Shown piece after piece: positions 1 through 64,000 of a stretch of DNA of 64,000 bases (positions are counted from its first letter, which is position 1; the number at the start of each line of letters is the position of its first letter). Source of the stretch: a virus (taxonomy: Duplodnaviria; Heunggongvirae; Uroviricota; Caudoviricetes); IMG/VR virus record IMGVR_UViG_3300035034_001740, positions 12,476 to 76,475 of that record; one strand, given 5' to 3'. Made by a program: the position numbers and the translations under genes. The notes beneath the pieces were generated by a model. It worked only from the letters and a program-made list of their open reading frames with translations, did no database searches and was not told where the DNA came from.

Positions 1-79
1 ACACTTATTATTTAGTCACCGAAGAAGAGATTCTTGGTCGAGTTGTTAAACAATAACATTTACGATACGTAAATTCGAT

Positions 80-122
80 CCTCACTTATGAGTATAAATA
101 TTACATAAGTGAGGATTTTTTT
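80..122 (+). terminator. Rho-independent terminator (11-bp stem cctcacttatg/cataagtgagg, 13-nt loop, T-run)
   Basis: Perfect inverted repeat 80-90/104-114 followed by attttttt. Confidence 0.6.
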
Positions 123-152
123 ATAACCACAAGTCAGCAGTTAAAAAAAGTG

Positions 153-181
153 TTGACATAATACCAATTGTGGGGTAAAAT
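153..181 (+). promoter_or_regulatory. sigma70-like promoter TTGACA-17-TAAAAT
   Basis: TTGACA 153-158, 17-nt spacer, TAAAAT 176-181, 9 nt upstream of the ATG at 190. Confidence 0.55.
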
Positions 182-189
182 GTTATCTT

Positions 190-492
190 ATGTTAGGAAA
201 GTGTCCAATTTGCGGCCGAGAAATGTCGGACGTCAACTCTAATCTTCACCATTTAGTTCCAAAACTGAAGGGTGGAAGACAGGATGATACAGTCCGATTA
301 CATATAATCTGCCATAATAAAATTCATTCCATTTGGTCAGAGAGTGAACTAATGTATCACTTCAATACAATTGATTCCATAATGGCAGATGTTCGTATGA
401 AGAAGTTTTCGAAGTGGGTATCCAAGAAGGAAACTGACTTCAATGATTCTAATAAGATGTCAAACAATCACAGACGGAGACACAGGAAATGA
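190..492 (+). CDS. HNH endonuclease (small)
   Basis: CPICG...LHHLVPKLKGG...ICHNKIH is an HNH motif; stop overlaps the next start (ATGA). Confidence 0.7.
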   Translation: MLGKCPICGREMSDVNSNLHHLVPKLKGGRQDDTVRLHIICHNKIHSIWSESELMYHFNTIDSIMADVRMKKFSKWVSKKETDFNDSNKMSNNHRRRHRK

Positions 493-893
493 CACAATAT
501 CCATATACAACTACAGGTAAAATTCGGTATGGTCGCCACAAAGATGATGGTGGTCATGGCTGGGTTGTGATCGATTGTCCTTCTGATATTGTATACTATT
601 ACAACAAAGTTTGTAACTGGTTGTTATTCAAAGGTAGGAGGATTACAACTCCACTTCACGGAGCACACATTACGGTTGTTGCTGGGAAGTATGCTGACGT
701 AGATAAAGAATTGTGGGGATACAGAGACGGTGAAGAAATTGAGTTTTCTTATGGAACAATCCAGGATAACGGCCAAAACTACTTTTGGTTGCCTGTAAAG
801 TGTGATCAAGCCAGCGAGCTTCGTAACTACTTGGGGTTGACGCCTTTACCGAAGTTCCAATTCCACTTGACAATCGGATATTTAAATGATTGA
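489..893 (+). CDS. 2H phosphoesterase (LigT-like 2'-5' RNA ligase/cyclic phosphodiesterase family)
   Basis: Two H-x-T-x motifs (HGAHITVV and FQFHLTIGY) at the spacing typical of the 2H superfamily. Confidence 0.55.
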   Translation: MTQYPYTTTGKIRYGRHKDDGGHGWVVIDCPSDIVYYYNKVCNWLLFKGRRITTPLHGAHITVVAGKYADVDKELWGYRDGEEIEFSYGTIQDNGQNYFWLPVKCDQASELRNYLGLTPLPKFQFHLTIGYLND

Positions 894-969
894 CATGAGA
901 GGAACCACTGTCTTTGACTACTGAATCTCTCAAATGACGTATATTCATTGTTAAAATAACAGGAACTAC

Positions 970-997
970 TTGACATTTCGGGTAGTTTCTTTATAGT
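970..997 (+). promoter_or_regulatory. sigma70-like promoter TTGACA-16-TATAGT
   Basis: Consensus -35 and a good -10 upstream of the ORF at 1073. Confidence 0.45.
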
Positions 998-1072
998 TAT
1001 AACCGTTGACATCGATAAGATATAGATAAATCGATTGAAACATACAGTTCAATTCAACCTAGATAAAAGATA

Positions 1073-1573
1073 ATGGTTAAGAAAGAAATAGTTGAGGCTA
1101 TAAATAATAGCCCGTATAAGATTTACATGGCAATCACTGGAGGTGGAACAGGTTTCATCGGTGATTTCTTAAAGTTTGGCGGAGGAAGTCAGACAATTTT
1201 GGGATATGAAGTTCCCTATCACGTTGTCGCTTTAGACCAATATATCGGTCAGAAGGTGGACAAATCCTGCAGTGAGGAAGTTGCTAATCAAATGGCAAAC
1301 GTGTCTTTTTTCAAGGCGCTAAGTATTGCTCAAATAGCTAAGCTTCCCATATCTCTGAACAAACTCATTGGGGTTGGTGTAACCGCTAGTCTCACAAGAG
1401 GTGAGAACGAACGAGAGGGTCGTTGGAATGGTGCTTACATTGCTATCAATATTGGCGCTGAAATAACCAACTATACAGTTGAGTTCGCCGACGGTACGCG
1501 AGATGAACAAGAACAGAATCTCATTGATGCAATTCTTGTTAGAGTTAGTGAGGTTATCGAAAATGGTTCTTAA
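1073..1573 (+). CDS. Hypothetical protein, possibly CinA/PncC-like (NMN deamidase fold)
   Basis: ITGGGTGFIGDFL...GGGSQTILGYEVPY loosely resembles the CinA C-terminal motifs; location in the NAD cluster. Confidence 0.3.
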   Translation: MVKKEIVEAINNSPYKIYMAITGGGTGFIGDFLKFGGGSQTILGYEVPYHVVALDQYIGQKVDKSCSEEVANQMANVSFFKALSIAQIAKLPISLNKLIGVGVTASLTRGENEREGRWNGAYIAINIGAEITNYTVEFADGTRDEQEQNLIDAILVRVSEVIENGS

Positions 1574-2102
1574 AACTCACAATATCGACTACGATTTGGA
1601 TTTGAGTAGGGTCTGGCTTTTTCCAGGTAGTTTCAATCCACTTCACTATGGTCACACCGATATTCTTCGTAAGGTTACTATGGAATATGGATATTCTGTA
1701 TTTGAGATTAGTAAGACTAACGTTGATAAACCTACACTTGATGATTCTGAGATTGATCGTCGGTTAGAATTGTTTGGAGAATATCCAGCTATTATCACAG
1801 ATGCTCCTAAGTTTGTTGATAAGGTCAATTACGGAGCCAGAAACTTTGTGATTGGTGCTGATACACTTTTTCGTATCATATGGCGTTTTCCTGTACAAGA
1901 TATCATGGATTTACACGACAATGACGTAAAGTTTGTAGTGTCTCCGAGGAACGACATGATTGAAGATGGTGATATATACCGTTTTACATGTGAACTTCCA
2001 AAACAGTGTAGAATAATGATTGACAAAATGATAGTAGGTGTGTTAGATTATAATAACACCATTAGTAGTACACAATTACGAGAACACAACAATGAAAAAT
2101 AA
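1563..2102 (+). CDS. Nicotinate/nicotinamide mononucleotide adenylyltransferase, NadD-like
   Basis: GSFNPLHYGH (HxGH nucleotidyltransferase motif) and C-terminal ISSTQLR as in NadD; start chosen at the ATG overlapping the upstream stop (the six-frame ORF begins at 1479). Confidence 0.7.
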   Translation: MVLKTHNIDYDLDLSRVWLFPGSFNPLHYGHTDILRKVTMEYGYSVFEISKTNVDKPTLDDSEIDRRLELFGEYPAIITDAPKFVDKVNYGARNFVIGADTLFRIIWRFPVQDIMDLHDNDVKFVVSPRNDMIEDGDIYRFTCELPKQCRIMIDKMIVGVLDYNNTISSTQLREHNNEK

Positions 2103-2979
2103 ACATACAGTTATAATCGGTCGTTTTCAACGGCCAACTATTAATCCCATACTTGATGAATTCATTGAGGATAAACTCACGGAATCTGGCGGAGTTCTAA
2201 TCCTTGTAGGTTTGGCTCATATCAAAGCTACACTCAAGAATCCAATGGATTTTGAGACACGTAAGTTCATGCTTCAAGAAGCTTATCCTGATGCTACTAT
2301 CGGATACATTAAAGATGTCCGTGAGAACGAAGATTGGTCTGCCAACCTCGATGAACAAGTAGATCGGTATGCTAAGAAGAATAAAGTAACAGTTGATGAC
2401 ATTGAAATTTTCGGTGGTAAAGAAACTGTACTGCCACAATACACAGGCGACAATATTATTTACGCTTTGCCGGCTGAAAGTTATGTCAATGAGAACATTA
2501 AAATTGAAGTTCCTTCGTATGCTAAACGGACATTGGAATACCGACTTGCTGTGTGTGGCATTGTCAATGAAAAATACCCAACGGCCTTTTCGACAGTTGA
2601 TGTCGCTGTTTTCAAAGGTGACAAGTTGTTATTGGCACGCAAACCAAATGAGACATTGTTTCGTTTCATTGGTGGGTTCGTTGACCCACGAGAAACTTCA
2701 ACACAAGCTGCTATTCGTGAGGTTATGGAAGAAGCTAATATCGACATTGACAATGTAACATATATTGACGAATTTGTCATTGATGATTGGAGGTACCGTG
2801 CAGAAAGTGATAGTATTAAATCGACTCTGTTTACAGCTGTGTATACAGATGGCAATCCAACTCCACAGGATGATATTGAAGAACTACGGTTATTTGATGT
2901 TGGGAAGATTACGCCTGATATGATAGTTCCTGAACATGTTCCGTTGTTTAACACATTGGTATTTTTAGGAGATATTTAA
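2092..2979 (+). CDS. NadM-like domain + Nudix hydrolase (NatV-like bifunctional protein; N-domain lacks HxGH)
   Basis: N-terminal GRFQ motif of NadM-type NMNATs but RPTINP where PFHxGH would be; C-terminal Nudix box GGFVDPRETSTQAAIREVMEEANI. Confidence 0.7.
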   Translation: MKNKHTVIIGRFQRPTINPILDEFIEDKLTESGGVLILVGLAHIKATLKNPMDFETRKFMLQEAYPDATIGYIKDVRENEDWSANLDEQVDRYAKKNKVTVDDIEIFGGKETVLPQYTGDNIIYALPAESYVNENIKIEVPSYAKRTLEYRLAVCGIVNEKYPTAFSTVDVAVFKGDKLLLARKPNETLFRFIGGFVDPRETSTQAAIREVMEEANIDIDNVTYIDEFVIDDWRYRAESDSIKSTLFTAVYTDGNPTPQDDIEELRLFDVGKITPDMIVPEHVPLFNTLVFLGDI

Positions 2980-2980
2980 T

Positions 2981-3634
2981 ATGAAGACAATAACATTAAT
3001 TAGACACGGACAATCGTTGGGTAATATTAACTCAACGTATTACGTTACAACTCCAGATTGGAAGATTCCTCTATCAGATACAGGAAGAAGTCAAGCCGAA
3101 GACGTTGGGAAGAAATTGGCTATCCATCTTCAATCCACTTCGGCGGCTTTATATTTCTCTCCGATGTATCGTGCTAAGGAAACATTTGAATTGATGAAGT
3201 CGTCAATTATTTCCAACTTGAGTTCGATTCGTGAAGAACCTCTTGTATCTGAACAGTCGTTCGGTATGCCCAATTCATATACTAACGAATTTGGCAATAT
3301 AGAGATGATGGAAGTGAGAGAATCATATGGTTCATTTTATTATTGTCCACCGGATGGTGAAAGTACATTGGATGTATTAATGCGAGGTAAACGATTCTTA
3401 GATGAAATTGAAAAACGTGGACATGACAACACAGTTGTTGTGACACACGGATCATTTATGAAAGTTATTTTAATGGAACTTTTAGGATGGGATGTTGAAT
3501 ATTTTGACCGCGTTAAACGGCCGGATAACTGCCAAATAATTCACCTTCAAGGTGAGTTTCTAGGTAGTTGGCATTGTTCAGAAGAAATGAAATTCAGAAA
3601 ACGTAAAATAAAGGATCACGGAGATTACGCTTAA
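2981..3634 (+). CDS. Histidine phosphatase family protein (phosphoglycerate mutase-like)
   Basis: LIRHGQSLGN (RHG catalytic motif) and a conserved His in VVVTHGSF. Confidence 0.7.
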   Translation: MKTITLIRHGQSLGNINSTYYVTTPDWKIPLSDTGRSQAEDVGKKLAIHLQSTSAALYFSPMYRAKETFELMKSSIISNLSSIREEPLVSEQSFGMPNSYTNEFGNIEMMEVRESYGSFYYCPPDGESTLDVLMRGKRFLDEIEKRGHDNTVVVTHGSFMKVILMELLGWDVEYFDRVKRPDNCQIIHLQGEFLGSWHCSEEMKFRKRKIKDHGDYA

Positions 3635-3638
3635 AATT

Positions 3639-3875
3639 ATGAAAGAAACAATTACAGTTACATATAATCAATCTGATATTCTAAAACTTGTCGAAATTGA
3701 CATGCAAAATCGAGGATATTATGATATCGGTAAGTTGGCCGTTTCCGTGTTTGTTGGGCGGTATCCTGACTCTGGGACTGATAAAATCGATAGCATTTCG
3801 ACAACTGCTTCTAAGGGTGAGCCGACAGTTAAGATGTCGACGGGGAGTGGAACGTCTCCACTCACAGACTATTGA
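3639..3875 (+). CDS. Hypothetical protein
   Basis: ORF in the operon frame; no recognisable motifs. Confidence 0.3.
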   Translation: MKETITVTYNQSDILKLVEIDMQNRGYYDIGKLAVSVFVGRYPDSGTDKIDSISTTASKGEPTVKMSTGSGTSPLTDY

Positions 3876-3989
3876 GAGAGATTCCCGACCGTTCGGAGGT
3901 CATTAAAAAACTTGAAAATACCCTTGACTTTGGGGATAAACCTATCACTATTATAAACATACTCCTGATATAGATAAGGAAAACACAAA

Positions 3990-5444
3990 ATGAATAAAGA
4001 TACACAAACAATAATTAACCCATTCGATATCATCGATGATACCGATTCCTATAAATGTACACACCACATCGGACTCAATAAAGAGGCCGTAACTGATTAC
4101 CTTGAGGCCCGTGTGGGTGCTCAATTTCCCGAAACCGTAGTTTACGGTGTAAGTGAAATGCTTGAGGGACTCGCTAACGTTCGTATCACACAAGATATGA
4201 TTGAAGAAGAGGCGATCCGCTGTAAGTTTCACTTTTTTGGAAATGAGAAGCTTTTTAACCGAGAAATGTGGGAGTATATCGTCAATGAATTTGACGGAAA
4301 ACTACCCGTTCGAATTTCATCGGTCGACGAGGGAACTGTTGTTCCAGTTGACAACGTAATGCTTCAGATTGAGAACCTTGGAGGCAAGTTAACTGCTGCA
4401 CTTCCAGGTCACCTTGAAACTTTCTTCCTACGAGTATGGTATCCAATGACGGTTGCCACAAAGAGTCGCGAGGTTAAGAAGATTCTTAAGAGGTATCTCG
4501 ACCTAACATCTGACGATGCCAGTCTGTTGCCATTCATGCTTCACGACTTCGGTGCTCGTGGCACAACTAACCAACAAGCTGCTGCTACAGGTGGAAGTGC
4601 TCACCTTATCAACTTCCTTGGAACTGACACGAAGGTTGCTATGACACACATCAATCGTTTGTTCGGTGATTCTTACGAAGGTCTTGGTTACAGCATCTTC
4701 GCTACGGAACACAGTCTTATGACAAGTGAGGGTGAAGACGGTGAACTCAAAGTTATCCGCCGATGCATGGAACGTGTTGGTATCGGAATGAAGAGTTTCG
4801 TTGCCGATAGTTACGATTACTACCGTCACGTTGCTCAATATGTTGGTCAAGACTTGAAGGAATTTATTCTTGACCAGTATAAAGAGGCTAAGACGGTCGG
4901 CATTCCTAATAAGTACGTCATTCGTCCTGACAGTTGTACTCCAGAACACCAAACTCCAGAGGAATTGGTTGTATGGACTTACGAACAACTTGAACGTGAC
5001 TATGGTGTTACTGTCAACAGTAAGGGTTATAAGGAATTGCACCCTGCTGTCGGAGTAATCTGGGGTGACGGAATCGACATTGACGGAATCGAAAAGATTC
5101 TTGAGGCGTTGACGAATGCTGGTTACGCTACCACAACTCAAGTCTTCGGAATGGGAGGTGGATTGCTCCAGAAAGTAAATCGTGATACGATGCGGTTCGC
5201 CTTCAAATGTTGTGCTCAAATGGTTGATGGTGTGTGGGGAGACGTTCAAAAGAATCCTCTTGATACTTCTAAGAAGAGTAAGGCTGGACGACAAGCTCTC
5301 ACGAAGGATGACGCCGGAAACTTCATCACAGTTCGTGAAGACGAACTCGGTGATCGTGAAAACTTCTTAAAGGTCCACTTTGAATGTGGTGAGATTCTAA
5401 TCAAGCCAACGTTCGCTCAGATTCGTGAACGTTGTGCTTTATAA
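3990..5444 (+). CDS. nadV: Nicotinamide phosphoribosyltransferase (NAMPT)
   Basis: N-terminal DDTDSYKCTHH resembles the NAMPT DSYK motif; ~480 aa; good SD (aaggaaaac) upstream. Confidence 0.88.
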   Translation: MNKDTQTIINPFDIIDDTDSYKCTHHIGLNKEAVTDYLEARVGAQFPETVVYGVSEMLEGLANVRITQDMIEEEAIRCKFHFFGNEKLFNREMWEYIVNEFDGKLPVRISSVDEGTVVPVDNVMLQIENLGGKLTAALPGHLETFFLRVWYPMTVATKSREVKKILKRYLDLTSDDASLLPFMLHDFGARGTTNQQAAATGGSAHLINFLGTDTKVAMTHINRLFGDSYEGLGYSIFATEHSLMTSEGEDGELKVIRRCMERVGIGMKSFVADSYDYYRHVAQYVGQDLKEFILDQYKEAKTVGIPNKYVIRPDSCTPEHQTPEELVVWTYEQLERDYGVTVNSKGYKELHPAVGVIWGDGIDIDGIEKILEALTNAGYATTTQVFGMGGGLLQKVNRDTMRFAFKCCAQMVDGVWGDVQKNPLDTSKKSKAGRQALTKDDAGNFITVREDELGDRENFLKVHFECGEILIKPTFAQIRERCAL

Positions 5445-6440
5445 CTCATTATAGAACTTCCAGCCGTCGTTTTGATAAGATGTAATGTCTTTCGGAACGA
5501 CGGCTTTTTTACGTCCATCTAACCACATCCATTTTCGACCTTTGTTAGTTTTGCACAACCTCCCACGTTGCCATCCATTGTTTAGAAATTTTGATAGTTC
5601 TGTTGGGGGGATTCGTTTTTCCCGTGTTCCGTTGTGTATTGCTATTTTGGAATTTGATTTATCCTTACGATACATACCAATCACCCACTTATCGTTTAAA
5701 AACGAATTGAGTTCCGACTTTGATACCATTTTATTACTACAATTTTTATTTATCCACACCGTATCCTTAGTTGAACTGGACAGACTACCTAATACCCAAC
5801 CACTCTCTATATACTGAGGAATATCATCAACCCTCACGTTCGTTTCAACCACACCGTTATTTATTCGCTTCATACCTTTCGTCATACTGGAATAAAATTC
5901 CGACGAAATTGAGGTTCCTCGTTCCCACCCTTCGGATATGTATATGTCAAGTTCTTCCGCCGTCACTCTACGGTCTTTCCCGTTCTTGGTAATATATTTT
6001 AACCCGGCAGTTCGTTTCACTGTCATCAAATGTTTTACTTCCCCTGATTGGATACGTGGGTCGTCTTTATCAATCCTAAAACAATCACCATCTTCGCCAA
6101 TAACCATCCGCGTTTGTTTAAGATATTCGGAATACTTCACACGATACAGTTCATACAATCTGCTCTTGGATAAATTTTCACTGCGGCCGTATCCGTTGTC
6201 GTTCATCATATAATTCACGGCGCATAACAAATTCCCCTCAGACGGAAACATCCGAGTTAGTAACACATGGCATATAAAATGTTCTCTTGCTGTGAGTAAT
6301 ACCAAGTTTGATTCTGAGTTGTCACCTCCCAAACACCTCGGTATTATATGATGATTTTCGTAATATTCACCTGTGAGTTTGTTCCGGTTCAATGACTTTG
6401 AATTGTCTATGATATTGTAGTATATTTTTTTATAATTCAT
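5439..6440 (-). CDS. Free-standing HNH homing endonuclease with 5 C-terminal tandem ~25-aa repeats (x-E-L-x-x-[FY]-x-x-x-G-W-x-x-G)
   Basis: ENHHIIPRCLGGDNSESNLVLLTAREHFICH is an HNH_3 motif; repeats end ...EGWERG, ...ESGWVLG, ...DKWVIG, ...NGWQRG, ...DGWKFY; only large minus-strand gene in a plus-strand block, wedged between nadV and prs. Confidence 0.75.
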   Translation of the reverse strand: MNYKKIYYNIIDNSKSLNRNKLTGEYYENHHIIPRCLGGDNSESNLVLLTAREHFICHVLLTRMFPSEGNLLCAVNYMMNDNGYGRSENLSKSRLYELYRVKYSEYLKQTRMVIGEDGDCFRIDKDDPRIQSGEVKHLMTVKRTAGLKYITKNGKDRRVTAEELDIYISEGWERGTSISSEFYSSMTKGMKRINNGVVETNVRVDDIPQYIESGWVLGSLSSSTKDTVWINKNCSNKMVSKSELNSFLNDKWVIGMYRKDKSNSKIAIHNGTREKRIPPTELSKFLNNGWQRGRLCKTNKGRKWMWLDGRKKAVVPKDITSYQNDGWKFYNEL

Positions 6441-6534
6441 TCCATTTAATCCCTAATCCGTTTGCGTTTAAATATAAATAGTAGTATCTGAGTATTTTAA
6501 CTTGATATATTTTGATTTTTTTTTTAAATGACCC

Positions 6535-6562
6535 TTGACATATATAACATAAAGTGTATAGT
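6535..6562 (+). promoter_or_regulatory. sigma70-like promoter TTGACA-16-TATAGT
   Basis: Consensus hexamers; implies the prs start is at 6616 rather than 6565. Confidence 0.5.
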
Positions 6563-6615
6563 CATTGTTATATCAACAAATAAATAAAACGCATAGGATC
6601 ACATTTCTTAAATTT

Positions 6616-7569
6616 ATGTCTGAATCACAACTAAAAATCTTCTCAGGTTCGAGCAATCCGAAACTTGTAAATGAAATTTGTCGTCAACTAAAAATGGATC
6701 AGGGTGACGTATATTTACATTCATTTCCGTCTGGTGAACGGTATTGTCAATACAAAGAAAACATTCGTGGTGCTGACGTTTATATTGTTCAAAGTATGAA
6801 TTCTCCTGTGAATGATAACTTGATGGAGTTGATGGTTATGATTGATGCCGCTCGAAGAGCAAGTGCTTGTCGTATTACTGTCGTCATTCCATATATGGGT
6901 TATATTCGACAAGATCGAAAAACAAAAAGTCGAACACCTATCTCCGGTCGAATGGTTGCTGATATGTTACAAGGTGCTGGGATTGGTCGAGTGATTGGTA
7001 TGGATTTTCACTGCGCTCAGGCTCAGGGATTCTTTAGTATTCCCGTTGACCATTTGTATGCTACTCCTACCATCGTCGATTATGTGAACGGTGATGTTGA
7101 TGTGGTAGTATCTCCTGATGTAGGCGGTGTAAAACGAGCTCACGCTTTTGCTGAGACGTTGGGGTCTGAGTTTGTGTTTGTTGCTAAAAAACGAATCGAC
7201 GACACCACGGTCGAAACGAGTTCTGTGAGTGGTGACGTGGCCGGAAAGAATGTGTTAATCGTAGATGACATGACAGAGAGCGCAGGAACATTAATTTCCG
7301 CCGCCACTGCTTGTGTGTGTGCTGGTGCTTCTAAAGTGAGGTGTGCTATTACACATGGCGTATTTTCTTCAGTTGCTTATCAACGACTTAAAACTCAAGA
7401 CGTGATAGATGAATTTATCTTTACAGATACAACAATCAATGATATCATAACTCAAGACACGTTTCCATTTCTTACACAGTTGAGTGTGGCTCCAACTTTC
7501 GCTCGTGCTATTGAACGAAACCATAACAATGAAAGTATCAGTGAACTTTTTACAATAGAAGGATTTTAA
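6616..7569 (+). CDS. prs: Ribose-phosphate pyrophosphokinase (PRPP synthetase)
   Basis: MSESQLKIFSGSSNPKLVNEI matches the Prs N-terminus; PRPP-binding loop VLIVDDMTESAGTL; ~318 aa. Confidence 0.9.
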   Translation: MSESQLKIFSGSSNPKLVNEICRQLKMDQGDVYLHSFPSGERYCQYKENIRGADVYIVQSMNSPVNDNLMELMVMIDAARRASACRITVVIPYMGYIRQDRKTKSRTPISGRMVADMLQGAGIGRVIGMDFHCAQAQGFFSIPVDHLYATPTIVDYVNGDVDVVVSPDVGGVKRAHAFAETLGSEFVFVAKKRIDDTTVETSSVSGDVAGKNVLIVDDMTESAGTLISAATACVCAGASKVRCAITHGVFSSVAYQRLKTQDVIDEFIFTDTTINDIITQDTFPFLTQLSVAPTFARAIERNHNNESISELFTIEGF

Positions 7570-7572
7570 ATT

Positions 7573-8052
7573 ATGAAAAAACTAACCCAACCCCAACCAG
7601 ATTACAGATTATACATTCTGACTCGCACAGATTTGCCGTCACTTACTCCAGGGAAAGCCGCGGCTCACGTCGGCCACGCTTGTAATGCATTCGTGTATGA
7701 AAATCCCTCTGCTGAAAACCCTTCTGTAATGGAATGGGAGAACCAAAGCCCCCAAGGTTTTGGCACAACTATTACATTGGCTGCGTCGATAGATCAGATA
7801 CAATATATAGGTGAGTCGAAGTATACACCCGGTATTATTTTTGGAATTTCCACTGACCCTACATATCCTTATTATGTAGATAAAGAGATTGTTACGCTAA
7901 TCGATTCAGATGTTCACACTTTACCTCCGGAGGAAACTGATACCGGCGGTTTTGTGTGTTTTCGAAGTGAAATCACTGCTGCTTACTATTTTGGTGACGC
8001 GGAAGATGCACATTTTAGGTCTTTGGTTTCAGACCTCTCACTACTTCCTTAG
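7573..8052 (+). CDS. Peptidyl-tRNA hydrolase, PTH2 family (putative)
   Basis: LTPGKAAAHVGHACNA resembles the PTH2 GK(I/L)AAQCxHA motif; size fits. Confidence 0.45.
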   Translation: MKKLTQPQPDYRLYILTRTDLPSLTPGKAAAHVGHACNAFVYENPSAENPSVMEWENQSPQGFGTTITLAASIDQIQYIGESKYTPGIIFGISTDPTYPYYVDKEIVTLIDSDVHTLPPEETDTGGFVCFRSEITAAYYFGDAEDAHFRSLVSDLSLLP

Positions 8053-8054
8053 AC

Positions 8055-8372
8055 ATGAAAAACAAAGAAATATATGTAAAATGTGATTGTTTTTCTGAAG
8101 TACTCAATGTGGAGTATGACGAAGAAACTAAAACCTTCAGCGTCTGTATTTATACAGACTTTCCAGATAAGCTTACATTTAGAAATAGATGTAGATTCAT
8201 TTGGCGTATTATCAAAACAGGAAAACCATATGGTGACCAGATGATTATACATTATACCAAAGCTGAAGACCTAGCGGATTTCATTAACGAAATCAAAGCA
8301 CAAAGAGAAGCCTACGATGCTGCTGAACTTATTAAATCGAAAACAGATACACAAACGGAGGAACGTTCATAG
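8055..8372 (+). CDS. Hypothetical protein
   Basis: ORF only. Confidence 0.35.
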   Translation: MKNKEIYVKCDCFSEVLNVEYDEETKTFSVCIYTDFPDKLTFRNRCRFIWRIIKTGKPYGDQMIIHYTKAEDLADFINEIKAQREAYDAAELIKSKTDTQTEERS

Positions 8373-8772
8373 CTTTAGCGACCATCAATCTGGCGTTACC
8401 TGCTAATAGAATGTATTCATTTTTGTGTCTTACTACGATAGGTGCTTTCATCTTTTTAACATCGTCTTTGAAACCGTCTTTGATGTTTTTCCAATCCTTT
8501 TCGTAGGTTGGATCTTTCTTTTGGTGTTTCTGAATAGTTTGAACCATATCATAGAAAGACTCAGTTTTTGTGGAATCAGTATTTTTAAGCCGTTCCCATA
8601 CTTTTTGAGGCATCAATCGAAGTTGGCCTGACGGAAACCTATCAACAATGGTTTTCAAAGATAAATCGAACTCTTCGGCCGCAGAGCGTATAGCAGCTTC
8701 CTCATCATTCAACGACGGAATCTCCCATTTATTATCAATTTCCAACAATAACTGTTTTAACGTAATTTCCAC
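8332..8772 (-). CDS. Hypothetical protein (minus strand)
   Basis: 146-aa ORF convergent with the 8055 gene; no motifs. Confidence 0.4.
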   Translation of the reverse strand: MEITLKQLLLEIDNKWEIPSLNDEEAAIRSAAEEFDLSLKTIVDRFPSGQLRLMPQKVWERLKNTDSTKTESFYDMVQTIQKHQKKDPTYEKDWKNIKDGFKDDVKKMKAPIVVRHKNEYILLAGNARLMVAKAMNVPPFVYLFSI

Positions 8773-8839
8773 AACTATAAATACTTAAAACAAATTATTA
8801 TATGTTGACTTTCTTATTTTTTTCATAATTATTGTCCCT

Positions 8840-9877
8840 ATGTCTGAATCAGTAGCAGAAAAAAAGAGAGTGGGTGGGAAACAAAAAAAGATTTCCTATT
8901 CGCAGTTTCAAACCTATTTAAAATGTCCTCAAGCATGGAAATATGGGTATATCGACAATATGAGAACATTCGAACAAAATGTTCATTGTGCTTTTGGAAC
9001 CGCTGTTCATGAAGCTATCCAAACCTTCTTATCAGAGTTATATTACAAAGTTGATGGGTCGGATGCTAACGAAACAAAAGGTAGTCGTGCTGCTGATTCG
9101 GTAGACGTTAAGAAAATTTTCGATGATGTATTTGAGAAGGAACTCAAAAACGAATCGAGACGTTCTTGTAAGGATGAAAAAGGTGATTACATTTTAGATG
9201 ATGGAGGACAGAAGACCTATGAAACTGTGAGTGCACCCGTTGTGATTGAAGATTCTGAGAAAGAGAAATTCAGACAACACGGATATCAAATCTTGGATGC
9301 TGCTACAGGTTTAGATTCGAGACGTAAATATTTCCCACCTAAGAAGTATAAATTGTTTGGTATTGAAACTGTTATTGATATGCCAGTGTTGAACAATCTA
9401 AAATTTGTTGGGTATCTTGACATTGTGTTACAAGATGCTAATACAGGCAAATTCAAAATTATCGATTTGAAAACTTCAACTCGTATGTGGAATACGTATC
9501 AACAGAATGATGTGTTCAAGATTTATCAGTTGCTTTTGTATAAGGCGTTTTTTGCACAACAGTTCGGTGTTCCTCTAACAAAGATTGACGTTGAGTTTAT
9601 TGTGTTGAAAAGAACACTGATGGAGAACGTATCGTTTCCCGAAAGCAGACTCCAACGAATCAATCCACCTGCATCCAAAAACTTTGTTAACGAATCGGTC
9701 GCTGATTTGGTTCGTTTCGTAAAACACGGATTTACAGAAGACGGCGAATACAATTTAGAAGGTGAATTCAAAAAGAATCCACACAAAGGAAAGACACGAT
9801 ATAGTAATTGTAAGTATTGTGAATACTCCGTAAAGAATGACGGCCCATGTGACCGCAAAGAAGGAACATGCAATTAA
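8840..9877 (+). CDS. PD-(D/E)XK nuclease, Cas4/RecB-like, with C-terminal Cys cluster
   Basis: YSQFQTYLKCPQAWKY N-motif, LDIV...IIDLKTS (D...D/ExK) and CKYCEYSVKNDGPCDRKEGTC at the C-terminus. Confidence 0.6.
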   Translation: MSESVAEKKRVGGKQKKISYSQFQTYLKCPQAWKYGYIDNMRTFEQNVHCAFGTAVHEAIQTFLSELYYKVDGSDANETKGSRAADSVDVKKIFDDVFEKELKNESRRSCKDEKGDYILDDGGQKTYETVSAPVVIEDSEKEKFRQHGYQILDAATGLDSRRKYFPPKKYKLFGIETVIDMPVLNNLKFVGYLDIVLQDANTGKFKIIDLKTSTRMWNTYQQNDVFKIYQLLLYKAFFAQQFGVPLTKIDVEFIVLKRTLMENVSFPESRLQRINPPASKNFVNESVADLVRFVKHGFTEDGEYNLEGEFKKNPHKGKTRYSNCKYCEYSVKNDGPCDRKEGTCN

Positions 9878-9905
9878 TTTTTAAACAAAAAAAAGAAAAA
9901 ATAAT

Positions 9906-10298
9906 ATGAGTGAATACACATTAGACACAGAAGAAAAGGAAATTGAACCTATTGACGTTTCTACAACACCAGACTTTTCCGATAAGGAAAAGGAACTGTT
10001 ACAGAAGATTGAAGTTCTAACGAACGAATTGGCAGACGAAGGGGTAACCTGTTTCGTTGCTAGTAAGTTCAAAAGCCAAGAGAATCCGTCAGCTGCCTGG
10101 CATTTTGGTACTGATCCAAATGTTGCTTTGTCAGCATTTGCTAAAGACTATGCTCCGTTGTTTCTACACATCACATCTAAGTTCACAGGAACTAAGATTG
10201 TTGCTAGTAACGTAGATAATGGAAGTACTGTATACGAAGTTGACCCACGAGTTAACCAAGATTCACAGTCGGAAACACAGGCACAACCAGAAGCTTAG
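9906..10298 (+). CDS. Hypothetical acidic protein
   Basis: ORF only. Confidence 0.4.
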   Translation: MSEYTLDTEEKEIEPIDVSTTPDFSDKEKELLQKIEVLTNELADEGVTCFVASKFKSQENPSAAWHFGTDPNVALSAFAKDYAPLFLHITSKFTGTKIVASNVDNGSTVYEVDPRVNQDSQSETQAQPEA

Positions 10299-10331
10299 TA
10301 AATACCACTGTTTCTTTATTATTCGAAAAAA

Positions 10332-10362
10332 CATCCGGAGGGTGTATTAACCCCTCCGGATG
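10332..10362 (+). terminator. Strong stem-loop (11-bp stem catccggaggg/ccctccggatg), possible terminator or RNA element
   Basis: Perfect GC-rich inverted repeat right after the 9906 gene; weak U-tract. Confidence 0.4.
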
Positions 10363-10494
10363 TACCGGAGTTATTATACGAAGAATGTAACTCACTATAC
10401 TCATATGATGAGTGGTCGCTCGTTCGGATTTTGAAACATGAGATTTATGAGAATTGAAATACAATCCTCAACCTCTGTCGAACACTGAAATGTC

Positions 10495-11412
10495 ATGGCT
10501 GATAAAAACAATGATACGAAGTCTGATAAGAAATCTGTAAAAGATATTCAGAGTGAACTATTATATTATGATGATGTAGCATTAATTGCTGATTATTATG
10601 ACGGAGATTCAAGAAGCGAATTGGATACCTCCGTAACCTTTGGTTCTCACACGTTTAAGGTTCCTATCACTCCTGCTAATATGAAATGTAGTATTGATTT
10701 CGACTTAGCGGAACAACTGAGTAACTCTGGATATTTTTATGTACTTCATAGATTTTATGATTACGAAAGTATCAAGAATTGGATTCGGAAGAGCCAAGAT
10801 GGATTGGAAATCATATCGATTTCCTTGGGTGTACAACAGAAAGACTATGACTTCATAGACTGGTTAACGGAAATGGGTTCCCCGTTGGTAGATTATATTA
10901 CAATCGATGTTGCCCACGGTCATAGTAAGCCTGTAAAAGACATATTGAGTCATATCACTACTAAGTTCGGTGACAATGAAATAAAACCTTTTATTATTGC
11001 TGGAAATGTAATGACACGGAAGGCCGTTGAAGACCTAAACGATTGGGGTGCTGATGCTGTTAAGGTTGGTATTGGTCAAGGGAGAGTTTGTTTTCTCGGA
11101 GATACTATGGTAAATACGGTAGACGGTAGTTTGAAAATAAAAGATGTTAGAGTTGGTGACAGGGTAATAACACACACAGGAGATTATAAGGTCGTATTGG
11201 ATACAATAGAAAAGTATTCCAATGATATGATTAGTGTGAACGGAAATGTATGTACAAAGAATCACAAGTTTTATGTGATCTACAAATCCGATATTGACTC
11301 TGTAACTGATGAAAACATTCACGATTTCGCTTTTTGGTTGGAAGCCCATAAGATAACAGATGAGCATCTTTTGATAACAGTAGACCAACACCCACTCCAA
11401 AATACTCCGTGA
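10495..11412 (+). CDS. guaC-like: IMPDH/GMP reductase family protein, N-terminal fragment (N-extein 10495-11088) fused to a split-intein N-half (11089-11409)
   Basis: N-extein has ITPANM, TIDVAHGHS and IIAGNV...GADAVKVGIGQGRV, aligning with GuaC up to the catalytic Cys; then intein block A CFLGDTMVNTVDG and block B CTKNHKF; stop after ~107 intein residues. Confidence 0.8.
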   Translation: MADKNNDTKSDKKSVKDIQSELLYYDDVALIADYYDGDSRSELDTSVTFGSHTFKVPITPANMKCSIDFDLAEQLSNSGYFYVLHRFYDYESIKNWIRKSQDGLEIISISLGVQQKDYDFIDWLTEMGSPLVDYITIDVAHGHSKPVKDILSHITTKFGDNEIKPFIIAGNVMTRKAVEDLNDWGADAVKVGIGQGRVCFLGDTMVNTVDGSLKIKDVRVGDRVITHTGDYKVVLDTIEKYSNDMISVNGNVCTKNHKFYVIYKSDIDSVTDENIHDFAFWLEAHKITDEHLLITVDQHPLQNTP

Positions 11413-11643
11413 TTCTCAGTTATAATCAATATGACTTCGGATTCTGAGGTGAAAGAATTTTATACTGGGAGTGTGATATACGAACAGTAAATTTTAAAGT
11501 ACTAGATGAAATAGAAAATGAAATACAAATTTATAGAACCGGAAATAAGTAAAGTTGAATATGAGTTTGATATTCCTGTATACGATCTAGAGATTGAGAG
11601 TGACCATTCATACTGTGTCGGTGAAAATATCATAGCACATAAC
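11089..11643 (+). mobile_element. Split mini-intein in the IMPDH/GMPR gene (IntN 11089-11412, 105-nt gap, IntC 11518-11643)
   Basis: Blocks A and B in IntN; IntC MKYKFIEPEISKVEYEFDIPVYDLEIESDHSYCVGENIIAHN ends in HN followed by +1 Cys (CSTKLKTG matches the GuaC catalytic loop). Confidence 0.8.
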
Positions 11644-12360
11644 TGCAGCACTAAACTCAAAACAGGTTTCACGTGTCCAATGTTTTCTTGTGTTAAACGG
11701 TGTTCTACTCCGATCCATGACGATTTGGAATCCGTTCGGAGTGAGATTCAGACTACAATCTATAATGAAATTAAGCGTGAGTTACACAATCGCCATCCGT
11801 ATATGCCAGTGCGGATATCGGTTGATACCGTATACTCCACCTTACACTATATTAACAATTTGTTGGTTCCTGTGTCGGGTGAGCCAGACAAAATCGACCC
11901 CGACACCATAAAAACGGCAATACAGGTTGAACTACAACGGAGAGTCGATGAAATTACATCAAATAGAATTCCAATCATCGCTGACGGTGGAATGTCTGAG
12001 AACGGAGACATTGTTAAAGCTATTCGTGCTGGAGCAAGTATGACAATGGCTGGAGGTATGTTTGCTGCTTGTGAAGACTCTCCTGCTGAGAATGTGTATG
12101 AGAGCCGTGAAACTACCGAAGGTGTGGATGTGGATATACCACATAAAATAATTAAAAAAAGGTATTATGGTTCTGCCAGCGAAGAGAATAAGGGGCATAA
12201 GAAAAATGTGGAAGGTTTCTTAACAGAACTCAATTGTAACGGATTTACGTATTTAGAAAAACTCGAAGAAATCCAAGGCGATTTACAAAGCGCTATAAGT
12301 TACGCAGGCGGCTCTGGGTTGGATAATCTCAGAGAAGTTGATTACTATATTCTCCGTTAG
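11518..12360 (+). CDS. guaC-like: Split-intein C-half (42 aa) fused to the IMPDH/GMP reductase C-terminal fragment (C-extein 11644-12360)
   Basis: IntC blocks F and G (VYDLEIESDHSYCVGENIIAHN), then CSTKLKTGF...ADGGMSENGDIVKAIRAGASMTMAGGMFA, aligning with the GuaC C-half. Confidence 0.8.
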   Translation: MKYKFIEPEISKVEYEFDIPVYDLEIESDHSYCVGENIIAHNCSTKLKTGFTCPMFSCVKRCSTPIHDDLESVRSEIQTTIYNEIKRELHNRHPYMPVRISVDTVYSTLHYINNLLVPVSGEPDKIDPDTIKTAIQVELQRRVDEITSNRIPIIADGGMSENGDIVKAIRAGASMTMAGGMFAACEDSPAENVYESRETTEGVDVDIPHKIIKKRYYGSASEENKGHKKNVEGFLTELNCNGFTYLEKLEEIQGDLQSAISYAGGSGLDNLREVDYYILR

Positions 12361-12486
12361 ATTTAACATATAAGTATGGCAGAATATTGTTTTTTTGGAG
12401 TGTAAAAACAAATAAAAAATAAAGGTTGTTTATTGGATATATCCTTCATATATACAATATTTAAACTTACCTTTAATTATAAATTG

Positions 12487-12504
12487 ACACACGGACGTTA
12501 GTGT
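12487..12504 (+). promoter_or_regulatory. ACAC-N8-GTGT palindrome (NrdR-box-like) overlapping a TTGACA -35 element upstream of nrdJ
   Basis: ACACACGGACGTTAGTGT has the ACAC...GTGT ends of the 16-bp NrdR box; TTGACA at 12484-12489. Confidence 0.3.
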
Positions 12505-12541
12505 GTTTTTGTTATCTAACATTAGAAAAAAAAAAGAAATT

Positions 12542-13174
12542 ATGTCAATCAAAGCCTTACAAGAATATACAATTTACGCTAAATACGCAAAATACAACGT
12601 TGAAGAGAAACGAAGAGAAACATGGGATGAACAGATAGACAGAGTGTTCGACATGCATGAACGAAGATTTACAGACGAATTGGAAACGATACCAGAATTT
12701 AGAAAAAATTTTGATTTCGCAAAGCAACAAGTATTAAAACGAAGGGTATTAGGATCACAAAGAGCACTACAGTTTGGTGGTCCGTCAATTGAGAAACACG
12801 AGGCTAAAATGTTTAACTGTATCGTGTCATACTGTGACCGTGAACGTTTTTTCCAAGAGTGTATGTATCTTTTGTTGTGTTTTCACCCAGACACTGAGGT
12901 TAAAGTCCGAGGTGGAGTGAAAAAAATAAGCGAACTTACATGCAATGATGAAATACTAGCACATGTGGAAGATTCGGGTGAGTTTGTATGGGTTAAACCC
13001 AGTAATGTATTCGAAACCCCCTCAAAAGGAAAACGAAAATTAAAGATAACGTTCGAAGACGATACAGAGGTAAAATGTACCGAAGACCATCAGTTTTTTA
13101 CTACGAATCGTGGTTGGGTAGAAGCTAAAGATTTATCAGATGAGGATGATGTAAAGTTTTTTGATAATAAGTAG
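12542..13174 (+). CDS. nrdJ: Class II (B12-dependent) ribonucleotide reductase fragment 1 (extein 12542-12877) + split-intein N-half 1 (12878-13171)
   Basis: YAKYAKY...RRETWDEQIDRVF is NrdJ-like; intein block A CFHPDTEVKVRGG, block B KCTEDHQFFT; start taken at the second Met, downstream of the promoter (the ORF begins at 12503). Confidence 0.8.
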   Translation: MSIKALQEYTIYAKYAKYNVEEKRRETWDEQIDRVFDMHERRFTDELETIPEFRKNFDFAKQQVLKRRVLGSQRALQFGGPSIEKHEAKMFNCIVSYCDRERFFQECMYLLLCFHPDTEVKVRGGVKKISELTCNDEILAHVEDSGEFVWVKPSNVFETPSKGKRKLKITFEDDTEVKCTEDHQFFTTNRGWVEAKDLSDEDDVKFFDNK

Positions 13175-13441
13175 TTGTTTGTCGTCGATGATACATTACA
13201 TCACGTAGACTTTTACATACTTGAAATTGATACTGTTGTAGATTTGACTACTGACACATGAATCCACTAAAATATAATAAGAATGGATATCGACAACGGA
13301 ATTTAAACAATTATTGCAAGAGAAAAAATATTTATGAGAATTAAGAAAAAAGAATATATTGAAGATGACATTAACTACTGGGATATAACAGTACCGGAAC
13401 ATCACAACTTCGTATTGGCTAATGGGGCAGTGGTTCATAAC
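12878..13441 (+). mobile_element. nrdJ split mini-intein 1 (IntN 12878-13174, gap, IntC 13334-13441)
   Basis: IntC MRIKKKEYIEDDINYWDITVPEHHNFVLANGAVVHN (blocks F/G) then +1 Cys of CGCGTGFS (the RNR GGGxGFS motif region). Confidence 0.8.
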
Positions 13442-14494
13442 TGCGGATGTGGAACAGGCTTCTCCGTTCAAAAGTGTCATGTGTCGAAATTGCCTAAGAT
13501 AACACCACGAACAAAAGGAAAAAAGAAATTTGTTATTCCAGATAACATTGAAGGTTGGGCTGATGCTATCGGTTTGGCAATCAACTCATTCTTTGACGGT
13601 TCATCTGTGTTTCCGGAGAGTAATGGGTATGAAATGGAATTTGATTATTCCAAAATACGACTTGAGGGTTCATTAATATCAGGAGGATTTAAAGCGCCTG
13701 GTCCAGAAGGGCTGAAGGCATCTATCTCCAATATTGTTAATCTTATCGAACGTCGATTGAATTCTCCTGATTTTCATACCGACGGATTTGCTGGTCAGTT
13801 GCGGCCTATTGATGCTTATGACGTTGTGATGCACATGTCGGATGCTGTATTGAGTGGTGGGGTTCGTCGTAGTGCTACTATTTGTTTGTTCTCTCCGGAG
13901 GATACTGAGATGTTAAACGCTAAAACAGGCAATTGGCTTGAAACGAATCCTCAACGTGGTCGTTCGAACAACTCTGTGTTATTGATTCGTGACAAAACAA
14001 CCAAAGAAGCCTTTGAGAAAGTCATGGAGTCTGTCAAAGAATTTGGTGAGCCAGGTTTCGTATGGGCAGAAGACGAAGGTATCCTATATAACCCTTGTTT
14101 AGTGGGTGACACATTGGTAGAGACGGATTGTGGATTAGTCTCAATTCGTGAAATCGTAGAAGACCCATCCAAGTATAAGGTGTTATCATATAACGATTCC
14201 GGTGACTTGGTGTATGAGACTGTAAAGGCCGGCGTTAAAACCCGTGAAAATGCTAACGTTATTAAACTGGAGTTTGATGATGACACTGTGTTAGAATTGA
14301 CATCTGACCACCGAGTGTATACTAACAATCGAGGGTATGTGAATGCCTCTAATTTGACCACTGATGATGAGGTTGTTTCCGTTGATTTTGATAGTGAGTC
14401 GTATTCATCGACGGTTGAGGTAACTGAAGAAGTGTATGTCGATCAATCTAAATGGACTACTCGGGTAATTGAAAATATGAAACCGAGCTGTTAG
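13334..14494 (+). CDS. nrdJ: Intein-1 C-half + NrdJ fragment 2 (extein 13442-14095) + split-intein N-half 2 (14096-14491)
   Basis: IntC blocks F/G; the extein ends ...EDEGILYNP; IntN2 block A CLVGDTLVETDCG, block B LTSDHRVYT. Confidence 0.85.
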   Translation: MRIKKKEYIEDDINYWDITVPEHHNFVLANGAVVHNCGCGTGFSVQKCHVSKLPKITPRTKGKKKFVIPDNIEGWADAIGLAINSFFDGSSVFPESNGYEMEFDYSKIRLEGSLISGGFKAPGPEGLKASISNIVNLIERRLNSPDFHTDGFAGQLRPIDAYDVVMHMSDAVLSGGVRRSATICLFSPEDTEMLNAKTGNWLETNPQRGRSNNSVLLIRDKTTKEAFEKVMESVKEFGEPGFVWAEDEGILYNPCLVGDTLVETDCGLVSIREIVEDPSKYKVLSYNDSGDLVYETVKAGVKTRENANVIKLEFDDDTVLELTSDHRVYTNNRGYVNASNLTTDDEVVSVDFDSESYSSTVEVTEEVYVDQSKWTTRVIENMKPSC

Positions 14495-14701
14495 AAACTG
14501 AATATGGTCTGAGTGCTGTGATTGTGGATGACATCACAACTTATTGTGGGGCCAACTATGAAAACGAACTTAAAAAAAATGGAAATTAATAAAAAAATTA
14601 AAAAAATAAAACGAATCTCAATTATATCAAATCAAGATGTATACGATATAACGGTAAACAATACCCATAACTTTTTTGCCAATGGGACTTTAGTTCATAA
14701 C
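14096..14701 (+). mobile_element. nrdJ split mini-intein 2 (IntN 14096-14494, gap, IntC ending 14701); inserted at the NPC(V)E radical-Cys motif
   Basis: IntC ...ISIISNQDVYDITVNNTHNFFANGTLVHN then +1 Cys; the spliced product reads ILYNP-CVEIGF, i.e. the N-P-C-x-E thiyl-radical motif. Confidence 0.8.
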
Positions 14702-15490
14702 TGTGTTGAGATTGGATTTTATCCGTCATTGGATATTAACATGTTATCCGATGCGAAGTTGGCTAAGTTCAAACAGAGCCCGGAATACAAAGACGGAAAG
14801 AATTTGTATAACGGTTGGCAAGCATGTAATCTCTGTGAGATAAACATGAAGAAGGTTAAAACTGCTGAAGACTTTAGACAAGTATGTCGTGCTGGTGCTT
14901 TCATAGGAACGCTTCAAGCTGATTATACTAAATTCAAATATTTAGGATTAACCTCCCAGTATCTTGTCGAACAAGAAGCGTTGATTGGTGTATCAATGAC
15001 AGGTATGATGGATTCTCCTGAAATTGCATTTGATCCAAAGGTTCAACGTGACGGAGCAAAACAGGTTCTTGATATGAATGCTATTACAGCAAAACATATT
15101 GGAATCAACGTTGCCGCTCGTGGAACCTGTGTAAAGCCGGCGGGGTGCCTTGATACAAATCAAGAAATTAAAACGGTTGATGGTAATAAAACTATATTAT
15201 CCATTTTCGAAGACCAAGGGTTTACATTGAAAGAGCTACAGTCCATGGATGGTGAGTGGCTCGACTTAAAAAGTCCCGTTCAGATTTACAATGAGAATAA
15301 TGAATTAGAAAATATATCTAAATTATATGTCAATGGCAACATAGAGGTATATGAGATTCCTATGGAAGATGGCAGTGTAATCAAATGCACACCATGGCAC
15401 AAATTTAAATTGGTGAATGGCGATTGGAAGCGTGCTGATGAACTAGATGAAGGTGACGATATTTTAAATTTTGATATTGTGGGGAACTGA
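14558..15490 (+). CDS. nrdJ: Intein-2 C-half + NrdJ fragment 3 (extein 14702-15145) + split-intein N-half 3 (15146-15487)
   Basis: Extein contains ACNLCEI and ends ...ARGTCVKPAG; IntN3 block A CLDTNQEIKTVDG, block B KCTPWHKF; start ambiguous among 14522, 14558 and 14579 (the 14579 Met gives a 40-aa IntC). Confidence 0.8.
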   Translation: MKTNLKKMEINKKIKKIKRISIISNQDVYDITVNNTHNFFANGTLVHNCVEIGFYPSLDINMLSDAKLAKFKQSPEYKDGKNLYNGWQACNLCEINMKKVKTAEDFRQVCRAGAFIGTLQADYTKFKYLGLTSQYLVEQEALIGVSMTGMMDSPEIAFDPKVQRDGAKQVLDMNAITAKHIGINVAARGTCVKPAGCLDTNQEIKTVDGNKTILSIFEDQGFTLKELQSMDGEWLDLKSPVQIYNENNELENISKLYVNGNIEVYEIPMEDGSVIKCTPWHKFKLVNGDWKRADELDEGDDILNFDIVGN

Positions 15491-15643
15491 TATAAAAGAA
15501 ACAGTATTTAGAAAATTATTAGAAGGAAAAATATGAAAGTAATAAAAACACCAAAAAAATCTGATGGGAAGGTTTTAACTTTAGATTTAGAAACAGAAAA
15601 CACACATACATATCAGCTAGCCAATGGGTGTGTAAGTCATAAT
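15146..15643 (+). mobile_element. nrdJ split mini-intein 3 (IntN 15146-15490, 42-nt gap, IntC 15533-15643); +1 residue Thr
   Basis: IntC MKVIKTPKKSDGKVLTLDLETENTHTYQLANGCVSHN; the spliced product reads VKPAG-TTSCVLGSSSGIHP, matching the RNR PTG(T/S)IS...SSGIEP motif. Confidence 0.75.
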
Positions 15644-16630
15644 ACAACTTCATGTGTATTGGGTTCTTCAAGTGGAATACACCCTCATCACGCCCGTAGA
15701 TACATGAGAAGAGTTCAAGCCAACAAGTTGGAATTTCCTGTTCAAGAGTTTATGAGACAGAATCCTTCGGCGGTAGCTGAATCTGTATGGAGCACAAATG
15801 GAACTGATATGGTTATCTCTTTCTTGTGTGAGGTTCCTGTTGGTTCTGTTATCAAAAATCAACTTGGGGCGATTGACTTGTTGGACAAGGTAAAGTTAAC
15901 TCAACAAAATTGGGTAGAGGCTGGAACACGTATTGAGAAATGTACAAAGTCTTACACAAGACACAATGTATCAAATACTATCACAGTTCAATTAGATGAA
16001 TGGGATGATTTAACAGATTATATTTACAAGAACCGTAAGTGGTTCGCTGGTATTTCATTGTTGCCTGCTAGTGGTGATAAAGACTATCCACAGGCTCCAT
16101 TTACAACTGTGTTTACACCGTCTGAAATTGTTAAAGAGTATGGCGACGCTTCTGCTTTCGCTAGTGGTTTGATTGTCGCTGGCCTTCTTGCTTTCGATGA
16201 TAACCTTTGGAAAGCGTGTGATACTGTTTTGGGTATTGGCGAAGATATTGCTGATAATCTTGATGTTCCTGCATATCCAGTCCGTCCTGTTAAAAATGGT
16301 TATACACCATCACAATACAATAAGAAGTTGATAAAATTCTCACAGCAGTTAGAACAGTATCATAAAGATCAAGATACTTACGATACATGGTTCGATAAAA
16401 AGGATTGGATACGAAGAGCTGTTCAGTTCGCCGAAAGATATTTTAATGGTGATTTCAAAAGAATGACATATTGTTTGAAAGATGTTAACAACTGGAAAAC
16501 TTGGTGTGACCTTAAACGAGAATATACAGAAATCGATTGGTCAACTGTTCTCGAAGAGTCTGAATTCTATCAGAATGTAGATGAAACTGCGGGCGCGGCC
16601 TGTAGTGGTGGAAAATGTGATATTTTTTGA
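15533..16630 (+). CDS. nrdJ: Intein-3 C-half + NrdJ fragment 4 (extein 15644-16630, C-terminal ~329 aa)
   Basis: IntC blocks F/G, then TTSCVLGSSSGIHPHH...; good SD (aaggaaaaat) before the ATG. Confidence 0.85.
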   Translation: MKVIKTPKKSDGKVLTLDLETENTHTYQLANGCVSHNTTSCVLGSSSGIHPHHARRYMRRVQANKLEFPVQEFMRQNPSAVAESVWSTNGTDMVISFLCEVPVGSVIKNQLGAIDLLDKVKLTQQNWVEAGTRIEKCTKSYTRHNVSNTITVQLDEWDDLTDYIYKNRKWFAGISLLPASGDKDYPQAPFTTVFTPSEIVKEYGDASAFASGLIVAGLLAFDDNLWKACDTVLGIGEDIADNLDVPAYPVRPVKNGYTPSQYNKKLIKFSQQLEQYHKDQDTYDTWFDKKDWIRRAVQFAERYFNGDFKRMTYCLKDVNNWKTWCDLKREYTEIDWSTVLEESEFYQNVDETAGAACSGGKCDIF

Positions 16631-16648
16631 TAAGTTGAACTATATAAA

Positions 16649-17197
16649 ATGAAATATAAGAACATGGCAACTGGCCGAGGCGACAGTGGATATACAGATA
16701 TGTCTATGGGTGGACGTATGGCTAAAGACGACCCCCGATGTGAAGCTGTAGGTAGACTTGATTCGTTTCATGCTTCTCTTGGAATGTCACATCATTTTTT
16801 ATCATCCTCCGATAAGGTTGATATCAAAAAAATTCAACATACGTTGTTTAAGTTGATGGGCGAAATTCCATGTGCCGAAGATAACAAAGTTAAGTATTTT
16901 GATAAATATGGAGGCGTAACTCAAAATGATGTTGACACGTTGGAAGAATACCGATTGAATATTGCAATGGAGTTGGATAAAAAGTATGGTGGTCAGTCAG
17001 ACTGGACATTATATGGTGAAGATGGTTTTAACTCATCTATATTAACTAAAGCATCTACAGATTTAAGAGCTGCTGAGAGAAGTATAGTTGAGTTAAGGAA
17101 CCTTGGATATGTTATTCGTGACGAAATCTTAGCGTTTATAAATCGTTTAGACAAAACGTTGTATGCTCTATCAAAGAAATACAAAGAAGAATCTTAA
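16649..17197 (+). CDS. ATP:cob(I)alamin adenosyltransferase, PduO/MMAB type
   Basis: ATGRGDSGYTDMSMGGRMAKDDPRCEAVGRLD matches the PduO N-terminal TKTGDKGxT...G.R motif; directly downstream of the B12-dependent RNR. Confidence 0.75.
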   Translation: MKYKNMATGRGDSGYTDMSMGGRMAKDDPRCEAVGRLDSFHASLGMSHHFLSSSDKVDIKKIQHTLFKLMGEIPCAEDNKVKYFDKYGGVTQNDVDTLEEYRLNIAMELDKKYGGQSDWTLYGEDGFNSSILTKASTDLRAAERSIVELRNLGYVIRDEILAFINRLDKTLYALSKKYKEES

Positions 17198-17213
17198 AAA
17201 AAGTTGTTATAAT

Positions 17214-17242
17214 TTGACAATAGGAGTCGTCGAATGTATAAA
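17214..17242 (+). promoter_or_regulatory. sigma70-like promoter TTGACA-17-TATAAA
   Basis: Upstream of prkA; followed by SD aaggaaag. Confidence 0.5.
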
Positions 17243-17280
17243 ATAGGTAATGAAAATCAAAACTCAAGGAAAGAAATAAT

Positions 17281-19200
17281 ATGTCGATTATAAAATCAAT
17301 TGTAGAACAATATAAACAATCTAAAGATGAAGAGTATTCATTGGAAGATTACATTGAATTGTGTAAGACGAATAAGTTAGCTTATGCTTCACCCGCTGAG
17401 AGAGTTTTAGACGCTATAGGTGATCCTGAACTTATCGATACTCAGAAAGACCCAACGATGGGAAGAATCTTTCAGAATAGAACAATTAAGGTATATCCAG
17501 CGTTCAAAGATTTTTATGGGCTCGAAGAGGTCATTGAACAAATCGTTGGTTATTTTACTCACGCTGCTCAAGGGTTGGAAGAAAAGAAACAAGTGTTTTA
17601 TCTTCTTGGACCTGTCGGTGGTGGTAAATCGTCTTTGGCTGAACGGATCAAGGAATTGGTTGAGGTTCACCCAATTTACGTTCTAAAGGCTGGTGATACA
17701 ATTTCTCCTGTTTTCGAATCTCCGCTTTCTTTGTTCAATGAGTCTCACTCTGAGGAACTTGGGATTCCAAAGAATCGACTAAAGACAATTCTTTCGCCTT
17801 GGGCAATCAAACGTCTTGACGAATATGGTGGAGACATTTCAAAGTTTTCCGTTGTTCGTATGATGCCTTCTAAACTTCGTCAACGTGGTGTTGTTAAGAC
17901 GGAACCAGGCGATGATAACAACCAAGATATCAGTTCGTTGGTTGGTAAGGTTGACCTTCGTAAGTTGGATGAACTTAGTCAAAATGATCCAGATGCTTAC
18001 TCATTCAGTGGTGCTCTTTGTCGTGGTAATCAAGGTGTTATGGAGTTCGTGGAAATGTTCAAGGCTCCAATCAAAACTCTTCACCCATTGTTGACTGCTA
18101 CACAAGAAGGTAACTATGTTGGTTCGGAAGAAATTGGACCTATTCCTTTCGACGGTGTTGTTATGGCTCACTCCAATGAATCTGAATGGAAGACTTTTAG
18201 AAACAACAAGAATAATGAGGCGTTCTTAGACCGTATCTATCTTGTAAAGGTTCCATACTCTGTTCGTTACGACGAAGAGAAGAAGATTTATGAGAAGTTG
18301 CTTAGAGAATCTAATCTCTTCGACGCTCCTTGTGCTCCAAAGACACTTGAGATTCTATCCAAGTTCTCTGTATTAACACGATTGGTTGAACATGAGAATT
18401 CAGACTTGTTTACCAAGTTACGAATCTATAATGGCGAAAACTTAAAAGATGTTAAGCCAGACGCTAAGTCGGTTCAAGAGTATAAAGACTATGCTGGTCT
18501 TGATGAAGGCATGAGTGGGTTCTCCACACGAGCAGCTTTCAAAGTATTATCAAAGACATTCAATCATGATGCTAACGAGATTGCTGCTGACCCAATTCAC
18601 CTGATGTATGTGTTGGAAGAGGCTGTTAAGAAAGAACAGTATGGTTCTGAGAAAGAAGATGAATATATCAACCTTATTAAGAACACTTTGACTTCTAAGT
18701 ATGCTGAGGAAATCGGCAAGGAAATTCAAAAGGCTTACCTTGAATCATATAGTGATTACGGACAGAACATCTTTGAACGGTATGTTAACTACGCTGACCA
18801 CTGGGTTCAAGATCAGGAATACAAAGACCACGATACAGGTCAACTCATTTCCAAACACGCTCTTGAAGCTGAGCTTGAGAAGTTGGAGAAGCCTGCTGGA
18901 ATCGGCAACGTTCAAGACTTCCGACATGAGATTGTAAACTTTGTTCTTCGATCTAAGTCAAAGAATGGTGGTAAGTTCCCACGTTGGGATTCATTCCAAA
19001 AGATGAAGGATGTAATCGAACACAAGATGTTCGCTTCAACAGAAGAACTGCTTCCTGTTATCTCATTCGACTCTAAGAAGTCTTCCAAGGATACAAAGAA
19101 ACACAATGACTTCGTATCACGTATGGAGAAGAACGGTTACACTCTACGTCAAATCAAGAGAGTCGTTGACTTCTACATGAGATACTCAAAGAGTAACTAA
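17281..19200 (+). CDS. prkA: PrkA family serine protein kinase (AAA+ ATPase domain)
   Basis: Walker A LLGPVGGGKSSLAERIKEL; ~640 aa; overall PrkA/YeaG architecture. Confidence 0.88.
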   Translation: MSIIKSIVEQYKQSKDEEYSLEDYIELCKTNKLAYASPAERVLDAIGDPELIDTQKDPTMGRIFQNRTIKVYPAFKDFYGLEEVIEQIVGYFTHAAQGLEEKKQVFYLLGPVGGGKSSLAERIKELVEVHPIYVLKAGDTISPVFESPLSLFNESHSEELGIPKNRLKTILSPWAIKRLDEYGGDISKFSVVRMMPSKLRQRGVVKTEPGDDNNQDISSLVGKVDLRKLDELSQNDPDAYSFSGALCRGNQGVMEFVEMFKAPIKTLHPLLTATQEGNYVGSEEIGPIPFDGVVMAHSNESEWKTFRNNKNNEAFLDRIYLVKVPYSVRYDEEKKIYEKLLRESNLFDAPCAPKTLEILSKFSVLTRLVEHENSDLFTKLRIYNGENLKDVKPDAKSVQEYKDYAGLDEGMSGFSTRAAFKVLSKTFNHDANEIAADPIHLMYVLEEAVKKEQYGSEKEDEYINLIKNTLTSKYAEEIGKEIQKAYLESYSDYGQNIFERYVNYADHWVQDQEYKDHDTGQLISKHALEAELEKLEKPAGIGNVQDFRHEIVNFVLRSKSKNGGKFPRWDSFQKMKDVIEHKMFASTEELLPVISFDSKKSSKDTKKHNDFVSRMEKNGYTLRQIKRVVDFYMRYSKSN

Positions 19201-19209
19201 TTCAATCAT

Positions 19210-19238
19210 CCCCACAAGAGAACCTTGTGGGGGTTTTT
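19210..19238 (+). terminator. Rho-independent terminator (ccccacaag/cttgtgggg stem, then TTTTT)
   Basis: 9-bp perfect stem right after the prkA stop. Confidence 0.6.
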
Positions 19239-19251
19239 ACTAAATTAATTT

Positions 19252-19449
19252 ATGCCAAGACAAGAAAATAAAAAGCAGTTGGTGGTGAAGATGGAACGTG
19301 AACCTGTTAACGGTGAAATATTTGATGTTCTGAAAATCGATGGTCAAGAGATTGTCGCATTTCATGTAACGAATATTGATAGGTTAGGATTGGAACACAA
19401 TAATAAAACTATGGCGGATGCTGTAGTAGACTACCTCACAAAGAAATAA
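19252..19449 (+). CDS. Hypothetical protein
   Basis: 65-aa ORF between prkA and yeaH. Confidence 0.35.
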   Translation: MPRQENKKQLVVKMEREPVNGEIFDVLKIDGQEIVAFHVTNIDRLGLEHNNKTMADAVVDYLTKK

Positions 19450-19451
19450 TT

Positions 19452-20735
19452 ATGGCTCGTATTATAGACAGACGTAAAAATTTGAAAGGGAAATCGACAA
19501 GTAATAGACAACGTTTTATTAAGCGTGCTAAAGAAGCTATTCGCGAATCCCTCAAAGATAAGATTAGAGGTCGTAAGGTAACTGACACGTCAACGGGTGA
19601 AAACGTTATAATCCCAAAAGAAGGTATCAAAGAACCTACGTTTGGTCACGACTGGGAAACTGGTAAGAAGAATGATGTTCGTCCAGGAAACAAGACGTAT
19701 AAAAAAGGTGATACAATTCGTAGGCCTCCAGAAAACGCCGGTGGTGGTGGAAAACAAGGTTCTAATGGTGATGAAATTTCTGAGGATGAATTTGAGTTTG
19801 CTTTAAGTAAAGAAGAATTTTATGACTTGTTCTTTGAAGATTTGGAACTTCCAAATTTACAAGATAAGGAAATGAAGGAAATAAAAAACTTCAAGAGTGT
19901 CAGAGAAGGCTTCCGTAAAGATGGAAGTATATCAAACCTCGACAAGTTGCAGTCTTATAAGAATTCGTTGGGTAGACGAATTGCTCTTAAACGACCCTCA
20001 AAGAAAGTTCTTGATAAGTTGGAAGTTGATCTGATCGAAGCTGAGGATGAAGAAGATATCAAGACACTCGAAGAGAAAATCATGAAGATGAAAAAGAAGT
20101 TCCGTCAGGTTCCTTTCTTTGATGAAGTTGACATGAGATTCCGTAACTACAATCTCAAACCACAACCTAATGACAAGGCTGTTATGTTTTGTGTAATGGA
20201 TGTGTCTGCTTCGATGGGTGAACACGAAAAGGGTTTGTCAAAACGATTCTTCATGTTACTTTATATGTTCCTTGAACGTAAGTATGAACATACTGATATC
20301 ATATTCATTAGACACCACACAGCGGCGTCTGAGTGTGATGAAGAGACATTTTTCCATTCAAAGGAAACAGGTGGAACGGTTGTTAGTTCAGCGTTTAAGT
20401 TATTGAAAGAAATTCAACGTGAAAGATACCCTACGAATGAATGGAATATCTACATCGCTCAATGTTCTGATGGTGATAACTTCGGAGACGATACCGCTGA
20501 GGTTATTAACATTCTTCAAAACGATTTGCTTCCGATTACACAATACATGGCATACATTCAAACAGAATATCATAGATCGAGGTATTCGGATATGTATTTC
20601 AATTCTGATTATGGGTTGTGGTGCCATTATGATGTGTTACGAGATACCGCTAGTAACTTCGATATGAAACAGGTGAATCAATCTCCTGATATATGGAAGG
20701 TGTTCATTGAACTATTCAAGAAACAAGATAGATAA
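19452..20735 (+). CDS. yeaH: YeaH/YhbH family protein (DUF444/UPF0229, vWA-like)
   Basis: N-terminus MARIIDRRKNLKGKSTSNRQRFIKRAKEAIRE matches the YeaH/YhbH signature; 427 aa. Confidence 0.85.
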   Translation: MARIIDRRKNLKGKSTSNRQRFIKRAKEAIRESLKDKIRGRKVTDTSTGENVIIPKEGIKEPTFGHDWETGKKNDVRPGNKTYKKGDTIRRPPENAGGGGKQGSNGDEISEDEFEFALSKEEFYDLFFEDLELPNLQDKEMKEIKNFKSVREGFRKDGSISNLDKLQSYKNSLGRRIALKRPSKKVLDKLEVDLIEAEDEEDIKTLEEKIMKMKKKFRQVPFFDEVDMRFRNYNLKPQPNDKAVMFCVMDVSASMGEHEKGLSKRFFMLLYMFLERKYEHTDIIFIRHHTAASECDEETFFHSKETGGTVVSSAFKLLKEIQRERYPTNEWNIYIAQCSDGDNFGDDTAEVINILQNDLLPITQYMAYIQTEYHRSRYSDMYFNSDYGLWCHYDVLRDTASNFDMKQVNQSPDIWKVFIELFKKQDR

Positions 20736-20740
20736 AAGTT

Positions 20741-22321
20741 ATGCCAAGAAAGTCAAAGTTGTTATATAATAGTGCCGAATGGGATTTTGACGCGATTCGT
20801 AGAGTATACGATGAATGTGACAAAATCGCTAAAGAGGAACTAAAGTTAGATATATACGAAAATCAGATTGAAATGATTTCATCTGAACAGATGCTTGATG
20901 CTTATACATCGGTGGGAATGCCTATCATGTATAATCATTGGAGCTTCGGAAAACATTTCGTCCAAGAGTCTACAAAATATAAGAGAGGTCAAATGGGATT
21001 GGCATACGAAATCGTCATTAACTCAGACCCTTGTATTTCGTATCTCATGGAAGAGAACACCATGACCATGCAGACATTGGTTATTGCTCACGCTGCTTTC
21101 GGTCATAACTATTTCTTCAAGAACAATTATCTGTTTAAAGAATGGACTGATGCTAGTGGCATCATACCGTATCTTTCATTCGCTAAACGTTACATCTCTG
21201 AGTGTGAAGAGAAGTATGGTGAACGTGAAGTTGAACTAATTCTCAACAGTTGTCATGCGTTGAAGAACCATGGCGTCAACAAATACAAAAGGCCGCCTCA
21301 GCTTTCAGTGGGCGAAGAGAAGTTACAACAACAAGAACGTCAAGACTTTTTGGATTCTTCTGTAAATCACTTGTGGAGAAGTTTCGACTCTACAACAAGA
21401 GACGGAGTGAACCCTAATACTTTTCCTGAGAAAGAGGAAGAGAACATTTTGTACTTCATGGAGAAGCATGCACCTAACCTTGAACCTTGGCAACGAGAAA
21501 TCATTCGTATCGTTCGTAAGGTAGCTCAATACTTTTATCCCCAACCTCAAACAAAGACCATGAATGAAGGGTGTGCTACATACGTTCACTACTACATCAT
21601 GAATCGTTTGTATGATAAGGGTAAAATCTCAGACGGTAACATGAAAGAGTTCTTAATCTCACACACCAATGTTGTTCATCAACCTGATTATGATGATGTA
21701 GTTATCTATAAAGACGAAAACGGCGAAGAGAAGTCATACAGTCGTTACAATGGTATTAATCCATATGCGTTAGGATTTGATATGTTGAGAGACATGGAAC
21801 GTATGTGTAAGAATCCAACGGAGGAAGATAAATACTATATGCCTGAGGTCGCTGGTACTGATTGGTTGGAAACGTTTCATTATTCGATGCAGAACTTTCG
21901 TGACGAAAGTTTCATCAGACAATACCTTAGTCCTACTATGGTTAGAAAGTGGAAGATGTTTGTTATGAATGATGACGCTGATGAAAGTTTATATAAGATA
22001 TCTGCTATCCAAGATCAAACAGGGTTCAACAATGTTAGGAACGCATTAGCAGAACAACACATGATAACTAATTACTATCCTGAGATTAAGATTACTAATG
22101 TCGATATTAAAGGTGATAGGTCAATGTTATTGACTCACCAATCACATGACGGTGTCGAAATCGGTAAAGACGATATAGAAGACATGATGAAACACTTGTA
22201 TCGTCTATGGGGTTATAACATTAAGATTGAAAGTTATAACTCAGAAGACGGAAGTATTATCGAAGAGTTTGAAACTGACTTTTCGGATGTGGAAGAAGAG
22301 GATGATGAATTTCCGTTTTAA
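20741..22321 (+). CDS. spoVR: SpoVR family protein
   Basis: ENQIEMISSEQMLDAYTSVGMPIMYNHWSFGKHF matches the conserved SpoVR N-domain; acidic C-terminal tail. Confidence 0.85.
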   Translation: MPRKSKLLYNSAEWDFDAIRRVYDECDKIAKEELKLDIYENQIEMISSEQMLDAYTSVGMPIMYNHWSFGKHFVQESTKYKRGQMGLAYEIVINSDPCISYLMEENTMTMQTLVIAHAAFGHNYFFKNNYLFKEWTDASGIIPYLSFAKRYISECEEKYGEREVELILNSCHALKNHGVNKYKRPPQLSVGEEKLQQQERQDFLDSSVNHLWRSFDSTTRDGVNPNTFPEKEEENILYFMEKHAPNLEPWQREIIRIVRKVAQYFYPQPQTKTMNEGCATYVHYYIMNRLYDKGKISDGNMKEFLISHTNVVHQPDYDDVVIYKDENGEEKSYSRYNGINPYALGFDMLRDMERMCKNPTEEDKYYMPEVAGTDWLETFHYSMQNFRDESFIRQYLSPTMVRKWKMFVMNDDADESLYKISAIQDQTGFNNVRNALAEQHMITNYYPEIKITNVDIKGDRSMLLTHQSHDGVEIGKDDIEDMMKHLYRLWGYNIKIESYNSEDGSIIEEFETDFSDVEEEDDEFPF

Positions 22322-22348
22322 TTAAAATAAAACAAAATTATTTAAAAT

Positions 22349-22383
22349 AAGACCCATCGATGAAATATTCGTTGGGTCTTTTC
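22349..22383 (+). terminator. Rho-independent terminator (aagaccca/tgggtctt stem + TTTT)
   Basis: Inverted repeat with a 16-nt loop after spoVR. Confidence 0.5.
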
Positions 22384-22423
22384 ATATATATGTATATATG
22401 AAAGTAAAGCACACACAACATAA
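22384..22423 (+). repeat. AT-alternating leader element ATATATATGTATATATG-AAAGTAAAGCACACACAACATAA (copy 1 of 2; see 45094)
   Basis: ~40-nt near-identical copy at 45094-45133; contains the start codon and first 8 codons of an MK[IV]KHT(R/Q)H gene. Confidence 0.6.
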
Positions 22424-23021
22424 ATCCATTCGGTCGCCTATAAAGGTGGGCCGATCTTGTTTTGACATTGGCGAACTACCATTTCCACAAATTTCGGACT
22501 TGAGACCATATCAACTCAAAATTTTTGATATGCTGTGTAGAGGTAAAACTTTGCATGTGACAAAATCTCGTCAAATTGGAATGACCACTGTAGCAGTTAT
22601 ATATGCCGGTTTAAAAATACAACAAGAAGGCGTTCGTCCAAACATTCTTGCAATGGATTCTAAGATGGAAAAACATATTGAACACATGATTACTGACCGT
22701 GTGGGCAATGAATCATGGAAATATATGCCAGTCGGTTGGTCTATGTTAGATGAAAGTGAATGGATACATGAACTTAAATTTAGAGGTGTGGATATAAAAG
22801 ACCAAGTGTTCTCATACTCATCTGTTCACTATGGAGGAGTATGTGACTTTCTGACAAGTAGATTTGTAAACGACCCTACATCAGAGTATAGATTGATAAC
22901 ATACAAAGATGCGTTTCCTGGAACTACTGATGAAGAGATTGACCAGTTGAAGTTGTATATGGGAAGTGTCGGATTTAATAAGGATATGATGTGTAAATTA
23001 CACCATGAGGAAAAGATTTAA
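22398..23021 (+). CDS. Hypothetical protein, MK[IV]KHTRHN-leader family member (MKVKHTQHK...)
   Basis: Starts with the conserved leader peptide; contains a P-loop-like SRQIGMTT. Confidence 0.5.
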   Translation: MKVKHTQHKSIRSPIKVGRSCFDIGELPFPQISDLRPYQLKIFDMLCRGKTLHVTKSRQIGMTTVAVIYAGLKIQQEGVRPNILAMDSKMEKHIEHMITDRVGNESWKYMPVGWSMLDESEWIHELKFRGVDIKDQVFSYSSVHYGGVCDFLTSRFVNDPTSEYRLITYKDAFPGTTDEEIDQLKLYMGSVGFNKDMMCKLHHEEKI

Positions 23022-23214
23022 AGGCGATTTAAAACTAACATCGGTCAACGTATTTGAAGATCGGTATAGAAAATTCAAAGAAGTAAATTTGGGTAGTAGT
23101 ATGACACTGCAAAAGTTGGTGAATCGTTCTTTAGCTCTATATCTAAAAGATGATGAGTATAGAATATTACTCGATGAAATGTTAGATTTACAAGATAGTG
23201 GAAGTTCGTTCTAA
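23005..23214 (+). CDS. Hypothetical protein
   Basis: ORF only. Confidence 0.35.
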   Translation: MRKRFKGDLKLTSVNVFEDRYRKFKEVNLGSSMTLQKLVNRSLALYLKDDEYRILLDEMLDLQDSGSSF

Positions 23215-23258
23215 TGAAAGTTAAACATACAAGACATTACAAAGGTGTAAATCTGTAG
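23214..23258 (+). pseudogene. Truncated MKVKHTRH-leader ORF (14 codons: MKVKHTRHYKGVNL*)
   Basis: Same leader codons as the other family members but stops after 14 aa; likely a remnant. Confidence 0.35.
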
Positions 23259-23276
23259 TAAAAGATAAGGAAGAGA

Positions 23277-24776
23277 TTGATGAAAAATAAAAAAAAGAGA
23301 ATACTTTTGTTAAGCGATGATATTAGGATGCACAGTGGCATTTCTACGATGTCAAGGGAACTGGTTTTGGGTTGTGTACACAAATATGATTTTGTACAGG
23401 TGGCGGCTGCTCAAAAGCATCCTGAAGAGGGGAAGGTTTTTGATATGAGTGATGCTGTTAACAAAGAAAAAAATATTACAGACTCATATGTTAAGTTATA
23501 TCCAACGAGCGGATACGGAAATCCGGACCTTATTCGCCGTTTGATTAAAGAGGAAGAGATTGATGTTATACTTCACTTTACTGACCCAAGATTCTGGACG
23601 TGGTTATATAATATTGAAAGAGAAATACGCCAACAGATTCCAATTACGTATTTAAACATCTGGGATAATATTCCCGCTCCAATGTGGAACCGACCATTTT
23701 ATATGAGTTGTGATGCTTTGTTTTCAATCTCTAAACAAACTTACAATATCAATAAGATTGTATTGGGTGAAGATTGTTGGGTTAGTTCAAAAGACGTAAA
23801 ATCCAAAGACGACTTGAAAGGGAAATCTTTACTTCATTATGTCCCACACGGAATCAATGAAGATGTATTTAAACCGTTAGATAAAAACGATTCTAAACTG
23901 TTGGATTTTAAAAAGAAGATTTTTGGCAATAAAGAGTATGAGTATGTTTTATTTTATAACAATCGGAATATTGGAAGAAAGCGTGTATCGGATATAATAC
24001 TAGCATACAGAAGTTTTTGTGATTCATTACCTAAGAAAGAATCTGATAAGTGTTGTTTGTTGTTACATACCGCTAAAGTTGACCCAAGTGGAACAGACCT
24101 TCCAGCGGTGATTGAAGCTTTGTGTCCAGACTATAACATAGTATTCAGTACTAACAAGTTGGCGCCATTTGAAATGAACATGTTATACAATATTTCAGAT
24201 GTTGTTGTTAACAACGCTAGTAATGAAGGGTTTGGTTTAAGTCATGCTGAAGGTTTGATGGCTGGACGAGTTTTAATTAACAATGTCACCGGTGGATTGC
24301 AAGACGGAGCTAATTTCATGGATGATGATGGCAACGCTGTTGAGTTTACAGACGAATGGGGCAGTAATCACGATGGTCGATATAAGAAGTGTGGTAAGTG
24401 GGTAAAACCTGTCTTTCCAGCTGCTAGGCAGATTCATGGTTCTCCTGCTACTCCATATCTATTTGATGATCACACCAGATGGGAAGATTTCGCTGAGGCT
24501 ATTATGTATTGGTATCTGAAGGGGCCTGAAGAAAGAACTGAATGTGGTCAAGCTGGTCGTGAGTTCGCTATGGGTGACGGTGGATTGAATTCTAAGAATA
24601 TGAGCAAACAGTTAATTCTTGGTATGGAAACAACACTTAATAACTGGACTCCAAGATCAAAATTTAGTATTCACACAGACGATGAATACCACGGACACAC
24701 ATACGAAAATGGATGTGGAGTTATAATTCCGCCGGTCAACATCGAAAAAATCAAGGAGGAAATATCAAATGAGTAA
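23277..24776 (+). CDS. Glycosyltransferase, family 1 (GT-B)
   Basis: C-terminal NNASNEGFGLSHAEGLMAGRVLI matches the GT1 E-x-FG...E-A-x-A-x-G-x-PVI motif. Confidence 0.6.
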   Translation: MMKNKKKRILLLSDDIRMHSGISTMSRELVLGCVHKYDFVQVAAAQKHPEEGKVFDMSDAVNKEKNITDSYVKLYPTSGYGNPDLIRRLIKEEEIDVILHFTDPRFWTWLYNIEREIRQQIPITYLNIWDNIPAPMWNRPFYMSCDALFSISKQTYNINKIVLGEDCWVSSKDVKSKDDLKGKSLLHYVPHGINEDVFKPLDKNDSKLLDFKKKIFGNKEYEYVLFYNNRNIGRKRVSDIILAYRSFCDSLPKKESDKCCLLLHTAKVDPSGTDLPAVIEALCPDYNIVFSTNKLAPFEMNMLYNISDVVVNNASNEGFGLSHAEGLMAGRVLINNVTGGLQDGANFMDDDGNAVEFTDEWGSNHDGRYKKCGKWVKPVFPAARQIHGSPATPYLFDDHTRWEDFAEAIMYWYLKGPEERTECGQAGREFAMGDGGLNSKNMSKQLILGMETTLNNWTPRSKFSIHTDDEYHGHTYENGCGVIIPPVNIEKIKEEISNE

Positions 24777-24993
24777 TTTTTACTTCAGACTATCAACCAT
24801 GTTTTACAGTATTGGAAAATACTTTGAACTCAAATCGTTCAAATCTGCCGTTTCAGACAGAGTTATGATTGACTTTCAAAAGAGGGTAAATTATAAAACA
24901 TCACATCCGATTGATGTGAATGATATTCGTGAAGCCATTGATAATGGTGATGACATATGTTTAAAGTTCGGCACTTATAAAAAGAAAAAATGA
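24769..24993 (+). CDS. Hypothetical protein
   Basis: ORF only. Confidence 0.3.
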   Translation: MSNFYFRLSTMFYSIGKYFELKSFKSAVSDRVMIDFQKRVNYKTSHPIDVNDIREAIDNGDDICLKFGTYKKKK

Positions 24994-25523
24994 AAACTAG
25001 AAACATATCAGACACGGAATATCAAATGCATAAATTGAGATTAGATTATGTAAATACAATATCAAAGTTTACTGCTATATCAGTTTCAGAAGCATTTAGA
25101 ATGGCAGACTTAATGATAACTCCAATCGAAGTTACAACAGATGAGAATCAAAACTCTCCGGCGGCCAACCCTAAAGGTGAAGACACTCCAGAGGAATCGG
25201 AATATCCTATAGCAAGTCCAATTCGTATTGGGAATCAACCTACTACCTCACCGACACAAAAGGTGACGCCTCAGTTTGAAGACATGGTTGACCCCAAAAT
25301 AAAGTCAACCGTTCCAGACAAAAAAGAGTTGCAGGTTAGTGAGGAACTTTATGATTCTCGTACTGCTGGGGGAACAATCCCTATGAGGTATGAAGACAGA
25401 GTTAAGTATGCTGAGGGTCATTCGTCACAACCTCAAAAAGAATCTATTGAACGGGCCGACGGAAATAAAGTTGATGGTCGAGGATTTGGAGAAAGCGGTG
25501 GAGATTACCCCCCATTACGATAA
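24990..25523 (+). CDS. Hypothetical Pro/Thr/Glu-rich protein
   Basis: Low-complexity central region. Confidence 0.4.
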   Translation: MKTRNISDTEYQMHKLRLDYVNTISKFTAISVSEAFRMADLMITPIEVTTDENQNSPAANPKGEDTPEESEYPIASPIRIGNQPTTSPTQKVTPQFEDMVDPKIKSTVPDKKELQVSEELYDSRTAGGTIPMRYEDRVKYAEGHSSQPQKESIERADGNKVDGRGFGESGGDYPPLR

Positions 25524-25539
25524 TTTTTAAGAATACAAT

Positions 25540-26838
25540 ATGAAAAATAATATAAATAAACCTATATGTGTATTACAGGCTCCTGTTTTTTCACGTTCTG
25601 GCTACGGCGATCATTCAAGAGACATACTAAGATCGTTATACAATAGAGATGAATATGATATAAAGGTCGTTGCTACGACTTGGGGAAGTTGTCCCAACAC
25701 GGAGTTACAAGATGATTCTGAGTTTGCAAAGTTCGTTCGAAACTCCATCCTTAAAGGCCCGTTACAAAAGAAGCCTGAGATTCATATTCAGATAAGCATT
25801 CCAAACGAATTCACTCCACAAGGAAAATACAACATCGGGATTACAGCCGGTATTGAAACGACTTTGTGTCGTGCTGAATGGATTGAGGGTGTGAATAAAA
25901 TGGATTTGATCATCGTGCCTTCACAACACGCTAAGACGGTCTTCGAAAACTCAAAGTTCAAAAAGAAATTGGATGACGGTCAAGATGTTCCTGTTAAGTT
26001 AGAGAAACCAATTGAGGTATTGTTTGAGGGAAGCGATTTAGAAGTGTTCGGTCGTGGGAAGCCGAAACACCCATCAGTTGATGAACAGTTGAAAGCTGTC
26101 AAAGAAGATTTCTGTTTTCTATTTGTCGGTCATTGGCTGCAAGGTGACATCGGTGCTGATCGTAAGGATATTGGGATGTTAGTTAAAACGTTCCTTCAAG
26201 TATTTAAAGGTAAGAAGGAGGCTCCTGCTCTAGTTTTAAAAACTAGTGGTGCTGGTTTCTCTGTTGTTGATCAAATGGAATGTCTTCGTAAGATTAAGAT
26301 GATTCGTGAGAGTGTGGGTGGTGACGATCTACCAAACGTATATCTGTTACACGGGGAACTTACAATGCATGAACTCAACTATCTATACAACCATACCAAA
26401 GTAAAGGCTCACGTATCATTTACTCACGGTGAAGGATATGGAAGACCGTTGCAAGAAGCGTCATTGAGTGGGAAACCAGTTATCGCTAGTGGGTGGAGTG
26501 GTCATGTTGATTTCTTGAACAAGGATTATGCCGAACTCCTAACCGGCGAACTCGTAAAGATTCCAGATTCGGCTGCCAATGAATGGATAATCAAAGAAAG
26601 TAAATGGTTTGCCGTAAATTATTCTATCGCGGCCCAACGACTTGAAGATGTGTTTAAGAATTATAAGAAGTATGAGACTAAAGGCCAGAAACTTGCCCGA
26701 GAGAATGAAAAGAAGTTTTCATTAACAAAGATGTATGAAAACTTCGATAAGATACTTGACAACAATCTCCCCAAGTTTACTATTACGGCAGACATTCAAC
26801 TTCCAAAACTTAATTTGCCTAAGTTGAAAAAGAAATAA
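25540..26838 (+). CDS. Glycosyltransferase, family 1 (GT-B)
   Basis: HGEGYGRPLQEASLSGKPVIASGWSGH matches the GT1 C-terminal motif. Confidence 0.6.
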   Translation: MKNNINKPICVLQAPVFSRSGYGDHSRDILRSLYNRDEYDIKVVATTWGSCPNTELQDDSEFAKFVRNSILKGPLQKKPEIHIQISIPNEFTPQGKYNIGITAGIETTLCRAEWIEGVNKMDLIIVPSQHAKTVFENSKFKKKLDDGQDVPVKLEKPIEVLFEGSDLEVFGRGKPKHPSVDEQLKAVKEDFCFLFVGHWLQGDIGADRKDIGMLVKTFLQVFKGKKEAPALVLKTSGAGFSVVDQMECLRKIKMIRESVGGDDLPNVYLLHGELTMHELNYLYNHTKVKAHVSFTHGEGYGRPLQEASLSGKPVIASGWSGHVDFLNKDYAELLTGELVKIPDSAANEWIIKESKWFAVNYSIAAQRLEDVFKNYKKYETKGQKLARENEKKFSLTKMYENFDKILDNNLPKFTITADIQLPKLNLPKLKKK

Positions 26839-26894
26839 AATGAAACCAACAAACAACACTTTCGAATTCAAACTGTTAAAGAAAGAATTGACCC

Positions 26895-27692
26895 ATGAAA
26901 ATATCATTTTTAGTTACAGTTCATAACGAAACTACTGAGTTACAAACTTTGTTGAGCCAGTTGAATAGTTATTTGGATTCTACTGGACATAAAGATGAAG
27001 TTGTAATTCTAGACGATTACTCAACAAACAAAGATACAATCGATTTGATTGATACGTATTCCTCCATTGATAATTTTACAGTAGTTAAACATAAGCTCGA
27101 TGTTAAAGGTGAAGGATTCGGTGGTCACAAACAGTTTGGCAACGAACAGTGTAGTGGAGATTATATTTTCCAAGTTGATGCAGACGAATACTTTTCTGAC
27201 GCCCTACTTTACAACCTGAAAGAGTTGTTGATCGGAAACCCAACTGTGGATTTGTTCTTAATTCCAAGAGTCAACATCATAAGAGAACTGAATGTTTGGA
27301 ACTATGCCAAGTATGGATGGCAGATTTCAAAACTTGATGAATTTGAAGAACAAAAGGTGTTCGATGATCAATCATCAGAGTATCAATTTATAAAGAACTT
27401 CAATTTCGTAAGTAACGAAAAGAGAATAAGTGAAACTCAGATCGATGTTACATATAAACTTCCTATTATAAATTGGGGGTCCGGAGATTACCAATATAGA
27501 TTATACAGAAACTCAAAAGGTATAACATGGGATCGTCCGTTACATGAGTTGATAATTGGTGCTGATGTACAAACGTATCTGCCTAAAGAAGTTGAATGGT
27601 CACTCATACATGACAAGACGATGAGACGTCAAACTCAACAGAACACCTTTTACATGACGGAATTCAGCCAGGAGATGAATACAAGAAACTAA
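26895..27692 (+). CDS. Glycosyltransferase, family 2 (GT-A)
   Basis: MKISFLVTVHNE...VVILDDYSTN...QVDADEY (DxD). Confidence 0.6.
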   Translation: MKISFLVTVHNETTELQTLLSQLNSYLDSTGHKDEVVILDDYSTNKDTIDLIDTYSSIDNFTVVKHKLDVKGEGFGGHKQFGNEQCSGDYIFQVDADEYFSDALLYNLKELLIGNPTVDLFLIPRVNIIRELNVWNYAKYGWQISKLDEFEEQKVFDDQSSEYQFIKNFNFVSNEKRISETQIDVTYKLPIINWGSGDYQYRLYRNSKGITWDRPLHELIIGADVQTYLPKEVEWSLIHDKTMRRQTQQNTFYMTEFSQEMNTRN

Positions 27693-27696
27693 GATT

Positions 27697-28236
27697 ATGA
27701 ATACAATACTTGAACATTACGAATTAAAATGCAACACACGATCCGACATAAACGAACATCTACCTACGTTGTTTAGATATTCAAGTGAGTGTGATCATAT
27801 CACTGAAATGGGAGTTAGGGAAGTTGTTTCGACGTGGGCATTTCTGAATGCCAAACCCAGAAAAATGGTTAGTTATGATCTGTATACGAGTACACATATA
27901 AACGAACCCTTGAGACTCGCTAAAGAGAGTGGGATTGATTTTTCCTTCGTCGAAGCAAATGTATTGGAAGTCGATATCGAAAAAACTGATCTATTGTTTA
28001 TTGATACCGCTCACCAATATGAACAATTAAAGAATGAACTTTCGAAACATTCTGGCAAGGTTAAGAAATATATCATTCTACACGACACCACGTTATTCGC
28101 TCACACAGATGAGTCGACAGGTAATGTGGGTGGATTGGTTAAGGCCCTCGATGAATTTTTAGAAGAGAACTCTAATTGGCAACGGAAAGAAGTGTTTACA
28201 AATAACAATGGATTAACCGTACTCGAACGGGTTTAA
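27697..28236 (+). CDS. Class I SAM-dependent methyltransferase (TylF/CmcI-like, putative)
   Basis: ITEMGVREVVSTWAF...LLFIDTAHQYE...ILHDT resembles macrocin-O-MTase-like folds. Confidence 0.4.
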   Translation: MNTILEHYELKCNTRSDINEHLPTLFRYSSECDHITEMGVREVVSTWAFLNAKPRKMVSYDLYTSTHINEPLRLAKESGIDFSFVEANVLEVDIEKTDLLFIDTAHQYEQLKNELSKHSGKVKKYIILHDTTLFAHTDESTGNVGGLVKALDEFLEENSNWQRKEVFTNNNGLTVLERV

Positions 28237-28281
28237 TATAAATAATACTTAATTACAATATGGTCAATCAGTATATACAAC

Positions 28282-28893
28282 ATGCATTTTAACAGATTAC
28301 AACATCATTTCGATACTGGTGAAATGACCCCAACTTACGTTCTGGATATAGGAGCTAATAAAGGGGAATGGACACGTCAAGCATCACATATATGGAAATC
28401 TGCTAATTTCTATATGATTGAGGCATGTGAAGTTCACTCTAATCATTTAAAGGTCGTTGGATTTCCATACGATATACGAATCTTATCAGATTCATGTAAA
28501 TCCGTTGAGTTCTATACAAATAAGACTGACTTAGCATCAACAGGAAACTCACTCTACCGTGAAGACACCCATTACTTCTCAGACGATAACATATTGATAG
28601 AGACTAAAGAAGCTCGTTCGTTGGATTCGTTGAACTTGGGAAGGTTTGACATGATCAAATTGGATACACAAGGGTCTGAGATTGATATACTAAAAGGGTC
28701 ATCTGAAACCTTACTGGGTGTCAAACATATATTAATGGAAGTTTCCCTTACACAATATAATATTGGTTCTCCCAGGTTTTATGATGTGATTGAGTTTATA
28801 AATTCAATCGGATTCGAAGTTTTAGATATAATTGATAACCATTACTTAAACAATGAGCTCATTCAGGTGGATGTCTTATTTAAACGAAAATGA
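28282..28893 (+). CDS. FkbM family methyltransferase
   Basis: VLDIGANKGEWT is the FkbM signature. Confidence 0.6.
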   Translation: MHFNRLQHHFDTGEMTPTYVLDIGANKGEWTRQASHIWKSANFYMIEACEVHSNHLKVVGFPYDIRILSDSCKSVEFYTNKTDLASTGNSLYREDTHYFSDDNILIETKEARSLDSLNLGRFDMIKLDTQGSEIDILKGSSETLLGVKHILMEVSLTQYNIGSPRFYDVIEFINSIGFEVLDIIDNHYLNNELIQVDVLFKRK

Positions 28894-29621
28894 AAGTTTA
28901 TTACAGAATATCCGATTCGGGTTACAACAAAGTAAAGCCTGATTACATTTCCAATGAAAATTGTTATAATAACTTCATTAATAATTTCAAACACCCTAAC
29001 GAAGTCATATTGATAGCTGATAATGTCTCAGATGTTACGTGGTCATGGTGTCAGAATATGAGAGATCGTGATGGTCTACTTGAGATACATCGAACTAACG
29101 GTGGTTCATCTGGAAAAGGTTTCAATATATGTTATGATATGGCAATTCAACATGATGACGATGAGATAATATTCTTCGTGGAGAATGATTATATATTTGT
29201 CGATGGGATTTACGATTTTATGTTGGAAGCGTTTTACTTCGGTATTGAATATTTGACTCCGTATTTACATCCGGATAAGTTCATACCAGCTTCGCAGGGT
29301 GGGAATGTATTGGTAGACGATGACGGTGGTCAAGTTACGAAGGTGTTTAATACAGGCAGTCGATTCTGGATGTTAACTGATTCAACCACAATGACATTTG
29401 CTTCTACTGTTGGGGTGTTAAAACAAGACATGGATATAATAAAAGCATTCACATCAGAGCCATATCCAAACGATTGTAAGATGTTCCATTCTCTACGGGA
29501 TAAAGGACGTTCATTAGCACAACCCATTCCCACATTAGCCACTCACGGTGAGACGTCATGGATGGCATCTACAATTGGATTACATACAAACAATTGGGAG
29601 GATATTATTTATGGAAAATAA
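28890..29621 (+). CDS. Hypothetical protein, possible GT-A fold glycosyltransferase
   Basis: ILIADNVSD...HDDDEIIFFVENDY is a DxD-like arrangement. Confidence 0.35.
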   Translation: MKVYYRISDSGYNKVKPDYISNENCYNNFINNFKHPNEVILIADNVSDVTWSWCQNMRDRDGLLEIHRTNGGSSGKGFNICYDMAIQHDDDEIIFFVENDYIFVDGIYDFMLEAFYFGIEYLTPYLHPDKFIPASQGGNVLVDDDGGQVTKVFNTGSRFWMLTDSTTMTFASTVGVLKQDMDIIKAFTSEPYPNDCKMFHSLRDKGRSLAQPIPTLATHGETSWMASTIGLHTNNWEDIIYGK

Positions 29622-29862
29622 AGATTTAATTATAGGCGCAGTCGGTGATTATACGTTTGACCACACGGATAATTGTCCTTCACAGGATGACCCTCGTTAC
29701 CATGACTTTATCGAAGGCAGGAAGTTCTTTTATAATGAAGCTTATAATCAACGTCACGTTGGATACTCCAATCTTGCATATGATCACTCAACGTTTGATA
29801 TGGATGGCATCGCTAATGGCATTTGGATAAAGTCATCTAACTATAAACTTATTAATATATAA
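29611..29862 (+). CDS. Hypothetical protein
   Basis: Start chosen at the ATG overlapping the upstream stop (MENKDLIIGAVGDY...). Confidence 0.35.
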   Translation: MENKDLIIGAVGDYTFDHTDNCPSQDDPRYHDFIEGRKFFYNEAYNQRHVGYSNLAYDHSTFDMDGIANGIWIKSSNYKLINI

Positions 29863-29876
29863 CAACATATTATAAA

Positions 29877-29904
29877 TTGACATGTGTATCTCATATATCA
29901 TAAT
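29877..29904 (+). promoter_or_regulatory. sigma70-like promoter TTGACA-16-CATAAT
   Basis: ATAAATTGACA extended -35, upstream of the GT2 gene at 29913. Confidence 0.45.
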
Positions 29905-29912
29905 ATACTAAA

Positions 29913-30722
29913 ATGATTTCAGTAATTATACCAACTTATAAGAATCCAGAATATCTGGACATTTGTTTATCTTCATGTATCTCAGGTTCTAAGTTAGATA
30001 CCACTAGAATTATTGTTGTGGTTGACGGTTACATAGAACTATCTCAGAAGATATTGGATACGTATAATGAATCTATTTCGGTGTTAGACTTGGATGTCAA
30101 TCGTGGGATGGATGCTGCTATTAATTTAGGAGTTTGGAATTGTGATTCTGATAAGGTCTTCGTAGTGAACGATGATCAAATCTTTGCTGATGGGTGGGAT
30201 ATTGAACTAGATGCGTTAGACGTCGATTCCACGGTGTATACTATAGAACAGATAGAACGCAACGCTGGTATATTTAATTTTCACGTTGCTAACTTCGGAG
30301 ATACTGTTGATACATTTGACATGGAGAAATTCAATGAGTATGTAAATACTCACTCATCGAATAAACAAACTGACTCTGCCAGAATTTTCCCTTTTCTACT
30401 GAGTAAAAGGTGGTTCATGACTGTGGGCGGTTTTGAAAATTACAATTCTCCGTTTTGGACTGATGTCGATTTCTTTTTAAAGTTAGAACTAGCGGGTCTC
30501 ACATTCAAACGAATATACCACACAATGTTATTTCATTGGGGATCAACCGCTACAAAAAACCGCAAAGATTCTGAGTCGGTAGGTTTCCAAGATGGAGAAA
30601 GTCGGGCTGCTGAACAATTTTTTTATAAATGGGGGTATTTGCCACAGATAGGTGGCCAAAATACAGTTAATACGAAATATCCGACGCATAACAAGACTAT
30701 CAAAGGGATCGTATATGAGTAA
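29913..30722 (+). CDS. Glycosyltransferase, family 2
   Basis: MISVIIPTYKNPEYLDICL is the classic GT2 N-terminus; DxD in VVNDDQIF. Confidence 0.7.
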   Translation: MISVIIPTYKNPEYLDICLSSCISGSKLDTTRIIVVVDGYIELSQKILDTYNESISVLDLDVNRGMDAAINLGVWNCDSDKVFVVNDDQIFADGWDIELDALDVDSTVYTIEQIERNAGIFNFHVANFGDTVDTFDMEKFNEYVNTHSSNKQTDSARIFPFLLSKRWFMTVGGFENYNSPFWTDVDFFLKLELAGLTFKRIYHTMLFHWGSTATKNRKDSESVGFQDGESRAAEQFFYKWGYLPQIGGQNTVNTKYPTHNKTIKGIVYE

Positions 30723-31764
30723 ACACACATTTTTAATAACAGGAGTTGCTGGATTGATCGGATCGAATATGGCACACTGGTTAATAACCCATACAGATAG
30801 TAATGTCGTTGGTATTGATGATTTGTCAGGGGGAGCTGTTTCAAATTTGCCTGATGAGTCAGATAGATTTAAGTTTTATCAAGGCGATGCCGCGTCTGAT
30901 ATATTGAATCATATATTTGAGACTCACAAACCAACTCATGTATATCATTTTTCGTGTTGGGCGGCTGAAGGAGCCAGTCCATTTTTCAGAAAGCATAGTT
31001 TCTATACTAATAACATGGTGTCTGCTAATGTAGTTAATAACTGTATAAATCACGATGTCACCCGATTGTTGTTTACAAGTACAATGGCGGTATATGGCTA
31101 TGGGGATAACAACCCACCGTTCAGTGAAGAATTGATACCTGCCCCGATTGATACGTATGGTATTGGTAAATATGCAGTTGAGATGGATATACGGGTAGCT
31201 GGGATTCAACATGGGTTGGATTGGTGTATAATTCGTCCTCATAATGTATATGGGAAATTTCAACAGTATAATGACAAGTTTAGAAATGTGTTGGGGATTT
31301 GGATGTTCCAATACCTAAGAGGTTTGCCGCTAACTATATTTGGGGATGGTGAACAAAAACGGTCATTCTCATACATTGATGACACCCTTCACTGTTTTTA
31401 TAACGCGATGATGTTTTCTGAGTGTTCGTGTGAAGTTATCAATTTAGGTGGTATTCATGAATATTCTATAAATGACGCGTTAAGTGTTGTATTAGAGGTT
31501 TTTGAGGCTGATGGCAATCCATTTGGGTTTCCTCAAGTAGTACACTGTGAGTCTCGACACGAAGTGAAGGATGCTTATCCTACATATCAAAAGAGCGTCG
31601 ATATGTTGAAGTTTAACCATGTTACTGATTTAAGAAGTGGCATACAACATATGTGGAATTGGGTTAAGGATGATTACACCGCCCATAATAGATGTCAACT
31701 TGAGTTGGGTGAATTTGAAGTGTCTAAAGGGGTATACGAACAGTGGAAAGTCGATAAAAAATGA
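30716..31764 (+). CDS. NAD-dependent epimerase/dehydratase (extended SDR)
   Basis: FLITGVAGLIGSNMAHWL is a GxxGxxG Rossmann motif; YGIGKYAVE is the YxxxK catalytic motif. Confidence 0.8.
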
Positions 31765-32045
31765 AAGTTAAACACAACCGACACAACGACCGCGGTTCGA
31801 AAACGATTGTAAATAATAATCGGATTACTAAACAAGTTATGACACCATGTTATGATAACAAATTTGTATCTGAGGATTATATTGAAGAAGTTTCTAAGGC
31901 CAAAAGAGATAATTGTAATCATAACGAATGTGATCATTCTATAGGTTATTGTGTCGATGGGGATTTTTGGGGATTTAAAGATTCTGAATGGGAGTCGGTT
32001 ACATTTTGTATTAACGGCGAAGCCACAACCATTCCTTTATCATGA
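31761..32045 (+). CDS. Hypothetical Cys/His-rich protein, MK[IV]KHTRHN-leader family (MKVKHNRHN...)
   Basis: Conserved leader; ATGA overlap with the upstream stop. Confidence 0.5.
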   Translation: MKVKHNRHNDRGSKTIVNNNRITKQVMTPCYDNKFVSEDYIEEVSKAKRDNCNHNECDHSIGYCVDGDFWGFKDSEWESVTFCINGEATTIPLS

Positions 32046-32656
32046 AATTCTTTACAGCAGATACACACTTCGGCGACGAACGGTTATTTCTATTTCCAAG
32101 AGATTACAAGAACGCTGATTTAATGGAAGCGGATTTGATTCGTAATTGGAACAAGGTCATCACCAATGAAGATGAGGTTTATCATTTGGGAGACTTCTTA
32201 GTTGATGAATCTAAGTTTGACTTGGTTAGTCAGTTAAACGGTGTAAAACATTTGATTGTGGGGAATTATGATGAACCATACGACACACAAAGATTTCTTG
32301 ATGCTGGCTTCGCCAGTGTTTCGACCTCTTTGATTATGGATATCGGTGAACTACGTGTTAATCTGGTTCACTACCCAACGAAGGGAGTTGTCAATCGATT
32401 TAACATTGTTGGTCATGTTCATGGAGCATGGAGAGTTCAAAAGAACATGTTGAATGTGGGTGTTGACGCCTGGAACTATCGTCCAGTAACGGAGAAGGAA
32501 GTTTTGTTTATGTATAACGCTATTGAGAACTTCTATGATGATGATATTTGGGCGTATAAACACCGTTCTAATATGGAACATAAACACAGAGGAAAAGCAG
32601 GCGGCGCTGCTAAAGGGAGTTTAAAAGAAGGTTCATTAAGGAGTTTAATAAAATGA
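32042..32656 (+). CDS. Calcineurin-like metallophosphoesterase
   Basis: FTADTHFG (DxH), VYHLGDF (GD), VGNYDEP (GNHD-like), GHVHG. Confidence 0.6.
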   Translation: MKFFTADTHFGDERLFLFPRDYKNADLMEADLIRNWNKVITNEDEVYHLGDFLVDESKFDLVSQLNGVKHLIVGNYDEPYDTQRFLDAGFASVSTSLIMDIGELRVNLVHYPTKGVVNRFNIVGHVHGAWRVQKNMLNVGVDAWNYRPVTEKEVLFMYNAIENFYDDDIWAYKHRSNMEHKHRGKAGGAAKGSLKEGSLRSLIK

Positions 32657-33156
32657 AAGTAATATACACAACACAGAAAATTGAAGAAAACCAAAACTCT
32701 ATCTTTTTGGCTGGCCCAAGCCCTAGATCAGATGACGTTCAATCATGGAGGCCAGAGGCTATTCAACTTCTTGCTGATAAGGGTTTTGACGGTGTAGTTT
32801 ACAATTCAGAACACGTCGATGGTCAAGAGGGATTTAATAAATCTGAATATCCACCTGATTGGGAATGGCATGCTATCAATCAGTCTGGCGTATTGGCGTT
32901 TTGGGTTCCTAGAGACATGGAAACTATGCCAGCATTAACAACCAATGTTGAGTTTGGATATTGGATGAAGGGACATCCGTTCTTATTGTATGGTAGACCC
33001 GATGGTGCTCCTAAGAACAGATACCTTGATTGGTTATTGAAAAAGGAACGACCATCAGCACCAATATATAAAAATCTAAATGACTTAATGGAATCCTCAA
33101 CAGGACTTCTCAATCTATTAAAAGAACTATATGAAGATAAAAAAATTGTTAGATAA
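32653..33156 (+). CDS. Nucleoside 2-deoxyribosyltransferase-like protein (putative)
   Basis: IFLAGPSPR... and TTNVEFGYWMKGHP resemble the NDT/DNPH1 motifs. Confidence 0.4.
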   Translation: MKVIYTTQKIEENQNSIFLAGPSPRSDDVQSWRPEAIQLLADKGFDGVVYNSEHVDGQEGFNKSEYPPDWEWHAINQSGVLAFWVPRDMETMPALTTNVEFGYWMKGHPFLLYGRPDGAPKNRYLDWLLKKERPSAPIYKNLNDLMESSTGLLNLLKELYEDKKIVR

Positions 33157-33544
33157 CGCAAGATTGCCTGAGAAGGCAACCACATATGCAGCTGGTTACG
33201 ACCTATTTTCCACTGAGGATTATATATTAGAACCCAAACAAAGACATTTGTTTAAAACTGGTATTGCTATGGAGATTCCAGAAGGAGTCTACGGTAGAAT
33301 CGCACCACGTAGTGGATTTGCTTATAAAAATGGGATCGATGTTCTTGCTGGAGTGATTGATGCCGATTATCGTAATGATGTTGGTGTTATATTATATAAC
33401 ACTGGCGATGAACCGTTTGAAGTGAAAGAGGGGATGGCGATTGCTCAAATTGTATTTGAACAACACCAGAACTTTCCGTTTGTTGAGGTAGATGTTCTTA
33501 GTGATATTGATCGAGGCGGCGGTTTCGGGTCGACAGACAAATAA
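33131..33544 (+). CDS. dut: dUTP diphosphatase (dUTPase)
   Basis: AGYDL, RIAPRSG, GVIDADYRN, and C-terminal RGGGFGSTD are all five dUTPase motifs. Confidence 0.9.
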   Translation: MKIKKLLDNARLPEKATTYAAGYDLFSTEDYILEPKQRHLFKTGIAMEIPEGVYGRIAPRSGFAYKNGIDVLAGVIDADYRNDVGVILYNTGDEPFEVKEGMAIAQIVFEQHQNFPFVEVDVLSDIDRGGGFGSTDK

Positions 33545-33590
33545 CTACACGATACTATCGTGTTTTTGAGGTTGGTGTATATTTATATCC

Positions 33591-34877
33591 ATGAATCTCT
33601 TTAAAAATATAGCGAAGGAACTTCTTATGGAAAGAGAAGGGACGTTTGAGAAATGTTCAACTCAAGCTAATCTTCGGGAAGGTAAGAACGCTATTCTCAA
33701 ACTGGCAAATCTCGTGTCTGATGACCATCTACATGAGTATGGCCGTGAGAACGACCCCCATGTGACTGTATTGTATGGTATAACCCCATCCTTGTCAGCT
33801 AAGAGGGGTGTTGAAGAGGCTATCCGCAAATCAGGTATCAATGAAATAAGAGGTTGTATAGGCGAATGTTCATTATTCGAACTAGAGGATTTTGATGTAG
33901 TTAAATTCGAAGTTATATCTGAGAATTTGCACCAGTTACACGATGCTATCTGTGAAGACGTTCCCTATACGACAGACTACCCAGACTATAACCCACACAT
34001 TACAGTAGCATACGTAAAACCAGGATTGGGCCAACAGTATGTTAATAGGATAGGTAATAAGTTAGAGGGCGTCCCTTTGAGACTTGATACTATTCAATTC
34101 AGTGATGTTGACGGAACACAGACTCCAATTAAGTTGGGATATCCGGACAATGAAGACGCACAACATCCTGACACAGGTGGAATGAATGAAGACCTTGGTG
34201 TCGGCGGCGGCTTTATGAGCGGCGGTAATCAAGGTATGGGTTACATGGGTGGCCATCAGGGGGTATTTAACTCACCTGAAGTCGGAGCAAGTTCTAACAA
34301 ATATAGATCATACAGCAGAAATAGTATGTCGGGGGCTAACACTGTGGTTTCTAGTGGTTACTACGATACTGTATTTGATCAAGATGTTGAGAAAATCATG
34401 AGTATCTTGCACGATTTAGGGATTAAAACTGCTGGAATGCCTGTCAACCGTGACGAAAAAGATTTTAGTGTTCAAGGATTTGACAGTCAACATTCCGGTT
34501 TTAGAATCCCCAATGATGTCAACGTAAAGTCTTCAGATGATGTTATGAATGATACTTCTGGAATCAACCTATCCAGAAAGACCGTAATGAAACACTTGAA
34601 ACTTGAGTTCGGTGATGAACTTCCAGATTTAATAAAACAAAACCAAGACAAAATCAACTTTGATGAAATTATGCTTGGACTGAAAGAAGTAATGAGGGAT
34701 ATGAAATATCCAGACAAGGATTTCGCTTTTATGAAAGTTCTTAAACAACTTATACGAGAACCAAACTATTATACAGGTCTCGGTAAGTATGACATTGGTG
34801 AGTCGTATGAACGAAGCATCTATGGAACAAAATTTAAACCAAATGAAATCTCAAATATATTAGAAGGATTAAAATGA
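33591..34877 (+). CDS. Hypothetical protein with N-terminal 2H phosphoesterase domain
   Basis: DPHVTVLYGIT and NPHITVAYVKPG are the two HxTx motifs; Gly-rich linker; C-domain unknown. Confidence 0.5.
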   Translation: MNLFKNIAKELLMEREGTFEKCSTQANLREGKNAILKLANLVSDDHLHEYGRENDPHVTVLYGITPSLSAKRGVEEAIRKSGINEIRGCIGECSLFELEDFDVVKFEVISENLHQLHDAICEDVPYTTDYPDYNPHITVAYVKPGLGQQYVNRIGNKLEGVPLRLDTIQFSDVDGTQTPIKLGYPDNEDAQHPDTGGMNEDLGVGGGFMSGGNQGMGYMGGHQGVFNSPEVGASSNKYRSYSRNSMSGANTVVSSGYYDTVFDQDVEKIMSILHDLGIKTAGMPVNRDEKDFSVQGFDSQHSGFRIPNDVNVKSSDDVMNDTSGINLSRKTVMKHLKLEFGDELPDLIKQNQDKINFDEIMLGLKEVMRDMKYPDKDFAFMKVLKQLIREPNYYTGLGKYDIGESYERSIYGTKFKPNEISNILEGLK

Positions 34878-35140
34878 AACCAGACTGTAAAATAAATATG
34901 AAAGCACTAACAGGCATCGTTGATGGTATGTTAGCTGAAAAGAATCAAATGGGTCGCAAGGTCTTTGAAGATATGACCGAAGGCGACTGGAGTGGTGAAC
35001 GTAACAGTTCCGTTGATAACGTTGGTGAATATATGCAGATGTATAAGAAATTTGAAAAACGAGCACAAGAGATGGGGAATATGAATGTTAGTCATATGGC
35101 CGGCGCAAAAACTTTTGCTGAATGGTTAGATTCACACTAA
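34874..35140 (+). CDS. Hypothetical protein
   Basis: ORF only. Confidence 0.4.
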   Translation: MKPDCKINMKALTGIVDGMLAEKNQMGRKVFEDMTEGDWSGERNSSVDNVGEYMQMYKKFEKRAQEMGNMNVSHMAGAKTFAEWLDSH

Positions 35141-35183
35141 ACAATTCTGGAAAATCACAACTGTGAGATGTTAGAATGACATA

Positions 35184-35453
35184 ATGGTAAAAGATCATCA
35201 TAAAGAATACCACTTGGAAGACCTTAATGAAGGTAATACAAGAATGGTAGACTCGAATGTAAATCCTAACAAGGATGATTACGACGATGATTTCGAGCAT
35301 GGGATTGACGATAAACTCCAAGCCGGAACTAGACGTTGGACTTTAGATACTTATAAAGGAAGGAACGGCGATCACAAAACGCCAAAGCTTCCTAATTCTA
35401 TCAAGGAATTGAAACAGATGATCAAAGAAGAAATTCGTAATTTTTTACTATAA
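35184..35453 (+). CDS. Hypothetical protein
   Basis: ORF only. Confidence 0.35.
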   Translation: MVKDHHKEYHLEDLNEGNTRMVDSNVNPNKDDYDDDFEHGIDDKLQAGTRRWTLDTYKGRNGDHKTPKLPNSIKELKQMIKEEIRNFLL

Positions 35454-35467
35454 AAACAAGGAACTCC

Positions 35468-36208
35468 ATGAAGGTATATATATTATTACTATTAACACTG
35501 ATATTTTCAGTGAGCTGTTCGTCTATGTCAGTCAACCGTCAAGCGGGTGGTATGCTTGACATACAAGGACGGTTAGGTAAAGCGGGTGTACAACAACCTG
35601 AAAACGCAAGAGACTCCGCTACCTTAACTTATAATGAAGATGGCGTTAAGATTCCGATGGGTGATGGTGACGAACTTGAGGTAATAGTTGATAAGGGCGT
35701 TTTGGGTGGGGTTAGAAAAACAATTATGTATAAACCAAAAAACAAGTCTAACGTTGAGGTATCTAACATAACAGCTGATGGCACAACCGGAACAAGTCAC
35801 AAGGATATGGTGGGTCAGTTAAAAGTATTTATGAAAAGCGCTAAGATAATCCTTTGGGTTGGTATAGGGTTTCTTGTTTCCGGCGGCGTATTCGCTGGTT
35901 TCTTGAGAGATACACGGACAGGGATGATCTTAGGTGGTATCGGTGCTTTGATGCTTATAGGATTTGCTGTGTTGCCACAAATTTACGCTAACTATCTGTT
36001 GGTGTTAGGAATTCTCTCTATTGTTATTCCTGTGATGTGGTATCTGAATATGAGAAGAAATGAGAGACTATTGAAAGCATCCGTTGAGACACATGAAGAG
36101 TTGAAGATTAAAGACCCTGAGAAGGCTAAGGAACAATCCAATGAGTTCAAGCAGAAGATAGACCCAAAGGACTTAGATCACGTTAAAAAATTAAAGAACG
36201 TCAACTAA
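35468..36208 (+). CDS. Membrane protein (signal peptide + 3 predicted TM helices)
   Basis: N-terminal hydrophobic stretch VYILLLLTLIFSVSC; later TM-like stretches. Confidence 0.5.
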   Translation: MKVYILLLLTLIFSVSCSSMSVNRQAGGMLDIQGRLGKAGVQQPENARDSATLTYNEDGVKIPMGDGDELEVIVDKGVLGGVRKTIMYKPKNKSNVEVSNITADGTTGTSHKDMVGQLKVFMKSAKIILWVGIGFLVSGGVFAGFLRDTRTGMILGGIGALMLIGFAVLPQIYANYLLVLGILSIVIPVMWYLNMRRNERLLKASVETHEELKIKDPEKAKEQSNEFKQKIDPKDLDHVKKLKNVN

Positions 36209-36216
36209 ATGGAGAA

Positions 36217-36549
36217 ATGTCGGCTAGTGATTCAATGAAGATGAGGTTGCAACTCAGAAAGGAACTCAACCGTGATTTACTAAACACACGTTGGGGACAA
36301 GTTAAACGACAACGTGAAGAGGAACGCGAACGGGTTGGAAAAGAAATTCAAAACAGCGCCATAACAATCGATGATATTTTACCTCCATCTCCGAATGAAA
36401 CTGTAACTATTACGAGATATGGTGACGACGGTCTCGGTAGTAGGACTGAAGAGGAAGTTCCTCTTATCAAACTGTATAACAACTTAAAAAAACAATTCGA
36501 AATCACTCATCAAAATGAAAGACTACATAGATTTTCAAGTCCACGATAA
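36217..36549 (+). CDS. Hypothetical protein
   Basis: ORF only. Confidence 0.4.
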   Translation: MSASDSMKMRLQLRKELNRDLLNTRWGQVKRQREEERERVGKEIQNSAITIDDILPPSPNETVTITRYGDDGLGSRTEEEVPLIKLYNNLKKQFEITHQNERLHRFSSPR

Positions 36550-37234
36550 ACTGAATCCTAAACTATGGGATAATGAAACTCTTAAATCAGATGTTCGAAG
36601 GAAGTTGATAAAGATTGCTAATGCGTTCCACAAGTTTCTTAATGTAAAGGCAAAGCTTCGTGATGTTATCATGACAGGAAGTTCAAGCAATTATAATTAC
36701 AGTTCTAAATTCTCAGACATTGACCTTCACTTGTTATATGACTTTGATGATGTTTTATCTGAGGAAGAGGAAGAACCCATTGAGACGGAAGCTGATTTGG
36801 TCAAGGAGTATATGATGGCTAAAAAAACCATTTGGAACGACAAATTTGATATCACCATAAATGGCGTTGAAGTGGAGTTATATTCACAAGATATTGATGA
36901 ACCTCACGAAGCTAACGGTCAGTTCTCCATTGTTAAAAATAATTGGGTTAAAAAGCCAGAGAAGATTGATGTTGAGTTGGATGAAAAAGCGGCTGAAAGT
37001 AAAGCTAAAGAATTAATGGATTTAATCGACCATACCCTTAAAGGCGACCCAAGTGACTCAACCATTCAGAAACTCAAGGATAAGATAAAGAGATTACGCC
37101 AAATCGGTCTTGACAAGGAAGATGGAGAGTATTCGGTAGAGAATCTCGCGTTTAAGGTTTTACGCCGAAGTGGATACATAGAAAAACTGTGGGATTCGGA
37201 GGTTGAATCACAACAAAAAGACTTTTCTTTATAA
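36515..37234 (+). CDS. Hypothetical protein, possible Pol-beta-type nucleotidyltransferase fold
   Basis: TGSSSNYNYSSKFSDIDLHL fits the GS...D-x-D motif. Confidence 0.35.
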   Translation: MKDYIDFQVHDKLNPKLWDNETLKSDVRRKLIKIANAFHKFLNVKAKLRDVIMTGSSSNYNYSSKFSDIDLHLLYDFDDVLSEEEEEPIETEADLVKEYMMAKKTIWNDKFDITINGVEVELYSQDIDEPHEANGQFSIVKNNWVKKPEKIDVELDEKAAESKAKELMDLIDHTLKGDPSDSTIQKLKDKIKRLRQIGLDKEDGEYSVENLAFKVLRRSGYIEKLWDSEVESQQKDFSL

Positions 37235-37266
37235 AAAGTTATTTTAAGTTGACAATTGGGATTTGA

Positions 37267-37286
37267 TAGTCTATCTATATAGACTA
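37267..37286 (+). promoter_or_regulatory. 20-bp palindrome TAGTCTATCTATATAGACTA overlapping the start codon of the 37286 gene
   Basis: Perfect 8-bp arms; 10 nt downstream of TTGACA at 37249. Confidence 0.35.
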
Positions 37287-37495
37287 TGAGTAAATTCTTT
37301 AAAAAGTTATTTGATATGTCAACCGTTGATTGGATTGTGAACAAGAATCGTAAACCGACTGAGAACACTAAATATCTCAGTGTTGTACATGGAGGAATTG
37401 AATACAGATTCACACAACACCAAGTTAAGGATGCTAGAGAACGTGCGTTGAAGCAACCAGAAGATAACTTCGACGTTGCTGAACACATCACTTGA
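37286..37495 (+). CDS. Hypothetical protein
   Basis: ORF only. Confidence 0.4.
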   Translation: MSKFFKKLFDMSTVDWIVNKNRKPTENTKYLSVVHGGIEYRFTQHQVKDARERALKQPEDNFDVAEHIT

Positions 37496-37935
37496 TGCAA
37501 ACGGAGTTCTCTACAGTCTATTCCGCCGTTATTATAACGAGGGGTGAATATGCTTATATAAGGAAGGGTGACAAATTTCATTTCCTTGAGGGTGTTAAAG
37601 TAGGCGATAATCCAGGTTCATCGCCTAGAAATGATATCACCTCTGTTCTGTATGACATGATTGGGATAACATTTACGGTTGATTGGCTTAGATACATAGG
37701 GGCGACAATTCACACAAATGAATATTGTCCATGTGAGTATTGTGAACTTGATGAAAATTTTATAGTGTTACACTACTGGCTCGACTTCGGTAATTTGCCA
37801 GATATGAATTTAGAAAACTTGGGGTTGACTAAATTCTTGTTGTCTGATATGGTTGAGAACAAACATGGAAACATACTCAACGCAGATTCTTTAGCTGCTA
37901 AAAGAGTGTTAGACATTAGAAACCAACCGATGTAA
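37492..37935 (+). CDS. Hypothetical protein
   Basis: ORF only. Confidence 0.4.
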   Translation: MMQTEFSTVYSAVIITRGEYAYIRKGDKFHFLEGVKVGDNPGSSPRNDITSVLYDMIGITFTVDWLRYIGATIHTNEYCPCEYCELDENFIVLHYWLDFGNLPDMNLENLGLTKFLLSDMVENKHGNILNADSLAAKRVLDIRNQPM

Positions 37936-37940
37936 ATTTT

Positions 37941-38675
37941 ATGAAAACTATACAGGACTATTTAAAAGAACAAGACGCAGTATCGTTGATACAAAAGACA
38001 GTTGACGAACATGCTGCTCGATGTTGGGTATCTCTAAACGAACAACAGATCAAGGATTTGATTGAAGCGTATACATCTGTATATCAGACATTAATTAGTT
38101 TCGGTGAATGGACATGGTTTCGTTCTACATATGAAGTATCAGCATACGTAAATCCTCCACTTTCGTTTGGAGATACAGATAATGAACCAGTTCTTGAAAT
38201 CTCATTGTTGAATAAGAACTATGACGAGCCGCCAGCAGGATTAAAGTGGTGGGGCGGAGATCCTGAGATTAAGGATGATGCTCCAGAAGGCCATTACAAC
38301 GTGAATTACAGTGACCATAACAAGTATTACTCAGTCGACGGTATGCCTTGGAGAGTAACAGTGAATTTAGAACTTGATATAGATGATACCGCATTAGATT
38401 ATTCCATAGAGGATATTTTGGTTGAGTATATGTATAGTGTCACCTTCAACGGCTTCCGAGAAAAAAGTTATTTGGGTATGAAAAAAGACCTACAGGAACG
38501 GATGGAAGAAACGGATTACGTTTCATACGAAGACGCGATGAAAGAAATAAATGATTACTCAGAAAATAGAGACGTAACCGATCCGAAGAACGCAAAGGAA
38601 TCCAAAGTTCTATTTACAAAAGAGGCTGTCGAAGATTTGAAAAGAATGGTTGACAAGCCGTTTGAGTCTGACTAA
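37941..38675 (+). CDS. Hypothetical protein
   Basis: ORF only. Confidence 0.45.
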   Translation: MKTIQDYLKEQDAVSLIQKTVDEHAARCWVSLNEQQIKDLIEAYTSVYQTLISFGEWTWFRSTYEVSAYVNPPLSFGDTDNEPVLEISLLNKNYDEPPAGLKWWGGDPEIKDDAPEGHYNVNYSDHNKYYSVDGMPWRVTVNLELDIDDTALDYSIEDILVEYMYSVTFNGFREKSYLGMKKDLQERMEETDYVSYEDAMKEINDYSENRDVTDPKNAKESKVLFTKEAVEDLKRMVDKPFESD

Positions 38676-38685
38676 TATCAAATTC

Positions 38686-39618
38686 ATGAAATTAGGATTA
38701 ACATGCATCTCTGAGATTCTAAGAGATACTGACAAAACGTTTACGTATCGTACAATGACGCGTAAACAATTTCTCAAGTTGGGTCGTAAAGACGGTTTAA
38801 AACAGTTGTCAGAACGTATATTGCATAATGTTCGATTTGCTTCAAAAGTTGTAAACCACTGTCACGATATTGGCGCTGTTCATTATCGTATACCGAGCAT
38901 GTTTCCCTTAATGACTGATACAGTATCCGATATTCTCTGGTCGGACTTACCTGATATAGATGACATTTATATTGCAATACGTGAGATTGGTGAGACTGCA
39001 CGTAGGTGTAACATTCGTATAGGTTCACATCCAGATCAGTTTGTGATTTTATCGTCTCCGAGAGATGAGGTTCGCCTGAAATCTATTATAGATTTAAAAA
39101 TGACCGGTTGGTTTTTTGACACCATGAATCTACCACGAAATCATGAGGCTCCTATTAATATTCATACGTCATGTTCTATTAAAGATGGTTCGTCGTTAGA
39201 ACAAATTGGTGATAGAATTTATGAATCGATGATGGCAGCTAGTGATTCTGTGTATACTCGATTGACGTTGGAAAACGAAGACAAGTCCAGCTTTAATTGT
39301 GAAACCTTGTTTCGACTCCATGAGTATATCAAAACATGCCATGGGCTATCGATTCCTTTAGTGTTCGACAACTTGCACCATCAGTGTAATCCGTCATCGA
39401 CAGGTGATGCAAAGTTTTGGTTAGGTAGATTCAAATCCACTTGGCCAGACGGAATTACGCCTGTCATGCATTGGTCTGAGGGTGGAGCTAACGGTAAGGT
39501 TCGTGCTCACGTTGATTATATCACAGAGGCGGTAGGCAAACCATTCGATTGTTCTGTTATTTGGGAACTTGAAGTCAAAGCAAAAGATAAAGCTATTTTA
39601 AAATTATTAAACGGGTAA
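38686..39618 (+). CDS. UV damage endonuclease UvdE-like (putative)
   Basis: MKLGLTCISEIL resembles the UvdE M-x-LGY-x-x-IS start; IRIGSHPDQF resembles the TIM-barrel sugar-phosphate isomerase/endonuclease fold. Confidence 0.4.
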   Translation: MKLGLTCISEILRDTDKTFTYRTMTRKQFLKLGRKDGLKQLSERILHNVRFASKVVNHCHDIGAVHYRIPSMFPLMTDTVSDILWSDLPDIDDIYIAIREIGETARRCNIRIGSHPDQFVILSSPRDEVRLKSIIDLKMTGWFFDTMNLPRNHEAPINIHTSCSIKDGSSLEQIGDRIYESMMAASDSVYTRLTLENEDKSSFNCETLFRLHEYIKTCHGLSIPLVFDNLHHQCNPSSTGDAKFWLGRFKSTWPDGITPVMHWSEGGANGKVRAHVDYITEAVGKPFDCSVIWELEVKAKDKAILKLLNG

Positions 39619-39625
39619 AAAATTT

Positions 39626-40141
39626 ATGAATAAACCAACTTGGGATGTGTATTATTTAACGCAGTGCTTTTTAGTAGCACAACGAAGTTTAGACCCTAAC
39701 ACTAAATGTGGAGCTGTCGTTGTAAGCGCGGACAACCGAGTGTTAAGCCAAGGTTATAATTCACCGCTTCGAAATTCTATTGACGAAGAGATTCCGTTGA
39801 CACGGCCTGAAAAGTATTGTCACATGATTCATTCGGAAGAGAATGCTATATTGGCATACAACGGTTCATATCAAGATATCAAGGGGGCTACAATTTATAT
39901 CACAGGTTCTCCATGTCACAAGTGTTTACGGATGATTATTCAAAAGGGAATCACTGAGATTGTATATCCAAAATTCCCAGTTGCTAAGTGTCAAGACAAC
40001 GCCGATTTGGAAGCTGCTGCTTTAATGTTGAAGCATCATCCAGAGGTAACTGTTACAGAAATAGACTGTTTGGATAAGATTTTCAGACTGATTGACCAGA
40101 CTAAATTTTACATTGACTCCAAACTGAAAGCTGATGAGTGA
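39626..40141 (+). CDS. dCMP deaminase
   Basis: HSEENAI and GSPCHKCLRMIIQKGI match the CDA zinc motifs (H-x-E ... PCxxC). Confidence 0.8.
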   Translation: MNKPTWDVYYLTQCFLVAQRSLDPNTKCGAVVVSADNRVLSQGYNSPLRNSIDEEIPLTRPEKYCHMIHSEENAILAYNGSYQDIKGATIYITGSPCHKCLRMIIQKGITEIVYPKFPVAKCQDNADLEAAALMLKHHPEVTVTEIDCLDKIFRLIDQTKFYIDSKLKADE

Positions 40142-40448
40142 TATTCCGATAGTAGTAAATGTATACAAGGACGAATATGACGTTTACATTGGGCGTGATT
40201 CGAAATTTGGGGATACTAAATGGGGAAATCCATACTCAAATCCGTTCATGCGTTTAGACATGAAACTTCATATGTATGAAGACTATATTAGAAAAAGTCC
40301 CGATTTATGGAATGATCTTGACAGTTTAGTGGGCAAGCGTATAGGATGTCATTGTAAATCCAGAATATGTCACGGTGACATTTTAAAAAAACTGGTAATC
40401 GAAAAACTAAAATTAAAGGAAGAAGATATATGGCAAAAGTGGATTTAG
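40134..40448 (+). CDS. Hypothetical protein (DUF4326-like, Cys/His-rich)
   Basis: GDTKWGNPY...CHCKSRICHGDIL. Confidence 0.35.
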   Translation: MSDIPIVVNVYKDEYDVYIGRDSKFGDTKWGNPYSNPFMRLDMKLHMYEDYIRKSPDLWNDLDSLVGKRIGCHCKSRICHGDILKKLVIEKLKLKEEDIWQKWI

Positions 40449-40867
40449 ATAGTGTAGAACATAACATGTCTCAAGCAGGCATTGGACAAAATGAGATTGA
40501 TCGAGTACTTGGTCAACTCAAACAAGAACTTGAGGATGCGGCGGCTTTAAGAGCGGCCCAACCCAAAGTTGAAAAACATAAGTATATTATCGCTAACACA
40601 GATGTTCCCGCTGGAACTCCAGTAAGTGAATATCCTATGGTGGTTGTTGAGGCTGAGGATTCAGTTCAACCTACATCGTTGGTCGATGGAATCAAAAACG
40701 CAATCGCTACGGCGAATCTTGACTGTAAGAAGTTGGTTAAGACTCCTGTAACATCAGTCTTTGATGGAATTGAACGAGTTCCTGCTAAATATTTTAAGGC
40801 TCATCAAATTAAAACCGTCGCTAAGTTTGTGACACAGGTGGTTGAAACTGATAACAAGTTGACCTAA
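40430..40867 (+). CDS. Hypothetical protein
   Basis: ORF only. Confidence 0.4.
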   Translation: MAKVDLDSVEHNMSQAGIGQNEIDRVLGQLKQELEDAAALRAAQPKVEKHKYIIANTDVPAGTPVSEYPMVVVEAEDSVQPTSLVDGIKNAIATANLDCKKLVKTPVTSVFDGIERVPAKYFKAHQIKTVAKFVTQVVETDNKLT

Positions 40868-40891
40868 GTGTGATTAGTCGTTACAGAGTCT

Positions 40892-41485
40892 ATGAAGGTT
40901 AGAGACGCTGTTGTAAGACGATCTATACACAGAGAACGTAATATGACAACATTCAATCAGATTGATCGGGGATACCCTTCAAAGATTAACAAAGAGAAGG
41001 AAGCTGAAGTTAATGATAAGTTTCGGAAGAACTCTCCGTGTATCAATAAATGTAGACTAGAAAACTACCGATGCAGCGCTTGTGGCCGTTCCCTAAAACA
41101 AATAGGGAATTGGCTATATTATACAAAATACGAACGAGAACGGATAATTAAGAAATTAAATATGACAGATCAGAAATTGAAAATTACAGGCAAGAACTTC
41201 GATTTGACGGAAGCTATTAAGGCTAACGTGAATGAGAAGATGACGAAGGTGTTTGAACACGACCATACTTCTAAAGTGAGTGTAGTTTTGGAAGAACAGA
41301 CTTCACACAATCCTCCGGAGTTTAGAGCTGCTGGTAATATAACAATTCACGACAAAACATATCACGTTGAGTCAACGACTGAGGATATGTACAAGTCGAT
41401 TAATGAACTTTCAAAGTTGATGCTCAGAGACATTCGGAGAGAACACTGTAAGTTTGAAGCGGGTCGGGTAAAAGATGAACAATAA
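40892..41485 (+). CDS. Ribosome hibernation promoting factor (HPF/RaiA)-like domain protein; N-terminal Zn-ribbon extension or alternative start at 41162
   Basis: C-terminal ~100 aa (KLKITGKNFDLTEAIKANVNEKMTKVFEH...HVESTTEDMYKSINELSKLMLRDIRREH) aligns along its length with E. coli HPF; N-part has CINKC...CSACG. Confidence 0.55.
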   Translation: MKVRDAVVRRSIHRERNMTTFNQIDRGYPSKINKEKEAEVNDKFRKNSPCINKCRLENYRCSACGRSLKQIGNWLYYTKYERERIIKKLNMTDQKLKITGKNFDLTEAIKANVNEKMTKVFEHDHTSKVSVVLEEQTSHNPPEFRAAGNITIHDKTYHVESTTEDMYKSINELSKLMLRDIRREHCKFEAGRVKDEQ

Positions 41486-41502
41486 CACGAAAATTAAAAA
41501 CT

Positions 41503-41904
41503 ATGAGTGAGAAAAAATATATATTCGTAATTGATACCGACTCATATGCAGGTAATTTTGAAAGAGAAATGACCGCATATGTTATAGGTGAAGTTGGCGA
41601 ATGTGGAGTTGGTGAGAAATACGCTTCTGCGTTTGACGAAGAAGTACACCCCGTCGATTTGGAAGATATTTCGGAATATAGAATTGACGATAGAGGTTTT
41701 CGCCGACCTACTTCAAAATATCTGAGTGCTGATGGAAATTATAACTCGGTTGCTATCTTCTTAAATGGTATGTTGGATGATGAAACGATTGATTATATGA
41801 AACTCCGTGCTCGGAAATACCTCAACATCAGAGGACATGATATAAAAATCACAGGGTTCCGAATGATCACAGAAGTTTTAACTACAGAAGGGAAATCTAT
41901 ATAA
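41503..41904 (+). CDS. Hypothetical protein
   Basis: ORF only. Confidence 0.4.
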   Translation: MSEKKYIFVIDTDSYAGNFEREMTAYVIGEVGECGVGEKYASAFDEEVHPVDLEDISEYRIDDRGFRRPTSKYLSADGNYNSVAIFLNGMLDDETIDYMKLRARKYLNIRGHDIKITGFRMITEVLTTEGKSI

Positions 41905-41907
41905 ACT

Positions 41908-42816
41908 GTGAATACATTGGATACAAAATATTTAAACCTTTGTAAGACGATTCTTGCTGAGGGAGTTAGAAAACCTAACAGAACAGGAACCGATACAATT
42001 GCTACGTCAGGTCTTAGTATCCGACATGACATGTCAGACGGATTTCCTCTGATCACAACAAAGAAGATGGCATACAAAACATGCCGTGTTGAATTAGAGG
42101 GTTTCATTGGTGGTCAAACGTCAAAGAAATGGTATCAAGATAGAGGTTGTAAGATTTGGAATGAGTGGTGCAACCCTCGGAAAGTTCCATACGGCACAGA
42201 CGACGAAACTCATGCTAGAATGGCAGCTGAAGATGATTTGGGTGAGATATACGGAGCACAGTGGCGCAACTTCCACGATCCGTCTCTAACGGAGAGAAGT
42301 GCCACAGGAATCAATGATGGCGTGGCCACATATTTTAACGGTGGCAGAGTCGATCAATTAGAGAACATTGTTCGTACATTGAAAACTAATCCGAGCGACC
42401 GTCGGATGATTTGTTCAGCTTGGAATCCACTTGCATTAGATCGTATGGCTTTACCTCCATGTCACTTTGCATGGCAAGTTGTTGTGGTGGGTGATCGGCT
42501 GGATTTGATTTGGACTCAACGATCTTGCGACTTTCCGATTGGCGCACCTTTTAATATAGTGAGTTACGCTACGTTACTCCATCTTCTTGCTAAAGAATCG
42601 GGATATAAAGAAGGTATTCTAACAGGAAACTTCGGAGATATTCACATTTATGAAAATTGTGTAGATGCTATCAAAGAACAACTCACGCGTGAGCCGTATG
42701 ATCTGCCCACGATTGAAACGGAAAATTTCACATCAATTTTTGATTGGAAAGCCGAAGACACAAAGTTAATTGGGTATAAATCCCATCCAGCTATCAAGAT
42801 GGATGTCTCCGTTTAA
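41908..42816 (+). CDS. thyA: Thymidylate synthase (ThyA), GTG start
   Basis: RTGTDTIATSGLSIRHDM...GFPLITTKK and ALPPCH active-site Cys motif. Confidence 0.9.
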   Translation: MNTLDTKYLNLCKTILAEGVRKPNRTGTDTIATSGLSIRHDMSDGFPLITTKKMAYKTCRVELEGFIGGQTSKKWYQDRGCKIWNEWCNPRKVPYGTDDETHARMAAEDDLGEIYGAQWRNFHDPSLTERSATGINDGVATYFNGGRVDQLENIVRTLKTNPSDRRMICSAWNPLALDRMALPPCHFAWQVVVVGDRLDLIWTQRSCDFPIGAPFNIVSYATLLHLLAKESGYKEGILTGNFGDIHIYENCVDAIKEQLTREPYDLPTIETENFTSIFDWKAEDTKLIGYKSHPAIKMDVSV

Positions 42817-42916
42817 ACTAACAGGTAACTATCAAATTCAGGGTTCTTTGACAACACTATGAACCACAACATGTTACAGATAAATCGATGTCGTAACTAT
42901 TTTTGAGAATATGGAG

Positions 42917-42945
42917 TTGACATATAGGGTTTGATACTATTAAAT
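42917..42945 (+). promoter_or_regulatory. sigma70-like promoter TTGACA-17-TTAAAT
   Basis: The ATG at 42952 lies 6 nt after the -10, so the transcript may be leaderless. Confidence 0.4.
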
Positions 42946-42951
42946 TATCTG

Positions 42952-43692
42952 ATGAGAGAAAAATTCAATAACATTTATATAGTGGGTGACTTGCATGGCG
43001 ATTTCCATGCGATTGATATTCTGTGTCGAAAAATGCCTGATAATTCTCTGATCATCCAAGTTGGTGATTGGGGTGTTGGTTTTGGAACACGAGGTATGAG
43101 AACCATGCTGCTTGGAATAATCCAAGAGGAATTAGAGAAGAAGAACAGCGAAATTTGGGCAATCAGAGGAAACCACGATGACCCTGCATACTTCCCTAGC
43201 TCAGATGGGAATATTCATCTAATTGGAGATTATACATACCAAACAATTAACGGAATGAAATTTCTGTTTGTTGGTGGTGCTACATCGATTGACAGGAATA
43301 TGCGTAGGGAAGGTCGTGATTGGTGGTCAGATGAAATTGTAAAATACGATACAGACAAGTGTAAAGAAGAGTGTGATGTTTTGATTGTTCACACAGCTGC
43401 TAAGTCGTGGTATCCTCACGATACACCTGAAAGTTTGAAGAAGGTCATTACATATTATGTTCCTGACATTGGTATTGAACGTGAAATTATGTATTCTGAT
43501 TTGTGTGTAGAACGTCAAAAGATTGAAAAAATCTTCACCAAGACAAAACCAAAGTTCGCCTTTTACGGACACTTCCATGATTCAAACAAAGAGGTAATTG
43601 GAGACTGTGTTACTAAGTTGCTTCATATCAATGAGTATGTTGAGTTTGGCGGTATGATGACATACACACATGACTTAACAGATAATTCTTAG
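42952..43692 (+). CDS. Calcineurin-like metallophosphoesterase (Ser/Thr phosphatase-like)
   Basis: IYIVGDLHGD and RGNHDDP. Confidence 0.65.
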   Translation: MREKFNNIYIVGDLHGDFHAIDILCRKMPDNSLIIQVGDWGVGFGTRGMRTMLLGIIQEELEKKNSEIWAIRGNHDDPAYFPSSDGNIHLIGDYTYQTINGMKFLFVGGATSIDRNMRREGRDWWSDEIVKYDTDKCKEECDVLIVHTAAKSWYPHDTPESLKKVITYYVPDIGIEREIMYSDLCVERQKIEKIFTKTKPKFAFYGHFHDSNKEVIGDCVTKLLHINEYVEFGGMMTYTHDLTDNS

Positions 43693-43708
43693 AATAACTT
43701 ATTATAAA

Positions 43709-43737
43709 TTGACTTGGCGGTTTTTATCGTCATTATA
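43709..43737 (+). promoter_or_regulatory. sigma70-like promoter TTGACT-17-ATTATA
   Basis: TATAAATTGACT extended -35. Confidence 0.4.
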
Positions 43738-43743
43738 TAAAAC

Positions 43744-44184
43744 ATGAAACTACATAAAGCATTAAAAGTAAAGAACCGTATGGTTGGTGAGGTTAATCGT
43801 CTCAAAGGATTAATTCAACGTGACAACTCAAGTTTAGAAGAGAAGTTTGATGAGGGGGCGATTCAAGCTAACTTTGTGGAATTCAATAACATTATGGAAG
43901 ACTTGATTAAGTTGAAGGCTCAGATACAAATAGCTACAGCTCCGATATCGGATAAGTTGATTCGCATGGCTGAACTTAAAGGTCTGCTCGGTTGGTATTC
44001 CGTATTGACTGTAAAGGAAGGAACCATTGAGGTAGATAACTATCGGACTGAAAAGACCAAAACTGAAAAATGGTCGTGTTTCTTAACTCAAACAATAATT
44101 GATGATACATTGGCGAACATTCAACGAGAGATTGAGAGTCTTCAAGACGAAGTTGACGAATACAATGCTTCTACAGATATTTGA
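43744..44184 (+). CDS. Hypothetical coiled-coil protein
   Basis: ORF only. Confidence 0.4.
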   Translation: MKLHKALKVKNRMVGEVNRLKGLIQRDNSSLEEKFDEGAIQANFVEFNNIMEDLIKLKAQIQIATAPISDKLIRMAELKGLLGWYSVLTVKEGTIEVDNYRTEKTKTEKWSCFLTQTIIDDTLANIQREIESLQDEVDEYNASTDI

Positions 44185-44405
44185 TGTGTAATGTGTCGGA
44201 GGCCGTTGGGATATGTCATTACGGCGAGTAATCGCTAACGCATACATCTACAGATATTGATAATGCCAATACAAAACTTAAAGATTATAATGGTAAAAAT
44301 TCAAACTGTAACATGTAACTCTCAACACTTAGATCGACTTATTCGAGCGGCTTCCTTCACATTGCCATCATATTTTAATGATAGACAGAAATTACTGTAG
44401 ACGAA

Positions 44406-45056
44406 ATGAACATGTCAGAATGTAACATAGACCTACAAGAAAAGAATCAATCATATCCAAGAACATGTGATCGATGTGGTTTTGGTCCATGTATGAAACA
44501 CAATGTTTCAAGACGGATTTTAAATGGTACTCGTGGCTTATACATTGGTGCTATGGAAAAGAATCGTGAAGGTGGATTTAAAAGTCGAACACATGTTGTA
44601 GAGGCTTTGATGTCCATCGGGGTTACTGTATGGAATCATTATAATAACCCAATACGATCCGACAGTGATGAAGGAGATGCTGAAATGTTTGAGAGATTCG
44701 AACAGTGGAGGGAGGAAGAAAATTATGAAGCCATCCATGAGTGTGGAAAACCGATTCGTAATAAAGATTTAGCACTAATCGACAAATGTGATTTTGTTAT
44801 CTGTGAGTTGGATATGGAGAAGTTGAGTTGCGGAACTTGGGAGGAACTGTTTCTTGCCAACCGCCACAAGAAGCCAGTATTTGTATTCTGTAAACAGGGT
44901 AAGAAGGCTATTCCTTTATGGATGTGGTGGACTCTACCTATCAATTACTTTTATAATAACTTGGAAGAGGTTATCGACACTCTAAAAAAGATTGATACAG
45001 GCGATATCGTGATAGACAATGACCGTTGGAAGTTATTACGTCCAGAATTTCGTTAA
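44406..45056 (+). CDS. Hypothetical protein, nucleoside 2-deoxyribosyltransferase-like C-terminal motif
   Basis: CDFVICELDMEKLSCGTWEELFLANRHKKPVFVF resembles the NDT D-x-GT-x-x-E-x-G...KPV motif. Confidence 0.35.
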   Translation: MNMSECNIDLQEKNQSYPRTCDRCGFGPCMKHNVSRRILNGTRGLYIGAMEKNREGGFKSRTHVVEALMSIGVTVWNHYNNPIRSDSDEGDAEMFERFEQWREEENYEAIHECGKPIRNKDLALIDKCDFVICELDMEKLSCGTWEELFLANRHKKPVFVFCKQGKKAIPLWMWWTLPINYFYNNLEEVIDTLKKIDTGDIVIDNDRWKLLRPEFR

Positions 45057-45093
45057 AATAAACATTTTCCATATCGTTTTCGTATGGTAGTTG

Positions 45094-45133
45094 ATATATA
45101 TGTATATATGAAAATTAAACACACACGACATAA
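45094..45133 (+). repeat. AT-alternating leader element (copy 2 of 2) ATATATATGTATATATG-AAAATTAAACACACACGACATAA
   Basis: 36/40 identical to 22384-22423. Confidence 0.6.
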
Positions 45134-45512
45134 CGATGAGACGGATAATGGATTTGACTTCAGCAGATATCCGTCTCTCCGACACTACTCCTGTCACGCC
45201 AGATGTCGAGAGAATTTTTATGATGTAGACTTTATCTCCGTACCGATTACCTACACGGAGGGGGGTATCTGGACGAAATTCATGTCTGAGAACAAAGACA
45301 AACCCTCTGGCGATGATTGTATAGGTTCAACTTTACAGAATCCTTATTTTGAGATACTAAGAAGCAACTGTGCAGTCAATTTATCAGACACTAACGGAAA
45401 TCGCATTATATCATTCGATGTTGAATCTAAGAAGGTTCTAAGAGACGACGAAGATATCACAATGGATGATGCTTCTATTGGTCGTGCTGTAAGAGAATTC
45501 CTTTTCAATTAA
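45108..45512 (+). CDS. Hypothetical protein, MKIKHTRHN-leader family
   Basis: Start placed at the conserved leader Met inside the repeated element (the ORF extends to 45084). Confidence 0.5.
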   Translation: MKIKHTRHNDETDNGFDFSRYPSLRHYSCHARCRENFYDVDFISVPITYTEGGIWTKFMSENKDKPSGDDCIGSTLQNPYFEILRSNCAVNLSDTNGNRIISFDVESKKVLRDDEDITMDDASIGRAVREFLFN

Positions 45513-45531
45513 ATTCAAAGCAAATAAAAAT

Positions 45532-45846
45532 ATGTATTACGTAATAGACACAACACGAAAAAACAATGATGGTCAAAGCCTCGCAGCATCATACAACACA
45601 GTTGAAGAAGTAGTAGCGCACTTAGAAGTAATGTGCCCGCGACTAACTAACAAAACAAGATCACAACTCATGAGTGATGCTGCTGATTTAGGATTCGGAG
45701 ACGATGACATCTATGGCAAAAATTTCACAAACATGATGATTGAACAAAATGTTAACATTGGGGTTATCAGACAAGATGGACAGCCTATCAGATGTGACAT
45801 TCACAACGACGATCAGTTCAGTAATAAGACAGAATACGGACATTAA
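45532..45846 (+). CDS. Hypothetical protein
   Basis: ORF only. Confidence 0.4.
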   Translation: MYYVIDTTRKNNDGQSLAASYNTVEEVVAHLEVMCPRLTNKTRSQLMSDAADLGFGDDDIYGKNFTNMMIEQNVNIGVIRQDGQPIRCDIHNDDQFSNKTEYGH

Positions 45847-47471
45847 TGTCGATAGAGAATATCAAGTTTACACGGCCGGAAACTGTTCATTCTCCAAGAG
45901 GTAAGAAGTATGTTCGTCATTGGGTGTTACCTAACGATGAAGTAGTTGTAAAGGGATTTTGGAAGTTCTGGAAAGCCAACAAGCAGAAGATGATTCTGCG
46001 TGGTTTTTCAATGTCCAAGGATAAGTCAACAGGCAAATGGAGGTTGGTAGAAACCAAAGAACGAATAGATGATTTCGCTGACTATAAAAAGAAGCCTGAG
46101 ATTGTCATGGAATGTTCTTGGGAACCCAAGCCACTTGATAATCCAGAAGGGCTTAGAGAATGGCAAGTTCCTGCCGCTGCTAAATTGGCCGATTGTATAA
46201 GACAAATTGGTTCAGCTATAGATGGTTCCGATACAGGTTCAGGTAAGACATATACTGCTATCGGTGCTGCTCGTGAGTTGGGTATGAAGGTGGCTGTCGT
46301 TTGTCCAAAGGCTGTTATAGAATCGTGGAAACGTGTTATCAAAGATCACTTCAAACTTGATTTGGTCTTTGTATTGAACTATGAGGCGTTGAAAGGCGGC
46401 AAGTATACAGATTACATAGAGTTAAAGCGTTTAGAGAATTCAATGATGACAACATATCATTGGAATTTGCCAAAAGATACGTTAATAATATTCGATGAAA
46501 GTCACAGACTTAAAGGTAAAGACACAAAGAATGCTCAGATGGCTATAGCAGCTAAACGACAGTCTTACAAAGTATTGTGTTGTTCAGCAACAAATGCTAT
46601 CGACCCATTGGAATTGAATGCTGTTGGATATATTTTGGGACTTCATAAATGTGGAATGGACTTCTATCAGTTCGCTAAGGATTACGGTTGTAAGAAGGGT
46701 ATTGGTGGGTTACATTTTCCAGGTGACAATTATAGTTTAAAGAAACTACACAAAGACATTTTCATTGAACGTGGGGTTCGATTAAAGAAGGATGAAATTC
46801 CTGGATTTCCTGATAGTGATATCATAGTTGACCCTTATACTATTGAGGATGACGATGCTGAGGAAATTAATCGTATCTATTCTGAGATGGAGAATGAGCT
46901 TAAAAACCTTGAGATACAGTCAGGCCCAAAGACTGCTGTTGAAATGACCATCAGACTTCGTGCTCGACAAAAGATTGAGTTGCTGAAAGTTCCGTTGATT
47001 GTTGAAATGACAGAAGACTTGATAGCCGATGGGCAGTCTGTTGTTATTATGACAAACTTCTCAGATACTATTAGAGCATTATCCAAGAAGCTGAAAACAA
47101 ACTGTATTGTTTGGGGTGAGAACAAAGGTGATGAAAGACAGAAGAACATTGACGATTTCCAATCTGACGAAGAACGGATTTTGATATTGAATATTGCCGC
47201 TGGCGGTGTTGGTGTTTCGTTACATGATTTGCATGGCAATCATCCAAGAACAGCTTTGATATCACCTAATGATAGTGCTCCTTTAATGAGACAGGCGTTT
47301 GGCCGTGTTCATAGAGACGGCGCTAAAACAAAGAGTCAACAAAGAGTCTTGTTTATTGCCAATACGGTTGAGGAACAAGTATGTAATAACGTTAAAGTTA
47401 AGTTGACGAGTTTAGATAGAATTAATGATGGAGATTTAAATCCTAAGTATGAAGGGATGTTACGAGAATGA
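45846..47471 (+). CDS. SF2 helicase, SNF2/DEAD-like
   Basis: Motif I SDTGSGKTYTA, motif II IIFDESHRLKG, C-terminal helicase domain LNIAAGGVGVSLHD...QAFGRVHRDG (motif VI). Confidence 0.7.
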   Translation: MSIENIKFTRPETVHSPRGKKYVRHWVLPNDEVVVKGFWKFWKANKQKMILRGFSMSKDKSTGKWRLVETKERIDDFADYKKKPEIVMECSWEPKPLDNPEGLREWQVPAAAKLADCIRQIGSAIDGSDTGSGKTYTAIGAARELGMKVAVVCPKAVIESWKRVIKDHFKLDLVFVLNYEALKGGKYTDYIELKRLENSMMTTYHWNLPKDTLIIFDESHRLKGKDTKNAQMAIAAKRQSYKVLCCSATNAIDPLELNAVGYILGLHKCGMDFYQFAKDYGCKKGIGGLHFPGDNYSLKKLHKDIFIERGVRLKKDEIPGFPDSDIIVDPYTIEDDDAEEINRIYSEMENELKNLEIQSGPKTAVEMTIRLRARQKIELLKVPLIVEMTEDLIADGQSVVIMTNFSDTIRALSKKLKTNCIVWGENKGDERQKNIDDFQSDEERILILNIAAGGVGVSLHDLHGNHPRTALISPNDSAPLMRQAFGRVHRDGAKTKSQQRVLFIANTVEEQVCNNVKVKLTSLDRINDGDLNPKYEGMLRE

Positions 47472-47701
47472 AGATTAAACACATCCGACACAATACAAAA
47501 GATACTCTTAACTTTCCGTTTAGACTATATTGGGAAGAATATTCAATGAATGGAGGTGTTATAAAGAAGAACACTTTAATAGATGATGTAATACAACTAG
47601 CACATTACATAGTGTTACTTGGGACGACTCCTGAATTTAAGGGCCTTATAACTCCTGAAGAAGACATAAAAAAATTATTCGATGGAAATCAAAAAACATG
47701 A
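47468..47701 (+). CDS. Hypothetical protein, MKIKHIRHN-leader family
   Basis: Conserved leader; ATGA overlap with the helicase stop. Confidence 0.45.
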   Translation: MKIKHIRHNTKDTLNFPFRLYWEEYSMNGGVIKKNTLIDDVIQLAHYIVLLGTTPEFKGLITPEEDIKKLFDGNQKT

Positions 47702-48327
47702 GTCACGATAGAAGAGGTAAAGGAACACGACCTATATTAGAGTCGGAGATACGAGCTGCACAATCTATAGCTAATAGTGCTATGGATGCTGCCAAGAAGC
47801 TCGGGGTTCATTATAGCACATACAAACGGTGGGCTAAGAAGTATGGTGTCCATGATTTCTTCAATCAAGAAGGGAAAGGCAGACCAAAGAAACACAAAAA
47901 TCCATCTAAAGGCAAATACCCATTAAATGATATATTGGATGGGAAACATCCAGACCACCCGACGCATCTATTTAAGAAGAAGCTTATACAATCGGAAATT
48001 AAAAAAAATGAATGTGAAATATGCGGTTTCAAAGACATAAGAGAAGATGGACAAGCTCCTATTCTGATAAAGTATATGGATGGCAACCCAAGAAACAAAT
48101 CTTTGGAGAATGTTCAGTTCGTATGTTACAATCATGCTTTCATCCACGGAATTGAAAAGTCAATCCGCCATGATAGATTCGCCAAGTTTGAAGAGCCAGG
48201 AAAGCTACAAAATACAGTTGAAAAGATTGCTGAACGTGAGGGTAAAGTCGCCGGCGTTCCTATGAATATCAATACAGATGAATTGACTGAGGATGAAATT
48301 AATAGTTTATTAAATACCGATGAATGA
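47698..48327 (+). CDS. HNH endonuclease with N-terminal HTH-like region
   Basis: ECEICGF...MDGNPRNKSLENVQFVCYNHAFIHG is an HNH motif. Confidence 0.55.
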   Translation: MSHDRRGKGTRPILESEIRAAQSIANSAMDAAKKLGVHYSTYKRWAKKYGVHDFFNQEGKGRPKKHKNPSKGKYPLNDILDGKHPDHPTHLFKKKLIQSEIKKNECEICGFKDIREDGQAPILIKYMDGNPRNKSLENVQFVCYNHAFIHGIEKSIRHDRFAKFEEPGKLQNTVEKIAEREGKVAGVPMNINTDELTEDEINSLLNTDE

Positions 48328-48571
48328 CATATCAACAGAAGAAAAAATTGAATTGTTGGAAAACTGGAAACAAACTTTGTTCCTAGACATTGAACAATTT
48401 ACAGAAGAAGTTAATAAACAACTTGATAAGAAGAATAGGTCTATTGCCGCTTTCAATGTTCGTTTAAAGAACATGACTGAGGCTATATCAAAATCACAAT
48501 CCAGAGTTGATAAAACACGGATTCAAATTGCTGAAGTCGAAAGGGAAATTGGTAAGGCCAAACAAGAATAA
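48320..48571 (+). CDS. Hypothetical coiled-coil protein
   Basis: ORF only. Confidence 0.4.
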   Translation: MNDISTEEKIELLENWKQTLFLDIEQFTEEVNKQLDKKNRSIAAFNVRLKNMTEAISKSQSRVDKTRIQIAEVEREIGKAKQE

Positions 48572-48687
48572 TTTAAAATAAATTCTTATAACTTGATTTT
48601 GTGGCGATAATTACATAGTTATAGTTGACTGAAATCTCATGTAGGTGAGCCAGTCGTATTATTAACAATAAAAACGAGGAAAACAAA

Positions 48688-49515
48688 ATGGCTGATAAAT
48701 ATAGCATATCTGCCCGTGTATTGGTAAACGGGAAAAAGGTGCGTGAATACGCACATGACGATAAACTGTTCATCGAAAGTAAGGATGGAACAGAGTTCGA
48801 AATCGACGTAAAGAATCACAATAGCAACAGAGTGATGGTAATCGTTTCGGTGGATGGAATTGACGTAATCAATGGTAAACCGGCAACGAACGATTCGTCT
48901 GGATATATCATCGGTGGCAATGACGCAATTCGTATCAAAGGTTTCCGTAAGGATACCGAAACTGTTGGCTCCTTTAAGTTCACATCGAATAAGAATTCGT
49001 ATGCTAACGGAAAAGGTGATGGTGGCAATGAAGGTATCATTTCAGTTCGATTCTTTGAAGAGAAACGAATTGCACGAGAACCGATGTGGAGAAACCATGA
49101 CAGTTATATGTCACATCAACCGAATCTGGCTGATATTCCTAATACTAACAACAAACGTATCTTGTTTGGAAACTCTTCGGATACGCTTGGCCTTAGTCAA
49201 GTTCGTGGTTTGATGAATACTGTAGTTCCAACTAACAACGTTGACAATTCATGTTGTACAGAATCAAGTAAATATTACTCGGTTGAAAACAAAGAAGCTA
49301 GTTTCGATATGGGAACTACTTGGGGATCGAAGAAGAGAGATTCTGCTGTTGAGATCGACTTTGAAAAGGGAAATCTATTCTCAGAGATAAACTTGTATTA
49401 CGCTTCCCGTCAAGGGTTGATTAACATGGGTGTTCCATTGACTAAAGAGACTTATATCTCTTTGCCAAAGGGCTTCAAAGATTTCGCAACACCACCAGCA
49501 GGATGGGAAGGGTAA
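48688..49515 (+). CDS. Hypothetical protein
   Basis: Good SD gaggaaaac; no motifs. Confidence 0.45.
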   Translation: MADKYSISARVLVNGKKVREYAHDDKLFIESKDGTEFEIDVKNHNSNRVMVIVSVDGIDVINGKPATNDSSGYIIGGNDAIRIKGFRKDTETVGSFKFTSNKNSYANGKGDGGNEGIISVRFFEEKRIAREPMWRNHDSYMSHQPNLADIPNTNNKRILFGNSSDTLGLSQVRGLMNTVVPTNNVDNSCCTESSKYYSVENKEASFDMGTTWGSKKRDSAVEIDFEKGNLFSEINLYYASRQGLINMGVPLTKETYISLPKGFKDFATPPAGWEG

Positions 49516-50177
49516 TTACTATGGGTAAGAAAACTAACTCAAAGAAAGCAATTGTGAATCTGTTTATTTTAGATTCGTCGGCATCGATGTCTTCTATCAA
49601 GAAACAAATCATTGACGGTTTCAACGAACAACTCGATACAATTATCAGGATGTCCAAAGATTCTAACATCAAATCATTCGCTGGATTAACGTTTTTCAGT
49701 AGTGATGTTGACGTTAGGTTTTCGGCTGACGATGTTGATAAGTTGTATAAGTTGGATGATAACAATTATATTCCATCGAGTTGTACATCGATGTATGATG
49801 GTATTGGAAAATCTGTTAAAGCACTTGACGCGAAGTTAGGTGGTTATATGGAAGCTTGTAATGTCGTTGTTACTATCCTAACAGATGGACAAGAAAATTC
49901 ATCCCGTGAATATTGTGGTTCTCAAATTTCTGATATGATTGAAGAGTATCGTGAGAATCTCGGGTGGACCTTCAACTTCATTGGTGCTAATATTGATGTG
50001 GAGAGTCTTGCTAACACACTAAACATTAGCAGAGGAAACACATTGAGTTTCACTTCTGACTCTGAGGGTACCAGAAAGATGATGGATTCATACTCAAGAT
50101 CGGTGGTTGGTTATTATGCCTCCGCCGCTAAAGGTGACGATGTTTCTGATACAAAGTGTTTTATGTCAAATAGTTAA
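49503..50177 (+). CDS. von Willebrand factor type A (vWA) domain protein
   Basis: LFILDSSASMSS is the MIDAS D-x-S-x-S motif; ILTDGQEN. Confidence 0.6.
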   Translation: MGRVITMGKKTNSKKAIVNLFILDSSASMSSIKKQIIDGFNEQLDTIIRMSKDSNIKSFAGLTFFSSDVDVRFSADDVDKLYKLDDNNYIPSSCTSMYDGIGKSVKALDAKLGGYMEACNVVVTILTDGQENSSREYCGSQISDMIEEYRENLGWTFNFIGANIDVESLANTLNISRGNTLSFTSDSEGTRKMMDSYSRSVVGYYASAAKGDDVSDTKCFMSNS

Positions 50178-50189
50178 GGAATTTCAAAC

Positions 50190-50218
50190 GGGAGTTGTTA
50201 ATTCAGCTCCCTTTTTTC
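50190..50218 (+). terminator. Rho-independent terminator (gggag/ctccc stem + TTTTTT)
   Basis: Followed immediately by TTGACT. Confidence 0.55.
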
Positions 50219-50518
50219 TTGACTTCTTCTAAACCCATGTCATATTTGGGATATATGGGACAGGAAAGTATAAACGACAAAACGATTTCGGTTCTGGCTC
50301 GATACAATATTGTGGGAACTTGAAAGATGATATGAAAAAGGAAATAAGTCAATTTGAACGTCAACTGTTTGAAGACCTTATCCAAGGTAACTATACAGGT
50401 ATACTTAACAATTGTGGCCTTCCTCAACTGGGCAAGGCTATTGAGAGACATACGAGTATTGCGCTTGCTTCCAACACTCCATTGATTCATTGTACCTTAA
50501 TTGTAAAAGGGATTTTAT

Positions 50519-51142
50519 ATGACGACGACCAAACCGAAACTAACGAAGTGTAAATATATTGACAACCTCTTTGAGAGAGGTATGGATAAAAGTGAGGTGT
50601 TGGAGGTAATCAATAAAGACTATCCTAACGCCAATAACTCTGGTACTATCGCAGCTCGTTACTCAATCTTCAACAAAGAGAATCCAGATCATTTGGTTAA
50701 GATGACGATGGAGGATGCTAAGAAGGATTTGTTGAAACGGTCCAAAAAAAACCCTTCCATAGACACAGACTATATCATGTTGACTGCTGAACAGACTCAT
50801 GAAGTTGGCGGTGGTTTTCCTAAACCTGACTTTGTATCATGTCCCGACAACGACGATGATGAAATTGTTATTGAACAATACTTTTTCGTTGGCGACCCAA
50901 AGACATACAAAAAGTTTCCAGGTAAAAGAGAACTTGAGAAACGACAGAAAGCTCACATAAAGACATGGGACAAAAAGAAGGCTGACGATAAGAAGGCTGA
51001 AGAAAAACGAAAAGAAGCTCGGCGTGTGGTGAGAGAAAAAAAGAAGTCTGCTAAAAAACAAACAACTAAGAGAGTGGCTAAGAAAGAAACAGCTAAACGA
51101 AAGACAACGAAATCAAAGGCTGTCGATAAATTTTTTGAATGA
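50519..51142 (+). CDS. Hypothetical protein with Lys-rich histone H1-like C-terminal tail
   Basis: C-terminus KKADDKKAEEKRKEARRVVREKKKSAKKQTTKRVAKKETAKRKTTKSK. Confidence 0.45.
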   Translation: MTTTKPKLTKCKYIDNLFERGMDKSEVLEVINKDYPNANNSGTIAARYSIFNKENPDHLVKMTMEDAKKDLLKRSKKNPSIDTDYIMLTAEQTHEVGGGFPKPDFVSCPDNDDDEIVIEQYFFVGDPKTYKKFPGKRELEKRQKAHIKTWDKKKADDKKAEEKRKEARRVVREKKKSAKKQTTKRVAKKETAKRKTTKSKAVDKFFE

Positions 51143-51153
51143 ATATATGACAC

Positions 51154-51822
51154 TTGACGACTATCATGATTAATTACAACTTAAAATTTAAATGGAAGGA
51201 TGGCAAACATCATTTCATTAGCGATTTACACTATCGTCACGACCGAAATTTTATTTGGGGCGATCCCAAAAGAGGGTATAGTAACGTGACAGAGATGAAC
51301 AAAGATATCATCTATCAATGGAATTCTCAGGTAGGTCATGAAGATACCGTTTGGCACCTTGGAGATACAATCTTCGGTGACACTGATGCTTCTGAACTGT
51401 TGAAACTATATGAACGATTGAACTTCAAGACTTTATATTGTATCTTCGGAAACCATACCTCAGGTGAGAGAACCTTGTTCAAAGCTATGATGGATGAAAT
51501 GGGTATGGAAGGAAAAGAAGTATATCCATCAGAATTGAAAATCAACTCTGAGAAGAAGGTTGTCTTTTTAGGTTACTATGCTGAGATTGAGATTGACGGT
51601 CAACAGATTGTGCTCAGTCACTATCCTCATACAAGCTGGAGAAGCCAATCGAAGGGTGCTTGGAACATACATGGCCATACCCATTGTAATCTAAAGGAAA
51701 CCGATATGAAACGGATTGATATTGGATGGGATTACAAAAACCGTCCACTGTCATTCAAAGAACTAATTCCAATCATGGCAAAAAAGAAGCGAATGACCGG
51801 AGGCGATTATCGCGGAAAATAA
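51154..51822 (+). CDS. Calcineurin-like metallophosphoesterase (paralog of 32042)
   Basis: ISDLHYRHD, VWHLGDTIFGD, FGNHTSGE, HGHTH. Confidence 0.6.
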   Translation: MTTIMINYNLKFKWKDGKHHFISDLHYRHDRNFIWGDPKRGYSNVTEMNKDIIYQWNSQVGHEDTVWHLGDTIFGDTDASELLKLYERLNFKTLYCIFGNHTSGERTLFKAMMDEMGMEGKEVYPSELKINSEKKVVFLGYYAEIEIDGQQIVLSHYPHTSWRSQSKGAWNIHGHTHCNLKETDMKRIDIGWDYKNRPLSFKELIPIMAKKKRMTGGDYRGK

Positions 51823-51824
51823 AT

Positions 51825-52130
51825 ATGAAAAACAAACATCGAACAGGAAGCGAAGAATGGTATTCATCACTTAAAAAAGGTGACGTGTTATACGAAAGTT
51901 CATGCGGCCAAACAATTGAAGTTAAGTTGTTGGAAGATGCTAAGAAGACATTTGACGACGACGGGAGTTGGAGAGTGGAATTTATAGCTGAGTGTGGAAA
52001 TGGTGAAATCGACTATCTGATTTCTCAAATCGGGTTGAATTATGGTGGTGGTAGATTGAGTGAAATGCCTGAATATCTTGGACCGATTCTACGACTTGAT
52101 GGAACTACAGACCTAAATAAGATTTTTTAA
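51825..52130 (+). CDS. Hypothetical protein
   Basis: Start chosen after the upstream stop (MKNKHRTGSEEW...). Confidence 0.4.
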   Translation: MKNKHRTGSEEWYSSLKKGDVLYESSCGQTIEVKLLEDAKKTFDDDGSWRVEFIAECGNGEIDYLISQIGLNYGGGRLSEMPEYLGPILRLDGTTDLNKIF

Positions 52131-52136
52131 AAAGTC

Positions 52137-52165
52137 TTGACTTTTTAGGTCGTTAATTCATAATG
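52137..52165 (+). promoter_or_regulatory. sigma70-like promoter TTGACT-17-ATAATG
   Basis: The -10 overlaps the ATG at 52163. Confidence 0.4.
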
Positions 52166-52387
52166 AAGACTATGAATGATCCAAAAATGTTTGAAGCCAC
52201 CTTTAACATGACTTGGTATTTAGGATACCGAACGACAACGGTTCGTTATTGGCCTGTCTATGGGTCGATGCAAATCAAGATTGGGGACGCTAAGAATTTT
52301 CGTTGGGCAAATCAATATGATCGAGAAAACGTATTGAAAGCTCCTAACTTTCAAAAACTTTACACTGAGTATAAGAACACTGAATGA
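52163..52387 (+). CDS. Hypothetical protein
   Basis: ORF only. Confidence 0.35.
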   Translation: MKTMNDPKMFEATFNMTWYLGYRTTTVRYWPVYGSMQIKIGDAKNFRWANQYDRENVLKAPNFQKLYTEYKNTE

Positions 52388-52809
52388 ACATATTTAATAT
52401 AGAACGAGCGTTCCGATGGAAAAGGGAACGTGGTTGGGATACTTTGTATTGGTTAATCGATGTCCACGATACTATTCTGGATGGAAAATACACGAATGAC
52501 CAGGACTTGGCATCTACGGATGAAGCTATTGAAGTTTTACAGTGGATTACAAACCGAACCGATCAAAAAATCATTATCTGGACTTCGTCTTATGCTGAAC
52601 ATTTTAGTAGGCTCAAAGATTATTACGAATCCAACTTTGGTATCACCTTAGACTATCACAATTGCAATCCTGAGTGTGGAAATACTAAGTATGCGGATTT
52701 CACTACTAAGCCGTATTTTAACATACTGTTAGATGATAAATGTGGATTCGTTTCTGATACCGATTGGACATTGGTTAAACAAGAACTAATACGAATAGGA
52801 GAATGGTAA
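52384..52809 (+). CDS. Hypothetical protein
   Basis: ORF only. Confidence 0.4.
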   Translation: MNIFNIERAFRWKRERGWDTLYWLIDVHDTILDGKYTNDQDLASTDEAIEVLQWITNRTDQKIIIWTSSYAEHFSRLKDYYESNFGITLDYHNCNPECGNTKYADFTTKPYFNILLDDKCGFVSDTDWTLVKQELIRIGEW

Positions 52810-52854
52810 AAGAGATTCTTGACGCATAATAAACTAATCTTATTATAAGGACAT

Positions 52855-53115
52855 ATGAAATTTAAAACGAAACAAACTAAAATTGAAGAACTTGAACTTG
52901 ACGTATCTGTGGCTCAGGTCGCTGACTTGATGGAACGTGTTATCAGAGAAGAGAATGATATTCCAACGGGTGCTTATATTGTTTCGGGGGATTTGATTCG
53001 TGATGTAGAACAACATACTACACACGATTGGACTGAAACTGTCTTTGTTCGGAAATCGACTTCGGCTGATGAACAGGCATTTGATTTAATAACAAGAATA
53101 CAAAAATACAAATAG
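52855..53115 (+). CDS. Hypothetical protein
   Basis: ORF only. Confidence 0.35.
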   Translation: MKFKTKQTKIEELELDVSVAQVADLMERVIREENDIPTGAYIVSGDLIRDVEQHTTHDWTETVFVRKSTSADEQAFDLITRIQKYK

Positions 53116-53127
53116 AAAATAAACGAT

Positions 53128-53301
53128 ATGTTAGGATTATGGACAATTTTAGGGTTTGTGCTTATTAGCACATTTCCAAAACCAGAGACAAAGAAACAGG
53201 CGGTTTGGCAACTGTTCTTAGGCGGACCTCTCTGCTGGATAGTTTTTCCGTTAGTGGCAGTATGCCGAAAATATATTCCAAGACCAGACGAATTACCTTA
53301 A
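53128..53301 (+). CDS. Small hydrophobic protein (57 aa; below the ORF-track cutoff)
   Basis: MLGLWTILGFVLISTF...LFLGGPLCWIVFPLVAV has two TM-like segments and fills an otherwise empty gap. Confidence 0.3.
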   Translation: MLGLWTILGFVLISTFPKPETKKQAVWQLFLGGPLCWIVFPLVAVCRKYIPRPDELP

Positions 53302-53310
53302 ATTATAAAC

Positions 53311-54180
53311 ATGGATATTAAAGATACAGTTAAATGGTTCATTGAGGACGTTCAAAATGATGATAGCACCAAAGACCTTATTCAGGCAGCTCGTGACCTT
53401 GGTTTTGAAGTCAAGGAAGCTGACCTTACAAATCCGTTCGATACATATCTGAATTATTTTCCAGAGGATTCATGTGTTGTAACTGAGACTTCAATTCAGT
53501 CTGCTGAACAGATTATGAAGCAATGTCCAAATTGGATTCCTTCGGTGTGGGATAATGTAGAACAGTTCGCTTGTAAGTATTACTATCAGTTTTTCGGGGA
53601 CTATCTGTTCAACGATAAGTATGTGATGCTTCCGCTTGGAGAAGTTACAAGACGTTTGGATGATCTTTACGATTGGTTGGGTAAACACGACACAATTTTC
53701 ATTCGACCATCATCTGGCCGTAAGACTTTCACGGGTCAATTGTTTGATCGCAAATATTTTCATAAAGATTTCAACGCTGTGATTTCTTATGGCGGAAATG
53801 ATACTGATTTGGTTGTAGTTTCAACTCCAAAGATTATTCTCGGTGAATACCGATACATCATTGGTGACAGAAAGGTTATCGCCTCAAGTCAATATTCTTG
53901 GGATGATAAGCCCAATAAGAAAGAGGCTCCAAAACATTTGAATGGTTTTGTTGATATGGTATTAGCTGACACAACTGATTTTAATCCTTGTCCTGTATGG
54001 GTTCTTGACGTATGTCTGGACGCCGATTTGAAACCTCATGTGCTTGAAGTAGGTTCGTTCAGTTGTTCGGGATTATACGCATGTGACAAGAAATCTATTG
54101 TAGAAAAGACTTCGGAGATTGCTTTTCGAGAATACAAAGAATTATCTCCAAAATTTCATATAAATAGAAACGGAAACTAA
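53311..54180 (+). CDS. Hypothetical protein, possible ATP-grasp-like fold
   Basis: YRYIIGDRKVIAS...VWVLDVCLDADLKPHVLEVGSFSCSG, weak. Confidence 0.35.
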   Translation: MDIKDTVKWFIEDVQNDDSTKDLIQAARDLGFEVKEADLTNPFDTYLNYFPEDSCVVTETSIQSAEQIMKQCPNWIPSVWDNVEQFACKYYYQFFGDYLFNDKYVMLPLGEVTRRLDDLYDWLGKHDTIFIRPSSGRKTFTGQLFDRKYFHKDFNAVISYGGNDTDLVVVSTPKIILGEYRYIIGDRKVIASSQYSWDDKPNKKEAPKHLNGFVDMVLADTTDFNPCPVWVLDVCLDADLKPHVLEVGSFSCSGLYACDKKSIVEKTSEIAFREYKELSPKFHINRNGN

Positions 54181-54232
54181 AATGGCAAAAAAATACGACC
54201 AAATTAAAAATTTGGAAGACGTGTCGTGAAGT

Positions 54233-54463
54233 TTGAAACTAAGGATCAGTAATATGGAGAATGATAAAAAATTAAGATGGATTTATGAAAGGGTTTTGTC
54301 TATCACACAACCAATAGACAAAGCAGTTCACATTATTATAATAAACGATGAAGGTGTTGAGGTAAGTTACACATTCGATGAAGACGAAAACTTAGAAAAA
54401 TCAAATTTCGAAATATTTAAAGATGCTATCGAAGAATTGATGGACAAATATCCACTTATATAA
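54233..54463 (+). CDS. Hypothetical protein
   Basis: ORF only. Confidence 0.35.
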   Translation: MKLRISNMENDKKLRWIYERVLSITQPIDKAVHIIIINDEGVEVSYTFDEDENLEKSNFEIFKDAIEELMDKYPLI

Positions 54464-54469
54464 AACATT

Positions 54470-54967
54470 ATGATATCAGAAAGAACAGTAGACATTTTCG
54501 AACAAGATGATTTGGATATCATCTTCCACCAAGCTAATTGTATGTGTACTATGGGAAGTGGTATCGCTAAAATAATCCGTGAACGATTCCCAGAAGCGTA
54601 TGAAGCCGATTGTAAAACCGTTAAGGGTGACTTGTCGAAGTTGGGTAGTTACTCAGTGGGACATATATGTCGTGGCGGAATGAATATGGTTATTATCAAC
54701 TTATACGGACAAGGAAATTTTACGAATCGCAAGATAGGAAAACGTGATACGAGTTATGACGCTTTGTATGACGCGATGAAACTTGCTTTGACTAATCTGG
54801 TAAAAGAGATGCCGGATGAGTTGAAAGACAAACGATATAAAATCGGAATCCCACACGGTATGGGTTGTGCACTCGGAGGCGGATCATGGATTGTGGTTCG
54901 TGCTATGGTTGAAGACATATTTTCCGACTGTGAATTTGATGTTGTAATTTGTAAACTACCACAGTAA
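54470..54967 (+). CDS. Macro domain protein (ADP-ribose binding/processing)
   Basis: IIFHQANCMCTMGSGIAKII resembles the Macro vNAAN...GGGV motif; the GIPHGMGCALGGGSW Gly-rich loop. Confidence 0.5.
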   Translation: MISERTVDIFEQDDLDIIFHQANCMCTMGSGIAKIIRERFPEAYEADCKTVKGDLSKLGSYSVGHICRGGMNMVIINLYGQGNFTNRKIGKRDTSYDALYDAMKLALTNLVKEMPDELKDKRYKIGIPHGMGCALGGGSWIVVRAMVEDIFSDCEFDVVICKLPQ

Positions 54968-54968
54968 C

Positions 54969-55223
54969 ATGATTGGTGATCCAGTAGACAACACTACAAA
55001 ACCGTCCGGCTCATTGACGTGGATAGGTAGCGCGTGGATGGGCACCCACCGCGTGATGTTTTATAATGACACTCCCACGGGTTACTACGTGACCCACTCA
55101 GCGCTATCACCAGCCCACATGGTAAGCGCTTTTACAAAAAGCGGTGAATGCCTAGCACATGGCAACAAACCCGAAGATATCGAGCATTGGTGTGAGGAAC
55201 ATTTCTTACACGGAAATCGATGA
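54969..55223 (+). CDS. Hypothetical protein (locally GC-rich ORF)
   Basis: ORF with ~50% GC against a ~38% background. Confidence 0.3.
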   Translation: MIGDPVDNTTKPSGSLTWIGSAWMGTHRVMFYNDTPTGYYVTHSALSPAHMVSAFTKSGECLAHGNKPEDIEHWCEEHFLHGNR

Positions 55224-55347
55224 GTAAGGAGGAACGGCTGAATTGTGACAACTGACTTCGGTTGTGGGACAACTCATTCCGAACGCTTTTAAATTGTTTA
55301 GATATCATCAAACATGATGTTTCTTTTCCGTCTATATACTTATAGTC

Positions 55348-55794
55348 ATGGAAAATAAAGATAATTTGCCTGAGGTCAAACATTTGCTTCAGAAACATTC
55401 CGTTTTAGCATCATTCAACATAAGCAAGTCTATAACCCAGAAGGATATAGATTCGGTGTATGATAAATTGAAGGTCAATCCCAAGAACGACCAGATGAAA
55501 GATGTTGCTAGACGAATGGTTGAGTCTATGAAGGCTCTTGATTATTGTGAATCCAAAAACATACCAGGAATAATCACTTATGAGAATACCCTCAAACAAG
55601 GTGTTAAGGGGATAGACAAAAAGAAGATGGCAGAACTCTTAGGAATTGCTAACATCTTCACACAGACCTTATTACAAGAAGGCCTCACTCCACACGAGAG
55701 TGCTTATACACTTGGTATAATAATACGCAACTTGAACTTGAACGACCCTAACTTATTTAGGGGTTTTGATACGGGCGAAGGTTCTTCTTTTTAG
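55348..55794 (+). CDS. Hypothetical protein
   Basis: ORF only. Confidence 0.4.
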   Translation: MENKDNLPEVKHLLQKHSVLASFNISKSITQKDIDSVYDKLKVNPKNDQMKDVARRMVESMKALDYCESKNIPGIITYENTLKQGVKGIDKKKMAELLGIANIFTQTLLQEGLTPHESAYTLGIIIRNLNLNDPNLFRGFDTGEGSSF

Positions 55795-55990
55795 AGTTTT
55801 CTTCTTTTACATCGTATGATTTGATTCTGTAACTCATACCTTCAGTTGAGTTCACTTCCTCCGTAATTCCAATAGCTTCTTGTTTTGCTTCGTAGAAGTT
55901 TGGCCGGCTGATTACATATTTTGTTGTTGTACTGTCGTCATTTTGAAAGGTAATGACATACCTATTCAGTTTCTTATTTTCGTCATTCAT
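55757..55990 (-). CDS. Hypothetical protein (minus strand)
   Basis: Part of a 3-gene minus-strand cassette. Confidence 0.4.
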   Translation of the reverse strand: MNDENKKLNRYVITFQNDDSTTTKYVISRPNFYEAKQEAIGITEEVNSTEGMSYRIKSYDVKEENSKKKNLRPYQNP

Positions 55991-56486
55991 GTTTTGTTAT
56001 TATCTCTTGGATACTTGGATCAAATAAATTGTAAATTGGTATTTTATAATGCTTAGCTATTCGTAGAGCTTGGCCTGTTCCTCCAGAGGATTTGCCATCA
56101 GGTGTATAACACACCACAAAGTCGCTGGGTGTTTTTAAATCCCAACCTAAGACTTGACATACATTCCGTGTATGCATCGATCTGGCACCACGGCTCAAAG
56201 TCTTCCACTTTTTATGAAATTGTTCAGCAATCGCTTCAGTTTCTTTTTTTGAAGGGTGGTTGGTGATAATCAATTCACTAGAGTTATTTTCAAATTCTTT
56301 CCAAGGTAGAAAGATTTCCTTCTTTCCATTTGCATCGACGCAACCCAATTCAAAGACCATATCTGCTCCTTCGGCTCCACCACTTCTTAGAGTGTAACCT
56401 TTCTCAGCGAAACGTTTACCGACGACATACATCAAAAGAAGTATATCGTCTGGAGTTTCTCTACTGCCGATACCAGCATAAATCAT
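55983..56486 (-). CDS. DprA/Smf-like Rossmann-fold (SLOG) protein
   Basis: YAGIGSRETP and LRSGGAEGADM resemble the DprA GSR...SGGAxGxD motifs. Confidence 0.45.
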   Translation of the reverse strand: MIYAGIGSRETPDDILLLMYVVGKRFAEKGYTLRSGGAEGADMVFELGCVDANGKKEIFLPWKEFENNSSELIITNHPSKKETEAIAEQFHKKWKTLSRGARSMHTRNVCQVLGWDLKTPSDFVVCYTPDGKSSGGTGQALRIAKHYKIPIYNLFDPSIQEIITKHE

Positions 56487-56496
56487 AGATTATTCG

Positions 56497-56676
56497 TTAT
56501 TCGTTTTCTGAACCCGCGTCTAAGATAGGCGGAAACAACAAAGTAATTTTAGGATCATCAGTAACTCCTATATAACGATCTTCTACGACGTCAATATGTT
56601 TAACTCCCACACTTATATATGGCTGGAAGTGCTCGATGAACAGTTGGTTGATGATTTGAATGTCTCGTTCCTTCAT
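56497..56676 (-). CDS. Small hypothetical protein (59 aa, minus strand)
   Basis: MKERDIQIINQLFIEHF...; 10 nt upstream of the DprA-like gene on the same strand. Confidence 0.3.
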   Translation of the reverse strand: MKERDIQIINQLFIEHFQPYISVGVKHIDVVEDRYIGVTDDPKITLLFPPILDAGSENE

Positions 56677-56746
56677 ACAGCTTGTATAGTAAACTATAAA
56701 TTCTCTAAAGTCAAGTGTTTTTTGTGTTATATCAATATATATTAGT

Positions 56747-57190
56747 GTGAAGTCTTATTCCGGCACGAAAATACGTGAAATAATTCGTAGTGAATTAAAA
56801 AATGTCAATTTGCAAATACCTGATATGACATATGCTATGGTAAAGCCAGATTGGTTGGTGAATACTATGTATCCTAATATGTTTAGACGTTGGTTGCGTG
56901 AGAACGGGTTGGAGTTGTGGTTATCCTATTGGGACTGTGACAATTTTTCCATTCTGTTTTTCATTTTTGTTCAAATATGTAACGCAAAAACAATGAGCGC
57001 TCGACTTGATGGTGACACGGTCCAAGGTACTGCTGTAGGAATAATGTTTTTCGACCAGACAGATGTAGGTGGCCACGCTATCAATTTTATCGTTACCAAA
57101 AATGGTTTGTTGTTCTTCGAACCCCAGAATGGAAAGATTATATCATTAACTCAAAAAGAAAAGGATTCGTCATGGTTCGCTCTTTGTTAA
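56747..57190 (+). CDS. Hypothetical protein (GTG start uncertain)
   Basis: ORF only. Confidence 0.3.
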   Translation: MKSYSGTKIREIIRSELKNVNLQIPDMTYAMVKPDWLVNTMYPNMFRRWLRENGLELWLSYWDCDNFSILFFIFVQICNAKTMSARLDGDTVQGTAVGIMFFDQTDVGGHAINFIVTKNGLLFFEPQNGKIISLTQKEKDSSWFALC

Positions 57191-57313
57191 TAATATCCAT
57201 GTTACTGTTGGGTTCTTGTGCCACAACAAACGAACCAAACGATGACGATGACGATTTAGGCATCGAATTGGTAATGCCCGACCTAACAGAAGTTCAACCG
57301 GAAATTATAGAAT

Positions 57314-57652
57314 ATGAATAGAGTTCATTTTAGAAGCAAAAAGTTTACAGCATTTGTTGTAGCAGTTATATTAACAACCGTGTTTACCATCGCTGGTTTA
57401 GTAACGATAGCAATAATACCGTCTGCTGCTGCTTCGATAGTAAATTTGATTACTGTATCATTAGCGACAATGAACGGTGCTGTCAGCATGTATACCATCG
57501 GTCAGAGTGTTGTTGATTACAGAATCCAAGCCAACCACAATACCAGTGTATCAGATGTGAATAGTAGTTCTAAGGAACATAAGATAGAAGAATACAAAAA
57601 ATACAATCTTCAATTCGAAGGTGATACCAACCCAGAGAACCCTTTTGAATAA
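57314..57652 (+). CDS. Hypothetical membrane protein
   Basis: Two hydrophobic helices. Confidence 0.4.
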   Translation: MNRVHFRSKKFTAFVVAVILTTVFTIAGLVTIAIIPSAAASIVNLITVSLATMNGAVSMYTIGQSVVDYRIQANHNTSVSDVNSSSKEHKIEEYKKYNLQFEGDTNPENPFE

Positions 57653-57653
57653 C

Positions 57654-57944
57654 TCAATCTCCCTCAAAGTCTTCTATAACAACCTCATTCAAGACGTTCT
57701 TTTTAAGAATCCGTTCGACTGTTCTTATAGACTTCTCATCCAGTTTAGTTTTTGGGTGTTTTAAAAGCGCCTTTAGACATCCTGTAATAAACTTATCCTT
57801 CACGAACTTCAGACGTTCCGGAGTTATTGGATTCGTTATAGAAACTCTGTTGAATTTAACTTCACTAAACATTGCACATAAAAAAGCAATCTCCGGCCTT
57901 GATAGATTATAATACCCTCTCATAATATTTATATATTGACACAT
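57654..57944 (-). CDS. Hypothetical protein (minus strand)
   Basis: ORF only. Confidence 0.4.
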   Translation of the reverse strand: MCQYINIMRGYYNLSRPEIAFLCAMFSEVKFNRVSITNPITPERLKFVKDKFITGCLKALLKHPKTKLDEKSIRTVERILKKNVLNEVVIEDFEGD

Positions 57945-57978
57945 ACTTATAATCAGTCAAACTATAAATAATAAGAAT

Positions 57979-58323
57979 ATGAAAATAAAACATTTAAAGA
58001 AACCAACGAAACAAGAACTTATCAACGATCTTAATTTTCTATGTGGTCACAAGTTGTCTCTGGACTATAACTTTGAAGTGCTCGACAAAGTTGTTGAGAC
58101 TTCCGGAAGTCCTATGTTTGAGGCAGTCTACATGTCATTTGATTTTGCGTGTGACATGTTATCTAAGAGACATGATATTTCACCCGATGACGTGGGTTGG
58201 TTCGTTTATGATAATGAAATGGGAGAGGCTAGCTTAGAGTGTGCGGTTGTGATTGATGGGGTAACTAAGTTCAAGGAAATTAAAACCGTGGAGGATTTCG
58301 TAGACACTATACGAACAACTTAA
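57979..58323 (+). CDS. Hypothetical protein (MKIKHLKK..., divergent leader-family member)
   Basis: ORF only. Confidence 0.4.
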   Translation: MKIKHLKKPTKQELINDLNFLCGHKLSLDYNFEVLDKVVETSGSPMFEAVYMSFDFACDMLSKRHDISPDDVGWFVYDNEMGEASLECAVVIDGVTKFKEIKTVEDFVDTIRTT

Positions 58324-58324
58324 T

Positions 58325-58552
58325 GTGAAAATATCGATATCAACAAATCTGGCGTTGTTCCTTACGGGACTTACATTTGTAATACTTAAACTGTGTTCGG
58401 TTATAACGTGGCCGTGGGCTGTCGTTCTAATTCCTTGGTATCCGATGATGGTTGGTCTTGCTGTTACAGTCGCAATGTCTATGGTTGTTTTAACGGCACT
58501 ATTGTGGGTTTTTATGATAGCAGTAATTCAAATGATGGTAGACGAACTTTAA
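58325..58552 (+). CDS. Small membrane protein (GTG start)
   Basis: Hydrophobic throughout. Confidence 0.35.
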   Translation: MKISISTNLALFLTGLTFVILKLCSVITWPWAVVLIPWYPMMVGLAVTVAMSMVVLTALLWVFMIAVIQMMVDEL

Positions 58553-58897
58553 ATGAAGAACTTTAAGGAAAGTGTTGACGATAGAATCCAAGATATAATG
58601 GATACTTTTGATTTTGATAGAGTTCATAAGGTTATGCATGACACGAATTGGATGTGGTCAGGGAGAGGAATTCCAACTGTAACAGGTCTAAGACAGACTG
58701 CTGAAAAGTTGTTAAATGATGTGGTTAATAGTCGGTCAAGATATATTTCCACAGGAGGTTTGACTGTAACGTTGTATAGAACTGACACATGGTTTGATTT
58801 AAACTTAAGTTTTGTTGTCACCGACTGTAGTGTTGATGGGATATTCTATACAGATGATACGTCTACCCATAAGAAACACAAAATTAAAATGTCATGA
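58553..58897 (+). CDS. Hypothetical protein
   Basis: ORF only. Confidence 0.4.
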   Translation: MKNFKESVDDRIQDIMDTFDFDRVHKVMHDTNWMWSGRGIPTVTGLRQTAEKLLNDVVNSRSRYISTGGLTVTLYRTDTWFDLNLSFVVTDCSVDGIFYTDDTSTHKKHKIKMS

Positions 58898-59178
58898 GGA
58901 TTAAACATACTCGTCACAATGTTCCATCGATACACGATGATATAGAAAGAATCGTTGAAGATGTGTTAAAAAAATACATATTCCAACTCGTAGATGATTT
59001 TCTTTTATGGTCAATAGAAACTAACATAAGAGATGACATTCATGATGAACTTGAAGAATGTACTATCAATTCGATTATTACAACTTATGGGTCAAGTGGA
59101 TTTTATGTAACTTTGGATTATCTGATAGAAGGAGACCCTGATATCCATTACTTTAAAACTCTAATTCCGGCGAGTTAA
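58894..59178 (+). CDS. Hypothetical protein, MRIKHTRHN-leader family
   Basis: Conserved leader; ATGA overlap. Confidence 0.45.
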   Translation: MRIKHTRHNVPSIHDDIERIVEDVLKKYIFQLVDDFLLWSIETNIRDDIHDELEECTINSIITTYGSSGFYVTLDYLIEGDPDIHYFKTLIPAS

Positions 59179-59187
59179 AAAAAAGTG

Positions 59188-59216
59188 TTGACATCGTGTG
59201 GGTATGTCTGTTATAT
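59188..59216 (+). promoter_or_regulatory. sigma70-like promoter TTGACA-17-TTATAT
   Basis: Followed by SD aagga and the ATG at 59224. Confidence 0.45.
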
Positions 59217-59223
59217 TAAGGAC

Positions 59224-59835
59224 ATGATAATTAACTCCGACTTCAAAGATTACTACGACTTTGTGGCACATCAGTATCGTGACCCAAAGACTGTATTCGA
59301 ACGTGATCATATTGAATGGGGACGTAGAAACGATGGTACTCCAGGCGAACTACATAAAGTAAGTAGAGAACTTTCTTTTGGAATTAGCTGTGGTATTGGA
59401 AGAGTTAATGCAGAGAGTGTTGATGCTCTTATCATTGGTGGTAAGGTATATCAATACCATCATAAAGTTGACTCAAACTTCATAGGAGAAACAGTACATT
59501 CATACCGTGAGCCACCAATATCAGACGTTAGAAAAATCCGTCCGTTTGGGGTACGAGACTTTCGTGAATACAAGTGGGGTGAACATGTCGCAAAGTTTAA
59601 TGATCTTTGTGTCAAGTATGGACCTATCATTTGGTTTCACGACCGTGGAATTGATATCAATCCATGTTTTCGGTATCAGACTAATATTATGAAAATCCTT
59701 GACCCTTACACAATGGTTCAAGATATCATGGCATGTATCGGTAGTGTGGAACCACACATACCTGAAATGAACGATATAACAAAAATAGAAGCTGCTGGTT
59801 TCGATAAAAAGAAATCATTTAGACACAGAAAATGA
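59224..59835 (+). CDS. Hypothetical protein
   Basis: Start moved downstream of the promoter (the ORF extends to 59185). Confidence 0.45.
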   Translation: MIINSDFKDYYDFVAHQYRDPKTVFERDHIEWGRRNDGTPGELHKVSRELSFGISCGIGRVNAESVDALIIGGKVYQYHHKVDSNFIGETVHSYREPPISDVRKIRPFGVRDFREYKWGEHVAKFNDLCVKYGPIIWFHDRGIDINPCFRYQTNIMKILDPYTMVQDIMACIGSVEPHIPEMNDITKIEAAGFDKKKSFRHRK

Positions 59836-60146
59836 AAACAGATACACAATTACGATTAGAACATGACAATCAGAGGATGCGAGAGTTTATTCAAGAACTC
59901 AGCCGACTGACTCATTTTTCCCACAAAGACGAATGTAGAGAATTTCTTGTGGAAGTTGATTCGCCTTCGGTATTGAAAGACTTGAAAACTCTGGACGAAC
60001 TACAGCGGAAATTGGATTCCAAGTATGAGGATTCTATCACGGCTGTATTGAATTACGTTTACAATAACTGTGAACCAGATGAATACAATAAGGTCCATGA
60101 AACCTTGTTTAAATTTAAATCTCAAATAATGAATAACAATGAATAA
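59832..60146 (+). CDS. Hypothetical protein
   Basis: ORF only. Confidence 0.4.
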   Translation: MKTDTQLRLEHDNQRMREFIQELSRLTHFSHKDECREFLVEVDSPSVLKDLKTLDELQRKLDSKYEDSITAVLNYVYNNCEPDEYNKVHETLFKFKSQIMNNNE

Positions 60147-60213
60147 CGATTACAACATAAAAAGATTGGAAGCGTTACTACGTGCTATGGAAAAGGAGAA
60201 CTTAGAAAGTTAA

Positions 60214-60576
60214 TTGACGATGAGTGAAATGGAATATCATAAAGGACAGTTAGTTACTGTCGATTTAAAAGGGAAAACTATTGAAGAGTTTTTTGAACAA
60301 CTGTGTTTTGACGCGAATTACGTATCTCTGAAAAAGGAATGTTGTTATGACTACGATTCGTTTGAAGAACTGTATTGTGAAGAGATTGGTCGTTATTATG
60401 AATATGTAGAACACAATGGCGTTTTTTACAAAGCCGATGATACAGATTTGGATGACGGTGGTTTCATAGAATCAACTTTGGAGAACGACGATTCGATTAC
60501 ATACTTTGTTGGTTTTTATAATGGAGGAGCAGGCCTTGGTGAAGTTTTGAAAGACGCCATTGACAACGCCAAATAG
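60214..60576 (+). CDS. Hypothetical acidic protein
   Basis: ORF only. Confidence 0.4.
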   Translation: MTMSEMEYHKGQLVTVDLKGKTIEEFFEQLCFDANYVSLKKECCYDYDSFEELYCEEIGRYYEYVEHNGVFYKADDTDLDDGGFIESTLENDDSITYFVGFYNGGAGLGEVLKDAIDNAK

Positions 60577-60621
60577 TTATGAATTTCGTTGGCCGTATGA
60601 TATGAAGACTCCAATCTATAA

Positions 60622-60813
60622 ATGACGATTAAATATAAGAAACGTTTAAAATGTGAATGGTGTGATAATCACAACGGTGTATTGAGATATCGACAGAACA
60701 CGAACTATTCCGACGAAGAGTTGAATTGGAAATCATTATGTCAGAATTGCAAAGATGAAAACGATTGTTGGTGGGAAATAATGTGGAAAGAGTTAGAAAA
60801 TAACTTATTTTAA
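60622..60813 (+). CDS. Small zinc-ribbon protein
   Basis: CEWC...CQNC. Confidence 0.35.
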   Translation: MTIKYKKRLKCEWCDNHNGVLRYRQNTNYSDEELNWKSLCQNCKDENDCWWEIMWKELENNLF

Positions 60814-60851
60814 ATTGACATTTGAGTCTATATCGTATCTGATTGAATCAT

Positions 60852-61307
60852 ATGAAAGCAATAGCAGCAATGTCAGAAAACCGAGTGATCGGTAACAATA
60901 GTGGAATACCTTGGCATATTCCAGCGGACTTTAAATGGTTCAAAGAATGTACTTTGGATTCGACCTTAATCATGGGTAGAAAAACGGTGGAGTCTTTGCC
61001 TGGGAAGCTGCCACGAAGAACCATAATCAAATTGTCGGGGAACAAATCGGTTGATGCTATAATGGATGATATTAAATTGATTGAGAACAGTCAGGATGTT
61101 ACAAACCAGAGGGATGTATGGTTGTGTGGCGGTGCTCAGATATATAAACTTCTTTTACCATATTGTACTGACTTGTATCTAACGCGAGTGCACAGAGAGT
61201 GTGAAGGCGATACATTCTTTCCCGATTTTGAAGATTTGTTTGGCAGAAAAGGCATCTTCGTCGAGACGGATGAATTTACAATCGAACACTGGGAAAGGGT
61301 TTTATAA
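60852..61307 (+). CDS. folA: Dihydrofolate reductase
   Basis: MKAIAAMSENRVIGNNSGIPWHIPADFKWFKECT is the canonical DHFR N-terminus; the ATG is 9 nt inside the TTG-initiated ORF. Confidence 0.85.
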   Translation: MKAIAAMSENRVIGNNSGIPWHIPADFKWFKECTLDSTLIMGRKTVESLPGKLPRRTIIKLSGNKSVDAIMDDIKLIENSQDVTNQRDVWLCGGAQIYKLLLPYCTDLYLTRVHRECEGDTFFPDFEDLFGRKGIFVETDEFTIEHWERVL

Positions 61308-61510
61308 TGAATCGAATATACAAATATGAAGGGCTCAGGCTATCCACAGGAGTTTGTATAATTGTTCGCGCGAAGAACGAATCTGATGCTATAGAAATTG
61401 TCAGATCGGAGTTAGAGTTGACTGAGCTTACTGACAATAGAGACATATCAGTAGATGAGATTAAAGTTAAAGGGAACGGAGTTTTGTATTCCAACACCGG
61501 AGATTGTTAA
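61307..61510 (+). CDS. Hypothetical protein
   Basis: ORF only. Confidence 0.35.
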   Translation: MNRIYKYEGLRLSTGVCIIVRAKNESDAIEIVRSELELTELTDNRDISVDEIKVKGNGVLYSNTGDC

Positions 61511-61688
61511 TGTGGAATATACAGTAGAGTTACAAACTATACGTGAAGAATGTGAAAAACATGGCATTGTGTGGGACGCTGGGAATCTGACAGAATGTTT
61601 GGTGATGATTACTTTGGTTGGAAACACGGCGGCGACGGAGACAATGGAGAAAGTTTAATGTTTTCTTTAATCGTCCTGCTGGAACTTA

Positions 61689-62081
61689 ATGATACACGAT
61701 TTAAAAACAAAAAATAATATGAAACAAAAAAACGAACAAGAAGAATATTACAAATTCCCAGACGATTGCAGAGACGTTCCGATTCCAACGGAACCTATCG
61801 ATGTTATGAAGGGAACTGTGTTTGAGTCACCGACAATCGAAGAACCTTGTTGTTCAGATGCGTGTGGTTGTAAAACTGAGATTTCGAATCTACAAGCTTT
61901 GAAGATGATTTTAAGTTACATGTTTATACGAGAGGAAGTTATTGAACCTATAAAACATAAAGTGGGTGACTCTGAAGCAAGGGAATTCTCTACTAACTGT
62001 AGACGGAGAAAGTTGTTCAAATGGCAGAAATTGCCTGAAGGATACGAAAGATTAGACTCATACACAATAAATCCACATTAA
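61689..62081 (+). CDS. Hypothetical protein
   Basis: ORF only. Confidence 0.35.
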   Translation: MIHDLKTKNNMKQKNEQEEYYKFPDDCRDVPIPTEPIDVMKGTVFESPTIEEPCCSDACGCKTEISNLQALKMILSYMFIREEVIEPIKHKVGDSEAREFSTNCRRRKLFKWQKLPEGYERLDSYTINPH

Positions 62082-62083
62082 TC

Positions 62084-62551
62084 ATGAATAAAACACAAGA
62101 ACTTAATTGTAGGAACGAGACTCACAAGCACGTACGTCAAGTTCAAATGAACTTAAACTTATTCGTCCACGAACTCATCGAACGTGGTCAGCGACATGAT
62201 GATAGTAAATTTGAAGAACCTGAACTTTCGATATTCGCAGTGAATACGGAACTGCTTGGTAAGACTACATATGGAAGTGTTGAGTATGAGAATTTGTTGG
62301 AAAAAGTCAAAGTGGCTACAACACACCACTATGACAGCAACCGACATCATACGGAACACTGGGAAAACGGCGTTAATGATATGTCTCTAGTCGATCTGAT
62401 TGAAATGATTTGTGATTGGAAAGCTGCTACTCAACGACACAAAGACGGTGATATCAGAAAAAGTCTTGAAATCAACGCTGAAAAGTATAAGTTTTCGCCT
62501 CAGTTGAAACAAATATTTGCAAACACGATCAATGACCACTTAGACGAATAA
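62084..62551 (+). CDS. Hypothetical protein, possible HD-domain phosphohydrolase
   Basis: H-x-H ... RHDDSK resembles the HD motif. Confidence 0.35.
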   Translation: MNKTQELNCRNETHKHVRQVQMNLNLFVHELIERGQRHDDSKFEEPELSIFAVNTELLGKTTYGSVEYENLLEKVKVATTHHYDSNRHHTEHWENGVNDMSLVDLIEMICDWKAATQRHKDGDIRKSLEINAEKYKFSPQLKQIFANTINDHLDE

Positions 62552-62712
62552 AACTCTAAATAAGGATTGACTTTTAGAAAACCTATAACATAATAACGAC
62601 ATGAAAATCAAAATATTTGTAACTGTGATACTTCTCGCGTTACTGTTCACAGCCTGGCAGGCAACTCCGGCTACTTCGACAGTAGTTCAAAATAAAGCAG
62701 CTGTCGCTCAAG

Positions 62713-63369
62713 TTGAGAATAGTGATAGTTGCTGCTGTTTCTGCTGAATCACAAGATAGTATTGGATTCAAGCTCGGTGTTAATATTACAGGTATGGTTG
62801 AAGAACCTAATACGGCGACATTCCTATACTACTATCCAACAAAGAGTTTGGCGTCTATCATCGATTCAAATATTCGTGGTGACATTCAATCTATGTTGTC
62901 AGAAGAGTTTGGTGGACGCGAATTGGAAAAATGTAAACAAGAAAAGAATCAAATCTTTGATTCGGTTCGGATACAGATCACAGAAAAGTATAAGAGATTT
63001 GACATCACAATTACATCATTTGGTTTGTCAGAAGGTCTAACCTATGAAGACCGTGAAATTCAACAAGCGATTAACGATGCTTACATCGCTGAAATGAAGA
63101 TTCAACAGGCTGAACAAGATAAGATTGCTCAACTCCAAGAGAATGAACGTCTATTGAGTATTGCTCGAAACGAACGTGAGAGAGCAGAGGAATTCGCTCA
63201 GGCCGCTGAAGCTCGTTCAAAACAAGTTGATGTTGAAATCAAACGGATGCAGGCTGAAGCTATCTTGAACTTCTCTAAGTCGTGGAATGGTGAAGTTCCA
63301 AACTTCCTGACAGTTGGTGGCAATGGGAATTCAGGAACACCGTTTCTATTCAATCTTGACACTAAGTAG
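62713..63369 (+). CDS. SPFH/band-7-like protein (putative; start uncertain)
   Basis: C-terminal coiled coil AQAAEARSKQVDVEIKRMQAEAILNF typical of SPFH proteins; see the frameshift note in findings. Confidence 0.35.
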   Translation: MRIVIVAAVSAESQDSIGFKLGVNITGMVEEPNTATFLYYYPTKSLASIIDSNIRGDIQSMLSEEFGGRELEKCKQEKNQIFDSVRIQITEKYKRFDITITSFGLSEGLTYEDREIQQAINDAYIAEMKIQQAEQDKIAQLQENERLLSIARNERERAEEFAQAAEARSKQVDVEIKRMQAEAILNFSKSWNGEVPNFLTVGGNGNSGTPFLFNLDTK

Positions 63370-63394
63370 TCGGTCAATAGTTTAAAATAACACA

Positions 63395-63423
63395 AGGGGG
63401 GTTAGAAATGACTCCCTTTTTTG
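63395..63423 (+). terminator. Rho-independent terminator (gggggg/ctccc stem with a G-U wobble + TTTTTT)
   Basis: After the 62713 gene; immediately followed by TTGACA. Confidence 0.45.
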
Positions 63424-63452
63424 TTGACAAGATTGAATCCCGATAGTAAATT
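63424..63452 (+). promoter_or_regulatory. sigma70-like promoter TTGACA-17-TAAATT
   Basis: 6 nt upstream of the ATG at 63459. Confidence 0.4.
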
Positions 63453-63458
63453 ATAAGA

Positions 63459-63761
63459 ATGAAAGAACTTCAGATAGTAATACAGGGAACCACAGGGGCC
63501 GGTAAATCATCCCTAGCATATCTTATCCAAAAGACATTGGGAGATAATAACATAACCTCAACTATTGTTGAGACTCCAGACGACGGAGATTCAAAGGCGG
63601 TTGCTGATTCGTATATCCAAAGAGTTAAATCGTTAAACGGAATTAACGTGTTAATTCAAACTCAACAAATAACACGTATGACAGATAAAGAAACAATAGA
63701 TGCCACAACTGAACAAGTTAGACATATGGCGTCGGGGGATATGCGTGACTATAGAAGGTAG
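63459..63761 (+). CDS. Small P-loop NTPase/kinase-like protein
   Basis: Walker A GTTGAGKSS near the N-terminus. Confidence 0.45.
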   Translation: MKELQIVIQGTTGAGKSSLAYLIQKTLGDNNITSTIVETPDDGDSKAVADSYIQRVKSLNGINVLIQTQQITRMTDKETIDATTEQVRHMASGDMRDYRR

Positions 63762-64000
63762 ACAAATGATGATACCATCAAATACGTTTGAATGGGAACA
63801 TGACTCACGAGGAAAAGATGTATCCGATACGGAAACGAAGTTTAAACCAAACCCTTCAAATTAGGCTACACAGCCTACGAATGGTTATTCAGGCAACTGA
63901 CCTGTAGCCAAATAAGTTTTGTAACTTGATTCAGCATACAAAAGAGCTTGGTCAACATTGGCCCCAATTGTTGTTGCTAATGTGAAGAATGGAATTAACG

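What the first reader, a model, noticed from the sequence alone, without database searches (positions are those of the whole stretch)
45094..45512. Family of unrelated small ORFs sharing the N-terminal nonapeptide MK[IV]KHTRHN
**What the sequence shows.** At least six ORFs begin with the same leader and then diverge completely:
- 22398: MKVKHTQHK
- 31761: MKVKHNRHN
- 45108: MKIKHTRHN
- 47468: MKIKHIRHN
- 58894: MRIKHTRHN
- 23214: MKVKHTRHY, truncated after 14 aa
- 57979: MKIKHLKK, a weaker variant

The leader codons differ at synonymous positions (CAC/CAT, ACA/ACT, CGA/CGT/AGA, AAC/AAT). Conservation is therefore at the peptide level, not only at the DNA level. Three members overlap the upstream stop codon (ATGA).

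**Inference.** This is a shared N-terminal tag. It could be a capsid-targeting or export signal, a protease recognition site or a degron, in the way T4 internal proteins share a capsid-targeting sequence. I do not recognise this motif from any described system.
Basis: seen in the sequence. Interest (0 to 1): 0.75.

Follow-up and report, generated by a model that had tools for sequence, protein, structure and literature searches.

The report
Shared N-terminal peptide on phage ORFs
Six genes in this uncultured large phage, and about two dozen more in its close relatives, begin with nearly the same nine amino acids (MK-I/V-K-H-x-R-H-x) although the proteins are otherwise unrelated; the peptide is conserved at the protein level, so it is probably a short address or recognition tag, but what reads it is unknown.

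Summary
Six + strand ORF starts (22398, 23214, 31761, 45108, 47468, 58894) encode M[KR][IV]KH.[RQ]H. Shuffled sequence gives 0, and residue frequencies predict about 2.5e-6.

Synonymous sites between the copies are saturated (pS 0.89) while pN is 0.14. Recent DNA duplication is therefore excluded, and selection acts on the peptide.

The motif is not confined to this window. I found 29 instances in six related uncultured phage lineages (helicase at least about 60% identical, where a helicase is available). The consensus is M-K-I-K-H-[KT]-R-H-K. They sit on at least nine ortholog groups with no detectable similarity beyond the leader, including a TerL-ATPase-like protein. Many lie in a variable array of 0-4 small ORFs after the helicase gene. 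In three ortholog pairs the leader is 56-67% identical and the rest about 30%. More distant relatives lack it.

Best reading (confidence about 0.4): a short basic, His-containing N-terminal linear motif read by a common partner. It works like the T4 capsid-targeting sequence but is not a member of that family.

Main rival: an early-elongation "ramp" motif. This fits residues 2-5 only. The motif sits 2-5 residues further in within one ortholog group, which argues against it.

Function is untested.

The parts
45108..45512 (+). Leader ORF, 134 aa, MKIKHTRHN (leader codons at 45108-45134). It belongs to ortholog group A, which is present in four phages.
   Evidence: Translation. Orthologs: L052 7675, L092 9107 and L094 9324. 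No Pfam or PHROG hit. An in-frame ATG also lies at 45084.
45094..45110 (+). 17-nt alternating purine/pyrimidine quasi-palindrome ATATATATGTATATATG. Its last three bases are the leader ATG. It is probably a promoter or operator.
   Evidence: It occurs exactly twice in the window, at 22384 and 45094. The two sites match over 43 nt at 88% (family D9). The same element sits next to the ATG of the orthologs in phages D and E, and 5 nt upstream of it in phage B.
45069..45087 (+). Hairpin CCATATCG-TTTT-CGTATGG, just upstream of the quasi-palindrome.
   Evidence: Read from the sequence. Inferred to be a terminator for the upstream gene.
22398..23021 (+). Leader ORF, 207 aa, MKVKHTQHK. It is a TerL-ATPase-like protein whose Walker A reads RQIGMTT (Lys replaced by Met).
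   Evidence: Weak hit to phrog_5989, terminase large subunit. Its homolog P0005 starts MKLNYTRHK and hits phrog_2 and phrog_675, both terminase large subunit, at 1e-7 and 5e-6.
22384..22400 (+). Second copy of the quasi-palindrome ATATATATGTATATATG, abutting the leader ATG.
22349..22380 (+). Hairpin AAGACCCA...TGGGTCTT followed by TTTC. It ends the PrkA/SpoVR-like operon.
   Evidence: Read from the sequence. The terminator role is inferred.
23214..23258 (+). 14-codon mini-ORF MKVKHTRHYKGVNL. It overlaps the upstream stop (TAATG). It is in frame with the glycosyltransferase gene at 23280 but separated from it by TAG TAA. It is a leader without cargo, most simply the remnant of a deleted leader gene.
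   Evidence: The glycosyltransferase has its own start, with AAGGAAGAG upstream, and a typical N-terminus MKNKKKRILLL.
31761..32045 (+). Leader ORF, 94 aa, MKVKHNRHN, rich in Cys and His. It overlaps the stop of the epimerase gene as ATGA.
   Evidence: No family hit.
47468..47701 (+). Leader ORF, 77 aa, MKIKHIRHN. It is the only ORF of the variable array between the helicase gene (45846-47471) and the HTH gene (47698-48327). It belongs to ortholog group C (leader, basic linker, then FPxxxxW).
   Evidence: Orthologs in phages B, D, E and G. The array holds 0-4 leader ORFs in the relatives.
58894..59178 (+). Leader ORF, 94 aa, MRIKHTRHN, with a very acidic body. It overlaps the upstream stop as ATGA.
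   Evidence: The only family hit is a weak one to phrog_261 (E = 0.004), which I do not rely on.
57979..58323 (+). ORF starting MKIKHLKK. It shares only the first five residues and is not counted as a member.
   Evidence: MK.K starts are common in this genome.

Best explanation
The nonapeptide is a lineage-specific short linear motif at or near the N-terminus. Its consensus over six phage lineages is M-K-I-K-H-[K/T]-R-H-K. It is kept by purifying selection on the amino-acid sequence.

I think it most likely acts as a portable recognition tag. It is a basic, His-containing stretch, possibly an extended strand with Ile3 and His5 on one face and Lys2 and Lys4 on the other. One common partner, phage-encoded or host, would bind it. 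That would give a shared fate to a fast-turning-over set of otherwise unrelated proteins: small array ORFs and a TerL-ATPase-like protein. The shared fate could be recruitment to a single site, such as the assembling capsid or packaging vertex, or binding to a common polyanionic surface or nucleic acid.

**Shown:**
- the motif exists;
- its conservation is at the protein level;
- it is spread over at least nine unrelated ortholog groups in six related phages;
- it is concentrated in variable tandem arrays.

**Inferred:**
- that a partner reads it;
- what that partner is;
- where the tagged proteins go.
For: 1. **Selection on the peptide.**
   - pS is 0.89 against pN 0.14, and third-position entropy is about 2.5 times that of first and second positions.
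   - Arg7 is kept through CGA, AGA, CGT and CGC.
2. **The leader is the best-conserved part of fast-evolving proteins.** It is 56-67% identical in three ortholog pairs whose remainders are 30-33% identical.
3. **Spread.** There are 29 instances in phages W, B, C, D, E and G. H5 is present in 21 of 29, R7 in 21 of 29 and H8 in 17 of 29, while background His frequency is 2.5%.
4. **Unrelated carriers.**
   - Smith-Waterman z-scores with the leader removed group the carriers into at least nine families. Only groups C and D are detectably paralogous.
   - One carrier is TerL-like.
5. **Residues 2-4 follow a genome-wide bias, but H5-x-R7-H8 is family-specific.**
   - 35 of 98 genes start MK.
   - Of the 9 genes starting M[KR][IVL]K, 6 have H5 and 5 also have .[RQ]H.
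6. **Position is flexible in group A.**
   - The motif sits 2-5 residues in from the N-terminus in phages B, D and E.
   - In phage D it is expanded to (HKK)5, which keeps the His i,i+3 spacing with basic residues between.
   - A binding motif tolerates this. A codon-position-specific translation effect does not.
7. **Genomic setting.** Variable tandem arrays of 0-4 diverse small ORFs sit at one locus. [quoted passage not shown]
Against: - No partner, destination or cleavage has been identified.
- The structural gene module of these phages was not seen in any locus, so a capsid link is pure analogy.
- No consistent protease-type site follows the leader.
- Conservation is soft in phages D and E (for example MKVKHRLSY, MRIKRTVSY, MKIIHRKRQ). 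Softness is also what a physicochemical or translational preference would give.
- Residues 2-5 coincide with motifs known to raise protein yield.
- Leader genes are enriched for stop-start overlap with the upstream gene (4 of 6 against 12 of 93), which hints at a link with translation.
- The lineage-specific flavour (T6/N9 in the window phage, K6/K9 in phage B) can be explained by the lower G+C content of B. It need not reflect co-evolution with a partner.
- Both structure predictions were too poor to show whether the leader is a free tail.
Confidence: 0.4

Rival explanations
1. **Early-elongation 'translational ramp'.** The first codons are optimised, at both the amino-acid and the nucleotide level, for processive early elongation or re-initiation. 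This would serve genes that lack a Shine-Dalgarno sequence and are either translationally coupled or nearly leaderless. Under this view the shared peptide is a by-product of selection for yield.
For: - Verma et al. 2019 (PMC6920384) report that codons 3-5 change yield by orders of magnitude.
- In that study the best motifs are AADUAU and AAVAUU (K|N followed by Y|I), 'regardless of their synonymous codons'. KIH, KFS and KYY are listed as high expressers.
- The leader and its variants fit this vocabulary: K-I-K-H, K-I-I-H, K-L-N-Y (AAU UAU), R-I-K-Y and K-I-K-F.
- The genome as a whole prefers MK, I3 and K4.
- Leader genes are enriched for ATGA or TAATG overlaps (4 of 6 against 12 of 93, p = 0.006).
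- Two leader genes have a promoter-like element touching the ATG.
- The leader RNA is A/C-rich, above 98% of other genes for three of the six.
Against: - The family-specific part is H5-x-R7-H8, and R7 and H8 lie beyond the codon 3-5 window.
- In group A the motif is shifted 2-5 codons downstream in three phages and is still conserved.
- Leader genes do not differ from other genes in Shine-Dalgarno strength (Mann-Whitney p = 0.57) or in folding energy from -20 to +40.
- A conserved Arg whose codons contain G does not fit a simple A/C-rich, unstructured-RNA rule.
- The Verma data are from E. coli reporters. The host here is unknown.
Confidence: 0.25
2. **Intrinsic polycationic His/Lys patch with no specific partner.** The motif would be a small built-in functional element that each protein needs for its own activity. 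Examples are binding of nucleic acid, polyphosphate, membrane or metal. It would be inherited by descent within old paralogous families and occasionally transferred by 5'-end recombination.
For: - The net charge is +3 to +5 over nine residues, with two His at i,i+3.
- The expansion to (HKK)5 in phage D keeps that spacing.
- Conservation is soft and class-preserving: H/Y/F at position 5, R/K at 7, H/Y/N at 8.
- Groups C and D are true paralogs that share the leader, a basic linker and FPxxxxW. Some of the sharing is therefore by descent.
Against: - The carriers have very different bodies: pI from 4.1 to 9.5, length from 47 to 207 aa, and a TerL-like ATPase alongside tiny acidic proteins. A common intrinsic need is hard to see.
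- Position-specific conservation of I3, H5 and R7 is tighter than a charge patch requires.
- No Pfam or PHROG family covers the motif.
Confidence: 0.15
3. **Degradation or processing signal.** The leader would be recognised by a host AAA+ protease or adaptor, or by a phage peptidase. Phages D and E encode an M42 aminopeptidase nearby. The effect would be to time the lifetime of early accessory proteins.
For: - The motif is near the N-terminus on many small, probably early, accessory proteins.
- A Peptidase_M42 gene lies a few kb upstream of the arrays in phages D and E.
- An N-terminal Met-basic-hydrophobic start resembles one class of ClpX N-terminal recognition motifs. This rests on my own knowledge of Flynn et al. 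2003 and was not checked here.
Against: - The motif is internal by 2-5 residues in group A.
- No M42 gene was identified in the window genes that were scanned.
- No conserved cleavage context follows the leader.
- The idea is entirely untested.
Confidence: 0.1
4. **DNA- or RNA-level element, or recent duplication of one 5' segment.** Examples would be a recombination site, an operator, an mRNA operator for a translational repressor, or a PeSL-like cassette.
For: - Two copies (22398 and 45108) share 43 nt at 88%, including 17 identical upstream bases and a preceding hairpin.
- The repeat finder groups four of the leaders as a 24-nt family at 79-83% identity (family D3).
Against: - Synonymous sites are saturated, and variation has the 3-nt periodicity of coding sequence.
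- Conservation starts exactly at the ATG in four of six copies, with nothing conserved upstream.
- The motif never occurs out of frame or on the other strand.
- The extended similarity of the two promoter-proximal copies concerns the upstream regulatory element, which is a separate feature.
Confidence: 0.04
5. **Ultra-short split-intein C-fragment.** The window carries several genuine split inteins whose C-fragments start MKYKF, MRIKK or MKVIK and end in HN. Four of the six leaders end in HN.
For: - Fractured IMPDH-like and ribonucleotide reductase genes with IntN and IntC halves lie at 10495-16630.
- The leaders at 31761, 45108, 47468 and 58894 end in R-H-N.
Against: - The residue after HN is D, D, T or V, not a consistent Cys, Ser or Thr nucleophile.
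- Asn9 is not conserved in phages B, D and E, where K, I, L, Y and others occur.
- The upstream genes are full length and carry no Hint domain. The helicase is 541 aa against 534-548 aa in intein-free relatives.
- Genuine C-fragments in this window are about 36-59 residues, and their last strand is hydrophobic (ANGAVVHN).
Confidence: 0.01

Closest known systems
T4 / T-even internal proteins with the capsid-targeting sequence (CTS)
   Same: - A short N-terminal peptide of about 10 residues is shared by small proteins that are otherwise highly diverse.
- The genes lie in variable loci of a large phage.
- In T4 the peptide is sufficient to address foreign proteins (PMC3012670).
   Different: - There is no sequence similarity. 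The T4 CTS is MKTYQEFIAE-like and acidic/hydrophobic (from my own knowledge), while this motif is basic and His-containing.
- No (L/I)xE-type prohead-protease site consistently follows the leader.
- Packaging into capsids was not shown.
- No relationship of these phages to T4 was shown.
- One carrier is a TerL-like ATPase.
High-yield early-elongation motifs at codons 3-5 (K|N-Y|I, KIH; Verma et al. 2019, PMC6920384)
   Same: - Strictly 5'-proximal.
- Acts at the amino-acid level irrespective of synonymous codons.
- The K/N/I/Y/H vocabulary matches leader residues 2-5 and its variants.
   Different: - It does not account for conserved R7 and H8, or for the motif being displaced 2-5 codons in ortholog group A.
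- It was defined in E. coli reporters, not as a natural shared leader.
Encapsulin cargo-loading peptides and scaffold-mediated cargo loading of HK97-fold shells
   Same: A short terminal peptide on unrelated cargo proteins addresses them to the inside of a capsid-like shell. This rests on my own knowledge.
   Different: - Those peptides are usually C-terminal, with different consensus sequences.
- No shell protein or cargo relationship is known here.
PeSL mobile regulatory cassettes of T4-type phages (promoter plus stem-loop flanking shuffled ORFs; Arbiol et al. 2010, from my own knowledge, paper not read here)
   Same: Two leader genes (22398 and 45108) are preceded by a hairpin plus a conserved promoter-like element. 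The leader ORFs also sit in variable regions.
   Different: - PeSLs are non-coding DNA repeats that act through homologous recombination.
- Here the conserved part is coding and diverged at synonymous sites.
- Four of the six copies have no upstream element.

Membership tests
T4-type capsid-targeting sequence (CTS) | About 10 conserved N-terminal residues on otherwise unrelated small proteins of one phage | tested here: met
   Six copies in the window and 29 in six lineages. The bodies are unrelated.
T4-type capsid-targeting sequence (CTS) | Sequence similarity to the T-even CTS (MKTYQEFIAE-like) | tested here: not met
   The consensus is MKIKH[KT]RHK, which shares no residues beyond MK. The T4 sequence is quoted from my own knowledge.
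T4-type capsid-targeting sequence (CTS) | The leader ends at a prohead-protease site ((L/I)-x-E in T4) and is removed | tested here: not met
   There is no Glu within the leader. The following 10-15 residues show no consistent L/I-x-E. Actual cleavage cannot be tested here.
T4-type capsid-targeting sequence (CTS) | Tagged proteins are packaged in the head through the scaffolding core | not testable with these tools
   This needs virion proteomics. No capsid, scaffold or protease gene was seen in about 74 kb of this phage or in the related loci.
Early-elongation ramp motif (Verma 2019) | K|N followed by Y|I (or KIH-type) at codons 3-5 | tested here: inconclusive
   The leader has K-I at codons 2-3 and K-H, K-Y or K-F at codons 4-5. 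The variant MKLNY is an exact AAUUAU. The register is offset by one codon.
Early-elongation ramp motif (Verma 2019) | The effect depends on position at the very start of the ORF | tested here: not met
   In ortholog group A the conserved motif starts at residue 3-6 in phages B, D and E. In addition, R7 and H8 are conserved outside the 3-5 window.
Sec / Tat / lipoprotein signal peptide | A basic n-region followed by a hydrophobic h-region of 7-15 residues | tested here: not met
   The residues after the leader are polar or acidic, for example NDETDNGFDF, NTKDTLNFPF and NVPSIHDDIE.
Split-intein C-fragment | A terminal His-Asn followed by a Cys, Ser or Thr nucleophile, with a partner that carries the N-fragment | tested here: not met
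   The +1 residues are D, D, T and V. Asn9 is not conserved in the relatives. The upstream genes lack Hint domains.
Non-coding DNA repeat or mobile regulatory cassette (PeSL-like) | Conservation at the DNA level, independent of reading frame | tested here: not met
   pS is 0.89 against pN 0.14. Variation has 3-nt periodicity. The motif always follows a start codon in frame, or lies within a few codons of one, and is never on the other strand.
RiPP-type precursor leader | A conserved leader on short hypervariable core peptides, with a modification enzyme or RRE domain encoded nearby | tested here: not met
   The carriers are 47-207 aa proteins and include an ATPase fold. No RiPP enzyme was found among the Pfam hits in the window.

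The most novel reading that the evidence does not exclude
A previously undescribed portable address tag. The N-terminal peptide MKIKHxRH would direct a rapidly diversifying set of small proteins, plus a truncated TerL-like ATPase, to one destination in an uncultured clade of large aquatic phages. The most attractive destination is the procapsid or portal, so that the proteins are co-injected as anti-defence or take-over effectors. This would be a functional analogue of the T4 CTS that arose independently with a different chemistry. It would be usable as a nine-residue packaging or recruitment tag.
Probability: 0.25. Interest if true: 0.75.

Novelty: new variant of a known kind. Interest (0 to 1): 0.55.

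Why it matters
- Short terminal peptides that give unrelated proteins a common fate are rare in phages. The T4 capsid-targeting sequence is the classic case and became a practical tool for packaging foreign proteins.
- A second, chemically different example would point to a common receptor worth finding. This one marks variable arrays of small ORFs in a large uncultured phage clade.
- It would also flag about 30 orphan ORFs as one functional class, possibly injected effectors or anti-defence proteins.
- It would provide a nine-residue tag for engineering.
- If the motif turns out instead to be a natural early-elongation enhancer, it would be a clear in-genome example of the codon 3-5 rule, which so far rests mainly on reporter libraries.
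- Either way, the motif is a handy marker for this phage clade in metagenomes.

Tried and rejected
- **Close relatives in the INPHARED collection of GenBank phage genomes.** None were found by megablast of 10 kb or by tblastn of two leader proteins. The helicase reaches only about 25% identity there.
- **DNA pattern scans for the back-translated leader.**
  - IMG/VR gave only contig Ga0208645_1000711, which is the same contig as L017 and L050.
  - The metagenome scan gave 37 single hits, roughly the number I estimated for chance. Only L017 and L018 are real.
  - The GTDB genome scan gave 22 single hits, none in a related context. Several are recurrent unrelated sequences in Nitrosomonas, Nitrospiraceae and Bacteroidales.
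- **Profile search with the leader alone.** A 45-residue version recovered only the input proteins.
- **Search for homologs of the 22398 protein.** The word-indexed search found only the query itself. The exhaustive search found one true homolog, P0005.
- **The search for related loci with the TerL-like alignment in IMG/VR.** Nothing was found.
- **Structure prediction.** The 22398 protein gave pLDDT 45 and the 47468 protein pLDDT 44. Both are too poor to use, so no fold search was run.
- **Shine-Dalgarno strength, local RNA folding and codon usage of leader genes.** None differs from the other genes.
- **tRNA and Rfam scans of the window.** Both were empty.
- **Bacteroidota host.** I first suspected this because many genes lack a Shine-Dalgarno sequence. 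I dropped the idea after finding a repeated TTATTATAAATTGACA promoter-like family of sigma-70 type.
- **Co-evolution with a partner.** I considered this as the reason for the lineage-specific residues 6 and 9. I do not rely on it, because the lower G+C content of phage B (0.32 against 0.38) can drive ACA to AAA and AAC to AAA.
- **Ultra-short intein fragment.** Considered and rejected (see the rival explanations).
Full report
**1. The observation**

A six-frame scan finds the strict pattern M[KR][IV]KH.[RQ]H six times: 22398, 23214, 31761, 45108, 47468 and 58894. The looser pattern [KR][IVL]K[HYF].[RKQ][HN] is also found six times. Every hit directly follows an ATG on the + strand. Shuffles give 0 and 0.07 hits. 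The window's own residue frequencies predict about 2.5e-6 such starts among about 110 genes.

- Five of the six ATGs are the first start after an in-frame stop. 45108 has another in-frame ATG at 45084.
- The six ORFs are 207, 14, 94, 134, 77 and 94 codons long.
- With the leader removed they show no pairwise similarity.
- 57979 (MKIKHLKK) shares only what this genome prefers in general. 35 of 98 genes start MK and nine start M[KR][IVL]K. I do not count it as a member.

**2. Peptide level or DNA level**

Nei-Gojobori counts over codons 2-9 of the six window copies give pS 0.89 and pN 0.14 (ratio 0.16). Third-position entropy is 1.13 bits, against 0.50 and 0.42 at first and second positions. Arg7 is encoded by CGA, AGA, CGT and CGC across copies. 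Synonymous sites are therefore saturated. The copies are old, they are not homogenised at the DNA level, and the amino acids are what selection holds.

The alignment of the flanks shows that conservation begins at the ATG. Two copies are an exception. 22398 and 45108 also share the 17-mer ATATATATGTATATATG, whose last three bases are the start codon, and a hairpin just upstream. I treat that as a separate regulatory element.

**3. What the window is**

The window has no close relative among deposited phage genomes. The genes are almost all on the + strand and tightly packed. They encode:

- NAD salvage enzymes (NAMPT, NUDIX/NadR-like, PRPP synthetase);
- split-intein 'fractured' IMPDH-like and ribonucleotide reductase genes;
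- a PrkA/SpoVR-like operon;
- a glycosyltransferase cluster;
- dUTPase, dCMP deaminase, thymidylate synthase and UvdE;
- a ribosome hibernation factor;
- an SNF2-type helicase.

Relatives found through the helicase sit on contigs of up to 297 kb. This is a large, possibly jumbo, uncultured phage clade. No structural gene other than a TerL-like fragment was seen in the window, in 9.5 kb further upstream (L090) or in the related loci.

**4. The motif in relatives**

A DNA pattern scan of metagenome contigs gave 37 single hits, roughly the number I estimated for chance. Two of them, from one sample, were real. L018 is syntenic with window 44.5-55.8 kb, with the helicase 61% identical, and it carries several leader ORFs. 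The helicase homolog search and contig look-ups added more lineages. An exhaustive protein search added a homolog of the 22398 protein.

Counts per lineage:

| Lineage | Locus | Helicase identity to window | Leader instances |
|---|---|---|---|
| W | window | - | 6 |
| B | L052 plus L017 | 61% | 5 |
| C | L080 | not available | 1 |
| D | L092 | 65% | 8, plus the partial form MIIHIRHIE |
| E | L094 | 63% | 7 |
| G | L098 | 66% | 2 |

- Over these 29 instances the consensus is M26 K25 I23 K19 H21 [K11/T9] R21 H17 K13.
- Phage F (L096, helicase 63%) has none in 21 kb. There the helicase gene is followed directly by the HTH gene.
- Relatives at 55% (L097) and at 45-50% (L038-L041) have none.

**5. 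Who carries it**

Smith-Waterman z-scores with the first 14 residues removed sort the carriers into at least nine ortholog groups plus singletons. Only groups C and D are detectably paralogous: they share the leader, a basic linker and FPxxxxW.

- Group I is a roughly 200-aa protein with the TerL ATPase signature: LRPYQ, then HVTK[SA]RQIGMTT, then a Walker B DE. It has Met in place of the Walker A lysine.
- The locus between the helicase gene and the following HTH gene holds 0 (F), 1 (W), 2 (B) or 4 (D, E) leader ORFs in tandem. Phage G has two ORFs there, but only the second carries the motif. Most are linked by overlapping stop and start codons.
- In three ortholog pairs the leader is 56-67% identical and the rest 30-33%.
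- The 14-codon ORF at 23214 is a leader with no cargo. It is in frame with a glycosyltransferase that has its own start, and it is cut off from that gene by TAG TAA. The simplest reading is that it is the stump of a deleted leader gene.

**6. Clues to mechanism**

- **(a) General bias against the specific core.** Residues 2-4 follow the genome-wide N-terminal preference. H5-x-R7-H8 is specific: of nine M[KR][IVL]K genes, six have H5 and five also have .[RQ]H, against 2.5% His overall.
- **(b) Position is not strict.** In ortholog group A (W 45108, B 7675, D 9107, E 9324) the motif is not at the extreme N-terminus in three phages: MKEEK-LKIKYKRHK, MK-KLNITHKKHKK... and MENDK-IKIKHNRAT. In phage D it is expanded to (HKK)5, which keeps His at i,i+3 with basic residues between.
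- **(c) No difference in translation signals.** Leader genes do not differ from other genes in Shine-Dalgarno strength or local RNA folding. They are enriched for stop-start overlap (4 of 6 against 12 of 93, p = 0.006).
- **(d) RNA composition.** The leader RNA is A/C-rich.
- **(e) No shared body property.** The bodies range from pI 4.1 to 9.5.
- **(f) No known family.** No Pfam or PHROG family covers any small carrier.
- **(g) Structure prediction failed.** The two models have pLDDT 45 and 44.

**7. Interpretation**

A DNA or RNA element, or a recent duplication, is excluded by section 2. An ultra-short intein fragment is tempting, because genuine split inteins in this window start MKYKF, MRIKK or MKVIK and end in HN. 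It is excluded because the residue after HN is D, D, T or V, because Asn9 is not conserved in the relatives, and because the upstream genes carry no Hint domain. There is no hydrophobic segment, so it is not an export signal.

Two serious readings remain.

- **Early-elongation ramp.** Verma et al. 2019 (PMC6920384) showed that K|N-Y|I and KIH at codons 3-5 raise yield irrespective of synonymous codons. This explains residues 2-5 and the overlap enrichment. It does not explain R7 and H8, or the shifted but conserved motif of group A.
- **Protein-level linear motif read by a common partner.** This explains all conserved positions, the tolerance to small N-terminal extensions, the His/Lys repeat expansion, and the presence on unrelated proteins in variable arrays. 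[quoted passage not shown]

I therefore favour the tag at about 0.4, with the ramp at about 0.25. Other readings share the rest: an intrinsic polycationic His patch at about 0.15 and a degron at about 0.1. None of these is demonstrated. The partner, the destination and any processing are inferences.

**8. Comparison with known systems, and novelty**

The motif works like the T4 capsid-targeting sequence in its genomic logic. It fails two defining features of that family, namely sequence similarity and a following protease site, so it is not a member. I found no description of this motif, and neither the Pfam nor the PHROG library contains it. I rate it a new variant of a known kind (a shared terminal peptide on unrelated phage proteins) with unknown function.

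**9. Limits**

- Only about 74 kb of this phage and about 20 kb each of five relatives (about 2.5 kb for phage C) were available.
- The structural module was not seen, and the host is unknown.

Noticed in passing
window 10495-16630: These are 'fractured' genes joined by split inteins. An IMPDH/GMP-reductase-like gene is split into two ORFs: 10495-11412 ends in an IntN that starts CFLGDTMV, and 11518-12360 starts with an IntC that ends IIAHN|C. A ribonucleotide reductase is split into four ORFs (12542, 13334, 14528, 15533) by three split inteins whose IntC fragments end VVHN|C, LVHN|C and VSHN|T. This matches the arrangement of Dassa et al. 2009 (PMC2677866), except that no homing-endonuclease gene lies between the halves.
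   Followed up: partly
window 22398-23021; L080 692-1282: A roughly 200-aa protein family has the TerL ATPase core but Met in place of the Walker A lysine (HVTK[SA]RQIGMTT), and it has no nuclease domain. It could be an inactive decoy, a fragment of a fractured terminase, or a regulator. In phage C the gene lies between the two GT1 glycosyltransferase genes. In the window it lies upstream of them.
   Followed up: partly
window 22384-22400 and 45094-45110; L092 ~9092-9109; L094 just upstream of 9324; L052 ~7652-7669: A conserved alternating purine/pyrimidine quasi-palindrome, (TA)3-4 G/C (TA)3, abuts the start codon and is preceded by a terminator-like hairpin. The central base is G in W and D and C in B and E. 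This suggests a palindromic operator, or a promoter whose transcript starts at or next to the AUG (a leaderless mRNA).
   Followed up: partly
window 8789-8826, 29856-29891, 37233-37270, 43693-43730, 60799-60836: A repeated intergenic motif, AAyTTATTwTAAATTGACa, occurs five times, each upstream of a gene start. It probably marks a family of sigma-70-type promoters (UP-like A/T tract plus TTGACA). The -10-like TATATA boxes lie very close to the ATG, which implies very short 5' UTRs.
   Followed up: no
window 17281-22321: A PrkA/YeaG-like kinase gene (639 aa), a 65-aa ORF, a YeaH-like gene and a SpoVR-like gene are carried as an operon by the phage. The closest phage copies (55-61% identical) are in Enterobacter phage LAU1, Ralstonia jumbo phage RsoM2USA and uncultured phages of more than 630 kb.
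   Followed up: partly
window 2092-7569: An NAD+ salvage and PRPP module: a NUDIX/NadR-like gene (2092-2979), a histidine phosphatase (2981-3634), NAMPT (3990-5444) and PRPP synthetase (6616-7569). A CTP_transf_like gene lies just before them.
   Followed up: no
window 23280-31764: A cluster of two GT1 and two GT2 glycosyltransferases, an FkbM methyltransferase and a nucleotide-sugar epimerase. Leader elements sit at both ends of it (the mini-ORF at 23214 and the ORF at 31761).
   Followed up: no
window 40892-41485; L052 3546-3854; L092 4874-5194: A phage-encoded ribosome hibernation factor (S30AE / HPF-like), fused to DUF1289 in the window copy. It is conserved across the clade.
   Followed up: no
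L098 10001-12646; L052 5028-6236 (- strand): Mobile elements in the relatives. A LAGLIDADG-type intein (Hom_end_hint / Hom_end) sits inside the helicase gene of phage G, which is 881 aa against 541 aa elsewhere. An IS605 OrfB/TnpB gene lies in phage B.
   Followed up: no
L059, L074, L077, L035, L037 (Nitrosomonas); L070, L011, L022, L024 (Nitrospiraceae): The pattern scan hit recurrent short ORF-like sequences in bacterial genomes, upstream of other genes. One is MKIKHSRHKRRGIKPGKY** before a lipoprotein-like gene in Nitrosomonas. Another is MKIKHLRHKRDKEDHKYSPYDYESN*. They are unrelated to the phage family and probably chance matches, but each is conserved within its own lineage.
   Followed up: no
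L090 9258-9566 (about 250 nt upstream of the window start): A Cpn10 (GroES-like) gene and a CCA-adding / poly(A) polymerase-family gene lie in the same phage, just outside the window.
   Followed up: no
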